NCBI GenBank assembly: GCA_964468315.1
Contig: CAYXTA010000003.1
Location: 19,000 to 82,999, forward strand
DNA from: an uncultured Candidatus Saccharibacteria bacterium
GTDB lineage: Bacteria > Patescibacteriota > Minisyncoccia > Phycocordibacterales > UBA9973
Length of the DNA stretch: 64,000 nucleotides
Direction of reading: 5' to 3'
The notes under the pieces are model-generated. The model was not told where the DNA came from. It saw only the letters and a list, made by a program, of their open reading frames with translations, and ran no database searches. This document shows, one piece after another, positions 1 through 64,000 of this stretch. Position numbers and translations under genes: made by a program. Each line of letters opens with the position of its first letter. Positions within the stretch are counted from its first letter, which is position 1.

Positions 1-125
1 GGCAAGCCGACGATTGTAAAAGAGTTGAGACCTCGAGAGAGATCAGTCTCTATTGTGACGATGCTTCCTTTGAGTAGATTTATTTGTGCTGAATATACTC
101 TTGCGAAACTCATTGTTTTAAAAAA

Positions 126-494
126 TTATTCGTTAATATGTTTTTTGCAGGTCTTTGCTGCTGGGTTTGCTTTCATACGAGCCATCTCGATATCTTTTTT
201 ACAAACTTCACATTTTCCGAAAGAAGTTTTGTTGATGTTTTTTATAGCAGAGAGAATGTTGTCCCATCTTTTTGCTAAATCACGAATCATAGAACTTTTA
301 CTTTCGTAATCTTCAAACCTGTCTGCTTGGTCATTTGAGTCTGCTTCTGGGAAATCCTGTGCTTCAGGTTGGGCTTCCCACTCACCTGTCTCAGGATTCA
401 GTGTTCCCATTCCACTCATTTGATTACTCAACATATCTTTCTCTTTTTCTAATTCCTCTTTAATTTTCTTTTTGTCTATCATTCCATATATCAT
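126..494 (-). CDS. DksA/TraR-family C4-type zinc-finger protein (variant CxxC-17-CxxH)
   Basis: C-terminal CEVCKKDIEMARMKANPAAKTCKKH matches the TraR/DksA CxxC-x17-CxxC finger with the last Cys replaced by His; acidic coiled N-terminus. Confidence 0.65.
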   Translation of the reverse strand: MIYGMIDKKKIKEELEKEKDMLSNQMSGMGTLNPETGEWEAQPEAQDFPEADSNDQADRFEDYESKSSMIRDLAKRWDNILSAIKNINKTSFGKCEVCKKDIEMARMKANPAAKTCKKHINE

Positions 495-552
495 AGCAAA
501 CTAGTTTTTTCTGGCAATGGTACAAAAAAGCCCTTGATTTTAGGTCAAAGGC

Positions 553-753
553 TTAATAGTTATTAAAAGGGTTAAATCGAATTTCCTCCATTTCATGTAA
601 CGGAAAATAGAGGCTTTTTAAAGGTTCTTCTTTTTCTTTACGAAGCCTTTCTGAGTTTTTGGTTGCTTCTTCCGTTGAATAGTCTATCTTATTGAATTGA
701 AAATTTTCACCATTTTTAAATAACTCACTTAGGGGTGCTTTACCTGTTTTCAT
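553..753 (-). CDS. hypothetical protein (66 aa)
   Basis: ORF only; no recognisable motif. Confidence 0.3.
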   Translation of the reverse strand: MKTGKAPLSELFKNGENFQFNKIDYSTEEATKNSERLRKEKEEPLKSLYFPLHEMEEIRFNPFNNY

Positions 754-815
754 AGTTTATAAGTTTAGGTATTTCTATGTTTAACTTATCATACTTTATA
801 AAAAGATACAAAGCA

Positions 816-1706
816 TTAATTAGCAAATTGAGCTGAATATAAACGATCCATGACTTCTTTTATGGCATCACTATTTGAAATAATGATTACTGAAGTTTCA
901 TCTACGAAAACATATTCTAGGATTTTGTTTTTTTCTGTATCATAAAGTACCCTACTGTTTTTGTTATTTGTGATACTGTCTTCGAAATTTTTTGTTAGTA
1001 AGTATTTTGTATCTGCATTGAGTTCCATGTCGAATAGGTCGTGTAAATCACTCCAGATTTTGTTTTCCCATATTTTCATTCCAGGGAAAATGTCTGTAAA
1101 TGATTTTATTTTCATGAGTATGAAAAGTGATTTGTCATTATTGTTGTTGTAAACACCGATCATGAAGTTTTCATTTGTGTACCCTGTTACTTCCTTTGAA
1201 ACATTACTTTTCATTAATTCCATAAACCTTGAGAAATTTACAACATTTTTATTTTCTGTTAGATATATTGCTTCTATACCTCCATTTTTAATTTGTAAAT
1301 TTGCAACTTCGTTTTTTATTGTTTCTATTATTTGGTTTTTAGAAAAACCTTCGATTTCTAGAAATTTATTTTGCTCTACGAAAATCATATTTTTCATTTG
1401 TTTTATTGGTTCTATTGTTGGCACTTTACCTCTTGAGTTGAAAGCAAAGAACAGTGAAACAAAAGCAGAAATCAATAAAATAGAACTGATTAACATCAGC
1501 ATTCTGTTTTTTGTTGATTCTGGTGATACATTTTCTTGTCTTTTTTGGCCTTCTTCTTGGTCTTGTATTATCTGTCTTATCATTCCACCTTCGACATGAT
1601 CAATAGCATTAGCCATATCTTCCGCATATGTTTTTACCAATCCGCTTTTTGGTGTCGGTGTTTCTGGGGCTGTTTCGGTTTTTGGAATTTCTTTTTCATT
1701 TTCCAT
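816..1706 (-). CDS. hypothetical membrane-anchored protein (296 aa)
   Basis: ORF with a single N-proximal hydrophobic helix (LMLISSILLISAFVSLFFAF) and acidic/Pro-rich N-terminus. Confidence 0.55.
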   Translation of the reverse strand: MENEKEIPKTETAPETPTPKSGLVKTYAEDMANAIDHVEGGMIRQIIQDQEEGQKRQENVSPESTKNRMLMLISSILLISAFVSLFFAFNSRGKVPTIEPIKQMKNMIFVEQNKFLEIEGFSKNQIIETIKNEVANLQIKNGGIEAIYLTENKNVVNFSRFMELMKSNVSKEVTGYTNENFMIGVYNNNNDKSLFILMKIKSFTDIFPGMKIWENKIWSDLHDLFDMELNADTKYLLTKNFEDSITNNKNSRVLYDTEKNKILEYVFVDETSVIIISNSDAIKEVMDRLYSAQFAN

Positions 1707-1813
1707 CTGATTAGTATAGCAAAAATAAACTTTTCTTTTTCTTGACTTTGTTGTACAAATATACTATAATCTCTTTGAATATATTTTAGTATAAACTTCT
1801 TAAACAATTTCAG

Positions 1814-2119
1814 ATGAGAAATTTTTTTAATAACACCGTAGTAGGGACGGCCTTAATCATGGCTTTGTGTCTCGTTACCCCCACATGCTTACCGTATATT
1901 TTATACGGTAAGACTCAAAATGGATATGTAATTCTTCGTACACCACACACTACTGAAGTGATTGTTGATGGAAGTAAAATCATTGTTGGTTCAAGTGACT
2001 GCCAGCCTTCCTACACTTTAATTAATAAGTCATGTGGAAAATTTATGATGGGATTCACAAACCCTTCTGTTTCAAAAGAAGATAAAGAGATATGGGATAA
2101 AGCCCTGGTGGTAAAATAG
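1814..2119 (+). CDS. small secreted hypothetical protein
   Basis: ORF with signal-peptide-like N-terminus, 4 Cys; followed by a terminator. Confidence 0.4.
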   Translation: MRNFFNNTVVGTALIMALCLVTPTCLPYILYGKTQNGYVILRTPHTTEVIVDGSKIIVGSSDCQPSYTLINKSCGKFMMGFTNPSVSKEDKEIWDKALVVK

Positions 2120-2133
2120 GGCAAAAAAGATTA

Positions 2134-2160
2134 AAAAAGCGACTAATGGTCGCTTTTTCT
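2134..2160. terminator. bidirectional rho-independent terminator (aaaaagcgac-taatg-gtcgcttttt)
   Basis: 10-bp perfect stem flanked by A-run and T-run between convergent genes. Confidence 0.6.
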
Positions 2161-2171
2161 TTTTGCTTATT

Positions 2172-4292
2172 TTACGCTTTAGGTTGGAAGAAAGTTGGGT
2201 TTGCTTCTTTGATAGAAAGTGAGATCTTTCCTCTTTGTGGATCGATAGCGATGACTTTCACTGGCACGATCATACCTTCTTTTAGTATATCAGTTACTCG
2301 CTCGACACGGAATGGTGCGATTTCAGAAATGTGAACCATTCCGTCTGTGAAGTCATTAAGTCGTACAAATCCGCCGAAGTCTGCAAGCTTCACTATCTCT
2401 CCTTGAAGAATTTCCCCTACTTTAAATTCGTGTGTCATTTCTTCTACGATTTGTTTTGCTTTTCCTGCTGAACCATCACGACCAGTGAAGTACACAGTTC
2501 CGTCGTCTTCGATAGTTATTTCTGCACCAGTCCTTTCTTTAATATCTTTAATTACTTTTCCTCCACTTCCTATAACTCCGCCTATTTGTTCTGGTTTGAT
2601 TTTGATAATTAAAATTTCCGGAGCATTTGGAGAAATCGTCGCACGAGGAGCACTAATTTCTTTTTGTATAGTATCGAGGATTGTGAGTCTAGCTTTTTTA
2701 CTTTGTGCCATAGCTTCACTTAATATTTTTATTGGCACACCATCGACTTTTACATCGAGTTGTATTGCAGTTATTCCTTCTCTTGTTCCTGCGACTTTGA
2801 AATCCATGTCACCATGGTGATCTTCTGGTCCTTGAATGTCAGTTAATATTTTGTATGCATTATCATTTTCATACATGAGCCCCATCGCAATTCCAGCTAC
2901 AGGATTTTTTATTGGAACACCAGCATCCATGAGCGCGAGCGTTGAAGCACAAATACTTGCTTGTGAAGTGGAACCATTTGATGCCATTGATTCAGAAACG
3001 ATACGAATAGTGTAAGGAAAAATTTCTTTTTCTGGAAGAACCATGAGTAATGCTTTTTCTGCGAGTGCTCCGTGTCCTATCTCACGACGATTTGTCATTC
3101 CACTTCTTCCTGGTTCTCCTGCAGAGAATGGAGGAAAATTATAGTGATGCATAAATCTTCTTGAAGTTTGTAAATCCATTCCATTCACTTCTTGTTTATC
3201 TTCAGGACCACCGAGTGTGAGTGCAGAGAGTACATGTGTGCCTCCGCGATAAAATATTCCTGAGCCGTGTAAAATCTTTGAAAGATTTCCTGCTTGCGCA
3301 TAGAGTTCACGAACTTCATCCATCGCTCTTCCGTCTGCTCTGCGATTTTCTTTGATAGCTTTTTCATGAAGCATATCATTTTCTGTTTCATCAAAAATGT
3401 CGTCTTCTAGTTGAAAATCTTTTTTATCTGTTCCTACATATTTTTCTTTTACTAAGTTATTCCACTCACTGTGAAGTTCATCTATTTTCTTTTTCCCTGC
3501 TCCAGCAAAAATAGCACTTTCCATTTTTGGTAAAATATTTTCTTTGAAAAGGTTCAAACTTTCTTCACTTATTTTTTCGTGTTCGATAACTCTTTTTTCA
3601 TGACCGATTTCTTTTTGAATATTTTTTTGGAATTCTTCGAGTTTGGTGATTTCTTTACTTGCGAGTTCTAATGCTTCTGTGAGCTCTTCTTCTTTTGCTT
3701 GACGAGCTGCTGCTTCGATCATGTTTATTGTTCCTTCTCTTCCACAGACAGTGAGATCAAATTTGTATGGATACTCTTCTTGTCTTTTTGTTGTAGGAAT
3801 ATTTATTGCTAAATTTTCATCATCGTATTTTCCAACACGTACACAACCTATTGGTCCCTTCCATGGAATATTTGAAACGACGAGTGCGAGTGATGCAGCA
3901 TTCACTGCGAGCATCGCTGGATCATTGTCGTCACATGCGATTACAGTTACGATGACTTGTACTGCATGTCGCATTTTTTGGTCAAAGAGTGGGCGGATAG
4001 TTCTGTCGATTACGCGTGATGCGAGTATCGCTTCATTAGATGGTTTACCTTCACGACGTACATATTGTGAACCTAATATTTTTCCTGATGCATAAAATTT
4101 TTCTGCGTAGTCTACGGTAAGATTAAAAAATCCTAAACCTGCTTGCTTATCTTTACTCATACATGCAGTTGCCAAGACTATTGTTTCACCGTATTTCAAC
4201 ATCACTGATCCATGCGCTTGGTCAGTTAAATCTGAAAAAATAGCGGTCATGACCTTCCCACCGATTTCTACTTGATACTCTTTTTTATTCAT
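2172..4292 (-). CDS. pnp: polyribonucleotide nucleotidyltransferase (PNPase)
   Basis: 706 aa; two RNase PH domains, KH and S1 domains (GGVIGSGGKVIKDI..., FKVGEILQGEIVKLADFGGFVRL). Confidence 0.95.
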   Translation of the reverse strand: MNKKEYQVEIGGKVMTAIFSDLTDQAHGSVMLKYGETIVLATACMSKDKQAGLGFFNLTVDYAEKFYASGKILGSQYVRREGKPSNEAILASRVIDRTIRPLFDQKMRHAVQVIVTVIACDDNDPAMLAVNAASLALVVSNIPWKGPIGCVRVGKYDDENLAINIPTTKRQEEYPYKFDLTVCGREGTINMIEAAARQAKEEELTEALELASKEITKLEEFQKNIQKEIGHEKRVIEHEKISEESLNLFKENILPKMESAIFAGAGKKKIDELHSEWNNLVKEKYVGTDKKDFQLEDDIFDETENDMLHEKAIKENRRADGRAMDEVRELYAQAGNLSKILHGSGIFYRGGTHVLSALTLGGPEDKQEVNGMDLQTSRRFMHHYNFPPFSAGEPGRSGMTNRREIGHGALAEKALLMVLPEKEIFPYTIRIVSESMASNGSTSQASICASTLALMDAGVPIKNPVAGIAMGLMYENDNAYKILTDIQGPEDHHGDMDFKVAGTREGITAIQLDVKVDGVPIKILSEAMAQSKKARLTILDTIQKEISAPRATISPNAPEILIIKIKPEQIGGVIGSGGKVIKDIKERTGAEITIEDDGTVYFTGRDGSAGKAKQIVEEMTHEFKVGEILQGEIVKLADFGGFVRLNDFTDGMVHISEIAPFRVERVTDILKEGMIVPVKVIAIDPQRGKISLSIKEANPTFFQPKA

Positions 4293-4425
4293 ATTATTTT
4301 TTTAGCTTATCTTTAGAATAAAGTATTGTTTCACAAAAGCTTGTGCCACAAGATCTCTATCTAAAGACAAACTGATTAACTATTAAATATACTGGTTATA
4401 CTAGCATTTTTTCCCAAAAATGGAA

Positions 4426-4460
4426 ATAAAAAAATTCCACACTGTGTGGAATTTTTTTTG
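4426..4460 (-). terminator. terminator downstream of NYN gene (attccacac-t-gtgtggaat)
   Basis: 9-bp perfect stem with flanking A/T runs. Confidence 0.5.
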
Positions 4461-4468
4461 TGAAACGT

Positions 4469-4984
4469 TTATTTATTACTTCCTCCTATAAGATACTTTC
4501 TTGGATTCGCAGAGAGGTCGACGAATTCGTCGACGACTTCGCGGAGTTTTGATGAAGTAGATTTTCCAAATGATGCGACTTCGACTTGTGTACCAGAGAC
4601 TTGTAAGTATTCAACTAGTGGAATAAAATCTCCGTCACCTGAAATGATGATAACAGCGTCGAGCTTCGGTGCCATTTTGATAGCATCCATAGCGAGGCCG
4701 ACATCCCAATCCGCTTTCTTTGCACCACCAGCAAAAACTTGCAAATCTTTTGTTTTGGTTTCAATACCGATTTTATTTAATGCTTCGAAAAAGTTTTTCT
4801 CATCCCCTGCTTCTGTAGTGATGACATATGCGACAGCACGCACGAGTTTGCGACCTGCGACAACATCTTTCAAAATATTTCCGAAGTTCACGCGAGCGTG
4901 ATATAAATTGCGAGCACTGTGATAAACGTTTTGTGTGTCGATGAATACAGCGACTCTTTGTTCTTTGTGTTTTATGATTGACAT
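4469..4984 (-). CDS. NYN-domain (LabA-like) protein
   Basis: VAVFIDTQNVYHSARNLY ... IIISGDGDFIPLVEYL pattern typical of NYN/PIN-like nucleases. Confidence 0.75.
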   Translation of the reverse strand: MSIIKHKEQRVAVFIDTQNVYHSARNLYHARVNFGNILKDVVAGRKLVRAVAYVITTEAGDEKNFFEALNKIGIETKTKDLQVFAGGAKKADWDVGLAMDAIKMAPKLDAVIIISGDGDFIPLVEYLQVSGTQVEVASFGKSTSSKLREVVDEFVDLSANPRKYLIGGSNK

Positions 4985-5016
4985 ATATTTAAATTATACT
5001 CTTTTGAGTTACAAAT

Positions 5017-5050
5017 TAAAATCCCCTGCTAGGCAGAGGATTTTAATTTT
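5017..5050 (-). terminator. terminator downstream of rpsO
   Basis: atcccctgc-tag-gcagaggat hairpin plus T-run. Confidence 0.5.
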
Positions 5051-5314
5051 TTATGCTAAGTCCATTTGTTTCATTATAGCTTCGTACGCAGTTTTGTTTT
5101 TTCTTTGTAAATATTTTAAGTGAGTTCTGCGATCTGCAACCATTTTGATAAGTCCGCGACGAGAGTGATTGTCCTTCTTGTGCTTCTTTAGGTGCTTTGC
5201 GAGTTCGTCTATTTGTGTAGACAAAATAGCCACTTGGACTTGAGATGAACCTGTGTCCTTCTCATGAGCTTGGTGTTTTTTAATAACTGCTTGTTTTTTC
5301 TTTGTTGCTAACAT
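5051..5314 (-). CDS. rpsO: 30S ribosomal protein S15
   Basis: 87 aa; HEKDTGSSQVQVAILSTQI...HLKKHKKDNHSRRGL signature. Confidence 0.95.
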   Translation of the reverse strand: MLATKKKQAVIKKHQAHEKDTGSSQVQVAILSTQIDELAKHLKKHKKDNHSRRGLIKMVADRRTHLKYLQRKNKTAYEAIMKQMDLA

Positions 5315-5399
5315 GCTTAGATAGTAGCATAAAGCTAAAAAAATTGCAAGTACCCGTGTCGCACAATATTTTGAGTCTTTTTTGATATACTATATATGT

Positions 5400-6317
5400 A
5401 TGGCTTCAAAGATAGAACAACTCAAAAGACAATTTTTGGAATATTTAGAAATTGAAAAAGGTTCAAGTTTGAAAACTGTCAGAAATTACGAGCACTACTT
5501 GAGTAGGTTTTTTGATTTTACAAAAATCACAGAACCAAAAGAAATCACAGATGAAAATATTCGTGAATTCAGACTTTTTTTAAATAGACAAAGTGGTGTG
5601 AAAGTCCGCGGGCAAGTGTCTGCGACGATGAAAAAAAATACTCAAAATTATTATCTCATAGCTCTTCGTGTGTTTCTAAAATATATGATGAAAAGAGATA
5701 TCAGTGCCCTCTCCCCTGATCGTATAGAACTAGCAAAAATAAAAGAGAGAAGCTTGGACTTGATAACTGAAAATGAACTCGAAAGACTTCTCTCTGGGCC
5801 AAATGGAAATGATTTGAAAAATCTTCGCGATAAAGCAATACTCGAACTTTTCTTTTCTACTGGTCTTCGTGTCTCAGAGCTCGCATCTATAAATAGAGAT
5901 TTGGATATTTCAAAAGAAGAATTTTCTATCCGAGGAAAAGGTGAAAAAGTACGCGTAGTTTTTCTTTCTGAGAGTGCTCGTAATGCAGTGAAAGAATATT
6001 TAAAAAAGAGAGATGATATGGAAGAAGCGATGTTTGTGAAAATAACAAATAATAAAAAAGACACAGCAAGCAGACTCACGACTAGGTCAATAGAAAGAAT
6101 AGTAAAATATTATGCGACGAAAGCTGGTATTTCAAAAAAAGTTACTCCGCACGTTATACGTCACTCTTTTGCTACAGATCTTCTTTCAAATGGAGCAGAT
6201 ATTCGATCTGTGCAGATGATGCTAGGTCATGCAAATATTGCGACTACTCAAATATATACTCACGTCACAGACAAACAACTTCTCGAAGTACACAAAAAAT
6301 TCCACAGTAAAAAATAA
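5400..6317 (+). CDS. tyrosine recombinase, XerC/XerD family
   Basis: C-terminal catalytic HVIRHSFATDLLSNGADIRSVQMMLGHANIATTQIYTHV (R..HxxR...Y); ATG at 5400 preferred over TTG at 5382. Confidence 0.9.
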   Translation: MASKIEQLKRQFLEYLEIEKGSSLKTVRNYEHYLSRFFDFTKITEPKEITDENIREFRLFLNRQSGVKVRGQVSATMKKNTQNYYLIALRVFLKYMMKRDISALSPDRIELAKIKERSLDLITENELERLLSGPNGNDLKNLRDKAILELFFSTGLRVSELASINRDLDISKEEFSIRGKGEKVRVVFLSESARNAVKEYLKKRDDMEEAMFVKITNNKKDTASRLTTRSIERIVKYYATKAGISKKVTPHVIRHSFATDLLSNGADIRSVQMMLGHANIATTQIYTHVTDKQLLEVHKKFHSKK

Positions 6318-6444
6318 AAAAACGGCCTGCATAGTAGCAGACCGTCTTACTCGAGTTACAAAATATCCGTGGTTTACTTTTTGTACGATCAGAAAATCAT
6401 ACATGTATTGAGGGATGCGAAAATCGCCCGAGTCGTTTTTTAAA

Positions 6445-6609
6445 TTAGATAAAAGTACTAATTTCTTCTTTCTTTACATGTTTGGGTTCTACATGCTTGT
6501 AATGTTTTTGTAATTCTTTTTCTTTTTTTGTTTGCTTCTTTTTTGGGTTAAAAATAAATGAAAACAAACCCTCAATTAATGATTCTTTTTTTTCTTTTTT
6601 TTCCGACAT
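6445..6609 (-). CDS. possible small lysine-rich protein (54 aa)
   Basis: MSEKKEKKESLIEGLFSFIFNPKKKQTKKEKELQKHYKHVEPKHVKKEEISTFI read by hand from minus strand; below ORF-track size cutoff. Confidence 0.25.
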   Translation of the reverse strand: MSEKKEKKESLIEGLFSFIFNPKKKQTKKEKELQKHYKHVEPKHVKKEEISTFI

Positions 6610-6724
6610 AATTTCTTGTTTTTAAGGATCTATAAATATTTAAAATTTCATTTATATAATAACCTATTTTCTATAAAAAAGCAAGTTTTGTGATAGGGCT
6701 TTTGTTTTGTGTTATTATTCCTAT

Positions 6725-7498
6725 ATGACAAAAATAATTTCTTGGAATACAAACGGTTTGCGTGCGACAGCAAAACAAGGATTTTTTACTCCCATTTTTA
6801 AAAAATATAAACCCGACATTTTGTGTTTACAAGAAACGAAAGTAGAACCCGATCAGTTACCCGATGATGTACGAAATATAAAAGGTTATGAAAGTTTTTT
6901 CTCATATTCAAAATTAAGAAAAGGATACAGTGGTGTTGCTTTATATACAAAACAAAAACCACTAGAAGTTTTTTATGGAATGGGAATAAAGAAATTCGAT
7001 GATGAAGGTAGAATAGTCGGAGCAAAGTTCAAAGATTACACTATTATATGTGGTTACTATCCAAATGGTGGTTCTGGTCCACATCGTCTTGAATATAAAC
7101 TTGAATTTTATGATGCATTTTTGAAATTCATCCTGAATTTACGAAAAAAAGGTGAGAATGTTATATTTTGTGGTGATATAAACACTGCACACGAAGCAGT
7201 CGACCTCGCTCGCCCTAAAGCAAATGAAGAAAATACAGGTTTCCTCCCTATCGAGCGCGCATGGATTACCAAAGTTATAAAAAATAATTTTATCGATATT
7301 TTTCGAAAAATGAATCCAAATAAAAAAGATATCTATACATATTGGGACCAGAAGACAGCTTCTCGTACTCGCAATGTTGGTTGGCGTATTGATTATTTTT
7401 TTGTTGATGAAAAAATAGTACCAAAAGTAAAAAATACAGGTATGATTACAGACTATATGGGTTCAGACCACTGCCCTATTTTTCTTGATTTAAAATAA
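6725..7498 (+). CDS. xth: exodeoxyribonuclease III (AP endonuclease, Xth family)
   Basis: MTKIISWNTNGLRA...ILCLQETK...GDINTAHEAVDLA...WDQ...SDHCPI motifs. Confidence 0.9.
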   Translation: MTKIISWNTNGLRATAKQGFFTPIFKKYKPDILCLQETKVEPDQLPDDVRNIKGYESFFSYSKLRKGYSGVALYTKQKPLEVFYGMGIKKFDDEGRIVGAKFKDYTIICGYYPNGGSGPHRLEYKLEFYDAFLKFILNLRKKGENVIFCGDINTAHEAVDLARPKANEENTGFLPIERAWITKVIKNNFIDIFRKMNPNKKDIYTYWDQKTASRTRNVGWRIDYFFVDEKIVPKVKNTGMITDYMGSDHCPIFLDLK

Positions 7499-7594
7499 AG
7501 ATAAGTATTGACTTAGTTCCTTTTAAAATGTAGTCTTAAGCCAGAAATTAAACTCCTACCTTAACAATTAAAACCTTAAATTAAACCTGAAGTC

Positions 7595-9229
7595 ATGATC
7601 TTAGTACCTGAGAAAGAACTCGTCAATAAATCTGAAGAGTTTCTCAGGAACCTGAAAGACTCTCTGCCCCCACTTCTTGATGTAATCCATAAAAAGATTA
7701 CCATTGGAAATGTTATAAGATCTCCAATAGGAGCGCCTTACTTCTTTATTTATCTTCCACAAAGCATACAAGCAGATGGTATTGCGATTGCTGAAATAGA
7801 ACAATCTATAATTAATTTTGGAGGAAAGTTTACCATGAGTACTCCTTTAGGAAATGTAGATGCAATCCAAGTCACTCTTGCGCTCAAAGATGTAAGTGAA
7901 TTCAGATTCAAAAAAACAAAAAATACGTACGAAACAACAAATAAAAACAATATAGAAATCATGAAAAAAGTAGCTATTAAAGACTTCCAAGACTTAAAAA
8001 AAGAAATTAAAAATTTCTTAAAAATGCTCTGTTTTACAGATACACATTATTCACAGATAATTCCTGAAGCAGATCTTAATATGGAGTACGGACCTGTATT
8101 CTTAAAAGAGAAAGCTTATGCAGATTATGTAATTGCTCAAGCCGAAAAATACAAGAAACTCAATGGATATGTTGTTGCTCGGGTTGGGGAAATAAAAAAC
8201 GTTTACTTTAAGATTGGGTTTATTAACCCATTGACTGAAGAACAACCGTTACCACCGGAATTCACTGTTGTTCCTACTACTACAAAGGAAGAGGCTCCCA
8301 AACCACTGCTTGTTCAAGCCCCTGTTCCTCTTTCTAAAGAAAAAGTTGAAACTAATAATAACGAAGATCCACGTTCTGGTTTAATTGCACTCTTGAAAGC
8401 TAACAATTTCAAAATGGGACCAGATTTCAGTTCTATCACATTGAACGCTACTAAAACTCGTGCTTCGATAAATAGTATTCAGACGAAACGTCAGGAAATG
8501 ATTGAAATGTTCACAAAGGATGGCTCATTCGATTCTCTGGGATTAGAAAGTCCTAAATCTATCCAGGTGAATTTGGAGCTTTTCAAAAAACTTTCAAATA
8601 TTTCTGGTGTTGAATCCAAAGTTCCTGTAGAGAAAAAAGCGTCTAAAGATACTAGTACAAAGAACGATAAAAGTGAGGATAAACAGAACAGAAGTATCCT
8701 TAGTAACTTTTTACGCTCTAATGGTTTAAAACCTGGTATTCATTATGAAAGGATTATACCTAGTACAAAACAAGGTTTTGCAATACTAAAAAAGGTACCT
8801 GTTGATGGAGGTCAGCGTGAAGAACTTTTAGCTGTATTTAAAAACAGTAATGCGTTTGAATGCTTGGATTTTTCCAATGAGAAATCAATCACGGTGAATC
8901 TGGTTGTATTAAAAAACTCTTTGATTGGAAAAACTAAAGCAACACAAAGCCAGGATAAAAAAGTAGTTAAAGTCAAAGAAGACAAGGTTCCTAAAAAAGT
9001 TGAACAAACTATTGATTTTTCTGAGCCGTTACATAAGCTTGAAGAGATCTCTAATAGGTTAGATCTAATGACAAAAAAGATTCAATTTGACCCCGCAACT
9101 ATTTGGGACTTTATAAAATCTAATTTTTCAAAAGATTATGAATTTGAACTTTTAGTAAGGAGAAAAACTCCCGAAGGAGAAATATCAAAAGTAATTTCAC
9201 AAGAAGAATTACTTAAAATATTTCTCTAG
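7595..9229 (+). CDS. hypothetical protein (544 aa, Lys-rich)
   Basis: long ORF, no recognisable domain. Confidence 0.55.
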   Translation: MILVPEKELVNKSEEFLRNLKDSLPPLLDVIHKKITIGNVIRSPIGAPYFFIYLPQSIQADGIAIAEIEQSIINFGGKFTMSTPLGNVDAIQVTLALKDVSEFRFKKTKNTYETTNKNNIEIMKKVAIKDFQDLKKEIKNFLKMLCFTDTHYSQIIPEADLNMEYGPVFLKEKAYADYVIAQAEKYKKLNGYVVARVGEIKNVYFKIGFINPLTEEQPLPPEFTVVPTTTKEEAPKPLLVQAPVPLSKEKVETNNNEDPRSGLIALLKANNFKMGPDFSSITLNATKTRASINSIQTKRQEMIEMFTKDGSFDSLGLESPKSIQVNLELFKKLSNISGVESKVPVEKKASKDTSTKNDKSEDKQNRSILSNFLRSNGLKPGIHYERIIPSTKQGFAILKKVPVDGGQREELLAVFKNSNAFECLDFSNEKSITVNLVVLKNSLIGKTKATQSQDKKVVKVKEDKVPKKVEQTIDFSEPLHKLEEISNRLDLMTKKIQFDPATIWDFIKSNFSKDYEFELLVRRKTPEGEISKVISQEELLKIFL

Positions 9230-9248
9230 TAGATTGTAATTAATAATA

Positions 9249-9288
9249 AAAACCAGTTTAGAAAAAAGTTTCTAAACTGGTTTTTTAT
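9249..9288 (+). terminator. rho-independent terminator (ccagtttagaaa/tttctaaactgg)
   Basis: 12-bp perfect stem + T6. Confidence 0.65.
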
Positions 9289-9293
9289 TTTTC

Positions 9294-9322
9294 TTGCAAA
9301 ACTTAATATTTTGTTGTAATGT
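9294..9322 (+). promoter_or_regulatory. sigma70-like promoter TTGCAA-17-TAATGT
   Basis: immediately after terminator, 55 nt upstream of the 9378 ORF. Confidence 0.45.
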
Positions 9323-9377
9323 TTGGTTAAACAAATTCAGTACTCACCGAGCAAAAGCTCATTAAAAACTATATAAA

Positions 9378-9782
9378 ATGAAATCAAATACAGTAATCAA
9401 TTCAAAAGAATTGATGCTTCTATGCATCATTCGCAATAATATTGTTAGAGCTAAAAACCTAAAAATATTCGTTTGGACTATACGCCACGGGTTCTATGTT
9501 CATGATAAACTTAGAGACTTACCAGTATTTTATGAAGGTAATGATCTCAAGCTCATGAAAGATAACTTTTGCAAGGAAGCTAATGAAAAAATACCTGTGC
9601 AAGAGTCTATTTTTCGAAATTTTATTGTTAATGAAGCTAATTTCGTATCTTTATCAGATAAAGATGAAGATATGAGTTGGTATGGACCTTTCATGGATGA
9701 GGTTACTTATGATGGTGACTTTGAGCTTGAGATTGAATTGTCTTCAAGAGAAAAACAAATAATCAATCAATACTGTAATTAA
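9378..9782 (+). CDS. hypothetical protein (134 aa)
   Basis: ORF only. Confidence 0.45.
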   Translation: MKSNTVINSKELMLLCIIRNNIVRAKNLKIFVWTIRHGFYVHDKLRDLPVFYEGNDLKLMKDNFCKEANEKIPVQESIFRNFIVNEANFVSLSDKDEDMSWYGPFMDEVTYDGDFELEIELSSREKQIINQYCN

Positions 9783-9794
9783 AAAATAAAGAAA

Positions 9795-10007
9795 ATGAAA
9801 ATGGTAAGATTTTTAATCGGCAGTGTTCTGTTGGGTTTATTCGACAGAGTATGTATTATATTTTTTACAATCGTTTGCTTGATTGTTTCGCTCCTAGTCT
9901 TGTGTGTTTATTGCACTATTAATTTTGTTGAATTTTTTAGAAAAAACAAAATTCAATTTCGACCTAAAATTGAAACCATGGATTCACTTACATATCCTAA
10001 ACAATAG
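9795..10007 (+). CDS. small hydrophobic protein (70 aa, 2 predicted TM)
   Basis: ORF with two hydrophobic stretches. Confidence 0.3.
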   Translation: MKMVRFLIGSVLLGLFDRVCIIFFTIVCLIVSLLVLCVYCTINFVEFFRKNKIQFRPKIETMDSLTYPKQ

Positions 10008-10020
10008 TATTAAAATCATT

Positions 10021-10058
10021 CAAAAAACCTGTTCACAGATGTGCTCAGGTTTTTTTAT
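10021..10058. terminator. bidirectional terminator (aacctg...caggtt + T7)
   Basis: hairpin between convergent genes. Confidence 0.45.
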
Positions 10059-11584
10059 TTCTGTACTCCATGCTTTGCGTGGAGTTTTTTTATTTCTTCT
10101 TCTTCAGTTAATTCTTTCTTTTCTTTCGCTTTCTGTCCCAGAGCTTTGAGTTCTATGTCCGATAGAGTATTTAGTTCTTTCACACGGACATCAAGATATT
10201 CACGGACATTTTTACTAGGCTCATCAAGGACTTCTTCTAATAAAGCATTTAAAATAAAGCCCATTTTTGGTCCGGGTGTTATTCCTAGTTCTTTCATAAG
10301 TACATTACCATCTATTTTAAGTTGTGAGACGGATATAGGATCACGCAAACATTCTTCGATCATTGCATGATATTTTCGAAGACGATATGGAGCTTCTTTC
10401 TTTTTCATACCGACTCTGTCGCATTCACGCACTTGCATCAAATCCCAAATATTTTCTTTCCCAACATTCACGATCACCCTACGCACAGCAGAGAGTGTGA
10501 TAGTTTCCGTATCAGAAAAAAACATATGATAGCGTACAAGTTTTTCTACTTTTTCTGAAATATCTTTCGGGAATTTTAATCGTTCCATTATTTTTTTTAC
10601 CATGCGTGCACCGATAACTTCGTGACCATAGAAAGTATACTTCCCTTTTCCTCCTGCTTTTGTTCCATCCCATCTGCGTGTACGAGGTTTCCCTATATCA
10701 TGAAAAAGCGCAGAAAGCCTTATATCTAAAGGTAAATTTTTCTCTGCAGCATGTCCTAATGCATGGAGGATATGATCAAAAACATCATAGATGTGTTCAC
10801 CTTTTTGTTCACAATGTATTCCCTCTTCGAGTTCTGGAATAATATTTTTTAAAATTCCAAATCGTGAAAGCATACTTATACCTATCATCGGATTTTCTGA
10901 CATAATTATTTTTATAAATTCATCACGAATTCTTTCTGTGGATATCTTTTTTATTAGTTCTGAATTTTTTAAAATACTTTCTGTTGTTTCATGCGAGATA
11001 CTGAAATTTAATTGTGTAGAAAATCGTACTGCACGCACGAGACGAAGTGCATCTTCAGTAAATCTTTCATCTGCTTCCCCTACTGTACGAATCACTTTAT
11101 TTTGTATGTCCTTTAAACCTTCGAACATGTCTGTTAAATGTCCTTTTGAATCTAAAGCCAGTGTATTTATAGTAAAATCACGTCTTTTAAGGTCATCTTC
11201 TAGCTTTGTACTGAATTTTATTTCATCCGGATGTCTAAAATCACTATATCCAGCTTCAATTCTGTACGGTGTAACCTCAATTATCTCATATTCTGGTTCT
11301 TTGTTTTCATCTTCAGTTATAGTTTCACGTGTAACTTCTTTTGGAATACAAACACCAACTGTTCCAAAGTTATTCTCATAAACAGTTTTTTCGAATAAAG
11401 CTATTATTTGTTCTGGATTAGCATTTGTTGTTACATCCCAATCGTTCGGTTCCCTATTCATTATAAGATCACGAACACATCCACCGACTAGGTATGCTTC
11501 AAAACCAGCTTTTTCTAGAGCTTGTGTTACATGTGAAACTTCTTTAGGTATTTTACTTATTAAATTTTTTGTAAGTGTTTCCAC
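10055..11584 (-). CDS. cca: CCA-adding tRNA nucleotidyltransferase with C-terminal HD domain
   Basis: LVGGCVRDLIMNREPNDWDVTT (class II NT), RRDFTINTLA, HD motif HDIGK. The ORF-track start at 11662 overlaps tRNA-Gly, so the start is placed at in-frame GTG 11584. Confidence 0.85.
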   Translation of the reverse strand: METLTKNLISKIPKEVSHVTQALEKAGFEAYLVGGCVRDLIMNREPNDWDVTTNANPEQIIALFEKTVYENNFGTVGVCIPKEVTRETITEDENKEPEYEIIEVTPYRIEAGYSDFRHPDEIKFSTKLEDDLKRRDFTINTLALDSKGHLTDMFEGLKDIQNKVIRTVGEADERFTEDALRLVRAVRFSTQLNFSISHETTESILKNSELIKKISTERIRDEFIKIIMSENPMIGISMLSRFGILKNIIPELEEGIHCEQKGEHIYDVFDHILHALGHAAEKNLPLDIRLSALFHDIGKPRTRRWDGTKAGGKGKYTFYGHEVIGARMVKKIMERLKFPKDISEKVEKLVRYHMFFSDTETITLSAVRRVIVNVGKENIWDLMQVRECDRVGMKKKEAPYRLRKYHAMIEECLRDPISVSQLKIDGNVLMKELGITPGPKMGFILNALLEEVLDEPSKNVREYLDVRVKELNTLSDIELKALGQKAKEKKELTEEEEIKKLHAKHGVQK

Positions 11585-11605
11585 TCCAATAATTCTTTTT
11601 ATCTG

Positions 11606-11676
11606 TGCGGCGTAGGAGAATCGAACTCCTGTCTCATCCTTGGCAAGGACGTGTTCTACCACTAAACCAACACCGC
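11606..11676 (-). tRNA. tRNA-Gly (anticodon GCC), no encoded CCA
   Basis: folded by hand: acceptor GCGGTGT/ACGCCGC (one G-U), D stem GTTT/GAAC loop AGTGGTA, anticodon stem CGTCC/GGATG loop TTGCCAA, T arm AGGAG-TTCGATT-CTCCT; 3' is A-CA, not CCA. Confidence 0.85.
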
Positions 11677-11855
11677 GCTTTAACTAACTTTTAAATTTTA
11701 CTTATCAAACATGACTATTATGACATGAAAAACCACTAAACCAACACCGCAAGTGTTGTTATTTTTAATAATTCAATTATATCAGTTTTTTATTGTATTG
11801 CAATTTTTTAATTTACTTACTTAGCTATTTAGCTTATACTTATAAAGAGCATTTC

Positions 11856-11930
11856 GCACCCGTGGTGAAATGGATATCACAACGGTCTTCGGAACCGTTA
11901 TTGGGGGTTCGAATCCCTCCGGGTGCACCA
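11856..11930 (+). tRNA. tRNA-Arg (anticodon TCG), CCA encoded
   Basis: acceptor GCACCCG/CGGGTGC, D stem GTGA/TCAC, anticodon stem ACGGT/ACCGT loop CTTCGGA, T loop TTCGAAT, 3' ACCA. Confidence 0.9.
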
Positions 11931-12009
11931 GCAGGCGAGAAAGCAAATTTATTTGCTTTTGTGAGGGTATTCGAAAGGCTTTTCTATGCGAGCCTGGCGA
12001 GACAGAAAA

Positions 12010-12049
12010 GCACCTGGCTACGTAGTAGCCGAATCCTTCCGGGTGCACA
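12010..12049 (+). pseudogene. internally deleted tRNA-Arg-like remnant (acceptor + T-arm minihelix)
   Basis: GCACCTGG...CGAATCCTTCCGGGTGCAC copies the 5' 8 nt and 3' 20 nt (18/20) of the adjacent tRNA-Arg, with the D and anticodon arms replaced by a GGCTAC-GTA-GTAGCC hairpin. Confidence 0.45.
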
Positions 12050-12247
12050 TTAAAGACAGTAGTAGATTTGTCCTTTTATTTCATGTTAAATTATAAGGAT
12101 TTTACACAAAACTGTGGATAAGTCTGTTAGTAATGTTTATAAAGGACAAATATTTTTATGTCTTTTAAAGACATGTTTTGTCTAATAGCTTGTAATATAA
12201 GGGTTTTTTAGAAAAAGAAGAAAAATAGCTTAATTTATATAAAAAGT

Positions 12248-12270
12248 GTTTCACGTGAAACGTTTCACGA
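12248..12270. promoter_or_regulatory. candidate operator: GTTTCAC GTGAAAC GTTTCAC (perfect 14-bp palindrome plus third half-site)
   Basis: read directly; sits 15 nt upstream of the yraN ATG. Confidence 0.35.
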
Positions 12271-12284
12271 GTAACATAACAAAT

Positions 12285-12737
12285 ATGCCTAAGGTTTTTA
12301 CTTCAGAAAAACAAAAAATAGGGGAAATTGGCGAGAATGTCGCTTGTAAGTTTCTCGTGAAACACGGCTTTACTATTCTAGAAAGAAATTACACTAAAAA
12401 GTGGGGAGAAATAGATATTGTCGCACAACGACAAGAAAATAGGGCCCGCCTGCTCCCGAACCAGCGTGAGGGCGGGCAGGGATTAAAGCTATATTTTATT
12501 GAAGTTAAGGCTGTTACACGAGATTTGAATGTTATTCGTGAAACATTAGATAGTTATAGACCAGAAGATAATATGCATCCCTGGAAGCTTAAAAGGCTCT
12601 CAAGGACAATCCAAACATATTTAGTGTCCAAACATGTCTCTGAGAGTACAGAATGGCAATTTGACCTATTGGTGGTCTTTTTAGATATGAATAATAAGAA
12701 AGCGAGAGTCAAAAGGGTAGAGGATGTTATTTTATAA
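12285..12737 (+). CDS. yraN: UPF0102/YraN-family endonuclease-like protein
   Basis: IGEIGENVACKFLVKHGFTILERNYTKKWGEIDIVA...LYFIEVKA; contains an in-frame GC-rich insertion; ATG 12285 preferred over GTG 12246. Confidence 0.7.
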   Translation: MPKVFTSEKQKIGEIGENVACKFLVKHGFTILERNYTKKWGEIDIVAQRQENRARLLPNQREGGQGLKLYFIEVKAVTRDLNVIRETLDSYRPEDNMHPWKLKRLSRTIQTYLVSKHVSESTEWQFDLLVVFLDMNNKKARVKRVEDVIL

Positions 12738-12760
12738 GGATTAAGTGTTATAATTTCTCT

Positions 12761-13744
12761 ATGGAAAACTTTTTCAAAAAATCTATAAAAAAACTTGCCA
12801 CTGGTGCGGCTTTTGTAGGTGCTCTTGCTGGTTCGCCCGAAAAAGCTTATGGGCAGGTTATAGGTGTTGATAAAAATAAAACAAAAGAAAAAACAGAAGT
12901 ACCTGCTTACCATACAACTGATCCGCATGATCCGAGGATACAGGCATATAAAGATAGTATGAATAAGTATAGTACATATGAACGTTTTGCTAAAAATTGG
13001 AGGAATGATACTATTGGGTTTTTTGGCTCCAAAACAAAAATTACAACAACAAAAAAGCCTTTAGAGAAAGGTGCTGGAGATTTTTATAAGAAAGATAAAA
13101 TACAACCCTCTGAATGGTTAAATAAAGAAAGTTATAATAAGAATTATCTTGGGCCAACATATACTTATAATCCAGATAATGGATTGTATACTGATCCCAG
13201 CACTCCTTTTATTGAAGAAGACATTGATAGAAGTAAGATAAAGAAAATATTTCCTAAAATTACAGACGAAAATATTAATGAGGAAATTAAAAGGTCTCGA
13301 CAGGATTTAGAGAAACCAGTAACTTCCTATGACCAACCCTTCCTAATTAAGGGTTCTGTAGTGGGTGGTCCTTCTAATTTTACAAATGATCCAAGTAAAG
13401 GATATAAGGCAGAAAGTATAACAAATACGAAAATCACTAAAGGGTCCTCTTCCTTGCCCATGTATAAAAAACCAGTTCAAGAAGTTGTTTTAGATAAAAC
13501 CGATAACAAAATAGAAAACATAAAAAGAGAAATTGAACAAAAAATCTCAGAAAAAGAAATGGTTTTACCTAAAGGCCCGCTTAAATACGCTACAGTAGAC
13601 AAAGCTGGACAGAAATATTTCTTTATGACAGACAGCGTTGGTGGTACAGTTAGGTCTGTGACAGAGCGGGCTTATCAAAATGATTATAAAGATCTTCCTG
13701 AAGTGAAATACGAGGATCTAAAGAAGTTTCAAGAAGGGAAGTAA
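12761..13744 (+). CDS. secreted hypothetical protein (327 aa)
   Basis: signal peptide MENFFKKSIKKLATGAAFVGALAGSPEKAYGQ; Lys/Asp-rich. Confidence 0.55.
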   Translation: MENFFKKSIKKLATGAAFVGALAGSPEKAYGQVIGVDKNKTKEKTEVPAYHTTDPHDPRIQAYKDSMNKYSTYERFAKNWRNDTIGFFGSKTKITTTKKPLEKGAGDFYKKDKIQPSEWLNKESYNKNYLGPTYTYNPDNGLYTDPSTPFIEEDIDRSKIKKIFPKITDENINEEIKRSRQDLEKPVTSYDQPFLIKGSVVGGPSNFTNDPSKGYKAESITNTKITKGSSSLPMYKKPVQEVVLDKTDNKIENIKREIEQKISEKEMVLPKGPLKYATVDKAGQKYFFMTDSVGGTVRSVTERAYQNDYKDLPEVKYEDLKKFQEGK

Positions 13745-13791
13745 GATTTGAGAAAAAGCTTTTTTGTGATATAGTCTTATCTGTTATGTAA

Positions 13792-13862
13792 CGGGCTGTC
13801 GTATACCGGTAGTACACGTGTTTTGGGAACACGTTGACTGGGTTCGATTCCCAGCAGCCCGA
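13792..13862 (+). tRNA. tRNA-Pro (anticodon TGG), no encoded CCA
   Basis: acceptor CGGGCTG/CAGCCCG, anticodon stem CGTGT/ACACG loop TTTGGGA (G37), T arm CTGGG-TTCGATT-CCCAG. Confidence 0.85.
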
Positions 13863-13900
13863 AAGAATTTAGATAAATTTAATTATTTACTATTTGGTTT

Positions 13901-14197
13901 ATGTTTTTGTATAATATATATATGTTTAAATTTGAACCATTTTTTAAAAAAACACCCAAAGAGGAAAATATTCCAGAGAATGTCTCTAATTTAATAAGAC
14001 AGAAAGTTATAGATGAATTGGGTTCTAATTATGGTCAAGAGGCACAAAAATTAGGTAAAGATTCTAATTATAAATTTCTTTCAGAACAAGAAGAAATTTT
14101 ATTTGAAAAGAGAATAAAGGATCCTGAATATGTTAGAAAAATAACTGAAGAAATTCAAAGAAAAGAAATAATTAATAAAAAAGCCCAGAAGAACTAG
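13901..14197 (+). CDS. hypothetical protein (98 aa); possibly frameshifted, ORF continues in another frame to 14330
   Basis: ORF; downstream 45-codon open frame without a start codon begins at an A6 run (14176-14182). Confidence 0.4.
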   Translation: MFLYNIYMFKFEPFFKKTPKEENIPENVSNLIRQKVIDELGSNYGQEAQKLGKDSNYKFLSEQEEILFEKRIKDPEYVRKITEEIQRKEIINKKAQKN

Positions 14198-14340
14198 CGA
14201 TAGAAGCTGAAAGGATAAAGGAACATAATTTAAGAAAAGATCAAAGATTTACGCACGGTGATAATATTAGAAAAGCTTTAAAATCACATATTGAAGAGAA
14301 ATATTCTAACGAAGATAAAAATATATAACTTTTAATACAA

Positions 14341-14374
14341 AAAAACACCTAGAATTTTCTAGGTGTTTTTTTTG
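14341..14374 (+). terminator. rho-independent terminator (acacctag-aatttt-ctaggtgt + T9)
   Basis: 8-bp stem, long T-run. Confidence 0.6.
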
Positions 14375-14381
14375 TTTATTT

Positions 14382-14455
14382 TGGTGCGGGATAAGGGAGT
14401 CGAACCCTTCACCACAGTTTGGAAAACTGTTATTTTACCGATAAACTAATCCCGC
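14382..14455 (-). tRNA. tRNA-Gly (anticodon TCC), CCA encoded
   Basis: acceptor GCGGGAT/ATCCCGC, anticodon stem ACAGT/ACTGT loop TTTCCAA, T arm AAGGG-TTCGACT-CCCTT, 3' ACCA. Confidence 0.9.
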
Positions 14456-14559
14456 AATGTTTTTATATTAACATTTTTATTATAAAAAGCGAGTTTTTAT
14501 TTTATTGCTCAATATTTATTTGTATGTTAAAAATAAAGGGAACTTAAAACCTTAAAAAC

Positions 14560-15114
14560 ATGAATACATATATAGTAGATCAGAAACTCTGGCATTCAAG
14601 CAGTTATCCATCAATGAACCGTTTTTTGCTTGTATTGGAAATTATTGTAAAAAAATTACATCCTTCTCATCTGGATCCAGGTTTCATTATTTCCTTTTAT
14701 AATAAGCATGAAAAGAAACTTATTTCAGAACCTATCGGACATATTCCAATGGGTAAAGATAAAAAACACATACATGAATCAACTATTGGTGTTCTAGAGT
14801 TGCTAATGAACGAAAAGCTTATTTTTTCTTCAGACGTAAGAGCGATAAATATAGATCATCATCTTGCGAGCACTTCTGGTTATGGAAAATTGTATGAACA
14901 ACAAAATCTTTGTGTAGCTATAAGCGCTCTCTGGATTATTGTTTATGATTTATATCACCATAATAGTACTCATTCGAAACCAATATCGGATGAAATTTTT
15001 TTACAAACTTTTAATAGTCGCGCTATTTTCGTAAGTCAAAATTTAATTAAATATAATTCTTATTTTTTAAAAATTGTCCGTGAAACAAAGATCTTGTGGC
15101 ATAGTGTTAAATGA
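14560..15114 (+). CDS. hypothetical protein (184 aa)
   Basis: ORF only. Confidence 0.45.
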   Translation: MNTYIVDQKLWHSSSYPSMNRFLLVLEIIVKKLHPSHLDPGFIISFYNKHEKKLISEPIGHIPMGKDKKHIHESTIGVLELLMNEKLIFSSDVRAINIDHHLASTSGYGKLYEQQNLCVAISALWIIVYDLYHHNSTHSKPISDEIFLQTFNSRAIFVSQNLIKYNSYFLKIVRETKILWHSVK

Positions 15115-15243
15115 AGAACCCCCCAACCATAATCGTGGTGGGGGATTTTTATTTAGGTAAGTTGTATTTGACTTTTAGTAATTTATATGTTAATCTGTAT
15201 TTAGAACTAAAAATAAATGTTAAATCTTTAAAAACAAAAAATA

Positions 15244-15837
15244 TTGAAAACACTAATTTTAATTGCATTTGTTCTCCTTTTTGGATCGAGCTTTGCGCAA
15301 ATCAATGAATCAAACCTTGTAAAAGATACCGTAATTATCGGAAATCAAGCAATGGTAAGAGTTAGTAAATGTAATTACACTTATGTTGATTCTGTGACAC
15401 TTCCTTTTAAAGGTGCTTCACCTTCGGAAGTATATAGGATTGCAAAAACAACAAAAGTCTTAGAGGTATATAAAAATATAGTTTTTTTTAGAACAACCAC
15501 TATTAAGTATTATGATGTTTATAGATACAATACAATTGATCATAAGTGGGAGAAAGATAAAGACCAAAAAACAGTTACAAGTCCGAGTATTATGGATGTT
15601 TATAGCTTTTATTTTTTACTTTGGATTATTCTAATTGTTTTATATGTATTTTTTTCTAGACTTACTAAAAGGATTTTTGGCAAAATGTTTATTGCAATTT
15701 TAATTTTTGTAATTATTATTGGTATTTTTATTTTATTTTCACATGCTTTTGTTTTTGGTTGGGAGTTCTATATTCCTAGCATTTTAATTTTATTAGTAAT
15801 CTTTTTTATAGAAAGGAAAAAAATTAAAAAATCTTAA
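15244..15837 (+). CDS. hypothetical secreted/membrane protein (197 aa)
   Basis: signal peptide MKTLILIAFVLLFGSSFAQ and three C-terminal hydrophobic helices. Confidence 0.5.
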   Translation: MKTLILIAFVLLFGSSFAQINESNLVKDTVIIGNQAMVRVSKCNYTYVDSVTLPFKGASPSEVYRIAKTTKVLEVYKNIVFFRTTTIKYYDVYRYNTIDHKWEKDKDQKTVTSPSIMDVYSFYFLLWIILIVLYVFFSRLTKRIFGKMFIAILIFVIIIGIFILFSHAFVFGWEFYIPSILILLVIFFIERKKIKKS

Positions 15838-15840
15838 TTA

Positions 15841-15878
15841 AAAAATCCCCTCGCTCATTGAGCAGGGGATTTTGTTTT
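15841..15878. terminator. bidirectional terminator (aaaatcccctcgctc-attg-agcaggggatttt)
   Basis: hairpin between convergent genes. Confidence 0.6.
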
Positions 15879-16953
15879 ATGGTTTTGTACCGAGAGTTTC
15901 TAGATAATTCACATGAGAAACTATTGCGTCCAAAAAGGTAGATTTTTCGTTGTAAGTAATTCCAAACTCTTTGCAGTGTTCTTTTACTATTGGTTTTATT
16001 TTTGGATAGTGAATATGGTTTATCTCAGGAAATAAATGATGTTCAGTTTGAAAATTGAGACCACCAGTAAACAATGTTACAAACCAATTGCTAGTAGCAA
16101 AATTTGAAGTAGACTGTATTTGATGAACAGCCCATTCTTGCTTAATTTGATTATCTTGATCTGTGATAGGGTTATCAACTCCTTCCACTACATGCGCAAG
16201 CTGGAAAATAACACTAATAAAAAGTCCACATGTTGCGCAAAGCAATAAATAACCAAAGAAAAATTTCCAGAATCCTAAAAAATAAATTGGAACAACTATA
16301 ATGTAAAAGATGTAAAAAAATTTACTTAACCAAAAAATGAAATGCTCACTTAAAGGTATTTCTCCTATATCTTGCCCATGTATTTTTCCAGAGAAGTATT
16401 TTTTAAAATCTGCATACCAAACCCACAAAAAATAAGTAACTGTGTAAAGAGGGAAGGCATAAATGTATTGGTATTTATGGTATTTTTCCCATTTTTGGTT
16501 TGTGTGAACACGCATAAATGGAATATCTATGTCTTCATCTATTCCATCTAAGTTTGTAAATCTGTGGTGGAGCCAGTTATGTTTTGTTTCCCACAGGAAA
16601 GCATTTGCTCCTACAAGGTTTAGTGAGAGAAAAAGAAAATAATTTACCTTTTCATGTTTTGAATAACTTCCATGACCTGCATCGTGCATAATATTAAAAC
16701 CAATACATGCAAATACAATTCCTAGGAACATCCAAAGGGTCAGTGTAAAAAAAGTAGATTGATTTCCTAGAATAATAAGAAAATAAGTTGATACATAAGC
16801 AAAAATCAAAATGAATGCTTTGGCATATGTATATAAATTTGCTGTTTTGTTTTTTCTATTTCTATCAAAATAGAAATCAATTTTTCTTTTTAGTTCAGGG
16901 AAAAACAATTTTCCCTCTCGAGCTTTAAATTTTGGGAGTTTGATTGTTTCCAT
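15877..16953 (-). CDS. membrane fatty-acid desaturase (di-iron, three His boxes)
   Basis: HDAGH, HNWLHH and QTEHHLFP histidine boxes with 4-6 TM helices (PF00487-like). Confidence 0.85.
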   Translation of the reverse strand: METIKLPKFKAREGKLFFPELKRKIDFYFDRNRKNKTANLYTYAKAFILIFAYVSTYFLIILGNQSTFFTLTLWMFLGIVFACIGFNIMHDAGHGSYSKHEKVNYFLFLSLNLVGANAFLWETKHNWLHHRFTNLDGIDEDIDIPFMRVHTNQKWEKYHKYQYIYAFPLYTVTYFLWVWYADFKKYFSGKIHGQDIGEIPLSEHFIFWLSKFFYIFYIIVVPIYFLGFWKFFFGYLLLCATCGLFISVIFQLAHVVEGVDNPITDQDNQIKQEWAVHQIQSTSNFATSNWFVTLFTGGLNFQTEHHLFPEINHIHYPKIKPIVKEHCKEFGITYNEKSTFLDAIVSHVNYLETLGTKP

Positions 16954-17029
16954 TTTATTTTTTTTATTTAGTTTACAAAGGTAATGACTTTCATTACCTT
17001 AACTTGTTTAAATATATTGTATCACAAAC

Positions 17030-17060
17030 ACAAAACCCGCCATAGGCGGGTTTTGTGTTT
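17030..17060. terminator. terminator (aaacccgcc-atag-ggcgggttt)
   Basis: 9-bp perfect GC-rich stem. Confidence 0.6.
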
Positions 17061-17077
17061 TATCTCGAGATAAAATA

Positions 17078-17350
17078 TTATTCAACTGCATCCTTCAAAC
17101 CTTTTGCTGGTCTGAATTTTGGAACTTTCTTAGCAGCAACTTTAACTTGCTCTCCAGTTTTTGGATTGCGAGCCATACGAGCAGCTCTTCCTTTTACAGA
17201 AAAGATACCAAAGCCTGCGATTGATACTTCACCCCCTTTTTTCATTGTAGAAACGATAGTATCAAAAACTCCGTCAACGATTTCTTCAGCTTGTACTTTT
17301 GTACCGCCGAGTTTTCCTTGAACCATTTCAACTAATCCTTGTTTGTTCAT
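17078..17350 (-). CDS. hup: DNA-binding protein HU
   Basis: 90 aa; GFGIFSVKGRAARMARNPKTGEQVKV arm motif. Confidence 0.92.
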   Translation of the reverse strand: MNKQGLVEMVQGKLGGTKVQAEEIVDGVFDTIVSTMKKGGEVSIAGFGIFSVKGRAARMARNPKTGEQVKVAAKKVPKFRPAKGLKDAVE

Positions 17351-17456
17351 AGTATAATTTTTTTTAAAATTTGTAATACTTCGACCATTTAACCCTTTGA
17401 TTACTTACCTATACATTATATAGTAAGGGTTTTTTTAGGCAATAGTACGAATATTA

Positions 17457-17484
17457 TTGACTTTTATATATATTATAGTATAAT
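17457..17484 (+). promoter_or_regulatory. sigma70 promoter TTGACT-16-TATAAT
   Basis: consensus -10, 65 nt upstream of the 17550 ORF. Confidence 0.55.
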
Positions 17485-17549
17485 AGATACAGAATATTAC
17501 AGGCCTTGGAAAGTCCATCGCTCTTTTAAAAAACCTAAAATCATTTTTT

Positions 17550-18161
17550 ATGAAAAAACCAGTAGCTTGCCTATTAAAAAGAGGTGAAATGATTGTTCCT
17601 TTTGCAGGAAATTATATCAGGGTTGACCAAAATTTTACTTACTTACCAAGTAAATCTGAAGAAGAAACTCTTGTTCCTATTGATAATAAATATTGGAATG
17701 TTGAATCGAGAAAAAAATCGGGAGAAATTACCTTAAATGAAGATCAGCAAAAGCTTATTTTACAAGCTTTTGCTGATAGAGATAAACATTTTGAAGTTGT
17801 GAAAGACAAAATTAATAAAATGTCTATAAAGGACATAAGTCCTTTATTTGCAACAAAAGACAAAGAAAAAATGTTTTTTCAGCTTATGCTTTGTTTGACT
17901 TATTTTAAGGCTTTGCCGGAAAATCAAGAATTTCGCAATGAACTTGGTTTTGCTTTGTTCGACAATCAGATGTGTTTAATAAAAAAGTTCGAACCTTCTA
18001 GACAAGAAGAAATTATTAAACTTTTTAGAAGCAGATTTATTCAAGGTGTTCCGGAAGAGTTAAAAAAAATGATTCGTATTTGCCTAATTGGTTCTTATGA
18101 AAATCAAAGCAAAAAATTATTGGCTTTAGGAAAAACTAAAACCAATTTAGTTTTTAATTAG
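17550..18161 (+). CDS. hypothetical protein (203 aa)
   Basis: ORF only. Confidence 0.45.
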   Translation: MKKPVACLLKRGEMIVPFAGNYIRVDQNFTYLPSKSEEETLVPIDNKYWNVESRKKSGEITLNEDQQKLILQAFADRDKHFEVVKDKINKMSIKDISPLFATKDKEKMFFQLMLCLTYFKALPENQEFRNELGFALFDNQMCLIKKFEPSRQEEIIKLFRSRFIQGVPEELKKMIRICLIGSYENQSKKLLALGKTKTNLVFN

Positions 18162-18178
18162 TCTTTTTGTTTGAAACC

Positions 18179-18211
18179 AAAAGACCCGCAACTATGTTGC
18201 GGGTCTTTTTA
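18179..18211. terminator. bidirectional terminator (aagacccgcaac-tatg-ttgcgggtctt)
   Basis: 11-bp stem + T5. Confidence 0.65.
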
Positions 18212-18221
18212 AATTCATGTT

Positions 18222-19751
18222 CTATCTTGCGTATTCTATGACTCTTGATTCTCGTATGACTGTGACTTTGATTTCACCTGGATATTTTAATTCTTGTTCT
18301 ATCTTTGTAGCAATGTCACGAGCCATAAGTTTACTTTCTGCATCAGTTACTTTTTCTGGAGTTACGAATATACGTATCTCACGTCCTGCTTGAAGAGCAT
18401 AAGATTTATCAACTCCTTCAAAAGCATTTACCAGTGCTTCGAGTTCTTGTAAACGTTTCAAGTAATTTTCTACACTATCACGGCGAGCACCAGGACGTCC
18501 ACCAGAGATAGCGTCGGCTGTTTGTACGATGACTGATTCGATAGTTTCGTAAGGGTAGTCTTCGTGGTGAGATTTCATTGCAGTTATGATACGTTCATCT
18601 GCCCCGAATTTTTGAAGTATTCTCATACCGATCTCTATATGTGTACCTTGTACTTCATGATCTAGGGCTTTACCTATGTCGTGTACAAGTGCCCCGGCTT
18701 TTGCTATCGCAACATCTGCACCGAGTTCTTCCGCGAGCATTCCTGCGATGTGAGCCATTTCGATAGAGTGTTGAAGAACATTTTGCCCATAACTTGTACG
18801 GAAATAAAGTCTTCCGATAATTGCTACTATGCGTGGATCGAAGTTGAATATCCCACATTCATATACTGCTTGTTCTCCTTTTTCTTTTATAATTTTATTT
18901 ATTTCTTCTTTTGCTTTATCTACAAGTTCTTCTATTTTTGCTGGTTGTATACGTCCATCGAGTATCAAGTTTTCAAGTGCTACACGAGCAACCTGTCTAC
19001 GTACAGGATCGAAAGACGAAATAAGGATTGTTCCTGGTGTATCGTCTACAACAAGTTCAACTCCAGAAGCACGTTCGAATGCACGGATATTTCTACCTTC
19101 TTTTCCGATTATTTTACCTTTGATATCGTTGTTTGGTATTGCGACTGCTGTCGTCATCATTTCTGATGCAGTACTTGAAGCAAGACGTTGGATAGAAGTA
19201 GAAAGAATATCTTTTGCACGACGATCAAGCTTCTCACTGTTTGCATTTTCAAGTTTTTGCATACGAACAAGAATATCTTCTTCGTATTTTTTCTCGATAT
19301 CTTTCAAAAGTTCTTCTTTGGCTTCTTCTTGAGTTAGTTTTGCAACTTTTTCTAATGCTTGAATTTTTTCATTTTCTGCATTTTCAACTCTTTCTTGAAT
19401 CTTTTTTATGTCTTCGACTTTTAATTTTATATTTTCTATTTCTTTGTCGATTTCAAGTTGGCGTGCGTCTAAAAGCTCATCTTTTTTGATAAGTCTTTTT
19501 TCTGTTTCTCTAAAATCTTCTGTTTTCTTTTTCTCTTCCTCTTTTAATTCAGCAAGTTTTTCTTCTGATTTTGCTTTTGCTTCATCAGTGATCTTCTGTG
19601 CTTCAGCTTTTGCTGACACCATCATGTCCTTGATATCTATCTCGATAGATCTTTTTTTACCAAGAGCTATGATGAGTCGCAAATAGTAACCAATTGCAAC
19701 ACCTAAAGAGAGCGATAGTGCTCCCATTAAAATTATTAGTTTTAAACTCAT
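18222..19751 (-). CDS. rny: ribonuclease Y
   Basis: N-terminal TM, coiled-coil, KH domain (IIGKEGRNIRAFE) and HD domain (LVHDIGKALDHE...MKSHHED). Confidence 0.92.
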   Translation of the reverse strand: MSLKLIILMGALSLSLGVAIGYYLRLIIALGKKRSIEIDIKDMMVSAKAEAQKITDEAKAKSEEKLAELKEEEKKKTEDFRETEKRLIKKDELLDARQLEIDKEIENIKLKVEDIKKIQERVENAENEKIQALEKVAKLTQEEAKEELLKDIEKKYEEDILVRMQKLENANSEKLDRRAKDILSTSIQRLASSTASEMMTTAVAIPNNDIKGKIIGKEGRNIRAFERASGVELVVDDTPGTILISSFDPVRRQVARVALENLILDGRIQPAKIEELVDKAKEEINKIIKEKGEQAVYECGIFNFDPRIVAIIGRLYFRTSYGQNVLQHSIEMAHIAGMLAEELGADVAIAKAGALVHDIGKALDHEVQGTHIEIGMRILQKFGADERIITAMKSHHEDYPYETIESVIVQTADAISGGRPGARRDSVENYLKRLQELEALVNAFEGVDKSYALQAGREIRIFVTPEKVTDAESKLMARDIATKIEQELKYPGEIKVTVIRESRVIEYAR

Positions 19752-20034
19752 AAGCCTTATACTGGCTTACAAAAACACACCATTATATTGGTATTTCGAT
19801 TTTATTTCGCAGAAAATTTTTTAAAACTTTAAAACCTTTCATAATATAAGATATATTCCTATAAACCAATTTCAAAATAAATTTGTAAATCTCACTTCTT
19901 CAATATACCAAATATAAAAAATATTGTCTATGAAGGTTTTTGTGAGTATTGCCACATCATATTTTTTGTGTTAAATTAAGACAAATTGATTTTTTGACAA
20001 TAAAAATAGTAATAACTTAAAAAATAGACAGAAA

Positions 20035-20874
20035 ATGGAAATAACTAAAATTCGCTTGCAAAATGCACTAAGTGATGAAAACGTTGAAGAGCTTTTTCAC
20101 ATAGATTTAATGAATTTCTTTAAAGAATTAGGAATCGATTACCCAAAAGAATGTAAATCTTTAACTGATTATGTTTTGTTTGAGCTAAAAAATACAACAA
20201 ACTTAGGAAATTTTGAAGAAACAATACATTCAATGTTTCAAACTTACAAAGTTTTGGGAAAAGATTTATTGAAAGTAATTTTTGAAAAAAATGACCTTTA
20301 TAAAAAAGCTTTGTTTTCCGAGATTAAAGAATCGATGAAATCTGATTTAGAAGAATCTTTACCTAAAAATATTCCTGATTTTATTGATGAGGGATGTATT
20401 CATTATAGTGAAAATTCCGATTTTGCTTTTGTTGTAAATATTTTGTCTCACTTTGCTGATTTAAATGGATCTTTAGAAAATATTACGAAAAGAACAAATA
20501 AAAGAATCGTGATTATTGAAACCATACCTTTTGATACAAAAATCAAAGAACACGAAATAAATAAAAGAGTTGCTCTTAGTGAAACCATACCCTTGGATAC
20601 AAAAATCAAACAAGATGAAATTAACAGATTAAGAACTTTATTGAATGATTATTTTTATCATTGTATCTTTTGTTATAAAAAAGATAAGCCTTTTTTGGGA
20701 GATTATAAAATCCGACATGCATGGGACTTACTTTTTCATCAAAAGGGTTTCGAAGTTAAGCCTTTTTTGTCTAAAATTTTTGATTTTGATAATTCTCCTG
20801 TACCTGTAAAAACAAGACATTACATTGGCGTTTACGAGAAAACTTCTGATGCTATTGATGCTGATTGTAAATAA
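20035..20874 (+). CDS. hypothetical protein (279 aa) with internal 21-aa tandem repeat
   Basis: ORF; ETIPFDTKIKEHEINKRVALS / ETIPLDTKIKQDEINRLRTLL. Confidence 0.5.
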   Translation: MEITKIRLQNALSDENVEELFHIDLMNFFKELGIDYPKECKSLTDYVLFELKNTTNLGNFEETIHSMFQTYKVLGKDLLKVIFEKNDLYKKALFSEIKESMKSDLEESLPKNIPDFIDEGCIHYSENSDFAFVVNILSHFADLNGSLENITKRTNKRIVIIETIPFDTKIKEHEINKRVALSETIPLDTKIKQDEINRLRTLLNDYFYHCIFCYKKDKPFLGDYKIRHAWDLLFHQKGFEVKPFLSKIFDFDNSPVPVKTRHYIGVYEKTSDAIDADCK

Positions 20875-20877
20875 GAT

Positions 20878-20918
20878 AAAAGCCGTTCGTGTACAAAATG
20901 TACACGAACGGCTTTTTT
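20878..20918. terminator. bidirectional terminator (gccgttcgtgtaca-aaa-tgtacacgaacggc + T6)
   Basis: 14-bp perfect stem. Confidence 0.7.
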
Positions 20919-20925
20919 ATTTGTT

Positions 20926-21519
20926 TTATTTAGGAGTAGCTTTGGATTTTGTGACGATTTCGTCGATGATGCCATATTTTTTAGCTTCTTCTGCGTCCAT
21001 AAAGAAATCTCTATCCGCATCTTTTTCAATACGTGAGAGTGTTTGGCCAGTATTTTTTGCGAGTATTTTATTTAAAACTTCACGATTTCTTATTATTCTT
21101 TTAGCACTTATTTCTATATCAGTTGCTTGACCTTCTGCTCCACCTGAAGGTTGATGAATCATTATTTCTGAGTTCGGTAAAGCATATCTTTTTCCTTTTT
21201 TACCAGAAGATAATATAACTGCACCCATTGAAGCAGCCATTCCTACACCTACCGTAGCAATATCTGGTCTTACATGGTTCATTGCATCAACGATTGCAAG
21301 ACCTGCAGTTACTGATCCGCCAGGGGAATTTACATAAAGAAAAATATCTTTCTTCGAATCTTCTGACTCAAGAAATAATAATTGGGCAATAATAATATTT
21401 GCTGTGTGATCATCTATTGGGCCACCGAGGAATATAATACGGTCGCGAAGTAGGCGAGAGTATATGTCATAAGCTCTTTCGCCGAATTGTGATTTTTCTA
21501 TAACTGTTGGTATTAACAT
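20926..21519 (-). CDS. clpP: ATP-dependent Clp protease proteolytic subunit
   Basis: [14 protein letters not shown]...[11 protein letters not shown]...MIHQPSGG (Ser-His-Asp triad context). Confidence 0.95.
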
Positions 21520-21639
21520 ATTTCTATCATAGCATTTTTGTTGATATTTTCAAGATTTAGCTTTATTGCACTTTTGTGTGTAAGTTGTAGACTTAATAGT
21601 GAAACTAGTAATTGAAATATTTACCTAAAACTCTTTGTC

Positions 21640-22137
21640 ATGAAAATAAAAATGAGTAAACCTATTAGAATTTTTATTCTTTGTATCTTTGTAAGCGGAA
21701 TTGCTCTTGCTATAAGTACACATGAAGTGAACCCTGAAAACAATCCTATTGGAGTGAACTATTACAATGATGTTGTAAAAGGTGAAAATATTCCGGATGT
21801 TATTCCTTATGCTGATTTGATTGACTACTCAAGTTTGATCGATGTGTACCGGCCGTATCATCATGCGAGTATGTTTGTGATCGTATTGAATTTATTTCAG
21901 GATCAGAATCTGATCTTCCAGATTCATAAAAGGGATTCTGTACGAGAATGGGTTCAAATAAAACTTCCGATAAAGGAGAAATATTTTATTTCAGATTTTG
22001 AGCTTTTCACAGACACAGCTTCATCAAATGAAAGTTATAGAATAACTTGCGAAATTGATAGAAAAGATACAACTAAAAATAGGAAATTTGAATTTATCAT
22101 TGATACTCAAGAATTAAAAGAAATTACAAAAAAGTAA
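21640..22137 (+). CDS. secreted hypothetical protein (165 aa)
   Basis: signal-anchor MSKPIRIFILCIFVSGIALAIS. Confidence 0.45.
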   Translation: MKIKMSKPIRIFILCIFVSGIALAISTHEVNPENNPIGVNYYNDVVKGENIPDVIPYADLIDYSSLIDVYRPYHHASMFVIVLNLFQDQNLIFQIHKRDSVREWVQIKLPIKEKYFISDFELFTDTASSNESYRITCEIDRKDTTKNRKFEFIIDTQELKEITKK

Positions 22138-22145
22138 TTTATTTA

Positions 22146-22182
22146 AAAAAAATCCCATACTCATCGTACGGGATTTTTTCTT
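22146..22182. terminator. bidirectional terminator (A8-atccc...gggat-T6)
   Basis: hairpin with flanking runs. Confidence 0.5.
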
Positions 22183-22183
22183 T

Positions 22184-23224
22184 TTATTGAGTTTCTAAGA
22201 ATTTAAATACTTTGTCGTTAGTGAGAACATTTTCTGTATGCATTCTAGCTCTTTCCGGATCGGCATCTTTGTAGTGCTCTAGGATATGAGCGACTTCGTG
22301 TTCGATGTCAGCTTCTTCTGGTTTGATATTTTCTAATTTTGCAATTTCAGCGAGGACAAGCGCGAGCTTTGCTCTTTGTAATGCGTCTTTTTCAAAATCT
22401 TTTCTCAAATCTTCTTCACTTTTTTGTAAATGTTTTAAATAATCTTCAAATTTGAGACCCATTTGAGCAATATCGTCTTTCATTCTACCGATTATTTTAT
22501 TTGTTTCTACATCTACTAGAATATTAGGAACTTCAACTTCAGTTTTTTCTATTATAGCCTCGATCATTTTGATACGAGTTTTTTCTTTGACCATATTTTC
22601 TTTTTCCAATTTCATATTCTCTTCCAACTTCTTTTTGAAATCTTCTACACTTTCAAATGGACCCATTGATTGAACGAATTCATCGTTGAGTTCTGGTAAG
22701 ATAGGTTCTAATTCTTTTTCTTCTTCACCTCCTTTTGTTTCTATTTTTGGTGCGCGAGATTTGCGTATATCTAAAATAACTTTCTCCATTTCTTCTACTG
22801 TGACTTTGTTGTCTTTTTCTTCATCAGTTAGATTTGATTGTATATCTTTTGCTATTTTTTTATAATCAGGAAGTTTTAGAGTAGGTATTACTGCTGTTTT
22901 TATTTTAAAACCTAAATCATTGTTGCGAGCGAGTTTTGTGATTACTATTTCTGGTCGGCCGATAGCATCTATTTTGTGTTCTTCTAAAATTTTTGGATAT
23001 GTATCGCCTAGAGCCATCTCAGCCATTTCTTCTAAAATTTTTGATTCAGGAAGCTTTGAAAGAAGCACACTTTCTGGTGCTTTACCTTTACGAAAACCAT
23101 CGAGTTCTACATTTTCACCTAAGTATTTTAAGGCTTTAGGGAAATAGCTTTCGAATTCTGAAGCAGGTATTTCTCCTGTTATTTCTATTTCACTGTTTGG
23201 TAAATTGTTTGTTTTTATTTGCAT
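22184..23224 (-). CDS. tig: trigger factor (short form, 346 aa)
   Basis: N-terminal ribosome-binding domain with GFRKGKAP motif; lacks a clear PPIase segment. Confidence 0.75.
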   Translation of the reverse strand: MQIKTNNLPNSEIEITGEIPASEFESYFPKALKYLGENVELDGFRKGKAPESVLLSKLPESKILEEMAEMALGDTYPKILEEHKIDAIGRPEIVITKLARNNDLGFKIKTAVIPTLKLPDYKKIAKDIQSNLTDEEKDNKVTVEEMEKVILDIRKSRAPKIETKGGEEEKELEPILPELNDEFVQSMGPFESVEDFKKKLEENMKLEKENMVKEKTRIKMIEAIIEKTEVEVPNILVDVETNKIIGRMKDDIAQMGLKFEDYLKHLQKSEEDLRKDFEKDALQRAKLALVLAEIAKLENIKPEEADIEHEVAHILEHYKDADPERARMHTENVLTNDKVFKFLETQ

Positions 23225-23261
23225 TTTTTTATATTACATTAAAAAATAATATTTTTCAAAT

Positions 23262-23300
23262 TAAAAGCCCCGCGAGCATGCTCGCGGGGCTTTTAATTTT
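23262..23300. terminator. terminator: perfect 24-bp palindrome gccccgcgagcatgctcgcggggc + T-run
   Basis: read directly. Confidence 0.65.
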
Positions 23301-23311
23301 TACTTACAATT

Positions 23312-23551
23312 TTATTGTAAGTTTGTGTCTAAAGCATCCATATCCGCATTGTTATTAAGATCTGCTTCAATGTCTACTGTTTCGTCTGAAGAAGAAAGTA
23401 CATTAGCTGTATTTATTTGTTCATTAGCCTTTTGTATATCTTTAGCTTTTTGTATATTCATTTTGAAAACATATATACCACCAACTACTAGAATAATGAT
23501 AACAATGATTGAACCTATTAATGCACCATTTGATTTTTTATTTTGATCCAT
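23312..23551 (-). CDS. small membrane protein (79 aa)
   Basis: single TM IGSIIVIIILVVGGIYVF; the overlapping + ORF is judged a shadow. Confidence 0.4.
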   Translation of the reverse strand: MDQNKKSNGALIGSIIVIIILVVGGIYVFKMNIQKAKDIQKANEQINTANVLSSSDETVDIEADLNNNADMDALDTNLQ

Positions 23552-23579
23552 TTGAATATATTTTATTATTTATAATAAT

Positions 23580-24317
23580 TTAATTTCTTGAAGAGTCTTC
23601 TGCTTTGGGAGTTTTTGCTTCGACCTTTGATTTTATTTCTTTAACTGATTGTTCTAAGTAAGTATGTGCTTGTTTCAATGCATCTTTAACAGCTTTAATA
23701 TTTGCTTTTATTTCTTCTTTACTTGCTCCTGAATCTATTGAAGCTTTTACTTTTAGAGATAATTCTTTTGCTTGAGCTATTGAAACTTCAGCTTTTGCTT
23801 CTAAGTCTGCAGCAATAGTCATATCGATACCCCTTGCTTTTACTTTTGCAATTCTTACCTTCACTCTTTCTGCTATCTTTGTAAGATTTTCAGTTCTTTG
23901 TACTAAATTCATTTCTATGTTTTGACGGATTTCTTTTTTCGCTTCTTCTTTCTTGTCTTTTATTTCATCTCTTTTGTCTTCTATATCTTGCTTTAATAAT
24001 CCTTTCTCTGATCCACTTGCGTCTTTCATTTCTTGTCTGTCTTCTTTTATATCATCTCTTAATTCTTTTCTATCATCTTTGAAATCTTCACGAATTTTTT
24101 TATTTTCGTCTTTTCTTAATTTTATTTGTCCTTTGATTGGCATTACTCCTCCTGTCGCTGGATTTGCTATACCGTCTACATTTACTGTAGTTGTACCATC
24201 ATTTCCAACTTGGGCACTTACATTTCCAGAAAAACCATATTCAGCTTTTGCTTGAGAAATGTTTATAGCAAATACCATTAATAATATACCTAATAAACTT
24301 ATATATTTTTTGTTCAT
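23580..24317 (-). CDS. secreted coiled-coil protein (245 aa)
   Basis: signal peptide MNKKYISLLGILLMVFAINISQAKA; Lys/Glu-rich heptad-like C-terminal half. Confidence 0.55.
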   Translation of the reverse strand: MNKKYISLLGILLMVFAINISQAKAEYGFSGNVSAQVGNDGTTTVNVDGIANPATGGVMPIKGQIKLRKDENKKIREDFKDDRKELRDDIKEDRQEMKDASGSEKGLLKQDIEDKRDEIKDKKEEAKKEIRQNIEMNLVQRTENLTKIAERVKVRIAKVKARGIDMTIAADLEAKAEVSIAQAKELSLKVKASIDSGASKEEIKANIKAVKDALKQAHTYLEQSVKEIKSKVEAKTPKAEDSSRN

Positions 24318-24423
24318 AATTTTTTAATTAAACTTAATAAATTGACCCTATTACATTATACCTTATATGTTGTTTTTCCAAAGTTTTAATAAAAAAACCC
24401 ACTAAATAGTGGGTTTTTTTATT

Positions 24424-25011
24424 TTATGCTTCTAGTTTTGGAGCGTAATCTTTTTGATATCTTTCAACACAATCCTTAATCACTTTGACTGCTTCTGCTG
24501 TATCATGGAAGGTCTCTACTACTCCTGTGCCTGGTTTTTTCAGAGCTTTGTAGTTTTCCCAGTAGTATTTTGTCTCTTTCTCCCAATATTCACCGAGGTC
24601 TTTGTAACTTTTTATGTGGTCTGAACGCTTGTCGTCATTTAAGACTGCAATGATTTTATCATCTACTTCGCCTCCATCGATGAATTTCATTACACCGATA
24701 ACGCGAGCTTCAACAAGAGATCCAGGAACTAATGGTTCAGTGATGTTTACGATTTCTACATCGAGAGGGTCGCCATCTTCATCCCATGTTGTTGGAATTG
24801 CTCCGTATGTGAAAGGATAAGCGAGTGAAGAATAGCCAACGCGATCGAGCTTGAGCTGTCCGCTTTCTGTGATGAGTTCGTATTTATTTATACTTCCTGC
24901 AGAAACTTCAACTATCACATTGATAACATTTTCTTCTTCTTTCACAAATGCTGGAAGCACGTGCAAGAGGTTGTACATGTACTTCGAAGGTTTTTGATTT
25001 ATATTTGCCAT
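24424..25011 (-). CDS. ppa: inorganic pyrophosphatase (family I)
   Basis: NVIVEVSAGS..KYE...DGDPLDV, typical soluble PPase motifs. Confidence 0.92.
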   Translation of the reverse strand: MANINQKPSKYMYNLLHVLPAFVKEEENVINVIVEVSAGSINKYELITESGQLKLDRVGYSSLAYPFTYGAIPTTWDEDGDPLDVEIVNITEPLVPGSLVEARVIGVMKFIDGGEVDDKIIAVLNDDKRSDHIKSYKDLGEYWEKETKYYWENYKALKKPGTGVVETFHDTAEAVKVIKDCVERYQKDYAPKLEA

Positions 25012-25273
25012 AGGATTTCAGTATAGCTGTGTTTTTTACTGATTACAAGATATTGACAAAAATAATTAAAGTTATATTATATATTAAAATCTTGATAAAA
25101 AATGAAAACAAAAAATAAAATAACCCTTAGGATGATAGGGTATACATCTGTTTTCTTGTGTGATTGTGTTGGTATATATTTACTCATCATGTATGCATCT
25201 TGGGAATTCTTTTGGGTGCTAACCACACTTATAGCAGGTATCATTTGTTTTAAGCCAAGGTAAAAATTAAAAC

Positions 25274-25317
25274 AAAAGCACAGTTTTCTCTTAAGAGAAA
25301 ACTGTGCTTTTTTATTT
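25274..25317. terminator. terminator (aaagcacagttttctc-ttaa-gagaaaactgtgcttt + T6)
   Basis: 16-bp perfect stem. Confidence 0.7.
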
Positions 25318-25329
25318 CCGTATTTATTT

Positions 25330-26532
25330 TTATTCTGTGTCTTCTGTCTTTTCAATAATTTCTTCTGCTTCTTCTGCGATTTCTACTTTTTCTCCGTCAG
25401 TTGAAGCGACTTCACCACCCTTACCTTTGATATCGATTCTCCAACCAGTGAGCTTTGCAGCGAGGCGGACATTTTGTCCTCCTTTACCGATAGCGAGTGA
25501 TAGTTGATCTTCAGCAACTTCAATGACTGCTTTGTGTTCTTTTTCATCTACTTCGATAGTCAAAACTTTCGCAGGAGAGATAGCATTTGATACATATTCT
25601 TTCGGATCAGTAGACCAAGGGATGATATCTATTTTTTCATTTGAAAGTTCACTTGTAATAGTATTTACACGAGTACCTTTTTGTCCGACACAAGATCCGA
25701 CTGGGTCGATGTGTTCATCGTTTGAGAAGACAGCAATCTTTGAACGACTACCTGCTTCACGAGCAATACTTTTTATTTCTACAACTCCATTTGTAACTTC
25801 AGGAGCTTCAAGTGCAAAAAGTTTTTCCAAGAATTTAGGATGTGTACGTGAAAGGCGGAGGTTGATTCCACGAGGAGATTCTTCTACAGAATACAAATAT
25901 GCACGGATTCTTTGTCCTTGTCGGAAAAATTCTCCAGGGATTTGTTCTTCTGTTGGAAGCACACCTGTTGCTCTGTTGAAATCTATGTATAGATTTCCTC
26001 TTTCTATTTTTTGTACAACACCAGAAATAATTTCTCCTTCTTTTGTGCCGTATTCATCCATGATAGATGTACGTTCTGCTTCGCGAATACGTTGAATAAT
26101 AACTTGCTTTGCAGTTTGTGCAGCGATACGTCCGTAATCATCTTTTTGTTCAAGCATAAAAACCATTTCATCATTGAGTTCAACTTCCTTTTTCATTTTT
26201 TTAGCATCCTCAACCAAGATATGATGTTCAGGATTAAATCTTGGTCTTTCGTCACCATCTTCTTGTACATCGTATTCTTCCTCACTTTCTTCTTCACCCT
26301 CTTTTGGAATTTTTACTATTGATTCATCTACTACAATTTTGACTTGATAGAAATCAGTCTGACCAGTTTCCATATCAAATTTTGCACGGATGATTTGTCC
26401 TTTCTTTCCGTAATCTTTTTTATATGCAGCAGCCATAGCTTGTTCTATAGCCTCGATTATTTTTTCTTTTGGTATTTTGCGCTCTTCTTCTAATTGCTCA
26501 AGAGCTGACTTCATTGTTTTTAGGTCTAACAT
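25330..26532 (-). CDS. nusA: transcription termination/antitermination factor NusA
   Basis: N-terminal domain, S1 (GEIISGVVQKIERGNLYIDF), two KH (GSCVGQKGTRV; AIGKGGQNVRLAAKLTGW). Confidence 0.93.
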   Translation of the reverse strand: MLDLKTMKSALEQLEEERKIPKEKIIEAIEQAMAAAYKKDYGKKGQIIRAKFDMETGQTDFYQVKIVVDESIVKIPKEGEEESEEEYDVQEDGDERPRFNPEHHILVEDAKKMKKEVELNDEMVFMLEQKDDYGRIAAQTAKQVIIQRIREAERTSIMDEYGTKEGEIISGVVQKIERGNLYIDFNRATGVLPTEEQIPGEFFRQGQRIRAYLYSVEESPRGINLRLSRTHPKFLEKLFALEAPEVTNGVVEIKSIAREAGSRSKIAVFSNDEHIDPVGSCVGQKGTRVNTITSELSNEKIDIIPWSTDPKEYVSNAISPAKVLTIEVDEKEHKAVIEVAEDQLSLAIGKGGQNVRLAAKLTGWRIDIKGKGGEVASTDGEKVEIAEEAEEIIEKTEDTE

Positions 26533-26622
26533 TTTTTAATTCTTTTATTATTATCGCTATTAAATTTTTTACTAAAAAAGCCCGTTTTATGACGGACTTA
26601 CATTTTTTATATTATCGCAAAA

Positions 26623-27015
26623 ATGCAAATAAGTCAATTTGAAGAAAAAGTACAAAAAGTTTTCCACAAAAAAATACTTTTTAATTTTAGTTGGTGTATA
26701 ATGTTATATATGTTTCAAAATAATAAGAAAATGGGTGTATTTTTATTTCTTCTCGTAATAATCATTTTGTCTGGTCTCTCATATTATTATTACTCTACTG
26801 TTATAAATAAAAAACAAGAACCAGCTGTACTTCCAAATATATCTCTCGAAGAAAGAACTGCAATTTTGAATGAATTGAATGCAACACCTAGTACTATAAA
26901 AGTATCAGCAGAAGAGAGAGCTCAAATTTTAAATGAATTAAAGGTACAAGAGGTAAATCAACCAAAAAATTTAACAGCACAAGATAAAAAAGCAATTTTA
27001 GATAGTTTTAATTAA
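26623..27015 (+). CDS. hypothetical membrane-anchored protein (130 aa; start may be internal)
   Basis: TM VFLFLLVIIILSGLSYYYY; internal repeat EERTAILNELN / EERAQILNELK. Confidence 0.4.
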   Translation: MQISQFEEKVQKVFHKKILFNFSWCIMLYMFQNNKKMGVFLFLLVIIILSGLSYYYYSTVINKKQEPAVLPNISLEERTAILNELNATPSTIKVSAEERAQILNELKVQEVNQPKNLTAQDKKAILDSFN

Positions 27016-27021
27016 TAAAAC

Positions 27022-29388
27022 ATGAAAAAAAATCTTTTAACCTACTTTTTAGCAATATTCGTTATAATTACAGGTTTTTTTGTTTCTGTTCATACAGCTC
27101 AAGCTTCAAGTACTGACAATATATATGGTTGGGGATGGTCAGATACTATAGGATGGATAAGTTTCAATAATTGTAGTGATCCTGCTGTTGCTTCTACTTG
27201 TCTTGGACAAAGTTATGGTGTTAAGTACGATACTACTGGAGATGTTACGGGTTATGCTTGGTCAGATACTATAGGATGGATACAGTTTGGAGGTTTAGGA
27301 GGTTTCCCTGGTGTTGGAGGACAAGCACATATAGATACAACAACAGGACAAATGACTGGTTGGGCTAAAGCTATTTCTTTAGAGAATCCAAATGATAATG
27401 AATTTTCTTCAGATTGGGCAGATGGATGGATAAGTCTTTCTGGTCTTGCTTCAAATGGAGCAAAATCTCCTTATGGAATAAGTTTTAATATGACTTCTGG
27501 CTTACCAAATGCCAATTCTTTTGCTTGGGGTTCAAATGTTTTGGGTTGGATAACTTTCGGGCAAGTTAAATTAAAAACTACACTTGTAACTACTTTAGAT
27601 CCAAAGATTATATTAACAGTCACAGAGCTTAATGCTTCAAATGTCCCTGTAAATGTCACAGGAGGAACAACTCCACCACCTAACAAGGCTTCTGCTACAT
27701 CTACTACAACAGTTAGTGGTTCTGATGGCACTGCTATTATAAATGGTCATAAATTAAAGATAGAATGGGGAGCTCAAGATGTAGATTATGCTACTTGTGA
27801 AGGTAGAAATACTTATTCAGATACTAATTGGGATTGGAATCCACCTAGTTATTTTGCACCATTTACTCCTGCTACAAGTTGGGGAAGTGCTATTACAAAT
27901 ATTTTATCACCTGCTCAAGAAACAAATATAGACTTTACTCTTAGATGTAAAGCAAAAAATGCAAACAAACCACTTGATCCTTATATAACAGCAACTATAA
28001 ATATAGATGTGAAAGCCCCAGCCCCTTCTGTGACTCTTTATGCAAATGGTCAAACAAATGCAAATGGAAATATTATTTATGTGCAATTAGGTGGAAATGT
28101 TACACTTTCTTCAAAAGGAAATAATCTAGACTTGGGTACATCTGGTAGTGGTGATTGGCCTACAGCTGATCCTGTTAAGGGTGTATTATGTCCAAAAGCT
28201 TTAAATATTTTTACAAATTATATTCCTTTTTCTCTAGATACTATAGGTGTTTATACATATAACATTTCTTGTTTCTCAGATACAGGTAATAGAATAGATG
28301 GTTCAGTTACAGTAAATGTTGTTACAACAATACCAAATACTCAAAAACTTTTACTTAGAATTACAGACTTAACTGACCCAACTAATATAAAAGATGCTTT
28401 GTCTGATGCAAATAACAAAGAAGTTTCATCAACTCTTTCAGGGGATATATTAGAGGGTCGTGACATAAAAATAGAGTGGGGAACGGATAATATCCCCCCA
28501 GATGAAAGACAATCAAAATGTTTTGCTTCATCTTCTGTGGCATCAAATTGGAATTGGTTAAATAATCCTTATGATGCAACAATAAATCCATCCCACCTAG
28601 GAAGTGCAACAAGTACTCCTTCCATCTTTGTATCACCACTCCCTGGTTCTATTACTTACCAAGTTGCTTGCCCAAAATTAAACTCCGGTATAAGTTTGAC
28701 GTCAAGTATTACTGTAAATATAAAACCATCTATTGTTACTGGAGGTGATTCTTTGACTATTAATCCTATTAGTCCTTTAGATTGTAGAGCTGATAGTTTC
28801 TTTCCTGAAGTAAAAGTTTCACCTAAGGATTTAGATTTATCAAGCGAAAAATGTGTATTTAGAATAACTGGACCAAACGGATTTTTACTTAATACTTCTG
28901 CCACACCTTCACCTAGTGCTCCTTCAACTTCATATAGTATTGGAGGTTTACCTGGTAATAGTTCTACGTCTTTGCAAAATTATGACGTTACCTTGATATG
29001 TTCTACTATTTCTTCAAATACAGAAACATTCGGTATCAATAGTTGTGTACAAACATCTTCACTTACTTCAAATATGAGAGATATGTGTCTTAAATCAGGA
29101 GACCAATTTACTTTCACTTGGAGTTCAACAAATATGGTTAATGATAGTTGTGTTGTAACAGAAACAGATCAAAATGGAAAAGAAATTAAAAGTTACAATG
29201 TTGCTACTAGCGATACACAATCATTCCCAGTAAATTCTCCACTTTCTTCATTTAAACTTTCTTGTCAAAGTAGTCTCGATGGAGCATTCTGGAGCGCAGG
29301 TCCTGCTTTAGTTGAAACTGCTGATAAAAATGGAGTTTGTCATACCGTAAAAGCAAAAAGGAAAGCCCCAATATACAAAGAAATTTAG
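27022..29388 (+). CDS. large secreted surface protein (788 aa): Trp-rich repeat module, Thr-rich linker, Cys-paired beta-sandwich-like repeats
   Basis: signal peptide MKKNLLTYFLAIFVIITGFFVSVHTAQA; five GWxWSDTIGWIxF-type repeats; about 9 Cys pairs at 50-70 aa spacing. Confidence 0.8.
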   Translation: MKKNLLTYFLAIFVIITGFFVSVHTAQASSTDNIYGWGWSDTIGWISFNNCSDPAVASTCLGQSYGVKYDTTGDVTGYAWSDTIGWIQFGGLGGFPGVGGQAHIDTTTGQMTGWAKAISLENPNDNEFSSDWADGWISLSGLASNGAKSPYGISFNMTSGLPNANSFAWGSNVLGWITFGQVKLKTTLVTTLDPKIILTVTELNASNVPVNVTGGTTPPPNKASATSTTTVSGSDGTAIINGHKLKIEWGAQDVDYATCEGRNTYSDTNWDWNPPSYFAPFTPATSWGSAITNILSPAQETNIDFTLRCKAKNANKPLDPYITATINIDVKAPAPSVTLYANGQTNANGNIIYVQLGGNVTLSSKGNNLDLGTSGSGDWPTADPVKGVLCPKALNIFTNYIPFSLDTIGVYTYNISCFSDTGNRIDGSVTVNVVTTIPNTQKLLLRITDLTDPTNIKDALSDANNKEVSSTLSGDILEGRDIKIEWGTDNIPPDERQSKCFASSSVASNWNWLNNPYDATINPSHLGSATSTPSIFVSPLPGSITYQVACPKLNSGISLTSSITVNIKPSIVTGGDSLTINPISPLDCRADSFFPEVKVSPKDLDLSSEKCVFRITGPNGFLLNTSATPSPSAPSTSYSIGGLPGNSSTSLQNYDVTLICSTISSNTETFGINSCVQTSSLTSNMRDMCLKSGDQFTFTWSSTNMVNDSCVVTETDQNGKEIKSYNVATSDTQSFPVNSPLSSFKLSCQSSLDGAFWSAGPALVETADKNGVCHTVKAKRKAPIYKEI

Positions 29389-29456
29389 TAAGTGTTATAA
29401 TTAAAAGATTAAATTTAAAAAATTATTAGTAAATTATTAGGATAGATAAAAATATT

Positions 29457-30473
29457 ATGAAAAAAGAATTTATACAATCAATAAAGTTTCTACTTCTCAG
29501 TATTGTTGTTGGCGTGAGTGTTTCATATGCATCTGCTGCTGGAGTTGCTGGTAGTTGGGTTGGGCCTACAGCAACAGCTCCAAATGGAAATGTATACGGA
29601 CCGATAAATGTTGGCCCAAGTAATCAAACAAAACAAGGTATTCTTGCTGCAGGAAACTTATATTCAAATAATAATATTTTTGCTGGCTCAGCTTCTTTCT
29701 CACAAAACTACCCTGGTACTTTGACTGGTGGATCTGTTTCTGCAAATTGGTTTTGTTTACCTCCAGTATCTGGAGCTAACGCCGACTGTATAACCAAATG
29801 GGCTGACATTCTAGCAAATAACAATATTCTTTCTCTTCCAACAGGTACTATCTTAGGTCAAACATTATACTGGGACACAACAGCACCTGCTAAATGGAAA
29901 GTAAATAATATTTTTAAAATAAATCCTACTACTAACGTAGCTAGTGTTACAGGTAAATTAGATGTATCAAGCGATGTTACATTAAACGGAAACATTATAG
30001 CTCCAACTCTTGCAAGTAAAACACTTTGTACAGATGCTACAGGTAAATTCATAGCTTGTGCAGGAGGTACAGCAAACCCAGGAGGAGTATTACCTCTTGG
30101 TACTTCTGAAGGACAAACATTATATTGGAGCAATACTACTCCTGTGCAGTGGAAGGCTAATAGTATACTAACTGTTGATACAGCTACACCAAGTGTAAAA
30201 GTCAACAATGCTACAGTAGTTATCGATCTTACTGGTAACAATGGTTCTCTTGGTAGAGATGGAGTTTATATTCAATCAAGTCTTGATAATACAAACAGCA
30301 CCATTAGTACCAATAGAAATGCTTTTCAATTTTGGAGTACTCAAAATAATGCAAATGCAGATATTATTGGTCGTGATTATGTTGGAAGAGGTGGAACATT
30401 TTCTTCTTTAGTTGGAGGTAACTCAAGTAATGTTTGTGCAGACAATACTGGTAAATTAATCGTTTGTCCATAA
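29457..30473 (+). CDS. secreted protein, paralog A (338 aa) of the downstream gene
   Basis: signal peptide; shares SQNYPGTLTGGSV and a 128-aa identical block with 30488..32836. Confidence 0.75.
   Translation: MKKEFIQSIKFLLLSIVVGVSVSYASAAGVAGSWVGPTATAPNGNVYGPINVGPSNQTKQGILAAGNLYSNNNIFAGSASFSQNYPGTLTGGSVSANWFCLPPVSGANADCITKWADILANNNILSLPTGTILGQTLYWDTTAPAKWKVNNIFKINPTTNVASVTGKLDVSSDVTLNGNIIAPTLASKTLCTDATGKFIACAGGTANPGGVLPLGTSEGQTLYWSNTTPVQWKANSILTVDTATPSVKVNNATVVIDLTGNNGSLGRDGVYIQSSLDNTNSTISTNRNAFQFWSTQNNANADIIGRDYVGRGGTFSSLVGGNSSNVCADNTGKLIVCP
29774..30159 (+). repeat. 386-bp segment identical to 30877..31262
   Basis: compared base by base; also mirrored by identical antisense ORF translations in the ORF track. 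Confidence 0.9.
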
Positions 30474-30487
30474 AATAATTTTTTAAA

Positions 30488-32836
30488 ATGCAAAAACAAA
30501 TAATTAAAATATTAAAAGGTGTTATATTCTCTGTATTTTTAAGTATGAGTTTTGTTTCTGTTTATGCTTCTTGGACTGCACCTACAAATTCTGCCCCAAA
30601 TAATAATGCTACTGGTTATATTGATACTAGTTCAAGTAATCAAACAAAATCGGGACTTTTAGGAGCAGGTAATTTGTATTCAAATAATAATATATATGCT
30701 GGTCCAAATTCTTTTTCACAAAACTACCCTGGTACTTTGACTGGTGGATCTGTGGCGACAACATGGTTTTGTTTACCAATAGACACTACTGGTGGTTCTG
30801 GTGGTACAGGAGCTATTACTTTTATAAAGAAAATAATCTCTACAAATTTTGTAAACGCTGCAACAACAAATCCTTCAGCTAACGCCGACTGTATAACCAA
30901 ATGGGCTGACATTCTAGCAAATAACAATATTCTTTCTCTTCCAACAGGTACTATCTTAGGTCAAACATTATACTGGGACACAACAGCACCTGCTAAATGG
31001 AAAGTAAATAATATTTTTAAAATAAATCCTACTACTAACGTAGCTAGTGTTACAGGTAAATTAGATGTATCAAGCGATGTTACATTAAACGGAAACATTA
31101 TAGCTCCAACTCTTGCAAGTAAAACACTTTGTACAGATGCTACAGGTAAATTCATAGCTTGTGCAGGAGGTACAGCAAACCCAGGAGGAGTATTACCTCT
31201 TGGTACTTCTGAAGGACAAACATTATATTGGAGCAATACTACTCCTGTGCAGTGGAAGGCTACAGATGTATTGAAAGTACTTTCTTCTAACGGAAGAATT
31301 GTTACAAAAAATGCAAAATTAGATATAAATCTTTTAACTAAGAGTGGGGTTGCTGGCCGTAATGCTCTTTTTATAAATTCGAGTGCTGATAATGTAAATA
31401 GTACATTTATAACAAATACACCAACTTTTACACTTTTCGCAAACAGAATACAATATTCCGGTAATCCAGCTGGGCCAGCAGATATAATTGCTCGTGATTA
31501 TACTGGAAGAAATGGAACTTTCTCAACTTTAGATTCAACAACTAACCCAGGAGTTCTTTATCCAGCATTAGTTTGTAAACAAGCAACGGGTAAATTATTT
31601 CTTTGTCCAAGTCAATGTTATGACCATGTAGATAATGATTCTGATGGTTTTATTGATTTTCCTGCTGATCCTGGCTGTACATCTAGAACAGACAACAATG
31701 AAAGTGATCCTGTTCCACCACCTCCTATTCCTCAATGTTCTGATGGTATAGACAATGATGGAGATGGGCTTACTGATTACGTTGGTGGTGATTTCGGTTG
31801 TACATCTGTAAATGACAACGATGAAATTCATGCTCCAATTGTTCAATTGCTCGTCTCAGGTTTAGCTCCTGTTCCTAGTACTCCAATAACATATACTTCA
31901 ACATTTGGTCCTGGTGGCACAACAAATGCAATGGCTCTTTCATACCCAGCTAATATAATGAACATTTCATATGGAGGTATAATTATTAATGGAGTATTAC
32001 ACCCAGCTGGACCAGGGTATCCAGTACCTATATATCCAAATGTTACTAATTTGTCACCAAATACTATTTGTACGGCATCTGCAAAAGAATTAGGAAGCAA
32101 TAATGATGTGAGTGTTCTTTCAGGATGGACTGGTGTAAAAAATCCCTCAAATCCGTTTTTTGATTCTAGAATTTATCATTTTGGAATAACACAACTTACA
32201 CTTTCTTGTGATGCTGATGGAAATACTGCAACTACTGGTGATATAGGTTCTGGTTCTGCTACTGTTGAAATAAATGGAAGTGTTACTATTGGTTCGAGTG
32301 ATCCTACTAATGATGTTACTGGTTCATTTACTGTTCCTGGTAATATCCCAACCTTCAGTGTTACGTTGATTGGATCAGGAGGTGCTGGTGCCGCATATCC
32401 TAATAACGGACAGGACGGTACAAACACTAATCTTATGATCGGTACAACGACGATCGCTAGTGCACACGGTGGTTCCGGTGGAGGAAATAGCGCATCTTGT
32501 GGAATTAGCCCTAGTGCTCCTTGTGGAGGTGCTGGTTCGTCTGGTTCTGGTGCCGGAAGCTCTGGTGGTACTACAACAAAAGGTTGTGGAGGTAAACCTG
32601 GTGGAGGAGCACCACTTTGTGCTGGTGTATCATTAAATACATCAGGAACAAAAAACCCAGGTTATGGAGGTAATGGCCAAATAAATCATTCAGGAGGAGG
32701 TGGTGCAGGTGCTATATACTTTAATGGAGCTATTTCTAACCCAGGTACTGCTATTAACTATATAATTGGACGTGCTGGTATTGGTTTTGGAAATGTAAAT
32801 GATGGAGGACCTGGAGATATAAAAATTTCTTGGTAA
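30488..32836 (+). CDS. secreted protein, paralog B (782 aa) with Cys-flanked DxDxDG loops and Gly-rich C-terminal domain
   Basis: signal peptide; CYDHVDNDSDGFIDFPADPGC and CSDGIDNDGDGLTDYVGGDFGC; 150-aa Gly/Ser-rich tail. Confidence 0.8.
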   Translation: MQKQIIKILKGVIFSVFLSMSFVSVYASWTAPTNSAPNNNATGYIDTSSSNQTKSGLLGAGNLYSNNNIYAGPNSFSQNYPGTLTGGSVATTWFCLPIDTTGGSGGTGAITFIKKIISTNFVNAATTNPSANADCITKWADILANNNILSLPTGTILGQTLYWDTTAPAKWKVNNIFKINPTTNVASVTGKLDVSSDVTLNGNIIAPTLASKTLCTDATGKFIACAGGTANPGGVLPLGTSEGQTLYWSNTTPVQWKATDVLKVLSSNGRIVTKNAKLDINLLTKSGVAGRNALFINSSADNVNSTFITNTPTFTLFANRIQYSGNPAGPADIIARDYTGRNGTFSTLDSTTNPGVLYPALVCKQATGKLFLCPSQCYDHVDNDSDGFIDFPADPGCTSRTDNNESDPVPPPPIPQCSDGIDNDGDGLTDYVGGDFGCTSVNDNDEIHAPIVQLLVSGLAPVPSTPITYTSTFGPGGTTNAMALSYPANIMNISYGGIIINGVLHPAGPGYPVPIYPNVTNLSPNTICTASAKELGSNNDVSVLSGWTGVKNPSNPFFDSRIYHFGITQLTLSCDADGNTATTGDIGSGSATVEINGSVTIGSSDPTNDVTGSFTVPGNIPTFSVTLIGSGGAGAAYPNNGQDGTNTNLMIGTTTIASAHGGSGGGNSASCGISPSAPCGGAGSSGSGAGSSGGTTTKGCGGKPGGGAPLCAGVSLNTSGTKNPGYGGNGQINHSGGGGAGAIYFNGAISNPGTAINYIIGRAGIGFGNVNDGGPGDIKISW
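30877..31262 (+). repeat. 386-bp segment identical to 29774..30159
   Basis: see the paired repeat. Confidence 0.9.
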
Positions 32837-32844
32837 TAAATACA

Positions 32845-32876
32845 AAAAACACCCTACTAAAACAGGGTGTTTTTTG
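32845..32876 (+). terminator. terminator (caccct-actaaaac-agggtg + T6)
   Basis: hairpin right after the paralog B stop. Confidence 0.6.
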
Positions 32877-32889
32877 TTATACTGGAAAT

Positions 32890-33645
32890 ATGCAAAATAA
32901 AAAGATAACAAAAAAATTAATTGTTGCTAATTGGAAAATGAACCCTTCTTCTTTAAAAGAAGCTACAAAAATAGCTAAAGCCTCTGATATAAATGGTGTA
33001 GTAATTTGTGTTCCTTCTGTTTTTATCAATCCTTTAAAAAAAATTGTTAAAAAAGCAAAAATCGGTGCGCAAAATATTTCAACTGAAGAGAGTGGTGCGT
33101 TTACCGGTGAAATTTCAGGAGATATGATTTATGACTTAGGTGCAAGATATGTAGTAGTTGGCCATTCAGAAAGACGTGAAATGGGAGAAAATAATGTTGA
33201 TATAAATAAAAAAATAAAAATCTCTTTAACTAAAGGGCTTTCACCCATACTTTGTGTTGGTGAAAAAGAAAGAGATGTTAATGATATTAATCATGAATAT
33301 TTTAATATTGTAAAAAAACAAATTGAAGAAGCATTTTTTGGTATTTCTAAAAATCTTGTTTCAAAAATAATTATTGCTTATGAACCTGTTTGGGCTTTAT
33401 CTACGACTGTAGGCCGACATGACACCACTTCAACAGATTGCCAAGAAATGGTTTTGTTTATCAAAAAGATTTTGTCAGATATATTTTCTCAACAGATAGC
33501 TCAAAATATAAAAATACTTTATGGTGGTTCTGTGAATGAAAAAAATATTGATGATTTTGTTACAAACGGTGGAATAGATGGAGTTCTTGTTGGTAAAGCT
33601 AGTCTCGATCTTAAAAAATTTAAATTAATTACATATTATGCATAG
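32890..33645 (+). CDS. tpiA: triosephosphate isomerase
   Basis: IVANWKMN...VGHSERR...AYEPVWA...GGSV; ATG 32890 preferred over the upstream in-frame start overlapping the terminator. Confidence 0.92.
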   Translation: MQNKKITKKLIVANWKMNPSSLKEATKIAKASDINGVVICVPSVFINPLKKIVKKAKIGAQNISTEESGAFTGEISGDMIYDLGARYVVVGHSERREMGENNVDINKKIKISLTKGLSPILCVGEKERDVNDINHEYFNIVKKQIEEAFFGISKNLVSKIIIAYEPVWALSTTVGRHDTTSTDCQEMVLFIKKILSDIFSQQIAQNIKILYGGSVNEKNIDDFVTNGGIDGVLVGKASLDLKKFKLITYYA

Positions 33646-34756
33646 TATAAAAGAATTAAAAAATATAAAAGGGAAAGTTGTTATTGTTCGTGTTGATTTT
33701 AATGTTCCCATGAAAGACGGAAAAGTAGAAGATGATTTCCGTGTAAAAAAAGCTTTACCAACTATAAATTTTTTACAAAAAAAGGGAGCGAAGATTATTT
33801 TGATAGCTCATCTTGGTAAAGGAGGGGAGACATTAGCACCAGTTTCAAAAGTTTTAAACAAATATGTTAAAACAAAATTCGTACCAGAAATAATAAGTGA
33901 AAACGTTTCAAAAGTAATTTTAGAAATGAAAAATAGTGAAATTGTAATGTTGGAAAATTTACGCAATGATGCTGGCGAGCAAAGTAATAATAAATTTTTC
34001 GCTATGAATTTAGCGAAACTCGCAGATATCTATGTAAACGAAGCCTTTTCTGTGTCTCATCGATCAGATGCATCCATAACAATACTTCCTAAAATAATGC
34101 CTTCATACGCAGGGTTTCAAATTCAAGAAGAAATAAAAAATCTTTCTAAGGCTACACAAAACCCAAAGCATCCATTTTTATTTATTTTAGGTGGTGCAAA
34201 GTTTTCTACAAAAATACCTCTTATTAAAAAATATTTAAAACTCGCTGATTATATTTTTATAGGCGGAGCTCTTTTGAATGATTTTATAAAAGCTAAAGGT
34301 TTTGAAATTGGTAAATCTTTAGTCGATGAAAATAATTATGGTATAGATAAAATACTTAAAAATAAAAAAATAATTATCCCTGATTATGTTGTTGTGCGAA
34401 ATATAGAAGGAAAATTAATTCAAAAAACTATAGCTGATATTTATAAAGACGATATTATTTTAGATGTAGGAAATGAATCAATAAAATTATTGGAACCAAT
34501 AATAAATAAATCAAAATTAATTCTTTGGAATGGACCACTTGGAAAATATGAAGATGGCGGATCAAAAGCTACAAAAGAAGTTTTGAAAATTATATCTAAA
34601 ACTAAAGCTGAAAGTATTATCGGAGGAGGTGACACTGTTGAGCTTATTAATGAAATGAAAATGGAAAAAGAATTTTCATTTGTTTCTACTGGGGGAGGAG
34701 CTACACTAGATTTTCTTGCCAATGGCACTTTGCCTGGCATTAAAGCTTTGAAGTAA
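33638..34756 (+). CDS. pgk: phosphoglycerate kinase
   Basis: VRVDFNVP...ILIAHLG...; overlaps the tpiA stop by 8 nt. Confidence 0.95.
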   Translation: MHSIKELKNIKGKVVIVRVDFNVPMKDGKVEDDFRVKKALPTINFLQKKGAKIILIAHLGKGGETLAPVSKVLNKYVKTKFVPEIISENVSKVILEMKNSEIVMLENLRNDAGEQSNNKFFAMNLAKLADIYVNEAFSVSHRSDASITILPKIMPSYAGFQIQEEIKNLSKATQNPKHPFLFILGGAKFSTKIPLIKKYLKLADYIFIGGALLNDFIKAKGFEIGKSLVDENNYGIDKILKNKKIIIPDYVVVRNIEGKLIQKTIADIYKDDIILDVGNESIKLLEPIINKSKLILWNGPLGKYEDGGSKATKEVLKIISKTKAESIIGGGDTVELINEMKMEKEFSFVSTGGGATLDFLANGTLPGIKALK

Positions 34757-34840
34757 ATTAATTTTATTGTTTGCTATATTTTTTTATGTGTTATATAGTT
34801 TAGTTAAATAACTATAAATTAACCTTAAAAAATAAAGAAA

Positions 34841-35650
34841 ATGGGTATGCCAAAAAATTTATTCCTTGTTAGACATGGACAGTCTGAAGGAAATCTCGTT
34901 AGAAAACAGTTTGAAGAAAGTGGTGAAGAATCATTTTTTTCAGATGAATTTTTGGGACTTCACGAATCCCAATATGCACTTACACCTTTAGGTGCTGAAC
35001 AAGCTAAAAAAGCTGGTTGTTGGTTTTCAGAAAATGATTTTTTAAAATTTGATAGAATGCTTGTATCAAACAACGTTCGAGCAATGCAAACAGCTGCTTG
35101 CTTAGGAATAAATAATCCACAATGGATGCAAGATTTTAATTTAAGAGAAAGAGACGGTGGTCTCTTTAATGTAATTAAACCTTCAAAAAGAGACAAGCAG
35201 TATGCTGACCAGCAAAAATTTTATGATACTCAGCCATTTTTATTTCGCCCGCCACAAGGCGAGAGTATAGCCGATGTGTGTCAAAGAATTAAAATTGTTT
35301 TGGATACATTGGCTCGTGAATGTGATGGAAAAAATGTTGTAATTGTTTGCCATGGACATGTTATTAGAACTTTCATGATAATCTTAAATAGATTATCACT
35401 TAAAAAAACTAATGAATTTTTAATGACAACTGAAGAGTGGGGACGAGTTCCTAATTGTTCGATAGTTCATTACACAAGAGAAAATCCACACGATAAACAA
35501 CTAGGTTTATCTGACCGGTTTGATTGGTACAGAATGATTCGCCCGTCTGGTGGTGGTGAAAAAGAAGATAAATTTAGCGATATTGTTCGTACTAAATTTT
35601 CTAACGAAGATTTGCTTTTAGAAGCAGAACATAATAGAGATAAAAAATAA
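34841..35650 (+). CDS. histidine-phosphatase superfamily protein (phosphoglycerate-mutase-like)
   Basis: LVRHGQSEGN catalytic motif and C-terminal VCHGHVIRT. Confidence 0.8.
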   Translation: MGMPKNLFLVRHGQSEGNLVRKQFEESGEESFFSDEFLGLHESQYALTPLGAEQAKKAGCWFSENDFLKFDRMLVSNNVRAMQTAACLGINNPQWMQDFNLRERDGGLFNVIKPSKRDKQYADQQKFYDTQPFLFRPPQGESIADVCQRIKIVLDTLARECDGKNVVIVCHGHVIRTFMIILNRLSLKKTNEFLMTTEEWGRVPNCSIVHYTRENPHDKQLGLSDRFDWYRMIRPSGGGEKEDKFSDIVRTKFSNEDLLLEAEHNRDKK

Positions 35651-35682
35651 AATGCTTTCGTTATTAATTTGAAACGTTACTA

Positions 35683-35711
35683 TGGTAAACCATAGTAACG
35701 TTTTTTTTTAT
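35683..35711. terminator. bidirectional terminator (cgttactatgg-taaa-ccatagtaacg + T9)
   Basis: 11-bp perfect stem. Confidence 0.65.
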
Positions 35712-36064
35712 AAATTATTTTTTATTCTATTTGCATTTTCTAAAAAATTGTCTGCTACTCCAGGAACTTCAGGCCAAATCCAAATATGTGCATGATGTAC
35801 TTCTTCTCCATATATCTGACTTCTGATAATATCAGCATTAAATGCTTTCTTTTGAGCTAATGCTATTTTTTTTACTATTTCAAAATATTCTCCAATGTTC
35901 GGAACATCCCAAACAAAACGATAATGTTCTTTCGGGATAATTTGTACGTGACCCGGACTAAGTGGTTGTATATCCATAAAAGCTAAAAACTTATCATCTT
36001 CATAAACTTTTGTACTTGGTATTTCATTTTTTACTATTTTGCAGAAAATGCAGTCATTATTCAT
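35708..36064 (-). CDS. HIT-family (histidine triad) hydrolase
   Basis: HxHxHxx motif (HHAHIWIW), CIFCKI N-terminus. Confidence 0.85.
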   Translation of the reverse strand: MNNDCIFCKIVKNEIPSTKVYEDDKFLAFMDIQPLSPGHVQIIPKEHYRFVWDVPNIGEYFEIVKKIALAQKKAFNADIIRSQIYGEEVHHAHIWIWPEVPGVADNFLENANRIKNNL

Positions 36065-36093
36065 AGTTACTATTATATGATAAAATCAGTCCT

Positions 36094-37728
36094 ATGACTA
36101 ACACAGAATTACTAGAAAAATTACTTGAAAAAAGGGGGATACAAGGTAAAGAAGCGATAGAAAATTTTTTAAATCCTAACTATGAACGTGATATTTTAGA
36201 TCCATTTTTGATGCGCGATATGCAGAAATCATGTGAGCGTATACTCGAAGCTATAAAAAATAACGAAAAGATTTTGATTTATGCTGATTATGATTGTGAT
36301 GGTATACCAGGAGCAGTTATTTTAAATGATTTATTTGAAAAACTTGAATATAAAAATGTTGAAGTATATATTCCACAAAGAAATTCTGAAGGTTATGGTT
36401 TGAATACTGAATCAGTAGAAAGAATGAAAGAAGATGGGGTAAAAGTTTTGATAACTATCGACCTCGGCATAACTGCTGTCAAAGAAGTTGCCGATGCACA
36501 AAAGCATGGTATTGATGTAATTATTACTGATCACCATTTACCTCATGCAGAAATTCCAAAAGCTTTCGCAATACTAAATCCTAAATGTGATGATTATCCT
36601 GAGAAAATGCTTTGTGGTGCTGGCGTCGCATTCAAATTTGCACAAGGAATTTTAAAATATCAGGAAATTTCAGGTGGCTGGGAAAAATGGCTTCTTGATA
36701 TGGCAGGACTTGCGACTCTTTCAGATATGGTGCCACTACTTGGAGAAAATAGAGCGTTGGCATATTTTGGAATGAAGGTATTAAGAAAATCTCCACGTCC
36801 AGGATTAAAAGCACTTCTTCGTAAAACAAAAATTACACAAGAATATCTCACTGAAGATGATATTGGTTTTATGATTACTCCAAGACTCAATGCTGCATCA
36901 CGTATGGATGATCCGAGGAGAGCTTTTGAATTACTTGCAACGAAAGATGTGACTGAAGGTGAGAAGCTTGCTAATCATCTTTCAAATATAAACGATGATA
37001 GAAAAAATCTCGTAAAAAGTATCATGCGAGATATAAATAAAAAATTTGAAAAAAGAGAACATACAGAAGTTATTGTTATAGGTAATCCAGAATGGAAAGT
37101 TGGTGTGCTCGGGCTAATCGCAGGGAAGATTACGGATGAATACAAAAAGCCGTCATTCGTCTGGGGGCGTGATGAAAATGATGTTATAAAAGGATCTTGT
37201 CGTTCTGATGGTTCTGTATCAGTCGTAGAGCTTATGACAGAAACAAAAGAATATTTTGCAGAGTTCGGTGGGCATGAAGGTGCTGGAGGATTTTCTGTAC
37301 ATAATGAAAAAATACATTCTTTAGAAGAAGCACTTTGCAATTCTTTTATAAAAGTTAAAAAAGAAACTTCTACTAATATTGAATATAATTATGATTTGAA
37401 ATTAAGTCTCGATGATATAAATATGCAAAACTGGAAGGAATTGGAAAAATTAGCTCCTTTTGGGCTCGCTAACCCAAAACCATTATTTCTTTTTGAAAAT
37501 ATTCCTGTGAATGCTATTAAAACTTTCGGTAAAGCAAGCGAGCATTTAGAGTTCTCCTTTATGAATTCTCGTGGACAAAATATAAAAGCGATTTCTTTTT
37601 TCTCTTCTCCAGAATCTTTTACAAAAATCCCAGCAGTTGGTGAGCCGATATCACTTCTTGCTACTTTTGACCTATCTCGTTTCGCTGGTCGCGTCGAACT
37701 TCGTCTCCGTGTAGAAGATTTGATATAA
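36094..37728 (+). CDS. recJ: single-stranded-DNA-specific exonuclease RecJ
   Basis: DHH domain (YADYDCDGIPGAVIL...ITIDLG...ITDHH) and DHHA1 (GGHEGAGGF). Confidence 0.92.
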   Translation: MTNTELLEKLLEKRGIQGKEAIENFLNPNYERDILDPFLMRDMQKSCERILEAIKNNEKILIYADYDCDGIPGAVILNDLFEKLEYKNVEVYIPQRNSEGYGLNTESVERMKEDGVKVLITIDLGITAVKEVADAQKHGIDVIITDHHLPHAEIPKAFAILNPKCDDYPEKMLCGAGVAFKFAQGILKYQEISGGWEKWLLDMAGLATLSDMVPLLGENRALAYFGMKVLRKSPRPGLKALLRKTKITQEYLTEDDIGFMITPRLNAASRMDDPRRAFELLATKDVTEGEKLANHLSNINDDRKNLVKSIMRDINKKFEKREHTEVIVIGNPEWKVGVLGLIAGKITDEYKKPSFVWGRDENDVIKGSCRSDGSVSVVELMTETKEYFAEFGGHEGAGGFSVHNEKIHSLEEALCNSFIKVKKETSTNIEYNYDLKLSLDDINMQNWKELEKLAPFGLANPKPLFLFENIPVNAIKTFGKASEHLEFSFMNSRGQNIKAISFFSSPESFTKIPAVGEPISLLATFDLSRFAGRVELRLRVEDLI

Positions 37729-37735
37729 TAAAGCA

Positions 37736-38200
37736 ATGTCAGACAAAATAATTATTTATACAGATGGGGCGGCGAGAGGAAACCCTGGTAAAGCTGGTTG
37801 GGGGGCTATTGTTATTGATGGAAAGAAAATTCATGAAATTGGTGGAAGGGAAGATAATGCTACAAATAATCAAATGGAACTTTCAGCACCTATCGAAGCT
37901 TTGAAACATTTGAAAAAAATAAAATACACAGGAGATGTGGAAATTTTTTCTGATTCAAAATACGTAATACATGGTATTACAGACTGGATTTTTAATTGGC
38001 AGAAAAACAATTGGAGAAATGCTGCAAAAAAACCAGTATTAAATAAAGAGTTTTGGGTAGAACTTTATGATTTAGTAAAAGATTTTAAAATAAAATGGAC
38101 TTATGTAGAAGGTCACGCAGGACATAAATGGAATGAAAGAGCAGATGTCATAGCCACAAGTTTCGCAGATGATGAAATTATTGAATTAATTAAAGATTAA
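37736..38200 (+). CDS. rnhA: ribonuclease HI
   Basis: IYTDGAARGNPGKAGWGAI...ELSAPIEAL...DSKYVI...W..NNW...H motifs. Confidence 0.9.
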   Translation: MSDKIIIYTDGAARGNPGKAGWGAIVIDGKKIHEIGGREDNATNNQMELSAPIEALKHLKKIKYTGDVEIFSDSKYVIHGITDWIFNWQKNNWRNAAKKPVLNKEFWVELYDLVKDFKIKWTYVEGHAGHKWNERADVIATSFADDEIIELIKD

Positions 38201-38201
38201 A

Positions 38202-39518
38202 ATGAAAGATAAATTTTTTTATTTCACGTGCCTCGTCCTGATACTCGTATCGGTGGCGAGGTTTTTCTTTTTCTTAGATAAAACAGGACCAGAAATATTT
38301 GAAAGTAATGTAGGACAGAAAGTTTTATTTAAAGGAGAAATAATAGATGAACCAGACATAAGAGAGAAAAACCAAAAACTTACTTTAGAAGTGAAAGCAG
38401 GTAATGAAGAAACTAAAATACTTGTGACGACTTCCTTAGATCAAGATTTTAAATATGGAGATGAAGTGTCTGTAACGGGAGTTTTAGAAAAACCAGAGAA
38501 TTTTCTTACCGATCAAGGTAAAACTTTTGATTATATACATTATCTTAAAAAAGATGGGATTTATTATGTTATGAGTTTTGTAGATATAAAAATACTTTCT
38601 CAGAATCATGGTAATTTTATAAAAAGTTTATTGTTTTCAGCTAAAGAAAAATTCATTTTTACAATGAATCGCGCAATACCCGCACCTGAATCTTTGCTTA
38701 TGGGCGGACTTATTCTTGGTGAGAAGTCGAGTTTTTCTCAAGCTCTCAGGCAGAGTTTTGTGAATACTGGGACGATACATATAGTTGCACTCTCTGGGTA
38801 TAACGTCACAATAGTCGCTGAATGGATTATGAAGATATTTTCTTTTTTACCGAAGAATTTCGGTATTGGTGTCGGAATATTTTCTATCTTACTTTTCGTA
38901 CTTATGACAGGTGCATCTTCGACGGCTATTCGTGCTGGTATTATGGCTATTCTTGCGCTTGTTGCGCGGGCGACAGGGAGGAATTATGATGTCGCCCGCG
39001 CACTTATCATCGCCGGAGTTTTAATGGTATTACTTAATCCATTTATTTTGATTTATGATGTTTCTTTTCAGCTTTCTTTTCTCGCTACTATTGCTGTTAT
39101 TTTCTTGTCTCCTAGAATGGAAAAATATTTTATGTGGATTCCTTGGCATTGGTTACGTGATATTGTAACAGTCACATTTTCTGCTTATATATTCGTCACA
39201 CCATTTATTATTTATAATATGGGCAACTTTTCACTCGTCGCATTGCCGGCAAATATCGCAGTGCTTCCATTTATTCCTTTCACAATGTTGATTGGTTTTA
39301 TTACTGGATTTGTCGGACTTATTTTCTTTCCACTTTCTATTCCTTTCGGATATATTTCGTATTTTTTACTTCATTATGAATTAGGAGCGATAGCATTCTT
39401 TTCAAATCTCCCTTTTGCTTCTTTTACGATACCGAGTTTTCCATTATGGATAACAATTTTAATATATTTATTTTTCTTTTATAAACTTTTTTGGAAAAAT
39501 ATAAAAAAAGTACTTTAA
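38202..39518 (+). CDS. comEC: ComEC/Rec2 competence protein, N-terminal part (DUF4131 OB-fold + competence TM channel); no MBL domain in this ORF
   Basis: N-terminal TM, OB-like KVLFKGEIIDEPDIREKNQKLTLEV, multi-TM competence domain; 2-nt gap after the rnhA stop. Confidence 0.8.
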   Translation: MKDKFFYFTCLVLILVSVARFFFFLDKTGPEIFESNVGQKVLFKGEIIDEPDIREKNQKLTLEVKAGNEETKILVTTSLDQDFKYGDEVSVTGVLEKPENFLTDQGKTFDYIHYLKKDGIYYVMSFVDIKILSQNHGNFIKSLLFSAKEKFIFTMNRAIPAPESLLMGGLILGEKSSFSQALRQSFVNTGTIHIVALSGYNVTIVAEWIMKIFSFLPKNFGIGVGIFSILLFVLMTGASSTAIRAGIMAILALVARATGRNYDVARALIIAGVLMVLLNPFILIYDVSFQLSFLATIAVIFLSPRMEKYFMWIPWHWLRDIVTVTFSAYIFVTPFIIYNMGNFSLVALPANIAVLPFIPFTMLIGFITGFVGLIFFPLSIPFGYISYFLLHYELGAIAFFSNLPFASFTIPSFPLWITILIYLFFFYKLFWKNIKKVL

Positions 39519-39762
39519 AAAGAAAATTGATATTTTTAAGCATATCTGTTATATTTGTTTTAGTTAAATTGTTTTTTATTAACACTAGCTTAAATGCTAT
39601 ACAAATTTCAGAAGGAGGTGTAAACATGAAAAAGTTATTTTTATTATCAAGTGGTGGACATAGTCCGACTTGTGGCAATGACGCCAAATTGAACGCAGCA
39701 AATTAAGAAGCCGGAAAAAAAGAAGACAGCTATGAAGCTAAAAAATTTAGACTTAGTTGTCA

Positions 39763-39792
39763 AAAAAGCGAACCAAACGGTTCGCTTTTTTA
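39763..39792. terminator. bidirectional terminator (aaaagcgaacc-aaa-cggttcgctttt + T-run)
   Basis: 11-bp stem. Confidence 0.6.
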
Positions 39793-39796
39793 TTTT

Positions 39797-40405
39797 TTAC
39801 AATATAGCTTTTTTAAAATTTTCTTCGATTACTTCCCAGTTCAAGTTTTCAAAAAATGCATCTATGTATTTTTTCTTTTCAGAAGTTGGATAATCATAGA
39901 CATATGCATGTTCCCACATATCGATAGCGAGAATCATTTGAGCTCCATTGAGCTGTCCTAAATGTTGCTCATCTACCCATGAAGCTATAAGGCGATCATC
40001 TTTTTTATCATACCAAAGTATAGCCCAACCTATTCCTCGAGTCATCGCTATGTTTTTGAAACCCATCATAAATATTTCTACAGACATACAGTCAGCCGTT
40101 ATTTTTTTTGCCAACTCACTTTCAGGATTGATTGCTTTTGGTCCATCAGAAAGAGAAGAAAAATAAATTTCATGATTTCTCATTCCGTTGTATTCGAAAG
40201 AAAAACGACGGAATAATTCCGCTATAAGATAACCATTATCTTCACCATTCTTAAACATTCCTTCACTCAAAGAACTTATTTTTTCTACATTACTATTAGC
40301 ATTTTTTACGTAGCCAGAATAAAGTTTCAAATGTTCCTCAACATTTTTTGCTGAAATTCCTTTCAATTCACCGATATTAAATTTCATTTCTTCAAATTTT
40401 TGCAT
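39797..40405 (-). CDS. sodA: Fe/Mn superoxide dismutase
   Basis: HHxxHH..., DMWEHAYY signature, 202 aa. Confidence 0.93.
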   Translation of the reverse strand: MQKFEEMKFNIGELKGISAKNVEEHLKLYSGYVKNANSNVEKISSLSEGMFKNGEDNGYLIAELFRRFSFEYNGMRNHEIYFSSLSDGPKAINPESELAKKITADCMSVEIFMMGFKNIAMTRGIGWAILWYDKKDDRLIASWVDEQHLGQLNGAQMILAIDMWEHAYVYDYPTSEKKKYIDAFFENLNWEVIEENFKKAIL

Positions 40406-40421
40406 ATGCTAAAATTATAGC

Positions 40422-41273
40422 ATGATTAAGAAGTATTTTTTACTTTTTTGTACTATCTTTCTTTTAGCTATTGTTGTCTTTCTTTTTTATACAGATTGGC
40501 AAAATTCACATAGAAAAATGACCTTTGCAATGTTGGACATTGGGCAAGGAGACGCTCTTTTTGTTGAATCTCCTTCAGGAACACAGATGCTCGTCGATGG
40601 TGGGCCGATACACTCAATACTTGCTCCACTTTCGAAGGTTATGCCTCTGTATGATAAAAAAATAGATGTTTTGATGATTACGAATCCTGACGCAGATCAT
40701 ATTGGTGGATTTATAGATATTTTAAAAAATTATGAAGTTTCATATATTATCGAGCCGGGGACTTTTAATAAATCAAAAACATACGCGACAATAGAACAAC
40801 TTGTAAAAGAGAAAAATGTGAAAAAAATAATTGCGACCAAGGGAATGATATTGGACTTAGGGTCTGGAGTAAAAGACACAATTCTTTTTCCTGATCGTGA
40901 TGTTTCGAAATGGTCTACAAATGATGGTTCAATAGTAAGTAAACTGACTTATGGGAATTATTCTATAATGCTTACTGGTGATGCTACGAAGATGACGGAA
41001 GCGATAGTGCTTTCTGAAAACTCTGCCCAATTTTTAAAATCGGATATTTTAAAAATTGGGCATCACGGCTCGCACACTTCGACCTCCCGGGCTTTCGTTC
41101 AAGCTGTTTCTCCGATGTACGCACTTATCTCCGACGCCAAAGGCAACAGCTACGGACATCCGCATCAGGAAACCCTCGATACCCTAAATTCTTTCGGTAT
41201 CAAAATCCTCCGTACTGATCTTCTTGGCACAATCATTTTCAAGAGTGACGGGATTGACATAAAAGAAAAATAG
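40422..41273 (+). CDS. membrane-anchored metallo-beta-lactamase-fold protein = ComEC C-terminal nuclease-like domain as a separate gene
   Basis: N-terminal TM then NPDADHIGG and GHHGSHTS motifs, typical of the ComEC MBL domain. Confidence 0.8.
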   Translation: MIKKYFLLFCTIFLLAIVVFLFYTDWQNSHRKMTFAMLDIGQGDALFVESPSGTQMLVDGGPIHSILAPLSKVMPLYDKKIDVLMITNPDADHIGGFIDILKNYEVSYIIEPGTFNKSKTYATIEQLVKEKNVKKIIATKGMILDLGSGVKDTILFPDRDVSKWSTNDGSIVSKLTYGNYSIMLTGDATKMTEAIVLSENSAQFLKSDILKIGHHGSHTSTSRAFVQAVSPMYALISDAKGNSYGHPHQETLDTLNSFGIKILRTDLLGTIIFKSDGIDIKEK

Positions 41274-41529
41274 GTATTTAATTCAATTAAAGACCTAAGA
41301 AATTTAGTATTAACTAGAAAGAACTAAAAGCCCTTTCACAAATTAAATAAAATATGAAATCATGGATTTTTTTATTAACTGTATGGCTTTTCCTTCTTGA
41401 GTCTCAGTTGTTTTTTGGACATAAAATCCAATATTGGTGGATTTATTCCGGTGGTACTGCTATTGTGTTTTTAACATGGGCATTTGTTTACGCGAAAAAA
41501 AGGAAATCATTATGAGTATTTCAGATTCA

Positions 41530-41560
41530 AAAAAACCTCTCAGGATTGAGAGGTTTTTTA
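41530..41560 (-). terminator. terminator downstream of rpmB (acctctc-aggat-tgagaggt)
   Basis: hairpin + flanking A/T runs. Confidence 0.55.
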
Positions 41561-41803
41561 TTTGATTACTCCAGCTTTTTTGAGAGTTGCGTATGGGCCG
41601 TTTTTGGCTAGTGTACGCATTCCTTGAGTTGAGATTTCTAGGTTGAAAGTTTTACCAAGTTCAGGAACAAAAACCTTCTTCTTTTGAAGATTTGGGTATT
41701 TTCGCACCTTTCCTGTAGGGTTGAATTTTGTTGCACGAGTACGGTTGGAGTATCCTCCAGCTACAAGTGAACCTTTTTTAGTTATAACGCAGATTTTTGC
41801 CAT
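41558..41803 (-). CDS. rpmB: 50S ribosomal protein L28
   Basis: MAKICVITKKG...GGYSNRTRATKFNP. Confidence 0.93.
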   Translation of the reverse strand: MAKICVITKKGSLVAGGYSNRTRATKFNPTGKVRKYPNLQKKKVFVPELGKTFNLEISTQGMRTLAKNGPYATLKKAGVIK

Positions 41804-41870
41804 TTGTTTATCGATTTATATTTCTATAAAAGTATTTTTATGTTATCATAACAATACATTAAATGCAAAT

Positions 41871-42503
41871 ATGGATACAATAAATACAATTTTTTATATA
41901 GTTATACTTATTCTTTCGGTTATCATTCACGAAGTCTCACACGGCTTCATGGCAGAGAAATTTGGCGACAAAACAGCTCGTTTCGCTGGAAGACTCACAA
42001 TGAATCCGCTCAAACATCTCGACCTTTTTGGTTCTGTTATTTTGCCACTCATGCTCATACTCACAAAAGCTGGTTTTCTCATTGGTTGGGCGAAACCTGT
42101 ACCATACAATCCAAACAACTTAACCAATCGTAAATGGGGCACTGTGGCTGTAGCAGGGGCAGGTATTTTAGCAAACCTCATTATCGCTATAGTGTTTAGT
42201 ATTTTTATAAGACTCGGAATGTATTTCGGTTTTGTTTCCGAAGGATTTTATTTTATAGCTGGATTGATAGTATTCGTAAATTTACTTTTGGCTTTTTTTA
42301 ACCTTATGCCTTTTCCTCCTCTCGATGGTTCAAAAATACTTTTCGCTTTTCTTCCTGCACGATACGCACACTTTGAAGAAATTTTTGAAAAATATGCGAT
42401 AGTGCTTTTCTTGTTTTTTATATTCTTTATTTGGCAACATATTTTCCCAGCTATTTTCTATATATATCATCTTCTAGTCGGATCTATCCCAGGATTTTTC
42501 TAA
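41871..42503 (+). CDS. site-2 protease-family zinc metalloprotease (M50-like)
   Basis: HEVSHG (HExxH) in TM1, later LNLLPFPPLDG motif; ATG 41871 used because the TTG-start ORF overlaps rpmB. Confidence 0.8.
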   Translation: MDTINTIFYIVILILSVIIHEVSHGFMAEKFGDKTARFAGRLTMNPLKHLDLFGSVILPLMLILTKAGFLIGWAKPVPYNPNNLTNRKWGTVAVAGAGILANLIIAIVFSIFIRLGMYFGFVSEGFYFIAGLIVFVNLLLAFFNLMPFPPLDGSKILFAFLPARYAHFEEIFEKYAIVLFLFFIFFIWQHIFPAIFYIYHLLVGSIPGFF

Positions 42504-42564
42504 GTATTTACATTTAAGTAAAAAAATTGTACTCTCAAGCTAGTATAAACTAACTTCTTTAACA

Positions 42565-43539
42565 ATGAAAAAAAATATTATTTACAGTCCATTACTGGAT
42601 ATTGAAATCATGCGACTTTTACTGGATTATGTAAAAGAGTATGACCAAAAAGCTAATTTGGAATTTAAATCATCATCACCACTACAAGACATTTTGAAAG
42701 ACATTCCTATTGATCTTTATCAATCTGTGCAGGATTTAAAAGGTGAACCTTTTTTGTTTGAAAGTATTATTGGAGACCACTCCTCAAAGAAATTATTTGA
42801 TGCTTTTAAAGAAAGAAACAATTTTAGTCTTAATATTCCATTACCACCCAAACCTTTTGAAAATACTATTTTTGTTACGGCAGCAGCCATTATGGAATTC
42901 ATCCAGACATGGCCAGGTTTTTGTAGATCTAAAAAACAAAATTACAATATTGTAAAAGAGGATTCATTTTCTGGTACAGAAATAGAAGTTGCGGGTTTTT
43001 GTTTGCATAATGTGAATGTCGCGATTAAGACTGGAACACAAAGCACCGAAACAGTTTCAGCTACCCTTGAATTGGGTAATAATTTTTCTTTGAACTTTTG
43101 TGATTTATCTGCTTTTGAAAATGGAAAAAGCTTACGTGATGAAAAAGCCGATTTTGCAACACTGCTTAATTTGATAGATGTAAAAACAATTTCTTCACAC
43201 AAGAAGTCATACTTGTATTGTCCATGCATTGAAGTAAGTGAGAATGTAAAAAATCATTTAAAAGGATTGTCTTATAAAAACACAGTTTTAAATCCATTTT
43301 TGGAAAAAGTTGAAATTACTTTTTCTGAAACCTTTGGAAAATTAAAATTATCAGAGAAAGGTGTTGAAATGCGAGTTGAAACAGTTGCTTCTGCAAGAAT
43401 GGTTTTTAGTGCTAGGGCTACTCAGGAAACAACTCCACCACCTCTGGTTATTAAGAATGGTTTAGTTCTTCGTCTGTATCATGACGAAACACTTATTTTT
43501 ATTGCGTATATTCCGCAGGAAAATTTTCAAATAATTTAA
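42565..43539 (+). CDS. hypothetical protein (324 aa)
   Basis: ORF only. Confidence 0.5.
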   Translation: MKKNIIYSPLLDIEIMRLLLDYVKEYDQKANLEFKSSSPLQDILKDIPIDLYQSVQDLKGEPFLFESIIGDHSSKKLFDAFKERNNFSLNIPLPPKPFENTIFVTAAAIMEFIQTWPGFCRSKKQNYNIVKEDSFSGTEIEVAGFCLHNVNVAIKTGTQSTETVSATLELGNNFSLNFCDLSAFENGKSLRDEKADFATLLNLIDVKTISSHKKSYLYCPCIEVSENVKNHLKGLSYKNTVLNPFLEKVEITFSETFGKLKLSEKGVEMRVETVASARMVFSARATQETTPPPLVIKNGLVLRLYHDETLIFIAYIPQENFQII

Positions 43540-43544
43540 GTTAA

Positions 43545-43578
43545 AAGATCCGTTCCACACATTTGGGACGGATTTTTC
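43545..43578 (+). terminator. terminator (atccgttcc...ggacggat + T5)
   Basis: hairpin after stop. Confidence 0.5.
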
Positions 43579-43663
43579 TTTTGCCTATTTAACCCTCTTG
43601 CATTTTGTTTTTAAATATAGTATCTTACCCTTATAGCCGGAATGGCTATTTTATTTCATATAA

Positions 43664-44089
43664 ATGCCTACAATAAATCAATTAATTAAAAAGAGCCGAG
43701 TAATTACTCACAAAAAGTCAAAAGCTGTTGCTTTGGCTCGTGGTTTTAATACTTTAAAGAATAAACCAGTTTTCTACCCAGCTCCTTTCAAAAGAGGTGT
43801 ATGTACAAAAGTAACTACAACTACTCCAAAGAAACCAAACTCAGCTTTACGTAAAATCGCTCGTGTACGTCTTACAAATGGTATGGAAGTTACAGCTTAT
43901 ATCCCTGGAGAAGGACACAACCTACAAGAACACTCAGTTGTTATGCTTCGTGGTGGCCGTGTTAAAGACTTGATCGGAGTACGTTATCACATAGTTCGTG
44001 GTGTTCTCGATACACAAGGTGTTGAGAAACGAAGACAAGGTCGTTCACTTTACGGAAACAAGAAGCCTAAGAAGGATGCAAAGAAATAA
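43664..44089 (+). CDS. rpsL: 30S ribosomal protein S12
   Basis: [10 protein letters not shown]...[10 protein letters not shown]... Confidence 0.97.
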
Positions 44090-44105
44090 TTTTTAAATAA
44101 TATAT

Positions 44106-44576
44106 ATGCGAAGAAAAGTAAAAAATAGAAATATAGTAGGTCCTGATTTTATCTACAACTCTCAAAAGCTCGAGAAGTTTATTAACTATACTATGTGGTC
44201 TGGAAAGAAAGAGACTGCTCGTAAGATAATGTACAAAGCTTTTGATACTATCAAAGAAAAAACAGGTAACCCAAACCCTCTTGAAGTTTTTGATTTAGCT
44301 ATGAAAAACGCAGGCCCTCTTACAGAAGTACGTTCAAAGAGAATCGGTGGTGCAAACTACCAAGTCCCTCGTGAAGTAAAGCCTGATCGTAGACTCGCTC
44401 TCGCTATGAGATGGATTCGTGATGCAGCTCGCGCAAAGAAAGGTTCACCAATGCATTTGAAACTAGCCGATGAATTAATCGCAGCTTCAAAAAACGAAGG
44501 TTCAGCTATTAAGAAAAGAGACGATACTCACAAAATGGCAGAATCAAACAAAGCCTTCGCTCACTTCGCTTGGTAA
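44106..44576 (+). CDS. rpsG: 30S ribosomal protein S7
   Basis: canonical S7 sequence. Confidence 0.97.
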   Translation: MRRKVKNRNIVGPDFIYNSQKLEKFINYTMWSGKKETARKIMYKAFDTIKEKTGNPNPLEVFDLAMKNAGPLTEVRSKRIGGANYQVPREVKPDRRLALAMRWIRDAARAKKGSPMHLKLADELIAASKNEGSAIKKRDDTHKMAESNKAFAHFAW

Positions 44577-44590
44577 TACATTAAATTTTA

Positions 44591-44617
44591 AAAAATCCCC
44601 GAAAGGGGATTTTTGTT
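44591..44617 (+). terminator. terminator aaaaatccccgaaaggggatttttgtt (copy 1 of 2 identical)
   Basis: identical 27-mer recurs at 54614..54640. Confidence 0.7.
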
Positions 44618-44645
44618 TGACTATTTTAATTTTATTTGGTATTGT
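44617..44645 (+). promoter_or_regulatory. promoter TTGACT-17-TATTGT
   Basis: overlaps the terminator T-run; precedes leader repeat copy 1. Confidence 0.5.
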
Positions 44646-44648
44646 TTT

Positions 44649-44683
44649 TTTGAAATTAAAATAGTATAAACGTTATTTAAAAA
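44649..44683 (+). repeat. 35-bp leader repeat copy 1 (tttgaaattaaaatagtataaacgttatttaaaaa)
   Basis: identical to 45683..45717; ends 8 nt before the ATG. Confidence 0.9.
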
Positions 44684-44691
44684 TAGAAAAA

Positions 44692-45597
44692 ATGGAAAGA
44701 AAAAAAATAATGATGAAAGACATTGCCAACAATCCTCAATGTCGAGAATTGGTTAATGTGCACAACATGATTCAGATGCATTTTGAAAAATGCTTTAAGG
44801 AAGTGGGAATACCGATTCTTTCTTTTAGTACTGGTACAGCAAATTGCTTTAAAGAAATTTCGGAAATGACCGGTGTGTCTTTGGTTAAAACCTGTAGTTA
44901 TGATCAATTAAATATACCTGTTCCTTCTGTCGAAGGTCATGCGGGTAAACTTCATTTGGTACTTATTTTAGAAACACCAGTTTTCTTTTGTGAAGGTAGA
45001 GTTCAGCTTTCTGATGGATTTACTCCTGCAGAAGTAGTGCTCCTTACTCGTGCATTAGGATTGCTTGGTGTTAAAAAATCAATTTTTATCAATGCTTCTG
45101 GAACTGTAAACCTTGAAAAATATCAATCCGGTGATTTTGTACTTGTTTCGGATCATATTAATTTTTCTGGACAAAGTCCTTTGTGTGGTAGAGGCGCACC
45201 ATTTTTTGATAGCTTTACTGATTTATCAAAAGTTCACAATGTGTGTCTCCAAAAAGTTTTTATGGAAGTTGCTAAAACAATAAATATAAAAATTAAAAGT
45301 GGAGCGATATATGGTCTGACAAAAACAGCAAAAGAGTTTGAAACTCCCGCAGAAGTTAGAATGTTTAAAATGCTTGGTGTAGATTTGCTCGGCATGTCTT
45401 CAGTACTTGAATCGATAGCTTGTGTAAATATGGGTATTGAAGCAATGATTCTTTCTGTTGTGACTAATGAAGGTGTTGGGCTTGGTCCTTCAGTGAGTCA
45501 TGAGGAAAATCTTAAAATTGTTGAAACTTGTGGCAAACAACTTGCAAGACTTATTTATGGATTTGTAGATAAACTTGAGATTGTTGCTGAATCATAG
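44692..45597 (+). CDS. purine nucleoside phosphorylase (PunA/MTAP-type PNP family)
   Basis: GHAGKLHLV...LLGVKK.I.TNASG...DHINFSG.SPL.G...GP.FET.AE...LGVDLLGMSSVLESIAC pattern. Confidence 0.85.
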   Translation: MERKKIMMKDIANNPQCRELVNVHNMIQMHFEKCFKEVGIPILSFSTGTANCFKEISEMTGVSLVKTCSYDQLNIPVPSVEGHAGKLHLVLILETPVFFCEGRVQLSDGFTPAEVVLLTRALGLLGVKKSIFINASGTVNLEKYQSGDFVLVSDHINFSGQSPLCGRGAPFFDSFTDLSKVHNVCLQKVFMEVAKTINIKIKSGAIYGLTKTAKEFETPAEVRMFKMLGVDLLGMSSVLESIACVNMGIEAMILSVVTNEGVGLGPSVSHEENLKIVETCGKQLARLIYGFVDKLEIVAES

Positions 45598-45616
45598 TTT
45601 TAATATTTTTTTTTAC

Positions 45617-45648
45617 AAAACTCTGTCGTTTTTAGACAGAGTTTTTTT
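45617..45648 (+). terminator. terminator (aaaactctgtc-gtttttag-acagagtttt + T-run)
   Basis: 11-bp stem. Confidence 0.6.
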
Positions 45649-45650
45649 GT

Positions 45651-45679
45651 TTGACTTTTTATGACATATTTAGTATTGT
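45651..45679 (+). promoter_or_regulatory. promoter TTGACT-17-TATTGT
   Basis: same -35/-10 hexamers as 44617..44645, followed by leader repeat copy 2. Confidence 0.5.
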
Positions 45680-45682
45680 TCA

Positions 45683-45717
45683 TTTGAAATTAAAATAGTA
45701 TAAACGTTATTTAAAAA
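45683..45717 (+). repeat. 35-bp leader repeat copy 2
   Basis: identical to 44649..44683; ends 9 nt before the ATG. Confidence 0.9.
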
Positions 45718-45726
45718 CAAAAGACA

Positions 45727-46077
45727 ATGGAACAAAAACCAAAATTACCAATACCTAAGGATGTTATGTCTATTATTTTAAACCTTGAAGATTGTATTCA
45801 AAGGTTAGCAAGAGCAGAAATACCTTTTGAGTTGATTCACTTACTCACAACTCCTGTAAAAGAATTAGATGGTTTATCAGAAATTGCAAAAAACGCAGTT
45901 TATAAAACAACTGGTAAAAAAAATGAAAGCAATGAAGATATTTCTTTGTTTGACATTATCAAAAAAACCAAAAAAGATTTTTTAAAAACCATTAGGGTTG
46001 GTGAAGCTAGAGTAAAAGAAATTGAAGATTTTTTACGCTCACATGGCCTTGATTTCAAGCCAGAAAGAGCAGAATAA
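45727..46077 (+). CDS. stand-alone RNA polymerase alpha-subunit C-terminal-domain-like protein (116 aa)
   Basis: ELIHLLTTPVKELDGLSEIAKNAV and DFLKTIRVGEARVKEIEDFLRSHGL align to E. coli alpha-CTD [21 protein letters not shown] and [24 protein letters not shown]. Confidence 0.55.
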   Translation: MEQKPKLPIPKDVMSIILNLEDCIQRLARAEIPFELIHLLTTPVKELDGLSEIAKNAVYKTTGKKNESNEDISLFDIIKKTKKDFLKTIRVGEARVKEIEDFLRSHGLDFKPERAE

Positions 46078-46150
46078 ATTAAAAAATTAGGTGATAGTTT
46101 AGTTAAATTTGGTTAAGTTAAATTTAGTTGATTAAAAATCACCTATAAAC

Positions 46151-46180
46151 TCCCCTAGTTGCGTTAGGGGAGTTTTTTAT
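46151..46180 (+). terminator. terminator (ctcccct-agttgcgtt-aggggag + T6)
   Basis: 7-bp GC stem. Confidence 0.55.
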
Positions 46181-46181
46181 T

Positions 46182-46209
46182 TGACAAAATCTCCCAAAAG
46201 CGTAGAGTG
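46182..46209 (+). promoter_or_regulatory. promoter TTGACA-16-TAGAGT
   Basis: adjacent to the terminator. Confidence 0.45.
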
Positions 46210-46240
46210 AAATTAAACTAACCTTTTAAAACTTAAGAAA

Positions 46241-47113
46241 ATGAATAAAAATATGGACAATACAGTTGCTGAGTTTCTATCTCTAGAACCAGTTAAACGC
46301 AATGAATTATTTGCAAGAGAATATGATGTTTACCCAAATTTAAAATCACGAGCCAAACTCTTTTTATCTTTGCCGGTAGAAGAATCAGCTCGGATATTGT
46401 CTGAAGTTGATACTATTACGATGAATCAGTTTTTATTTGATCATATTTTTAAAATGCCAAATAAAAAACTTTTTGTTTTCAGTGAATTATTGCCGAAAGT
46501 TTTACCAATTGGTCGTTTAGTAGATTTAACTTTGGATTTAAATGGAACTATTCCTAGCGTTCAAGATTCTTTCTGCCTTATGCCTATTGAAACGATAACT
46601 GCAATTATTGATGAAGGTGTTTATGAAAATGAATTTCATGAAGAAAAAATAGGTGAAATTGCAAAAAAAATCGAATTTATTGAAATTGAAAAATTAAACA
46701 CAATACTTTTGAAAATAAAAGTAGAAAGTTTTAAGAAAATTGTTGAAGATACTTTTTTTTCTGGCTACGGCTTAGAGGGGAAGAAAAGAATATTGAACCA
46801 TGTTTCAATTCTTGAAGACAATAAAAGAATTGCAAAACTTTGCTTAGGAGTTAAAAAAGAAATTGCTCTGCGTATTGTTAAAGGAATCAAAGACAAACAA
46901 AAACAAAAACAAGTTTTAAAATTGCTTCCGCAAACTTACAAAGATTCATTTTTTAATAAAACTTCAAATTCAAAGAAAACTGTTTTAAGGGAATCTGAAA
47001 TTGATGTAACTAAGCTAAATATGAAAGCGAAAAAGAATTTCTTTAGAAGATTCCCTAAAAGTAAGCAAGTTTCAAAACTTTCAATTGTTGAAAAGATTGA
47101 AATATTTGCTTGA
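46241..47113 (+). CDS. hypothetical protein (290 aa)
   Basis: ORF only. Confidence 0.5.
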   Translation: MNKNMDNTVAEFLSLEPVKRNELFAREYDVYPNLKSRAKLFLSLPVEESARILSEVDTITMNQFLFDHIFKMPNKKLFVFSELLPKVLPIGRLVDLTLDLNGTIPSVQDSFCLMPIETITAIIDEGVYENEFHEEKIGEIAKKIEFIEIEKLNTILLKIKVESFKKIVEDTFFSGYGLEGKKRILNHVSILEDNKRIAKLCLGVKKEIALRIVKGIKDKQKQKQVLKLLPQTYKDSFFNKTSNSKKTVLRESEIDVTKLNMKAKKNFFRRFPKSKQVSKLSIVEKIEIFA

Positions 47114-47121
47114 TCTTGTTT

Positions 47122-47153
47122 AAAAGCCTGTCGCACATCTGACAGGCTTTTTT
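47122..47153 (+). terminator. terminator (agcctgtc-gcacatct-gacaggct + T6)
   Basis: 8-bp stem. Confidence 0.6.
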
Positions 47154-47155
47154 AT

Positions 47156-47184
47156 TTGCAAAAAAGCCTTAAATGTTTTATATT
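47156..47184 (+). promoter_or_regulatory. promoter TTGCAA-17-TATATT upstream of fusA
   Basis: read directly. Confidence 0.45.
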
Positions 47185-47255
47185 GTAAGTATTAGAGCTT
47201 TATCTTTTTAAGGCTTTTTATTTTGTTTATTTATCATTAATTATTAAAAATATAT

Positions 47256-49403
47256 ATGGAAAGAGACTATCCACTAGAGAAAGTTAGAAATATCGGAATT
47301 ATTGCCCACATTGATGCGGGTAAGACAACGACAACAGAGCGTGTGCTTTATTATACAGGTGTTTCACATAAAATAGGTGAAGTTCACGACGGAGAAACAA
47401 CTACAGACTGGATGGAACAAGAGCGTGAAAGAGGTATCACTATTACTTCTGCTGCTGTTACTTGTTTCTGGACGCCTACATATGCAGGAACTGATAAAAC
47501 AAAGAAACATCGTTTCAATATTATCGACACACCTGGACACATCGACTTCACAGTGGAAGTAAAAAGATCTCTCCGTGTTCTCGACGGTGCTGTCGTCGTT
47601 TTCGACGGTGTTGCTGGTGTAGAACCTCAATCAGAAACAAACTGGCGTTATGCTGATGAAGCAAAAGTTCCACGTATTTGTTTCGTAAACAAACTTGATC
47701 GTACAGGTGCAAGTTTCGAGCATTCATTTGCTACTATTCTTGACCGTTTAAATAAAAATGCTGTGCGTTACCAAATCCCTATTGGTTTAGAAGATCAACA
47801 CGAAGGTGTTATCGATCTTTTGAAAATGAAAGCTTACTATTTCGAAGGTGAAATGGGTAATAAAGTTATCGAAAAAGAAATTCCTGAAAATATGAAAGCT
47901 GATGCAGAAAAATATCATGCTGAACTTGTTGAAAAAATAGTTGAGACAGATGATGTAATGATGACAGAATACTTGGATGGAAAAATACCAAGTATCGATG
48001 TTCTTAAAAAAACACTTCGTAAAGCTGTTATTAATAATGACATTTTCCCAGTTTTCGCTGGATCAGCATTGAAAAATAAGGGTGTACAACTCGTGCTCGA
48101 CGCTGTCATTGACTATTTACCAGCTCCTACAGACATTCCTCCTATCGGTGGAATAAACCCTGATACAGAAGAAGCGATGGTTCGCCATGCTTCTGATATA
48201 GAACCTTTCTCAGCCCTTGCATTCAAGATCGCAACTGATCCATTCGTAGGACAAATTATTTTCTTCCGTGTATATTCTGGAACTCTTTCAGCTGGAAGTT
48301 ATGTTTACAATCCTAGAACTCGCAACAAAGAAAGAATCGGCCGTATCTTGCGTATGCATGCCAACGACCGTGAAGAAGTGAAACAAGTTTTCGCGGGAGA
48401 AATCGCAGCTGCTGTGGGACTTAAAGATACAATTACTTCAGATACTATATGTGATGAAGCAAATCCAATTATCTTAGATCGTATCGTTTTTCCTGAACCA
48501 GTTATTTCTCTACGTATTGAACCAAAAACAAAAGCTGACCAAGAAAAAATGGGTATGGCACTAAACCGTCTCGCTCAAGAAGATCCAACTTTCAAAGTTT
48601 CAACTGATCAAGAAACAGGAGAAACAATTATTGCGGGAATGGGAGAACTTCATCTTGAAATCATTGTTGATCGTATGAAACGTGAATTTTCTGTTGAAGC
48701 AAATGTTGGTAAACCACAAGTTGCATACAGAGAAACTATCACTGGTTCTTCAGAAGTTGAAGGTAAATATATCAAACAATCTGGAGGTCGTGGAAACTAC
48801 GGTCACGTAAAAATCAAAATCAAACCTATGGCACCAATGACAAAAGAGGAAGTTGCAGATCTACCTAAAAACGTAAAGAGAACAGGAGAATTTGAATTCA
48901 TAAACACAATCAAAGGAGGTGCTATTCCACAAGAATACATTCCTGCTTGTGAAAAAGGATTCAAAGAAGGTCTCGATCGTGGAATTCTTGCTGGTTTCAA
49001 AATGGTGAATGTTTCTGTTGATCTTTGGGACGGATCTTTCCACGAAGTCGACTCAAACGAAATGGCTTTCAAAATCGCTGCTTCGATGGCAATACAAGAT
49101 GCTTGTAAAATGGCTCGTCCTGTTATTCTTGAACCTATGATGAAAGTAGAAGTTGTTACTCCAGATAAATTCATGGGAGACGTTACAGGGTCACTTTCAG
49201 CAAAACGTGGAATCATCGAAGGTATGGAAGATCGTGGTATGAACAAAGTTGTAAAAGGCGTTGTTCCACTTTCTGAAATGTTCGGTTATATGACAAACCT
49301 TCGTTCTATGACAGAAGGTCGTGCAGGATTCACTATGGAATTCCTACGTTACGACATCGTGCCACAAAACGTAGCCGATACAATCATCGCTTCTAGAAAA
49401 TAA
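47256..49403 (+). CDS. fusA: elongation factor G
   Basis: [14 protein letters not shown]-domain and full EF-G length and motifs. Confidence 0.97.
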
Positions 49404-49424
49404 TTTTATAAAATTAAATTCACA

Positions 49425-49461
49425 AAAGCCCTGCCGGACATGTCCGGCAGGGCTTTTGCTT
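49425..49461 (+). terminator. terminator: perfect 28-bp palindrome agccctgccggacatgtccggcagggct + T-run
   Basis: read directly. Confidence 0.7.
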
Positions 49462-49463
49462 TA

Positions 49464-49492
49464 TTGACAAAAAACCATTTTAGCTCAATACT
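49464..49492 (+). promoter_or_regulatory. promoter TTGACA-17-AATACT
   Basis: adjacent to the terminator. Confidence 0.4.
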
Positions 49493-49552
49493 AGTGTTTA
49501 GATAGCAAATAGTGCTGTAATTTTTCTTTAATAACATTAAATAATTTAAAAA

Positions 49553-49711
49553 ATGAAAATATTGTTAATAATAAATATTTTTGAAAAAACTCTAGGACCT
49601 TTATGGTTTCTAATTATTTTTTTCAGTGTTCTAGCTTTGTTTATAGTCATTTTATTTAAACCTTGGCAAAAAAATAAAAAGCTTAAGCAACCAAAAAACG
49701 AAAGAAATTAA
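49553..49711 (+). CDS. possible small membrane protein (52 aa)
   Basis: MKILLIINIFEKTLGPLWFLIIFFSVLALFIVILFKPWQKNKKLKQPKNERN, one TM; below ORF-track cutoff. Confidence 0.3.
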   Translation: MKILLIINIFEKTLGPLWFLIIFFSVLALFIVILFKPWQKNKKLKQPKNERN

Positions 49712-49758
49712 AACTCACAAAAATTCACTAAATACTAAACAAAAAAACGCAAAAACGT

Positions 49759-50079
49759 ATGAAACACTTAGAGATTTTTACTAGATTGAAAAACGGAGAG
49801 ATTATTTTTATTGAAAGTTGTAACATTGAAAAGAAAAAATTCTTTGGTTCTACTCTTCATTCTAGAATTTTAAAATTAAAACATTACAAATTCGATGAAA
49901 TAGACGATTCTTGGAGTTTACTTGGTGATAATGAAAAATTAGAAATTCTAAAAAAGCATTATAAATCTTTAGATTATTATGATGTTAATTTAACAAGTAC
50001 AAAAACAAGACATAGTCTCCTTACGGATTCTATTCTAATACAACCTTTCTTAAACTCTCGTTCTAAAAAAGTTGCTTAA
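49759..50079 (+). CDS. hypothetical protein (106 aa)
   Basis: ORF only; sits between fusA and tuf. Confidence 0.4.
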   Translation: MKHLEIFTRLKNGEIIFIESCNIEKKKFFGSTLHSRILKLKHYKFDEIDDSWSLLGDNEKLEILKKHYKSLDYYDVNLTSTKTRHSLLTDSILIQPFLNSRSKKVA

Positions 50080-50096
50080 AATCTAAAACCAAAAAA

Positions 50097-50345
50097 ATGG
50101 AACCAAATGTATATGATCTTTCAAAAAGTTTTGTGAATAAAGAAAAGTCCTGTGTACATGTACCTGTTCAAATTTTTGGTCCCAGATCAAATTGGGTGGA
50201 CATTCCACTTGTTTTTGAGCTTTCTATTCTTTTGGAAAATCATTACAAGGATTTAATGTTTACTGGTAAGTATGCTGTACCACAAGAAAAAAAAATAAAA
50301 GAGTATCTTTTTTATTTTAAACAAAATAAAGCCGACCCGAAATAA
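50097..50345 (+). CDS. hypothetical protein (82 aa)
   Basis: ORF only; stop overlaps the terminator hairpin. Confidence 0.4.
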   Translation: MEPNVYDLSKSFVNKEKSCVHVPVQIFGPRSNWVDIPLVFELSILLENHYKDLMFTGKYAVPQEKKIKEYLFYFKQNKADPK

Positions 50346-50361
50346 AGGGCCGGCTTTTTTA
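50331..50361 (+). terminator. terminator (gccgaccc-gaaataaa-gggccggc + T6)
   Basis: 8-bp stem with one mismatch. Confidence 0.55.
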
Positions 50362-50362
50362 T

Positions 50363-50390
50363 TTGACAATGTTTTTTAATTTGCTATTAT
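50363..50390 (+). promoter_or_regulatory. promoter TTGACA-16-TATTAT, about 150 nt upstream of tuf
   Basis: read directly. Confidence 0.5.
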
Positions 50391-50539
50391 AGACCTAACT
50401 GCACTTTTGGCAGTTTTTATATTGCCGAAAGAGTAAAATTGTTTATAAAAATTTATTATTAGTTTTAATTAAGTTAGTAGTTAAGCCTTAGCGACTGGTT
50501 CTCGTACGTTAAGTTTTACTTATTAGCTAAAATAATCAT

Positions 50540-51736
50540 ATGGCATCAGAAGAATTTAAAAGAGACAAGCCACACGTAAACGTTGGTACTATCGGTCACG
50601 TTGACCACGGAAAGACTACTTTAACAGCAGCTATTTTGAACGTTCTTAATCTTAACGGTAAGACTGTTAAAATGAAGGGTGTTGGAGATATCGACAATGC
50701 TCCTGAAGAAAAAGCTCGTGGAATCACTATTAATATTTCACACAACGAGTATTCTACAGATACTCGTCACTATGCTCACATTGATGCTCCAGGTCACGCT
50801 GACTACATCAAAAACATGATCACTGGTGCTGCTCAAATGGACGGTGCTATCCTCGTAGTTGCTGCTACAGACGGTGCTATGCCACAAACACGTGAACACG
50901 TTCTCCTTGCAAAACAAGTTGGTGTTCCAAAAATCATCGTTTTCCTTAACAAATGTGACATGGTTGATGATAAAGATATGATCGACCTCGTTGAAGAAGA
51001 AATACGTGAACTCCTTACAAAACAAGGCTTTGATGGCGCAGGTGCTCCAGTTATCCGTGGATCAGCTCTAAAAGGTCTTGAAGCTACATCAGCTGATGAC
51101 GAATGGGCAAAGAAGATCATGGATCTTGCAAACGCTCTTGATACATATATCCCAGTTCCAGAACGAGATACAGCAAAACCTTTCCTTATGGCTATAGAAG
51201 ACATCTTTTCTATCGAAGGACGTGGAACAGTTGTAACTGGAAAAATCGAAAGAGGTATCGTAAAAGTTGGTGAAGACGTTGAAGTTGTTGGTATTAAAGC
51301 AACACAAAAGACTACAGTTACTGGTATTGAAATGTTCAACAAGAACCTTCAAGAAGGTATGGCTGGAGACAACGCTGGAATCCTTCTACGTGGACTTAAG
51401 AAAGATGATATAACTCGTGGACAAGTTCTTTCAAAACCAGGAACTGTTACTCCACATGATAACTTTACTTGTGAAGTTTACATCTTGAAAAAAGAAGAAG
51501 GTGGACGTCATACTCCATTCTTCAAAGGTTACAAGCCTCAATTCTACATCCGTACTACAGACGTTACAGGAGAAGTTGAACTAGCAGAAGGAGTAGAAAT
51601 GGTTATGCCTGGAGATACTGCAAAATTCACAGTTAAATTGGTTACACCAGTAGCTCTCGAAGAACAACAACGTTTTGCTATCCGTGAAGGAGGTAAGACA
51701 GTTGGTGCCGGAGTTGTTACTAAAATTATTGCTTAA
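50540..51736 (+). CDS. tuf: elongation factor Tu
   Basis: [14 protein letters not shown]...DAPGHADY...NKCD canonical. Confidence 0.97.
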
Positions 51737-51763
51737 TTAAATTAAAAAAGTCTATTAGCTCTT

Positions 51764-52159
51764 ATGACAACAGCAGAAACAAAAACAAAAAAGCCTAAAA
51801 CAGCATCTTCAGTGAAAGCTTCCAAAATGAAAGAAAAGAAGGAAGAAGGAAAAGAAGTGGTATTACGAATCCGAGTTCGTGCTTACGAGAGCAAGATTTT
51901 GGATGCGTCTGTAAAACAGATTATCGATACAGCTATGCGTTACGATGCAAAAGTTGTCGGTCCTGTACCACTTCCTACTGAGATCAAAAAATATACAGTA
52001 AACCGTGCTTCTTTTGTTTACAAAAATGCTCGCGAGCAATTTGAAATGAGAGTACATAAGAGAGTGATTGATATTTTAAATCCATCACCAAAGACTATCG
52101 AAGCGTTGACGAGTTTATCTCTTCCTTCAGGAGTCGATATAGATGTAAAAATGATATAA
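51764..52159 (+). CDS. rpsJ: 30S ribosomal protein S10 with about 30-aa Lys-rich N-terminal extension
   Basis: core RIRVRAYESKILD...GPVPLPT matches S10. Confidence 0.95.
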   Translation: MTTAETKTKKPKTASSVKASKMKEKKEEGKEVVLRIRVRAYESKILDASVKQIIDTAMRYDAKVVGPVPLPTEIKKYTVNRASFVYKNAREQFEMRVHKRVIDILNPSPKTIEALTSLSLPSGVDIDVKMI

Positions 52160-52172
52160 AAGAGATAAATTT

Positions 52173-52787
52173 ATGAAATTCATTCTTGGAACAAAAGTTA
52201 ATATGACAGAGTATTTTTCTCCAGACGGACGCGTTGTTCCTGTAACAGTTATTTCAACTGGTCCAGTCAAAGTTGTCACTCTAAAATCAAAAGAAACAGA
52301 TGGTTATAATGCTGTACAAGTTGGTTATGGAGAGCAGAAAAAAGAAAGAGTAAACAAAGCTCAAATCGGACAAATGAAAGGAGATACTTTTAAAGTTCTC
52401 AAAGAATTTCGCCTAAAAGCTGGAGATACTTTCGAAGGTGCTGTCGGTGATACTATTGATTCTTCTATTTTTGAAGTTGGTGATAGTTTACAAGTATCAG
52501 GAATTTCAAAAGGTAAAGGTTTTCAAGGTGTCGTCAAAAGACACGGTTTCCATGGAGGCCCTAGAAGTCACGGTCAGAAACACTCAGAACGTGAGCCAGG
52601 ATCTATTGGTGGAGGTCTTCGTACACACGTACCAAAAGGTATGCGTATGGCAGGAAGAATGGGATCAGATAGAATTACTTACAAAAATTTAAAAGTAGTT
52701 TTTGTTGATAAAGAAAATAACACAATGCTTATCAAAGGAGCAATACCAGGCAAGCGTGGTGACGTTATTGAAATAACAGCAAGATAA
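52173..52787 (+). CDS. rplC: 50S ribosomal protein L3
   Basis: canonical. Confidence 0.95.
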   Translation: MKFILGTKVNMTEYFSPDGRVVPVTVISTGPVKVVTLKSKETDGYNAVQVGYGEQKKERVNKAQIGQMKGDTFKVLKEFRLKAGDTFEGAVGDTIDSSIFEVGDSLQVSGISKGKGFQGVVKRHGFHGGPRSHGQKHSEREPGSIGGGLRTHVPKGMRMAGRMGSDRITYKNLKVVFVDKENNTMLIKGAIPGKRGDVIEITAR

Positions 52788-52801
52788 TAAATATTAAAGT
52801 C

Positions 52802-53467
52802 ATGAAAGCAACAATCTACAATCAAAAAGGAACAAGTGCAGGTACTATCGATCTACCAGAGAGTGTATTCGGCTTGAAATGGAAAACTGACCTTGTGCAC
52901 CAAGTTGTAGAAGGTATCCGTAGTAACAAACGTGCTGGTACAGCTGACACAAAAGGCCGTGGAGAAGTGCGTGGAGGAGGTAAGAAGCCTTGGAAACAAA
53001 AAGGAACAGGACGTGCTCGTCACGGATCATCTCGCTCACCTATATGGGTTGGTGGAGGAGTCACACACGGACCACTTGCAGAAAAGAACTACAAGAAAAA
53101 GATCAACAAGAAAATGCGTATTGCCGCACTCTTCACAGTACTTTCAAAGAAATTCAAAGATGAAGAAATAATTTTTGTTGATTCACTTGCTCAATCAGCT
53201 ATCAAAACAAAGACTGCTATGGACGCTATAACAAATATTTCAAAAGGTGCTGGTATCAAAGACCTTGCAAGTGCAAAGAAAGCTCGTGCATTGGTTGCTC
53301 TATCAGAAAAAAATACAAATATACAAAAGAGTTTCAGAAATATTCCTTCTCTTGAAATGGCTGTTATACAAAATATAAACCCAATGCAATTATTGAATCA
53401 AAAATATTTGATAATAGAAAATCCAGAAGTCGCTATTGCATTTTTAACATCAAAATTAGAGAAATAA
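52802..53467 (+). CDS. rplD: 50S ribosomal protein L4
   Basis: canonical. Confidence 0.95.
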   Translation: MKATIYNQKGTSAGTIDLPESVFGLKWKTDLVHQVVEGIRSNKRAGTADTKGRGEVRGGGKKPWKQKGTGRARHGSSRSPIWVGGGVTHGPLAEKNYKKKINKKMRIAALFTVLSKKFKDEEIIFVDSLAQSAIKTKTAMDAITNISKGAGIKDLASAKKARALVALSEKNTNIQKSFRNIPSLEMAVIQNINPMQLLNQKYLIIENPEVAIAFLTSKLEK

Positions 53468-53471
53468 TTTT

Positions 53472-53747
53472 ATGGCAGATATAAAAATAATCAAAAAACC
53501 AAGAATCACAGAAAAAGCAGCAATCTTTGCAGAAAAGGGTGTATATACTTTCGAAGTTTCTCCGCGCGCTACAAAAAATGAAGTAGCAAAAGAAATCGAA
53601 AAGATATACAAAGTAAAACCTGTGAAAGTAAATATGTTGAAAATTCCAGTAAAGAAGACTTTTGTCCGTGGTAAAGAAGGTACAAAAAATGGTGGAAAGA
53701 AAGCGGTCGTGTATTTAAAAAAGGGCGACAAAATAGAATTGATTTAA
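53472..53747 (+). CDS. rplW: 50S ribosomal protein L23
   Basis: canonical. Confidence 0.93.
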   Translation: MADIKIIKKPRITEKAAIFAEKGVYTFEVSPRATKNEVAKEIEKIYKVKPVKVNMLKIPVKKTFVRGKEGTKNGGKKAVVYLKKGDKIELI

Positions 53748-53760
53748 TTTTTTAAAATAA

Positions 53761-54600
53761 ATGAAAACATACAAACCGACAAGTAAATCAAGAAGACAAA
53801 TGACAAACATCAAATACCGTGATGTTTTGACTAAGACTACACCTGAGAAATCTCTTACTTATGGCTTCAAAAGAAGTGTAGGAAGAAATAATCTCGGACG
53901 TATTACTACTCGTCACAAAGGTGCTGGACACAAGCGCTTATTTAGAGATGTTGATTTCTTGTATAACAAAAAAGATATTCCTGCAAAAATAACAAGTATA
54001 GAATATGATCCAAACCGTTCATCATTCATAGGACTTGTTGTTTACAAAGATGGAGAGAAGAGATATGTCATATTGCCTCAAACGGTAAAACCAGGAGACA
54101 CTTTTGTTGTTTCAGAAAATGCTGAACTCAAAGTAGGTAATCGTTTAATGCTTAAGAATATACCTGTTGGTACTTTTGTATACAACATAGAAATGAAAGC
54201 AGGATCTGGTGCAAAGATAGCTCGTTCTGCGGGAATATTTGCTCAAGTTGTTGCTAACGCTGATGGATATACAAATATAAAAATGCCTTCATCTGAAGTT
54301 CGTAAAGTTTCTGAACTCGCTTGGGCATCTGTCGGTTCTGTTTCAAACGAAGAGCATCACTTAGAGAACTATGGTAAAGCAGGACGTTCACGTTGGAAGG
54401 GTATAAGACCAACAGTTCGTGGTACTGCTATGAACCCAGTAGACCACCCATACGGAGGAGGAGAAGGACGCCAAGGACGCGGAACACGTCGACCAAAGAC
54501 TATGTGGGGTAAGGTTACAGGAGGAAGAAAGACAAGAACTCCAAAGAAATACTCAAACGTATTCATCGTATCACGCAGAAAGACAGGAAAGAACAAATAA
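53761..54600 (+). CDS. rplB: 50S ribosomal protein L2
   Basis: canonical (GRNN.GRIT.RH.GGGHK...). Confidence 0.97.
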   Translation: MKTYKPTSKSRRQMTNIKYRDVLTKTTPEKSLTYGFKRSVGRNNLGRITTRHKGAGHKRLFRDVDFLYNKKDIPAKITSIEYDPNRSSFIGLVVYKDGEKRYVILPQTVKPGDTFVVSENAELKVGNRLMLKNIPVGTFVYNIEMKAGSGAKIARSAGIFAQVVANADGYTNIKMPSSEVRKVSELAWASVGSVSNEEHHLENYGKAGRSRWKGIRPTVRGTAMNPVDHPYGGGEGRQGRGTRRPKTMWGKVTGGRKTRTPKKYSNVFIVSRRKTGKNK

Positions 54601-54613
54601 TATTAAAACTAAC

Positions 54614-54640
54614 AAAAATCCCCGAAAGGGGATTTTTGTT
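54614..54640 (+). terminator. terminator aaaaatccccgaaaggggatttttgtt (copy 2 of 2 identical)
   Basis: identical to 44591..44617. Confidence 0.7.
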
Positions 54641-54736
54641 ATTACTATTGACTTTTTATTTTGTTTATGCTATTTTGTATTTAAATACTGCGAATGCCGA
54701 AAGCAGAGAAAAATCGGTTCATTTAAAAAATATATA

Positions 54737-55324
54737 GTGGAAACAACAACAATTCTTGGTATGTTGGGAGGATTGCTGTCTTTGATAGCATATTTTCCTT
54801 ACTGGTATTCGATTTTTACTGGACATACCCGCCCGCAACGCGCAAGTTGGCTTATTTGGATCTTTTCTGATTCTTTGGTACTAGCAACATCAGGTGCTCT
54901 TGGTGCAAGAGATAGTTTATGGGTTCCTGTTGCTTATGTTATTGGAACAATAATTACTTTTATTTTTTCAATTAAAAAAGGACAAGGAGGAACACATTGG
55001 TTCGATATAGTCTGTCTTGGTATAACTTTTATGTCTGGTGTGCTTTGGTACATCACAGGAAACCCTTTTCAGTCTCTTTTGATTAATTTAACCATAGTAG
55101 CAATTGGAACAATTCCAACCCTATTAAAGGTATCAAAAGATCCATATTCAGAAAATATGACAGGTTTTATTTTCTGGACATCTGGAAGTTTCTGTAGCTT
55201 TTTAGCGGTAATGCTTGGAAATCGAATAACCATAGAGTTATGGTTGCAACCTTTGTGGTTTCTTGGACTTCAATTTCTTATGATGATGTTTATTATCATA
55301 TATCGAAGTTTTAAACGGAACTAA
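54737..55324 (+). CDS. polytopic membrane protein (195 aa, about 6 TM)
   Basis: hydrophobic helices throughout; inserted between rplB and rpsS. Confidence 0.55.
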   Translation: METTTILGMLGGLLSLIAYFPYWYSIFTGHTRPQRASWLIWIFSDSLVLATSGALGARDSLWVPVAYVIGTIITFIFSIKKGQGGTHWFDIVCLGITFMSGVLWYITGNPFQSLLINLTIVAIGTIPTLLKVSKDPYSENMTGFIFWTSGSFCSFLAVMLGNRITIELWLQPLWFLGLQFLMMMFIIIYRSFKRN

Positions 55325-55369
55325 ATAGATTAAAATCCTCGGACTGATACAGTTCGGGGATTTTTTATT

Positions 55370-55780
55370 TTGTTATATAATGGTTGTATGGAAAAAATGT
55401 CAGAAAAGAAAAGGTTTTCATTGGTAGCTCGGGCGAAGAGTTTTACTCATGCGGTGCGAGGTGTTTTTGTTTTTTTGAGGAGTACACACAATGCATGGGT
55501 GCATTTATTTGTTACTTTTATTGTTTTATTTTTAGGATTCTTTTTTAATATTTCTGCGACAGAATGGATAGAGTTAATCTTCGCAATAGGTTTTGTTTTT
55601 GTAGCTGAGGCCTTCAATACAGCCATAGAAATAGACATGGATCTCACAAGTCCAGAATATCATCCTTATGCTCGTGATACGAAGGACGTAGCTGCTGGGG
55701 CAGTGCTTATAGCTGTGAAAGTTGCAGTACTCGTTGGTCTCATTATTTTTGTTCCAAAATTTATTTCTTTTTTTAGTTAA
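55370..55780 (+). CDS. dgkA: prokaryotic diacylglycerol kinase/undecaprenol kinase family (DgkA)
   Basis: RSTHNAWVH...VAEAFNTAIEIDMDL...RDTKDVAAGAVL pattern, 3 TM. Confidence 0.8.
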   Translation: MLYNGCMEKMSEKKRFSLVARAKSFTHAVRGVFVFLRSTHNAWVHLFVTFIVLFLGFFFNISATEWIELIFAIGFVFVAEAFNTAIEIDMDLTSPEYHPYARDTKDVAAGAVLIAVKVAVLVGLIIFVPKFISFFS

Positions 55781-55872
55781 AACTCATTTTTATTTTTGAC
55801 ATTTTTTTTGTTTAGGTGTATAAATGTATTGAAAAATAATTCTTTTATAAACCTTCTAAAAATGAAAAACCT

Positions 55873-56379
55873 ATGGGAAATTTCACCGGAACAATGAATC
55901 CTGTTGCAGACAATTTATTACTTAAAAGAACTCCTGATTTTGAACCTAAAAAACTAATTGATTTTGTTGAAAACAGGAATCAAAGACATGTAATTTTACC
56001 TAAAAAAAGGTTACGTAATAATATTTTAAAAAACCATGTAGACGCAAGGTTTAAAAAAAATTACGTTGATCAATCCACAAATGAAAAAACACGAAAAATC
56101 ATTTTAGAATCTGAAGAACTTGCTGAAAAGAAAAGTTACAAGTTTTTAAAAGAAATGAATAAGTGTTTTGATCAGTTATCAAAAAATGAGATTTTAGAAA
56201 TAACATCTCAAATCAAACTCCTTACCTCTAATAATTGGACTTATTTTTGTTACAAAAAAGACTTTATTTCTATTGCTCCTAAAAATAGAAAGATATATCT
56301 TCGTTCAAAGAAAAGAGAAATGGGTCCTGGTTCTCGTGTTTTTATAATTAAAGATATCGGTAAAAAGAAATTAAAATAA
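55873..56379 (+). CDS. basic hypothetical protein (168 aa)
   Basis: ORF only. Confidence 0.45.
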   Translation: MGNFTGTMNPVADNLLLKRTPDFEPKKLIDFVENRNQRHVILPKKRLRNNILKNHVDARFKKNYVDQSTNEKTRKIILESEELAEKKSYKFLKEMNKCFDQLSKNEILEITSQIKLLTSNNWTYFCYKKDFISIAPKNRKIYLRSKKREMGPGSRVFIIKDIGKKKLK

Positions 56380-56383
56380 ACTA

Positions 56384-56414
56384 AAAAGACCCTAAAAATA
56401 AAGGGTCTTTTTTA
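56384..56414 (+). terminator. terminator (gaccct-aaaaataa-agggtc + T6)
   Basis: read directly. Confidence 0.55.
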
Positions 56415-56415
56415 T

Positions 56416-56444
56416 TTGACATAGTCATTTTGATATGCTAATAT
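56416..56444 (+). promoter_or_regulatory. promoter TTGACA-17-TAATAT
   Basis: consensus-like hexamers. Confidence 0.55.
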
Positions 56445-56489
56445 ATATACGAAATAGTTATTTAATATAAACCATAAAACAAAAGACTT

Positions 56490-56960
56490 ATGAACATTAC
56501 GACTGCCGAAGTAAAAGAAAAAACATTTACAAAAGAAAATGGAATATGGACAATCCATCCGTACCAAAAACAATCAGAAATAATTAAGAGTTACAAAGAA
56601 TTAAAGGTTTTTGAAACAAAAGGTAATTTCTCAAAAGATTTTGTAGTGAATTCCAGTTACATTGGAATGAGCCCAATTTCCTTTGAAGAAACGAAAACAA
56701 GATCTCTTGTTTCTAAAAAAATAATTGAACGGCTTTATAATTTTGGATTTTATCCAGAAATTGAAATCGTAAAAATTGTAAATCATATTTTTATTAAAGG
56801 TGAAAGTAACATGTCATATTATTTTCGTTACCAAAGTTGTTTGTTTGGTTTATTAAAAACCAATCAAACAAACCGTAATTTTTTAAGAAAAGAAGAAATT
56901 ACAAAAAAGACTATCGTTCCGGATGGTGGAATTATTTTGGATTTAGTAAACAAAAATTAA
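56490..56960 (+). CDS. hypothetical protein (156 aa)
   Basis: ORF only. Confidence 0.45.
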   Translation: MNITTAEVKEKTFTKENGIWTIHPYQKQSEIIKSYKELKVFETKGNFSKDFVVNSSYIGMSPISFEETKTRSLVSKKIIERLYNFGFYPEIEIVKIVNHIFIKGESNMSYYFRYQSCLFGLLKTNQTNRNFLRKEEITKKTIVPDGGIILDLVNKN

Positions 56961-56965
56961 AAACA

Positions 56966-57100
56966 ATGGAAAATAATCAATTGTCTACTAAAGAAAAATC
57001 AAAAGAAATAAAACCGAAATTGATAACAGATTTGTATAATTTGGCTAATCAGCTAAATGAAACAAAGAAGATAACCAAAGTTTGTTTTGATTGGAATTAA
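56966..57100 (+). CDS. possible small protein (44 aa)
   Basis: MENNQLSTKEKSKEIKPKLITDLYNLANQLNETKKITKVCFDWN; followed by a terminator. Confidence 0.3.
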   Translation: MENNQLSTKEKSKEIKPKLITDLYNLANQLNETKKITKVCFDWN

Positions 57101-57110
57101 TGTTCAAGTG

Positions 57111-57142
57111 AAAAGCCCCACACATTTAGTGGGGCTTTTTTA
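57111..57142 (+). terminator. terminator (gcccc-acacatttagt-ggggc + T6)
   Basis: read directly. Confidence 0.6.
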
Positions 57143-57159
57143 TTTACCTTAAGTAGAAT

Positions 57160-57187
57160 TTGACTTTATTTTGTATTTTGCTATTAT
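57160..57187 (+). promoter_or_regulatory. promoter TTGACT-16-TATTAT restarting the S10-spc operon at rpsS
   Basis: lies inside the ORF-track N-terminal extension of rpsS, which supports the internal ATG start. Confidence 0.55.
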
Positions 57188-57227
57188 GTATCTGAGCTCA
57201 GAAGGGCTCGTTTTATTATTATTTTTT

Positions 57228-57572
57228 ATGACAAGATCACTCAAAAAAGGAATATTCGTAGATGAAAAGCTTCTTGCAAAGATTGCAGGCAAGAGTCCTT
57301 TGCAGACTCCAATGATCAAGACTTGGAAAAGAGCTTCAACTATCTCACCAGAAATGGTTGGTTTCACTTTTGGTGTTCATAATGGTAAAACACACGTAGA
57401 AGTCCTTGTTACAGAAGATATGGTTGGCCATAGACTTGGTGAATTCTCTCCTACAAAGAAATTCAACAAACACGGAGGTAAAATGCAGAAAGAATTAGAG
57501 CAAAAGAAGAAAGAAACTGAAATAGCTCAAGCTAAATCAGCAAATGCTGCTGCTGATGCGAAAAAGAAATAA
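57228..57572 (+). CDS. rpsS: 30S ribosomal protein S19 with Lys/Ala-rich C-terminal tail
   Basis: [16 protein letters not shown]...GHRLGEF; start at ATG 57228. Confidence 0.93.
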
Positions 57573-57590
57573 TTTTAAATATAAACTACA

Positions 57591-58058
57591 ATGAAAGCAT
57601 TTTTAAAAAACTACAGACAATCACCACGTAAAGTTCGCCTCGTTGCGAATCTAATCAAAGGTAAAAGTGTTCCTCAAGCTATAGTAGAGCTTGATTATTT
57701 GGCGAAACGCGCAGGCGAGCCAATAGCAAAACTTTTAATGTCTGCTGTTTCAAATGCAAAAACAAATTTTAATATTGAAAAAGAAGATTTGATGGTTAAA
57801 GAACTCCGCGTAGACAAAGGTATTGTTATGAAAAGAATGATGCCAGCTGCGATGGGTACTGGTCACCGTATAAACAAGCGTACAAGTCACATCACAATAC
57901 TTCTATCAGAAAAGGGTGCAATGAAAGACAAGTCTGAAAACGAAAAGAATAATAAGGCAAATAAATCAAAGAATACAGAAGAAAAGAAAGAAGTAAAAGA
58001 AAAAACAGTTAAAAAAGCTCCCGCAAAAAAGGCCGTAGCTAAAAAAGCAAAAAAATAA
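57591..58058 (+). CDS. rplV: 50S ribosomal protein L22 with about 45-aa Lys-rich C-terminal extension
   Basis: core matches L22; tail KKAPAKKAVAKKAKK. Confidence 0.93.
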   Translation: MKAFLKNYRQSPRKVRLVANLIKGKSVPQAIVELDYLAKRAGEPIAKLLMSAVSNAKTNFNIEKEDLMVKELRVDKGIVMKRMMPAAMGTGHRINKRTSHITILLSEKGAMKDKSENEKNNKANKSKNTEEKKEVKEKTVKKAPAKKAVAKKAKK

Positions 58059-58062
58059 TTTT

Positions 58063-58740
58063 ATGTCAAAAATAGTACACCCATATGCACATAGATTGAT
58101 AATCCTCCGAGACTGGAAATCTCGCTGGTTTGCTGATGACAAAAAATATGTAGAATTCCTAAAAGGGGATGTACTTTTGCGTGAATTCTTAGAAAAGAAA
58201 CTTCGTGGTTTTTATGTTTCTTCTATCGAAATAGAAAGAAGTCAAAAATCTACACGTTTCATAATCCGTACATCACGCCCAGGTCTTATTATCGGCCGTA
58301 CAGGTGAAGGTGCAGTAAAGCTAAAAGCTGAAATAGTAAAGAAAATGCAAAAGCTAAATCTTACTAAATCAGAAGAATTGAAACTCGATATAGTAGAAAT
58401 ACCAAACCCAGAAGCTGATGCTGCTATCGTTGCTTATATGATCGCTGAGGGTATGGAAAAGAGAATGCCTTACCGTCGTGTTATCAAACAAGTTATAGAA
58501 AAAGTTATGGGTACAAGAGGAGTAGAAGGAGCACGTGTTGTTCTTTCAGGTAGACTCGGTGGTGCTGAAATCGCTCGTACAGAAGAACTCAAGAAAGGTT
58601 CAATTCCACTTCAAACTTTCCGTGCAGATATCGATTTCAAGAGAGAAAAAGCACATTTACCATACGGAGATGTCGGTATAAAAGTTTGGATTTACCGTGG
58701 AGAAATTTTTAATGATAAAAAGAAAGTAGAAGTTAAATAA
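58063..58740 (+). CDS. rpsC: 30S ribosomal protein S3
   Basis: KH + S3-C domains. Confidence 0.96.
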   Translation: MSKIVHPYAHRLIILRDWKSRWFADDKKYVEFLKGDVLLREFLEKKLRGFYVSSIEIERSQKSTRFIIRTSRPGLIIGRTGEGAVKLKAEIVKKMQKLNLTKSEELKLDIVEIPNPEADAAIVAYMIAEGMEKRMPYRRVIKQVIEKVMGTRGVEGARVVLSGRLGGAEIARTEELKKGSIPLQTFRADIDFKREKAHLPYGDVGIKVWIYRGEIFNDKKKVEVK

Positions 58741-58750
58741 TTTTAAATAT

Positions 58751-59179
58751 ATGTTAGTACCAAAAAAAGTAAAATTTAGAAAGTGGCATACAATGCGCCT
58801 AAACCCAAAGGCGATGACTTCTGATACGCGTGGCACAAAGCTTGCTTTCGGATCTTTTGGTTTGAAATCAGAAACTCAAGGAAGAGTAAAATCAAATCAA
58901 ATCGAATCTGCTCGTAAAGCAATGACTCGTACACTTACTAAAGCTGGAAAATCATGGATTCGTATTTTCCCAGACAGACCTTTCACTGCAAAAGCTGCAG
59001 AAGTAGGTATGGGAAAGGGAAAAGGTGATCCACAAGGTTATTTCTTTGAAGTTTTCCCTGGACGTATTATATTTGAAGTAGATGGAGTAGATGAAAAAAT
59101 AGCCCGTGAAGCACTTCGTAAAGCAGGTACAAAGCTTCCTTTAAAAACAAGAATTATTTCAAGAGTTCACAAAAAATAA
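58751..59179 (+). CDS. rplP: 50S ribosomal protein L16
   Basis: canonical. Confidence 0.96.
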   Translation: MLVPKKVKFRKWHTMRLNPKAMTSDTRGTKLAFGSFGLKSETQGRVKSNQIESARKAMTRTLTKAGKSWIRIFPDRPFTAKAAEVGMGKGKGDPQGYFFEVFPGRIIFEVDGVDEKIAREALRKAGTKLPLKTRIISRVHKK

Positions 59180-59185
59180 AATTTT

Positions 59186-59383
59186 ATGGCAAAAAAGAAA
59201 GAAAATTTAAAAGAAATGAGTGTAGCAGATTTGAACAAAAGTGTATCTGCATTACATGAAGAGCTCCGTACTATACGCTTCAAAGCACAAGGTACAAAAG
59301 CAAAGAATGTAAAACATGAAGCTACAACAAAGAAACAAATCGCTCGTCTTATGACAGAGATAACTGCAAAAAGTAAAAAATAA
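59186..59383 (+). CDS. rpmC: 50S ribosomal protein L29
   Basis: canonical. Confidence 0.9.
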   Translation: MAKKKENLKEMSVADLNKSVSALHEELRTIRFKAQGTKAKNVKHEATTKKQIARLMTEITAKSKK

Positions 59384-59402
59384 TTTTAAATTATAAAGTA
59401 TT

Positions 59403-59663
59403 ATGAAAACAACAAAAAACACAAAAGAAAAAGTAGAGAACGGCAAATCCTTACAAGGGGTGGTTGTTTCTGATAAGATGGACAAGACTGTTGTTGTTTC
59501 TGTTTCACGTTTCGTTAAACACCCAAAATATGGAAAATTCTACAAAGTAAGTAAGAAATACAAAGCACATGATGCAGAAAATGCATTTCATACTGGAGAC
59601 AAAGTAGAAATAATAGAAACAAGACCAATATCAAAAGATAAGAAGTTTAAAGTCGTTAAGTAA
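59403..59663 (+). CDS. rpsQ: 30S ribosomal protein S17
   Basis: canonical. Confidence 0.93.
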
Positions 59664-59685
59664 TATATCGAAGTAAAATAATTTT

Positions 59686-60057
59686 ATGATACAAACAGAA
59701 ACATTAGTAAAAATAACAGATAACGGAGGAGGAACAGTTGGAAAAGTTTTCAAGGTTCTTGGCTCTGCACACAAAAGATACGCACGTCTCGGTGAGATCG
59801 TTATTATTTCTGTGAAAGTAGCAACACCAAGAAAGGCTATAAAGAAGAAAGACGTTCACCAAGCTGTAGTTGTCCGTACTCGTAGTGCTTTCCGTAGAAA
59901 AGATGGTTCATATATTCGCTTTGATGATAACGCTGTTGTTATATTAGAAAAAGGAAAGAAAGATCCAAAAGCAGGACGTGTTTTCGGACCAATACCAAGA
60001 GAGCTTGCTGAGAAAGGTTTCCAAAAGATTATTTCTCTAGCACCGGAAGTTATATAA
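59686..60057 (+). CDS. rplN: 50S ribosomal protein L14
   Basis: canonical. Confidence 0.96.
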   Translation: MIQTETLVKITDNGGGTVGKVFKVLGSAHKRYARLGEIVIISVKVATPRKAIKKKDVHQAVVVRTRSAFRRKDGSYIRFDDNAVVILEKGKKDPKAGRVFGPIPRELAEKGFQKIISLAPEVI

Positions 60058-60075
60058 TATTTTAAATACAAAGAT

Positions 60076-60381
60076 ATGAAATTAAAAAAAGGAGACAATG
60101 TAATAGTTATCGCAGGAAAAGACAAAGGCAAGAAAGGTAAAATTGCTCGTGTTTTGACTGCAGAAAATCGTGTAGTTGTTGAAGGTATCAACATGATGAA
60201 GAAACATCAACGTCCACGAAAGTCTGGAGAAAAAGGACAAGTTATTTCTATTGCATCACCTATCAATGCTTCAAATGTAATGTTTTCTGATCCAAAAAGT
60301 GGAAAGCCTACAAAGATCGGTAAGAAAAAAGTAGGGGACAAGATTGTCCGCATTGCAAAAAAGAGTGGTCAAGAAATTTAA
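60076..60381 (+). CDS. rplX: 50S ribosomal protein L24
   Basis: KOW motif. Confidence 0.93.
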   Translation: MKLKKGDNVIVIAGKDKGKKGKIARVLTAENRVVVEGINMMKKHQRPRKSGEKGQVISIASPINASNVMFSDPKSGKPTKIGKKKVGDKIVRIAKKSGQEI

Positions 60382-60399
60382 TTTTTTAAATAAATATAT

Positions 60400-60969
60400 A
60401 TGAAACACATAACTGTAAAAGAAAAAGACGCTATGGCATTCGAAAAGATGAAAGGTCTTTTTGGCTACAAAAACAAAATGGCTGCTCCAAGACTTCAAAA
60501 AGTTGTTATCAATGTTGGTACTGGTACAGGTATCAAGAAAGATAAGAATCGCAATGAATTCATCTCTGGAAGATTAGAAAAAATCACAGGACAAAAAGCA
60601 GCACTCCGTGGCGCAAAGAAATCTATCGCATCTTTCAAAGTTCGCCAAGGTGACCCTATTGGTGTTATGACTACTCTGCGTGGAAAGAGAATGTTTGCTT
60701 TCGTTGAAAAGCTTATTAATGTTACTCTTCCTCGTACAAAAGACTTCCGTGGTATTTCTCGTAGAGTTGTGGATGATATCGGAAATATGACTATCGGCGT
60801 CAAAGAACACACAATATTTCCTGAAACAGCTGATGAAGATATAAAAGACGTTTTCGGTTTCGCTATCACTATCGTTTCTTCTGCTAAAACTAAAAAAGAA
60901 GGTACTGCATTCTTCGAACTCTTAGGTATTCCATTCAAGACTGAAGAAGATAGTAAAAAGAAGAAATAA
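60400..60969 (+). CDS. rplE: 50S ribosomal protein L5
   Basis: canonical. Confidence 0.96.
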   Translation: MKHITVKEKDAMAFEKMKGLFGYKNKMAAPRLQKVVINVGTGTGIKKDKNRNEFISGRLEKITGQKAALRGAKKSIASFKVRQGDPIGVMTTLRGKRMFAFVEKLINVTLPRTKDFRGISRRVVDDIGNMTIGVKEHTIFPETADEDIKDVFGFAITIVSSAKTKKEGTAFFELLGIPFKTEEDSKKKK

Positions 60970-60984
60970 AAAACTTTAAACTTA

Positions 60985-61016
60985 AAAAACACTCTTAGAA
61001 ATAAGGGTGTTTTTTA
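60985..61016 (+). terminator. terminator (cactctt-agaaat-aagggtg + T6)
   Basis: read directly. Confidence 0.55.
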
Positions 61017-61017
61017 T

Positions 61018-61046
61018 TTGACAATTTTTTATCTATATGATATATT
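61018..61046 (+). promoter_or_regulatory. promoter TTGACA-17-TATATT
   Basis: read directly. Confidence 0.55.
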
Positions 61047-61077
61047 GTATTCAAATAAACCTTAAAAAATTATAGCT

Positions 61078-61782
61078 ATGTTAGTAGAAAAAAGTACCTT
61101 ATTTGTGATTGCCTCAGTGGTATTATTTACCATTTATTGTCTTATTGTTTTTTTAATAAAAAAAGCAAGAAGATTAAAATTGTTCCGAATTGCCATTGAA
61201 AATGGCGTTAATGCTGATGTAAGAAATATCTTTGATCAGCTGGCTGTTGCTTCTGCAAAATTGAATGACCGGGAGTATAAATCACTTTTTAAATGTTTTG
61301 GTAGTATTTACGCAAAATCACTTACAGAATCATTGCAAGACTCTTCAATATTGATTGCTACACGATTAAGTTTCTTGAATAACTTTTTAAGTTATTACCC
61401 AAGAACTTTTATTTCACCCTTTGTTTGTTTAAAATTTGCAGAAGAGCTTCAAAATGATTCAAATAGTCGTTTGTTAGATTTACAAACTCTACATACGATA
61501 ATAAATCGTTTTGCTAATAATCCTGAAGAGAGTAATGAACATGATTATCGTAACGTAAGAGATTTATACATTGTTGTTTTTAATAAAGTCATCAATAAAA
61601 AACTTGAGGATATTTCTTTTAAAGACACGGAATCTTTTCTCTCTATTTTTAATAATTTCTTTTATATTAGTAAAGAAAATGAAATTCTTGCTGAGAATAT
61701 TCGTCAAAAAGCCAAAGAAGTACTTTATTTACGTGTAACCTCACTTGAGATTGAATTATTAAAAGAAAAAAAGGTTAGCTAG
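61078..61782 (+). CDS. membrane-anchored hypothetical protein (234 aa) inserted between rplE and the S14 gene
   Basis: N-terminal TM LFVIASVVLFTIYCLIVFLI; no recognisable domain. Confidence 0.5.
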   Translation: MLVEKSTLFVIASVVLFTIYCLIVFLIKKARRLKLFRIAIENGVNADVRNIFDQLAVASAKLNDREYKSLFKCFGSIYAKSLTESLQDSSILIATRLSFLNNFLSYYPRTFISPFVCLKFAEELQNDSNSRLLDLQTLHTIINRFANNPEESNEHDYRNVRDLYIVVFNKVINKKLEDISFKDTESFLSIFNNFFYISKENEILAENIRQKAKEVLYLRVTSLEIELLKEKKVS

Positions 61783-61803
61783 CTCAAAACACAGACACAT
61801 CTT

Positions 61804-61838
61804 AAAACCCCGCCACAAAAATGTAGCGGGGTTTTTAT
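61804..61838 (+). terminator. terminator (ccccgc-cacaaaaatgta-gcgggg + T5)
   Basis: read directly. Confidence 0.6.
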
Positions 61839-61867
61839 TTGACTATTTTTAGAGCTTCTGCTAGTAT
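61839..61867 (+). promoter_or_regulatory. promoter TTGACT-17-TAGTAT restarting the spc operon
   Basis: read directly. Confidence 0.5.
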
Positions 61868-61973
61868 AGAGGAGTTCCTCATTTAGGTTGATCTGTATTT
61901 CTCCTTAAGGCTTTTTAAAAGGTTTTAAGAAAAAATACAAGATATCACTTAGAAAAAGGACGATATTTTAATT

Positions 61974-62159
61974 ATGGCAAAAACATCAGTCGTCGCGAGA
62001 GCGGCAAAAAAGCAAAAGTTTTCTACACGGGTTAAAAACCGATGTTTTCGTTGTGGTCGTGGAAACGGTTTTATGAGAGATTTCGGTATTTGCCGTATCT
62101 GTTTCAGAGAACTAGCAAACGAAGGTATGCTTCCAGGTATCCGCAAGTCATCTTGGTAA
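61974..62159 (+). CDS. rpsZ: 30S ribosomal protein S14 type Z (zinc-binding)
   Basis: 61 aa; CFRCGR...CRICFRE. Confidence 0.95.
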   Translation: MAKTSVVARAAKKQKFSTRVKNRCFRCGRGNGFMRDFGICRICFRELANEGMLPGIRKSSW

Positions 62160-62174
62160 TATTTAAATAAATTT

Positions 62175-62561
62175 ATGGATCAAATCGCAAACATGATAAT
62201 AATGATGAAGAATGCAAGTTTGGCAAAGCGCCCAACGACTGTATTTCCTCATTCAAAAATGAAACAAGCTATTTTGGAATGTCTTAAGAAAGAGGGATAC
62301 ATCGTAGGATTTTCAAAGAAATCAAGAAAAGGTTTCCCAGTGCTCGAAGTAGAGCTTTTATATGTTGACGGAAAGGCAAAAATCACAGACGTAGACAGAG
62401 TTTCAAAACAATCACGCCGTACATACTTTGGAGTAAAAGATATCAGACCAGTAAGAAATGGTTTCGGTTCTGTAATTCTTTCAACTCCAAAAGGAATAAT
62501 GTCTGGAAAAGAAGCAAAGAAAGAAATGGTCGGAGGTGAAGCATTGTTTAAAATTTGGTAA
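62175..62561 (+). CDS. rpsH: 30S ribosomal protein S8
   Basis: canonical. Confidence 0.95.
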   Translation: MDQIANMIIMMKNASLAKRPTTVFPHSKMKQAILECLKKEGYIVGFSKKSRKGFPVLEVELLYVDGKAKITDVDRVSKQSRRTYFGVKDIRPVRNGFGSVILSTPKGIMSGKEAKKEMVGGEALFKIW

Positions 62562-62570
62562 TAAAATTAT

Positions 62571-63104
62571 ATGAGTAGAATTGGAAAACAAGAAATAATA
62601 ATACCAGCAGGAGTAGAAGTCACAAAGAATGGCCCTGTTTTGACAGTGAAAGGTTCAAAAGGAACTTTGACTAAGAACTTCCGTGACGATGTTACTATAA
62701 ACATTGCAGACAAAATGATCACTCTCTCTATACAAAGAAATGATAAATTTTCAAAATCACTTTGGGGTACTTATGCTTCTCATGTCAAAAATATGATAGC
62801 AGGAGTAGAAACTCCATATGCAAAGAAATTGATTCTTGAAGGAGTTGGTTTCAAATCAGAAGTAAAAGGAAAGGAACTTCACCTTGCACTCGGTTTTTCT
62901 CATCCAGTTATCGTAAAGATTCCAGAAAATCTTACAGTTACAGCAGAAAAGAACAATATTACAGTTACAGGTATCGACAAAGAAGTAGTTGGTAGTTTTA
63001 CAGCAGAACTTCGTTCAATGAAGAAACCAGAACCTTACAAGGGTAAAGGTTTCCGTTATGAAGATGAAGTTATTAGAAGAAAACAAGGTAAGAAAACAGC
63101 ATAA
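62571..63104 (+). CDS. rplF: 50S ribosomal protein L6
   Basis: canonical. Confidence 0.95.
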   Translation: MSRIGKQEIIIPAGVEVTKNGPVLTVKGSKGTLTKNFRDDVTINIADKMITLSIQRNDKFSKSLWGTYASHVKNMIAGVETPYAKKLILEGVGFKSEVKGKELHLALGFSHPVIVKIPENLTVTAEKNNITVTGIDKEVVGSFTAELRSMKKPEPYKGKGFRYEDEVIRRKQGKKTA

Positions 63105-63127
63105 TCCATTAAGATAACTTAAATTTT

Positions 63128-63469
63128 ATGATTAAAAAAACTGAAAAAAGAATACGTTTGAAAGCAAAGATCAGAGCTAAAATCTCAGGTACTAGAGAAC
63201 GCCCACGTCTTTCTATTTTTAGATCAAATAAATTTATCTATGCTCAAATCATAGACGACACTACAGCAAAGACTATAGTTTCTGCAAATGATGTTAAAAT
63301 GACAAAGGGTACAAAAACAGAACACGCAAAGCAAATCGGTGCAGATATAGCAAAACTTGCAATGGATAACAAAATTTCACAAGTTGTTTTTGATAGAAAT
63401 GGTTTTAAATACACAGGACGCATAAAAGTCGTAGCAGATAGTGCTCGTGAAGCTGGATTAAAGCTTTAA
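63128..63469 (+). CDS. rplR: 50S ribosomal protein L18
   Basis: canonical. Confidence 0.93.
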   Translation: MIKKTEKRIRLKAKIRAKISGTRERPRLSIFRSNKFIYAQIIDDTTAKTIVSANDVKMTKGTKTEHAKQIGADIAKLAMDNKISQVVFDRNGFKYTGRIKVVADSAREAGLKL

Positions 63470-63493
63470 TAAAATTTAGCTGAATAAAAAATT

Positions 63494-64000
63494 ATGGATA
63501 AAGATAATCAACAAAAAAATACTAACGACAATAGAGGAGGAGACAGAAGAGGAGGTCGCAGACCAGCTTCTTTCGACAGACCAAAGCCAGAATTCGATCA
63601 AAAGATCATCGACATCCGTCGTGTGACTCGTGTCGTAGCAGGAGGACGTAGATTCTCTTTCTCTGTTGCACTAGTAGCAGGAGACAAAAAAGGTTCTGTT
63701 GGTCTTGGTCTTGGTAAATCAGGAGATACTTCACTTGCTATCACAAAAGCTCTTCGCAATGCAAAGAAAAATATGATCAAGTTGAAACTTACAAAGAATA
63801 ATTCTATTCCTCATGAAGTTGATGCAAAATTCGCAAGTTCAAAAGTATTTATTTCTCCAAACCGTGGACGTGGACTTGTAGCGGGTTCTGCTCTCCGTGA
63901 TATATTGGTTTTAGCTGGAGTAAAAGATGTAACTGCAAAGATACACTCAGGTAGTAAAAATAAATTAAACAATGCAAAAGCTACAATCGAAGCATTATCA
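63494..64000 (+). CDS. rpsE: 30S ribosomal protein S5 (3'-truncated by window end)
   Basis: read by hand: MDKDNQQKNTNDNRGGDRRGG...IDIRRVTRVVAGGRRFSFSVALVAGD...; Arg/Gly-rich N-terminal extension. Confidence 0.9.
   Translation, partial: MDKDNQQKNTNDNRGGDRRGGRRPASFDRPKPEFDQKIIDIRRVTRVVAGGRRFSFSVALVAGDKKGSVGLGLGKSGDTSLAITKALRNAKKNMIKLKLTKNNSIPHEVDAKFASSKVFISPNRGRGLVAGSALRDILVLAGVKDVTAKIHSGSKNKLNNAKATIEALS

Follow-up and report, generated by a model that had tools for sequence, protein, structure and literature searches.

The S10 operon is cut between rplB (L2) and rpsS (S19) throughout a large clade of Paceibacteria, and in the genome analysed here the gap is filled by five non-ribosomal genes. 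We consider it probable that an ancestral cut at this junction, combined with a promoter that restarts transcription at rpsS, produced a permissive slot in which genes turn over quickly. In bacteria, the L2-S19 adjacency and the S10-spc row are regarded as near-invariant, and as one uninterrupted block they serve as markers in phylogeny and in the binning of uncultured lineages. The E. coli S10 operon forms one 11-gene unit under the control of L4.

The DNA analysed (hereafter "the window") is a stretch of 64,000 nt from an uncultured Candidatus Saccharibacteria bacterium (GTDB lineage Bacteria; Patescibacteriota; Minisyncoccia; Phycocordibacterales; UBA9973), taken from assembly GCA_964468315.1, contig CAYXTA010000003.1, positions 19,000 to 82,999, forward strand. 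Its r-protein genes stand in the canonical order S12-S7-EF-G-EF-Tu-S10-L3-L4-L23-L2-S19-L22-S3-L16-L29-S17-L14-L24-L5-S14-S8-L6-L18. The upstream unit S10-L3-L4-L23-L2 ends with rplB (53761-54600, +), whose product was 52-94% identical to L2 across 80 loci and 99.3% identical to that of genome L174. The restarted unit S19-L22-S3-L16-L29-S17-L14-L24-L5 begins with rpsS (57228-57572, +), for which a Pfam S19 match was obtained in the identical locus L087. Between the rplB end at 54600 and the rpsS ATG at 57228 lie 2,627 nt with five non-ribosomal ORFs, all on the + strand, and the cargo units they form are bracketed by sigma-70-like promoters and strong terminators. An initial annotation had described the S10-spc row as broken here by five accessory genes, and all of these ORFs were found at their coordinates. 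The source is a metagenome-assembled genome, in which assembly or binning might have fused unrelated contigs; the probability of such an artefact is negligible, as four other data sets (L086, L087, L089, L090) independently assembled the same sequence with 100% identity across the junctions, and dozens of genomes from separate studies show homologous arrangements.

Relatives were sampled via L2 similarity (the best 80 of 588 matches), and a neighbour-joining tree was constructed from 11 proteins of 62 related genomes and the window. The L2|S19 junction was open in 37 of 37 members of one monophyletic clade, whose genomes are labelled Nomura-, Vogel-, Taylor- and Zambryskibacteria, with gaps of 76-7,347 nt; a relative outside the tree (L054) had a gap of 9,696 nt. 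The junction was tight in all 26 outgroups, including the sister Giovannonibacteria (-13 to 99 nt), with some small clade gaps (76-133 nt) overlapping in size a few outgroup gaps (73-99 nt). These findings indicate that the break is ancestral to a large clade and is not a single five-gene insertion, which the initial annotation had implied. It is the break itself that is ancestral and universal in the clade, the finding that the initial annotation had named as counting against an insertion; its contents vary.

The predicted promoter of rpsS (57160-57187, +) has the sequence TTGACT-16-(TG)CTATTAT, which is a near-consensus, extended -10 promoter with 10 of 12 consensus matches plus the TG. The pattern TTGACW-16/17-TGnTAnnAT was present upstream of rpsS in 34 clade genomes, whatever the size or content of the gap, and stayed conserved while the flanking sequence varied; in L021, which carries no cargo, it lies directly after the L2 stop. 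In the window, the rpsS 5′ leader (57193-57227, +) is predicted to form a hairpin, GAGCUC-AGAA-GGGCUC, at about +5 to +25, and from there to the ATG it is U-rich (-9.1 kcal/mol, z -3.0); this leader has no Shine-Dalgarno sequence. A hairpin plus U-run was predicted in 34 of 34 aligned rpsS leaders (mean z -2.4). The 5′ arm GCUC was at least 90% conserved, the stem was mostly conserved in sequence, and alternative stems appeared only in the four most distant members (L041, L052, L054 and L066). The rpsS leader matched no Rfam family.

At the other end of the gap, rplB is followed by a bidirectional intrinsic terminator (54610-54641) with a 14-bp stem and a GAAA loop, flanked by an A-run on its upstream side and a T-run on its downstream side (-20.5 kcal/mol, z -6.9). 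Inside it, at 54614, begins the 27-mer AAAAATCCCCGAAAGGGGATTTTTGTT, an exact second copy of which follows rpsG at 44591-44617; no exact copies were expected from 100 shuffles. The initial annotation had linked the two breaks through this sequence. Its two copies are real, but they do not mark a common insertion, because the design recurs in relatives: A(n)TCCCC-loop-GGGGAT(n) also comes after rpsG in L011 and L005 and, in looser form, in L008, L021 and L043, and the stem design of the rplB terminator follows rplB in L001 and L006. Judged by this recurrence, the shared 27-mer is the clade's native rpsG/rplB terminator style and not an insertion scar. Of 39 clade loci, about 25 had a strict terminator no more than 160 nt past the stop codon of L2.

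Within the window gap, the first cargo slot would be served by a promoter-like TTGACT-17-TATTTT with TG upstream (54648-54676, +), which is kept in L088 and L174, and the slot ends at an intrinsic terminator (55332-55364, +; -19.3 kcal/mol, z -6.8). A TATAAT-like box (55376-55381) lies only 6 nt before the dgkA ATG, so the dgkA transcript may be leaderless. No terminator was found between dgkA and o168. A promoter-like TTGACA-17-TATAAA before o168 (55796-55824, +) was read from the sequence and was not among the top promoter-scan sites. Downstream of o168 are a terminator (56383-56412; -14.3 kcal/mol, z -4.9) and a promoter-like TTGACA-17-TAATAT with TG upstream (56416-56444, +), the latter a candidate for expression of o156-o44. 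The cargo is closed by a terminator (57110-57140, +; -19.5 kcal/mol, z -5.7), and the annotated pair of closing terminator and TTGACT-16-TATTAT promoter before rpsS was thus present. All four gap terminators combine a stable GC hairpin with a U-tract (-14 to -20.5 kcal/mol, z -4.9 to -6.9). Across positions 43000-62900 there were 31 terminator-like sites vs 9.9 +/- 3.4 expected, a roughly 3-fold enrichment; a promoter consensus scan alone was not significant (70 sites vs 65 expected). We infer from these signals that termination and initiation take place at the predicted sites. It is very probable that transcription ends behind rplB and begins anew at the dedicated rpsS promoter.

The first slot encodes a membrane protein of 195 aa with a GTG start (54737-55324, +). 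The initial annotation gave it six transmembrane segments; the AlphaFold model (pLDDT 89.4) shows seven helices in a 3+1+3 arrangement. Foldseek retrieved cystinosin, the KDEL receptor and SWEET with probability 1.0, TM-scores of 0.58-0.64 and E-values of 2e-3 to 0.1. The motifs TRPQR and DPYSE are conserved, and in the family alignment PQR is invariant after helix 1 and P-Y/H-S-E follows helix 5. The model thus points to a transporter-like 7-TM member of the PQ-loop (SWEET/cystinosin/KDEL-receptor) superfamily, which it resembles in the predicted fold and in the PQ motif after helix 1. It differs from that superfamily in having no Pfam or NCBIfam match at E <= 0.1, even to the PQ-loop/MtN3_slv profiles, in its low sequence identity to solved structures (10-14%) and in the small size of its family. 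Homologues formed ten clusters, and the two whose context was read have other, unrelated genomic surroundings. The gene is strain-specific; the slot is occupied by other genes in L088, L172 and L174, and its other residents include lipoprotein-like proteins of 97 and 106 aa and a signal-peptide protein.

The second gene, dgkA (55388-55780, +), encodes a predicted lipid kinase of 130 aa that was correctly assigned to the DgkA family, matching Pfam PF01219 over its full length (E 2e-31; 108.2 bits, cut-off 22.3; profile positions 2-102 of 102). It is like other members of the DgkA/undecaprenol kinase family in this match and in being a small multi-helix membrane protein, and unlike them only in its location between rplB and rpsS. 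It is the sole recurrent cargo gene of the junction, where DgkA was found in 10 other genomes and also in L172 and L174 (90-95% identity). Related genes lie at other places on 24 metagenome contigs. Because of these occurrences elsewhere and because the DgkA tree did not resolve the branching, a single capture followed by vertical descent is not supported.

The remaining genes belong to very narrow families. The product of o168 (168 aa; 55873-56379, +) is basic, as annotated (pI 10.0, 23% K+R), and had no match in Pfam, NCBIfam, PHROG, PADLOC or PDB. Its family comprises only 4 clusters among 5.8 billion; three of these occur at L2|S19 only (cluster P0017 is left out of this count), and the genes sit between dgkA and an o156-family gene. 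Identity of the syntenic protein to that of the window was 100% in L088 (3 synonymous and 0 non-synonymous differences), 50% in L172 and 43% in L174. The o156 family (156 aa; 56490-56960, +) has four representatives among 1.84 billion, and in all contexts read (L171, L172, L174, L088) the gene lies in the L2|S19 gap just upstream of rpsS; the alleles were 84%, 78%, 27% and 26% identical to that of the window. An hhalign comparison of the two families (probability 62%, E 7e-5, 138 columns) suggests that o156 is a probable distant paralogue of o168. The AlphaFold model of o156 was unusable (pLDDT 50). The 44-aa gene o44 (56966-57100, +) starts 5 nt after o156 and is probably co-translated with it. 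A 44-aa ORF at the matching place in L174 showed 68% identity (E 8e-19), and dN/dS was 0.35, which confirms that this small annotated ORF is a real gene; it is absent from L171 and L172. The closest relatives of the window keep the core of dgkA, o168-family and o156-family genes in synteny, together with o44 if they have it, and very divergent o168/o156 alleles (26-84% identity) there adjoin r-proteins that are 96-100% identical. dN/dS was about 0.05 for dgkA, 0.15-0.41 for o168 and 0.15-0.27 for o156. The overall range of 0.05-0.41 reflects purifying selection and indicates that the cargo ORFs are real genes.

Different, mostly unrelated genes occupy the interval between the same core genes in relatives, which is the pattern of a hotspot. 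About 105 gap ORFs were counted in 36 genomes; 89 were singletons and only DgkA recurred. Pfam matches of the cargo across the clade were mixed and included pyrimidine and proline enzymes, VIT1, FTR1, Cas1 and, in the gap of one relative only, an IS1595 transposase. Turnover is seen even between strains. Three parts of L088 and L174 match the window at 95-99% identity: L2, the region of dgkA (dgkA-o168 in L088) and the sequence that begins with S19. In both genomes all homology ends exactly at 54687/55332, the right breakpoint being the slot-1 terminator. L088 has a second break at 56520/57113, with its right end at the closing terminator. The replaced segments carry other genes or alleles with 26% identity. 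Synonymous divergence between the window and L174 was 0.48-1.3 for the cargo vs 0.12-0.18 for the flanking r-protein genes (3- to 10-fold), as expected of imported or long-maintained alleles; codon constraint, instead of recombination, could partly explain the low r-protein values.

The block therefore does not behave as one unit, since its parts differ in age: DgkA recurs in other genomes, o168/o156/o44 are found at the level of near relatives, and the slot-1 gene is particular to the strain. A five-gene mobile island that entered an intact S10 operon recently and in one event would agree with the 2.6 kb of non-ribosomal genes, with the lower GC of the right half of the block (0.24-0.27) and with the closest GTDB relative, L001, having only DgkA in common with it. 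This origin is only remotely probable in view of the junction being open in every clade member, the presence of DgkA in the 10 other genomes and the synteny of the o168/o156/o44 families in L171, L172 and L174. No integrase, recombinase or transposase domains were found in the five block proteins, and no repeats flank the block. Composition and codon usage gave no signal of foreign origin; GC3 and codon adaptation of the block were those of ordinary genes of this genome.

Selection for co-location is another possibility: dgkA and its neighbours might be placed here to be made in step with ribosomes, which would couple the recycling of envelope lipids to growth, or the basic o168/o156 proteins might be ribosome-associated factors specific to the lineage. 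Several sub-lineages carry DgkA at this same junction, o168 equals r-proteins in basicity, the o156 members with context read and the o168 clusters other than P0017 lie only here, and slot 1 often holds envelope proteins (PQ-loop, lipoprotein-like, signal-peptide). However, most clade members have no DgkA at the junction, many related DgkA genes lie elsewhere, o168/o156 are limited to a few close relatives, with a rate of evolution well above that of any r-protein, and the clade-wide cargo is functionally heterogeneous. Moreover, each cargo unit appears to have its own promoter and terminator, which would insulate it from r-protein transcription. We regard selected co-location as unlikely.

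The L2|S19 junction is one of four internal breaks in the window, the others being S7|EF-G, EF-G|EF-Tu and L5|S14. Each has a terminator, cargo and a new promoter, so that the gene downstream of each break has its own predicted promoter. These other three junctions were recurrently open among relatives, L5|S14 being the clearest within the clade. Among closer relatives 17 of 21 adjacencies were almost always tight, with a few isolated exceptions such as S10|L3 (L035, L043, L048) and L3|L4 (L023). At the L5|S14 break, an RNA element was detected in the rpsN leader (61882-61955). Compensatory changes occurred in 14 of 18 pairs. Paired cells amounted to 95.8%, vs 78% in shuffles and 33-57% with slid partners, and 0 of 500 shuffles reached the observed value. 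The covariance model matched only 21 rpsN leaders in 1.36 Mb, and no Rfam family matched the element. By this covariation, it is a strongly covarying RNA that was not previously described. Its strands UKAUC / GAUAUY resemble 594-599 UAAGUC / 639-644 GAUACU of E. coli 16S rRNA; the counterpart of the G597-C643 pair would be A-U. The invariant GAUAU strand resembles the helix-21 S8 core GAUAC.

The several open junctions in the clade, and the open S10|L3 in a sister lineage, would also be consistent with neutral erosion, in which selection for co-transcription is relaxed in slow-growing, host-dependent CPR bacteria and junk and stray genes settle at random junctions that have no special hotspot property. 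Among the closer relatives, large gaps nevertheless return at these four junctions and the remaining 17 are almost always tight, the leaders of rpsS and of rpsN are structured as well as conserved, and the cargo is under purifying selection. Neutral erosion is thus quite improbable.

We propose that the common ancestor of this clade split its S10 operon at rplB|rpsS, leaving two transcription units. The first of them, S10 to L2, would end at a strong intrinsic terminator, and the second, S19 to L5, would start from its own sigma-70 promoter with a hairpin and U-tract leader. The essential downstream genes would then be independent of read-through from rplB, so that inserts between terminator and promoter would be harmless and the junction would become a permissive slot flanked by core genes. 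The cargo would consist of self-contained cassettes, each carrying a promoter and a terminator of its own. Such cassettes would come, go and be exchanged, probably by homologous recombination within the conserved sequences that flank the slot and within the conserved modules between cassettes. The block in the window would be the current state of the slot, made up of a strain-specific PQ-loop gene, the old resident dgkA and the o168/o156/o44 core. The promoter may have arisen first and made the site permissive; the reverse order, in which an ancestral insertion came first and the promoter evolved later, could also apply.

A broader reading, which we hold to be doubtful, joins these observations: the superoperon would have been rebuilt as autonomous modules with their own regulatory leaders, and the freed junctions would serve as protected "allele banks". 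The rpsS 5′ hairpin and U-tract would then act as an attenuator or stabiliser, and the rpsN RNA would mimic the helix-21 S8 site and mediate S8 feedback on S14-S8-L6. In the same reading, the clade-specific paralogous pair o168/o156 (with the 44-aa partner) would be kept as ancient, strongly divergent alleles by balancing or diversifying selection, for example because the proteins interact with hosts or phages or associate with ribosomes in a strain-specific way.

A whole clade has evidently cut a near-invariant row at fixed points, apparently equipped the cuts with dedicated promoters and leaders, and used them as slots for fast-evolving genes. This is a natural experiment on operon fragmentation, on the r-protein regulation that follows it and on the location of flexible genes in streamlined symbiont genomes. 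It also brings to notice two testable products, the structured RNA before rpsN and a tiny hypervariable protein family inside the ribosomal cluster.

The window shares its ribosomal gene order with the canonical str-S10-spc-alpha cluster of the E. coli / B. subtilis type and differs from it in the four internal breaks. In Gammaproteobacteria and Bacilli, inserted genes interrupt the otherwise concatenated ribosomal operons (Brandis 2021, PMC8046335; Brandis et al. 2019, PMC6735719); the examples detailed mostly separate one operon from the next (tusDCB, bfd-bfr, ilv-leu), and nrdHEF lies within rpoBC. There too, small unrelated gene sets invade and selection on synteny then relaxes. In contrast, the break described here falls within the S10 and spc operons and is fixed across a large CPR clade, with a conserved dedicated promoter and leader and contents that vary down to the strain level. 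Like the horizontal-transfer hotspots between core genes (Oliveira et al. 2017, PMC5635113), the slot is a fixed interval with rapid turnover, and the block in the window has no mobile-element genes. It differs from them in that its flanks are among the most conserved genes in biology, in that it lies inside an operon of a streamlined CPR genome, and in that turnover is partly an exchange of divergent alleles within families. Autoregulatory r-protein leader RNAs, such as the S8 site of the spc operon (Fu et al. 2013, PMC3616713), likewise place a structured RNA between promoter and first r-protein gene, a likeness that is clear for rpsN. The putative leader elements reported here differ from those leaders in matching no Rfam family and in their new positions before rpsN and rpsS, and the rpsS element comprises only a 5-7 bp hairpin and a U-run.

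The ribosomal genes of the window lie on the + strand in canonical order from rpsL (43664) to rplR (63469). rplB (L2) ends at 54600 and rpsS (S19) starts at 57228, and the 2,627 nt between them contain five + strand ORFs. These encode a membrane protein (54737-55324; slot 1, the first position after rplB), a DgkA-family kinase (55388-55780), a 168-aa protein (o168), a 156-aa protein (o156; third ORF after the slot 1 gene) and, last in the gap, a 44-aa product (o44). The initial annotation described a five-gene block interrupting the S10-spc operon, and the gap with its five ORFs, its 27-nt terminator and its closing promoter (TTGACT-16-TATTAT) was a real observation. Four independent assemblies were 100% identical to the window over this region, which excludes an assembly artefact. 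Four hairpin terminators within the block were strong in predicted folds (-14 to -20.5 kcal/mol, z -4.9 to -6.9). The window is from a Patescibacteria genome of ~33% GC. Its L2 protein had no match on exact look-up; it showed 94% identity to that of a Candidatus Nomurabacteria MAG, and all close matches were from Paceibacterota or Nomurabacteria. Shine-Dalgarno (SD) sequences were absent from the genes of the window, in agreement with a report that Parcubacteria have often lost the anti-SD motif (PMC9297842). S19 (57228-57572) has an Ala/Lys-rich C-terminal tail, matching a described Parcubacteria-specific C-terminal extension (PMC9297842).

The junction was compared across species-representative genomes, at 80 loci surrounding L2 homologues (best 80 of 588 L2 matches); every adjacency was measured with tblastn, and a neighbour-joining tree was built from 11 concatenated r-proteins. 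L2|S19 was open, by 76 to 7,347 nt, in 37/37 taxa of one monophyletic clade that includes the window and carries the labels Nomura-, Vogel-, Taylor- and Zambryskibacteria, whereas it measured -13 to 99 nt in 26 outgroup genomes, including sister Giovannonibacteria and Bacilli. At L054, a locus outside the tree, the gap was 9,696 nt. The break itself is thus architecture of the clade, not the insertion that had been proposed. We found no report in the literature of a clade-wide intra-operon L2|S19 break in CPR bacteria. S7|EF-G, EF-G|EF-Tu and L5|S14 were also recurrently open among relatives; the opening of L5|S14 tracked the clade most clearly, and EF-G|EF-Tu was wide in many outgroups too. 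The openings are non-random, because the other 17 adjacencies were nearly always tight, with isolated gaps of 0.6-1.7 kb at S10|L3 and L3|L4. In six loci of sister lineages labelled Giovannoni-, Harrisonbacteria and others (L044, L053, L056, L058, L064, L072), S10|L3 was open by 0.8-4.6 kb and L2|S19 was tight; these lineages carry a lineage-specific break of their own, at another point of the operon.

A module upstream of rpsS was kept in 34 clade genomes: TTGACW, a 16-17 nt spacer, TGnTAnnAT, ~7 nt, a small hairpin (usually AGCUC-loop-GAGCU) and a U-run. The module was independent of gap size, being present from a 76-nt gene-free gap, in which the promoter directly follows the L2 stop (L021), to gaps of several kilobases. 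The hairpin was predicted in 34/34 rpsS leaders (mean z -2.4); the four most distant members had another stem sequence and kept both hairpin and U-tract. A strict terminator was found 3' of L2 in ~25 of 39 clade loci. Because the promoter is conserved within otherwise unalignable spacers, it provides the best available support for the proposal that transcription restarts at rpsS. Rfam searches at gathering scores returned only four tRNAs located elsewhere in the window, and at E <= 1 only terminator-like chance matches; neither a leader family nor any other family was matched in the region, the rpsS and rpsN leaders included. The tuf, rpsL and rpsN promoters (50363-50415, 43600-43660 and 61838-61880) likewise have a small hairpin and U-rich tract within ~10 nt on their 3' side, and the cargo-gene promoters of the window do not. 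The hairpin and U-tract may represent a shared 5' leader design of translation genes.

The 27-nt terminator is present in exactly two copies in the window, after rpsG and after rplB, as had been noted for this block and the str-operon insertion. However, it is not the scar of a shared insertion mechanism. A stem of the form A(n)TCCCC-loop-GGGGAT(n) occurs 3' of rpsG in two relatives (L011, L005; looser variants in L008, L021 and L043) and 3' of rplB in two others (L001, L006). Because the design recurs at these positions, the identical copies are native terminators of two upstream units, of a low-information preferred design.

Protein look-ups yielded four closer relatives (L171, L172, L174 and L088), with a common layout of L2, a variable slot, DgkA, an o168-family gene, an o156-family gene with or without a small ORF, and S19. 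In L174 (identities relative to the window: L2 99.3%, DgkA 94.6%, o168 family 43%, o156 family 78%), the slot is occupied by a 106-aa lipoprotein-like gene and a 60-aa ORF, and the small ORF encodes 44 aa (68%). In L172 (L2 96%, DgkA 90%, o168 family 50%, o156 family 27%), the slot holds a 97-aa lipoprotein-like gene and there is no small ORF. The covered locus of L171, which leaves L2, slot and DgkA outside, comprises a C-terminal o168 fragment and an o156-family gene (84%), with no small ORF. L088 (L2 ~96-97% in nucleotides, DgkA 99%, o168 family 100%, o156 family 26%) has a 51-aa small ORF and, in the slot, a 281-aa gene with 62-64% identity to the gene 5' of DgkA in L001, a close GTDB relative. 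This signal-peptide gene (L088, 948-1792) is split into two overlapping ORFs of 140 and 141 aa, either because a frameshift made it a pseudogene or because of an assembly error. An identification of the L001/L088 gene as PorV-like was withdrawn, as a direct scan gave no Pfam match.

Nucleotide homology with the window broke at 54687 and 55332 in L088 and L174 alike, and in L088 only also at 56520 and 57113. The coding cassette is therefore what is swapped, and the promoter and terminator on either side of it are retained. The slot 1 gene is strain-specific at this site, since its homologues sit in unrelated contexts of other CPR genomes. The five-gene block is thus a mosaic: a core of DgkA, o168- and o156-family genes is shared, and the slot 1 gene is not. 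Composition, GC3 and codon adaptation of the block carried no foreign signature.

The open gaps of 36 genomes contained ~105 ORFs, which fell into 89 singletons, three small clusters and one recurrent family, DgkA (11 genomes, including the window). Pfam searches of 68 cargo proteins (products of the non-ribosomal genes in these gaps) revealed mixed functions, including pyrimidine and proline biosynthesis enzymes, VIT1, FTR1, a mechanosensitive channel, IS1595 transposase, Cas1 and histidine kinase. Pooled gaps of L003, L031, L054 and other loci yielded two PorV-like proteins, one protein with a Cas1 domain, one IS1595-type transposase and a match to the ribosomal L10 domain. In the closest GTDB relatives (L001, L019 and L004), all gap proteins were unannotatable. 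Related DgkA genes in metagenome contigs adjoined L2 or S19 in 8 cases and lay elsewhere in 24; DgkA is not bound to the L2|S19 site. The DgkA neighbour-joining tree did not distinguish a single capture from repeated captures.

The slot 1 protein, initially described as having six transmembrane helices, has seven in the predicted structure (pLDDT 89), which matches cystinosin, KDEL receptor and SWEET structures; its family has an invariant PQR motif. The model identifies it as a predicted PQ-loop-fold protein with 7 TM helices. The assignment of the next product to the DgkA family was borne out (PF01219, E 2e-31), and o168 is indeed basic (pI 10.0). A word-based search had wrongly made o168 an orphan; neighbouring genes and profile searches revealed syntenic homologues of 43-50% identity. 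The o168 family had 4 clusters in 5.8 billion and the o156 family 4 representatives in 1.84 billion, and all members whose context was read were within the L2|S19 gap. Alignment of the two families with hhalign (probability 62%, E 7e-5, 138 columns) makes o168 and o156 probable distant paralogues in tandem. For o156, AlphaFold gave a model of pLDDT 50, too poor for use. A similarity by eye between o44 and the 51-aa ORF of L088 was unsupported by BLASTP. The unannotated cargo proteins had no match in NCBIfam, PHROGs, PADLOC or PDB profile searches. The cargo ORFs are evidently genes, because their dN/dS values (0.05-0.41) indicate purifying selection. Synonymous divergence between the window and L174 was 0.12-0.18 in flanking r-protein genes vs 0.48-1.3 in cargo, a contrast that fits alleles imported or maintained over a long time and to which codon constraint in the r-protein genes may also contribute.

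A second intra-operon break in the window is the L5|S14 gap (60970-61973), which holds the gene of an unannotated 234-aa single-TM protein (61078-61782), equipped with a promoter and a terminator of its own. L5|S14 was open (150-2,900 nt) in most of the L2|S19-open clade and tight in outgroups; in L174 it holds a DnaA-C-domain gene. Between a TTGACT-17-TGCTAGTAT promoter and rpsN lies a leader RNA (61838-61973, core 61882-61955) with two covarying helices flanking an internal loop and invariant UUUCUCC and GAUAU strands. Compensatory changes were found in 14/18 pairs, and 95.8% of cells were paired, vs 78% in shuffled alignments and 33-57% with slid partners; the observed value was reached by 0/500 shuffles. 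A covariance model matched only 5' of rpsN, with a single match in each of 21 genomes (1.36 Mb searched). In the leader, GAUAU (3' strand) lies opposite UKAUC, an arrangement similar to the core of E. coli 16S helix 21 that binds S8 (594-599 UAAGUC, 639-644 GAUACU). S8 (62175-62561) is encoded by the second gene in the unit begun by rpsN. The leader may therefore mimic an S8-binding site, and these features suggest that an autoregulatory S8 mimic evolved once the operon had been split. No CPR 16S gene was present among the fetched loci for this comparison.

The str operon of the window is also broken, at S7|EF-G (44577-47255) and EF-G|EF-Tu (49404-50539), junctions that vary widely among relatives. 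The former holds a PNP/UDP-family phosphorylase gene (44692-45597) and genes for two unannotated proteins, and the latter two small unannotated ORFs. A 111-nt promoter and 5'-UTR module occurs twice with 77% identity, 5' of the phosphorylase gene (44601-44711) and of the next ORF (45635-45745), and both copies share a GAAATTAAAATAGTATAAACGTTATTTAAAAA stretch. A 116-aa ORF (45727-46077) showed weak similarity to the RNA polymerase alpha C-terminal domain (NCBIfam E 0.002, far below cut-off). Elsewhere, region 29617-31176 contains an exact 300-nt duplication (29774-30073 and 30877-31176, ~1.1 kb spacing) adjoined by a 145-nt repeat of 83% identity, and two 63-nt units of 81% identity lie in tandem at 20493-20618.

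For the observed anatomy, distribution, conservation and turnover of the L2|S19 gap, the most likely mechanism is an ancestral fission followed by a permissive junction, for which we infer that transcription stops and restarts, in what order the events took place and by which route recombination acted. Splitting of the S10 operon, with rplB now followed by a terminator and rpsS preceded by a promoter and leader of its own, would have removed polarity constraints; L2|S19 would thereby have become a permissive interval between highly conserved core genes. The finding is more than a lone insertion: it combines operon fission with a core-flanked hotspot, each a known phenomenon. Intervals flanked by core genes are known hotspots of transfer whose content changes quickly, in many cases with no mobile-element genes present (PMC5635113), and the L2|S19 interval likewise lies between conserved core genes and turns over rapidly. 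Gene insertions between r-protein operons are known from Gammaproteobacteria and Bacilli (PMC8046335), whereas the L2|S19 break is within an operon and clade-wide.
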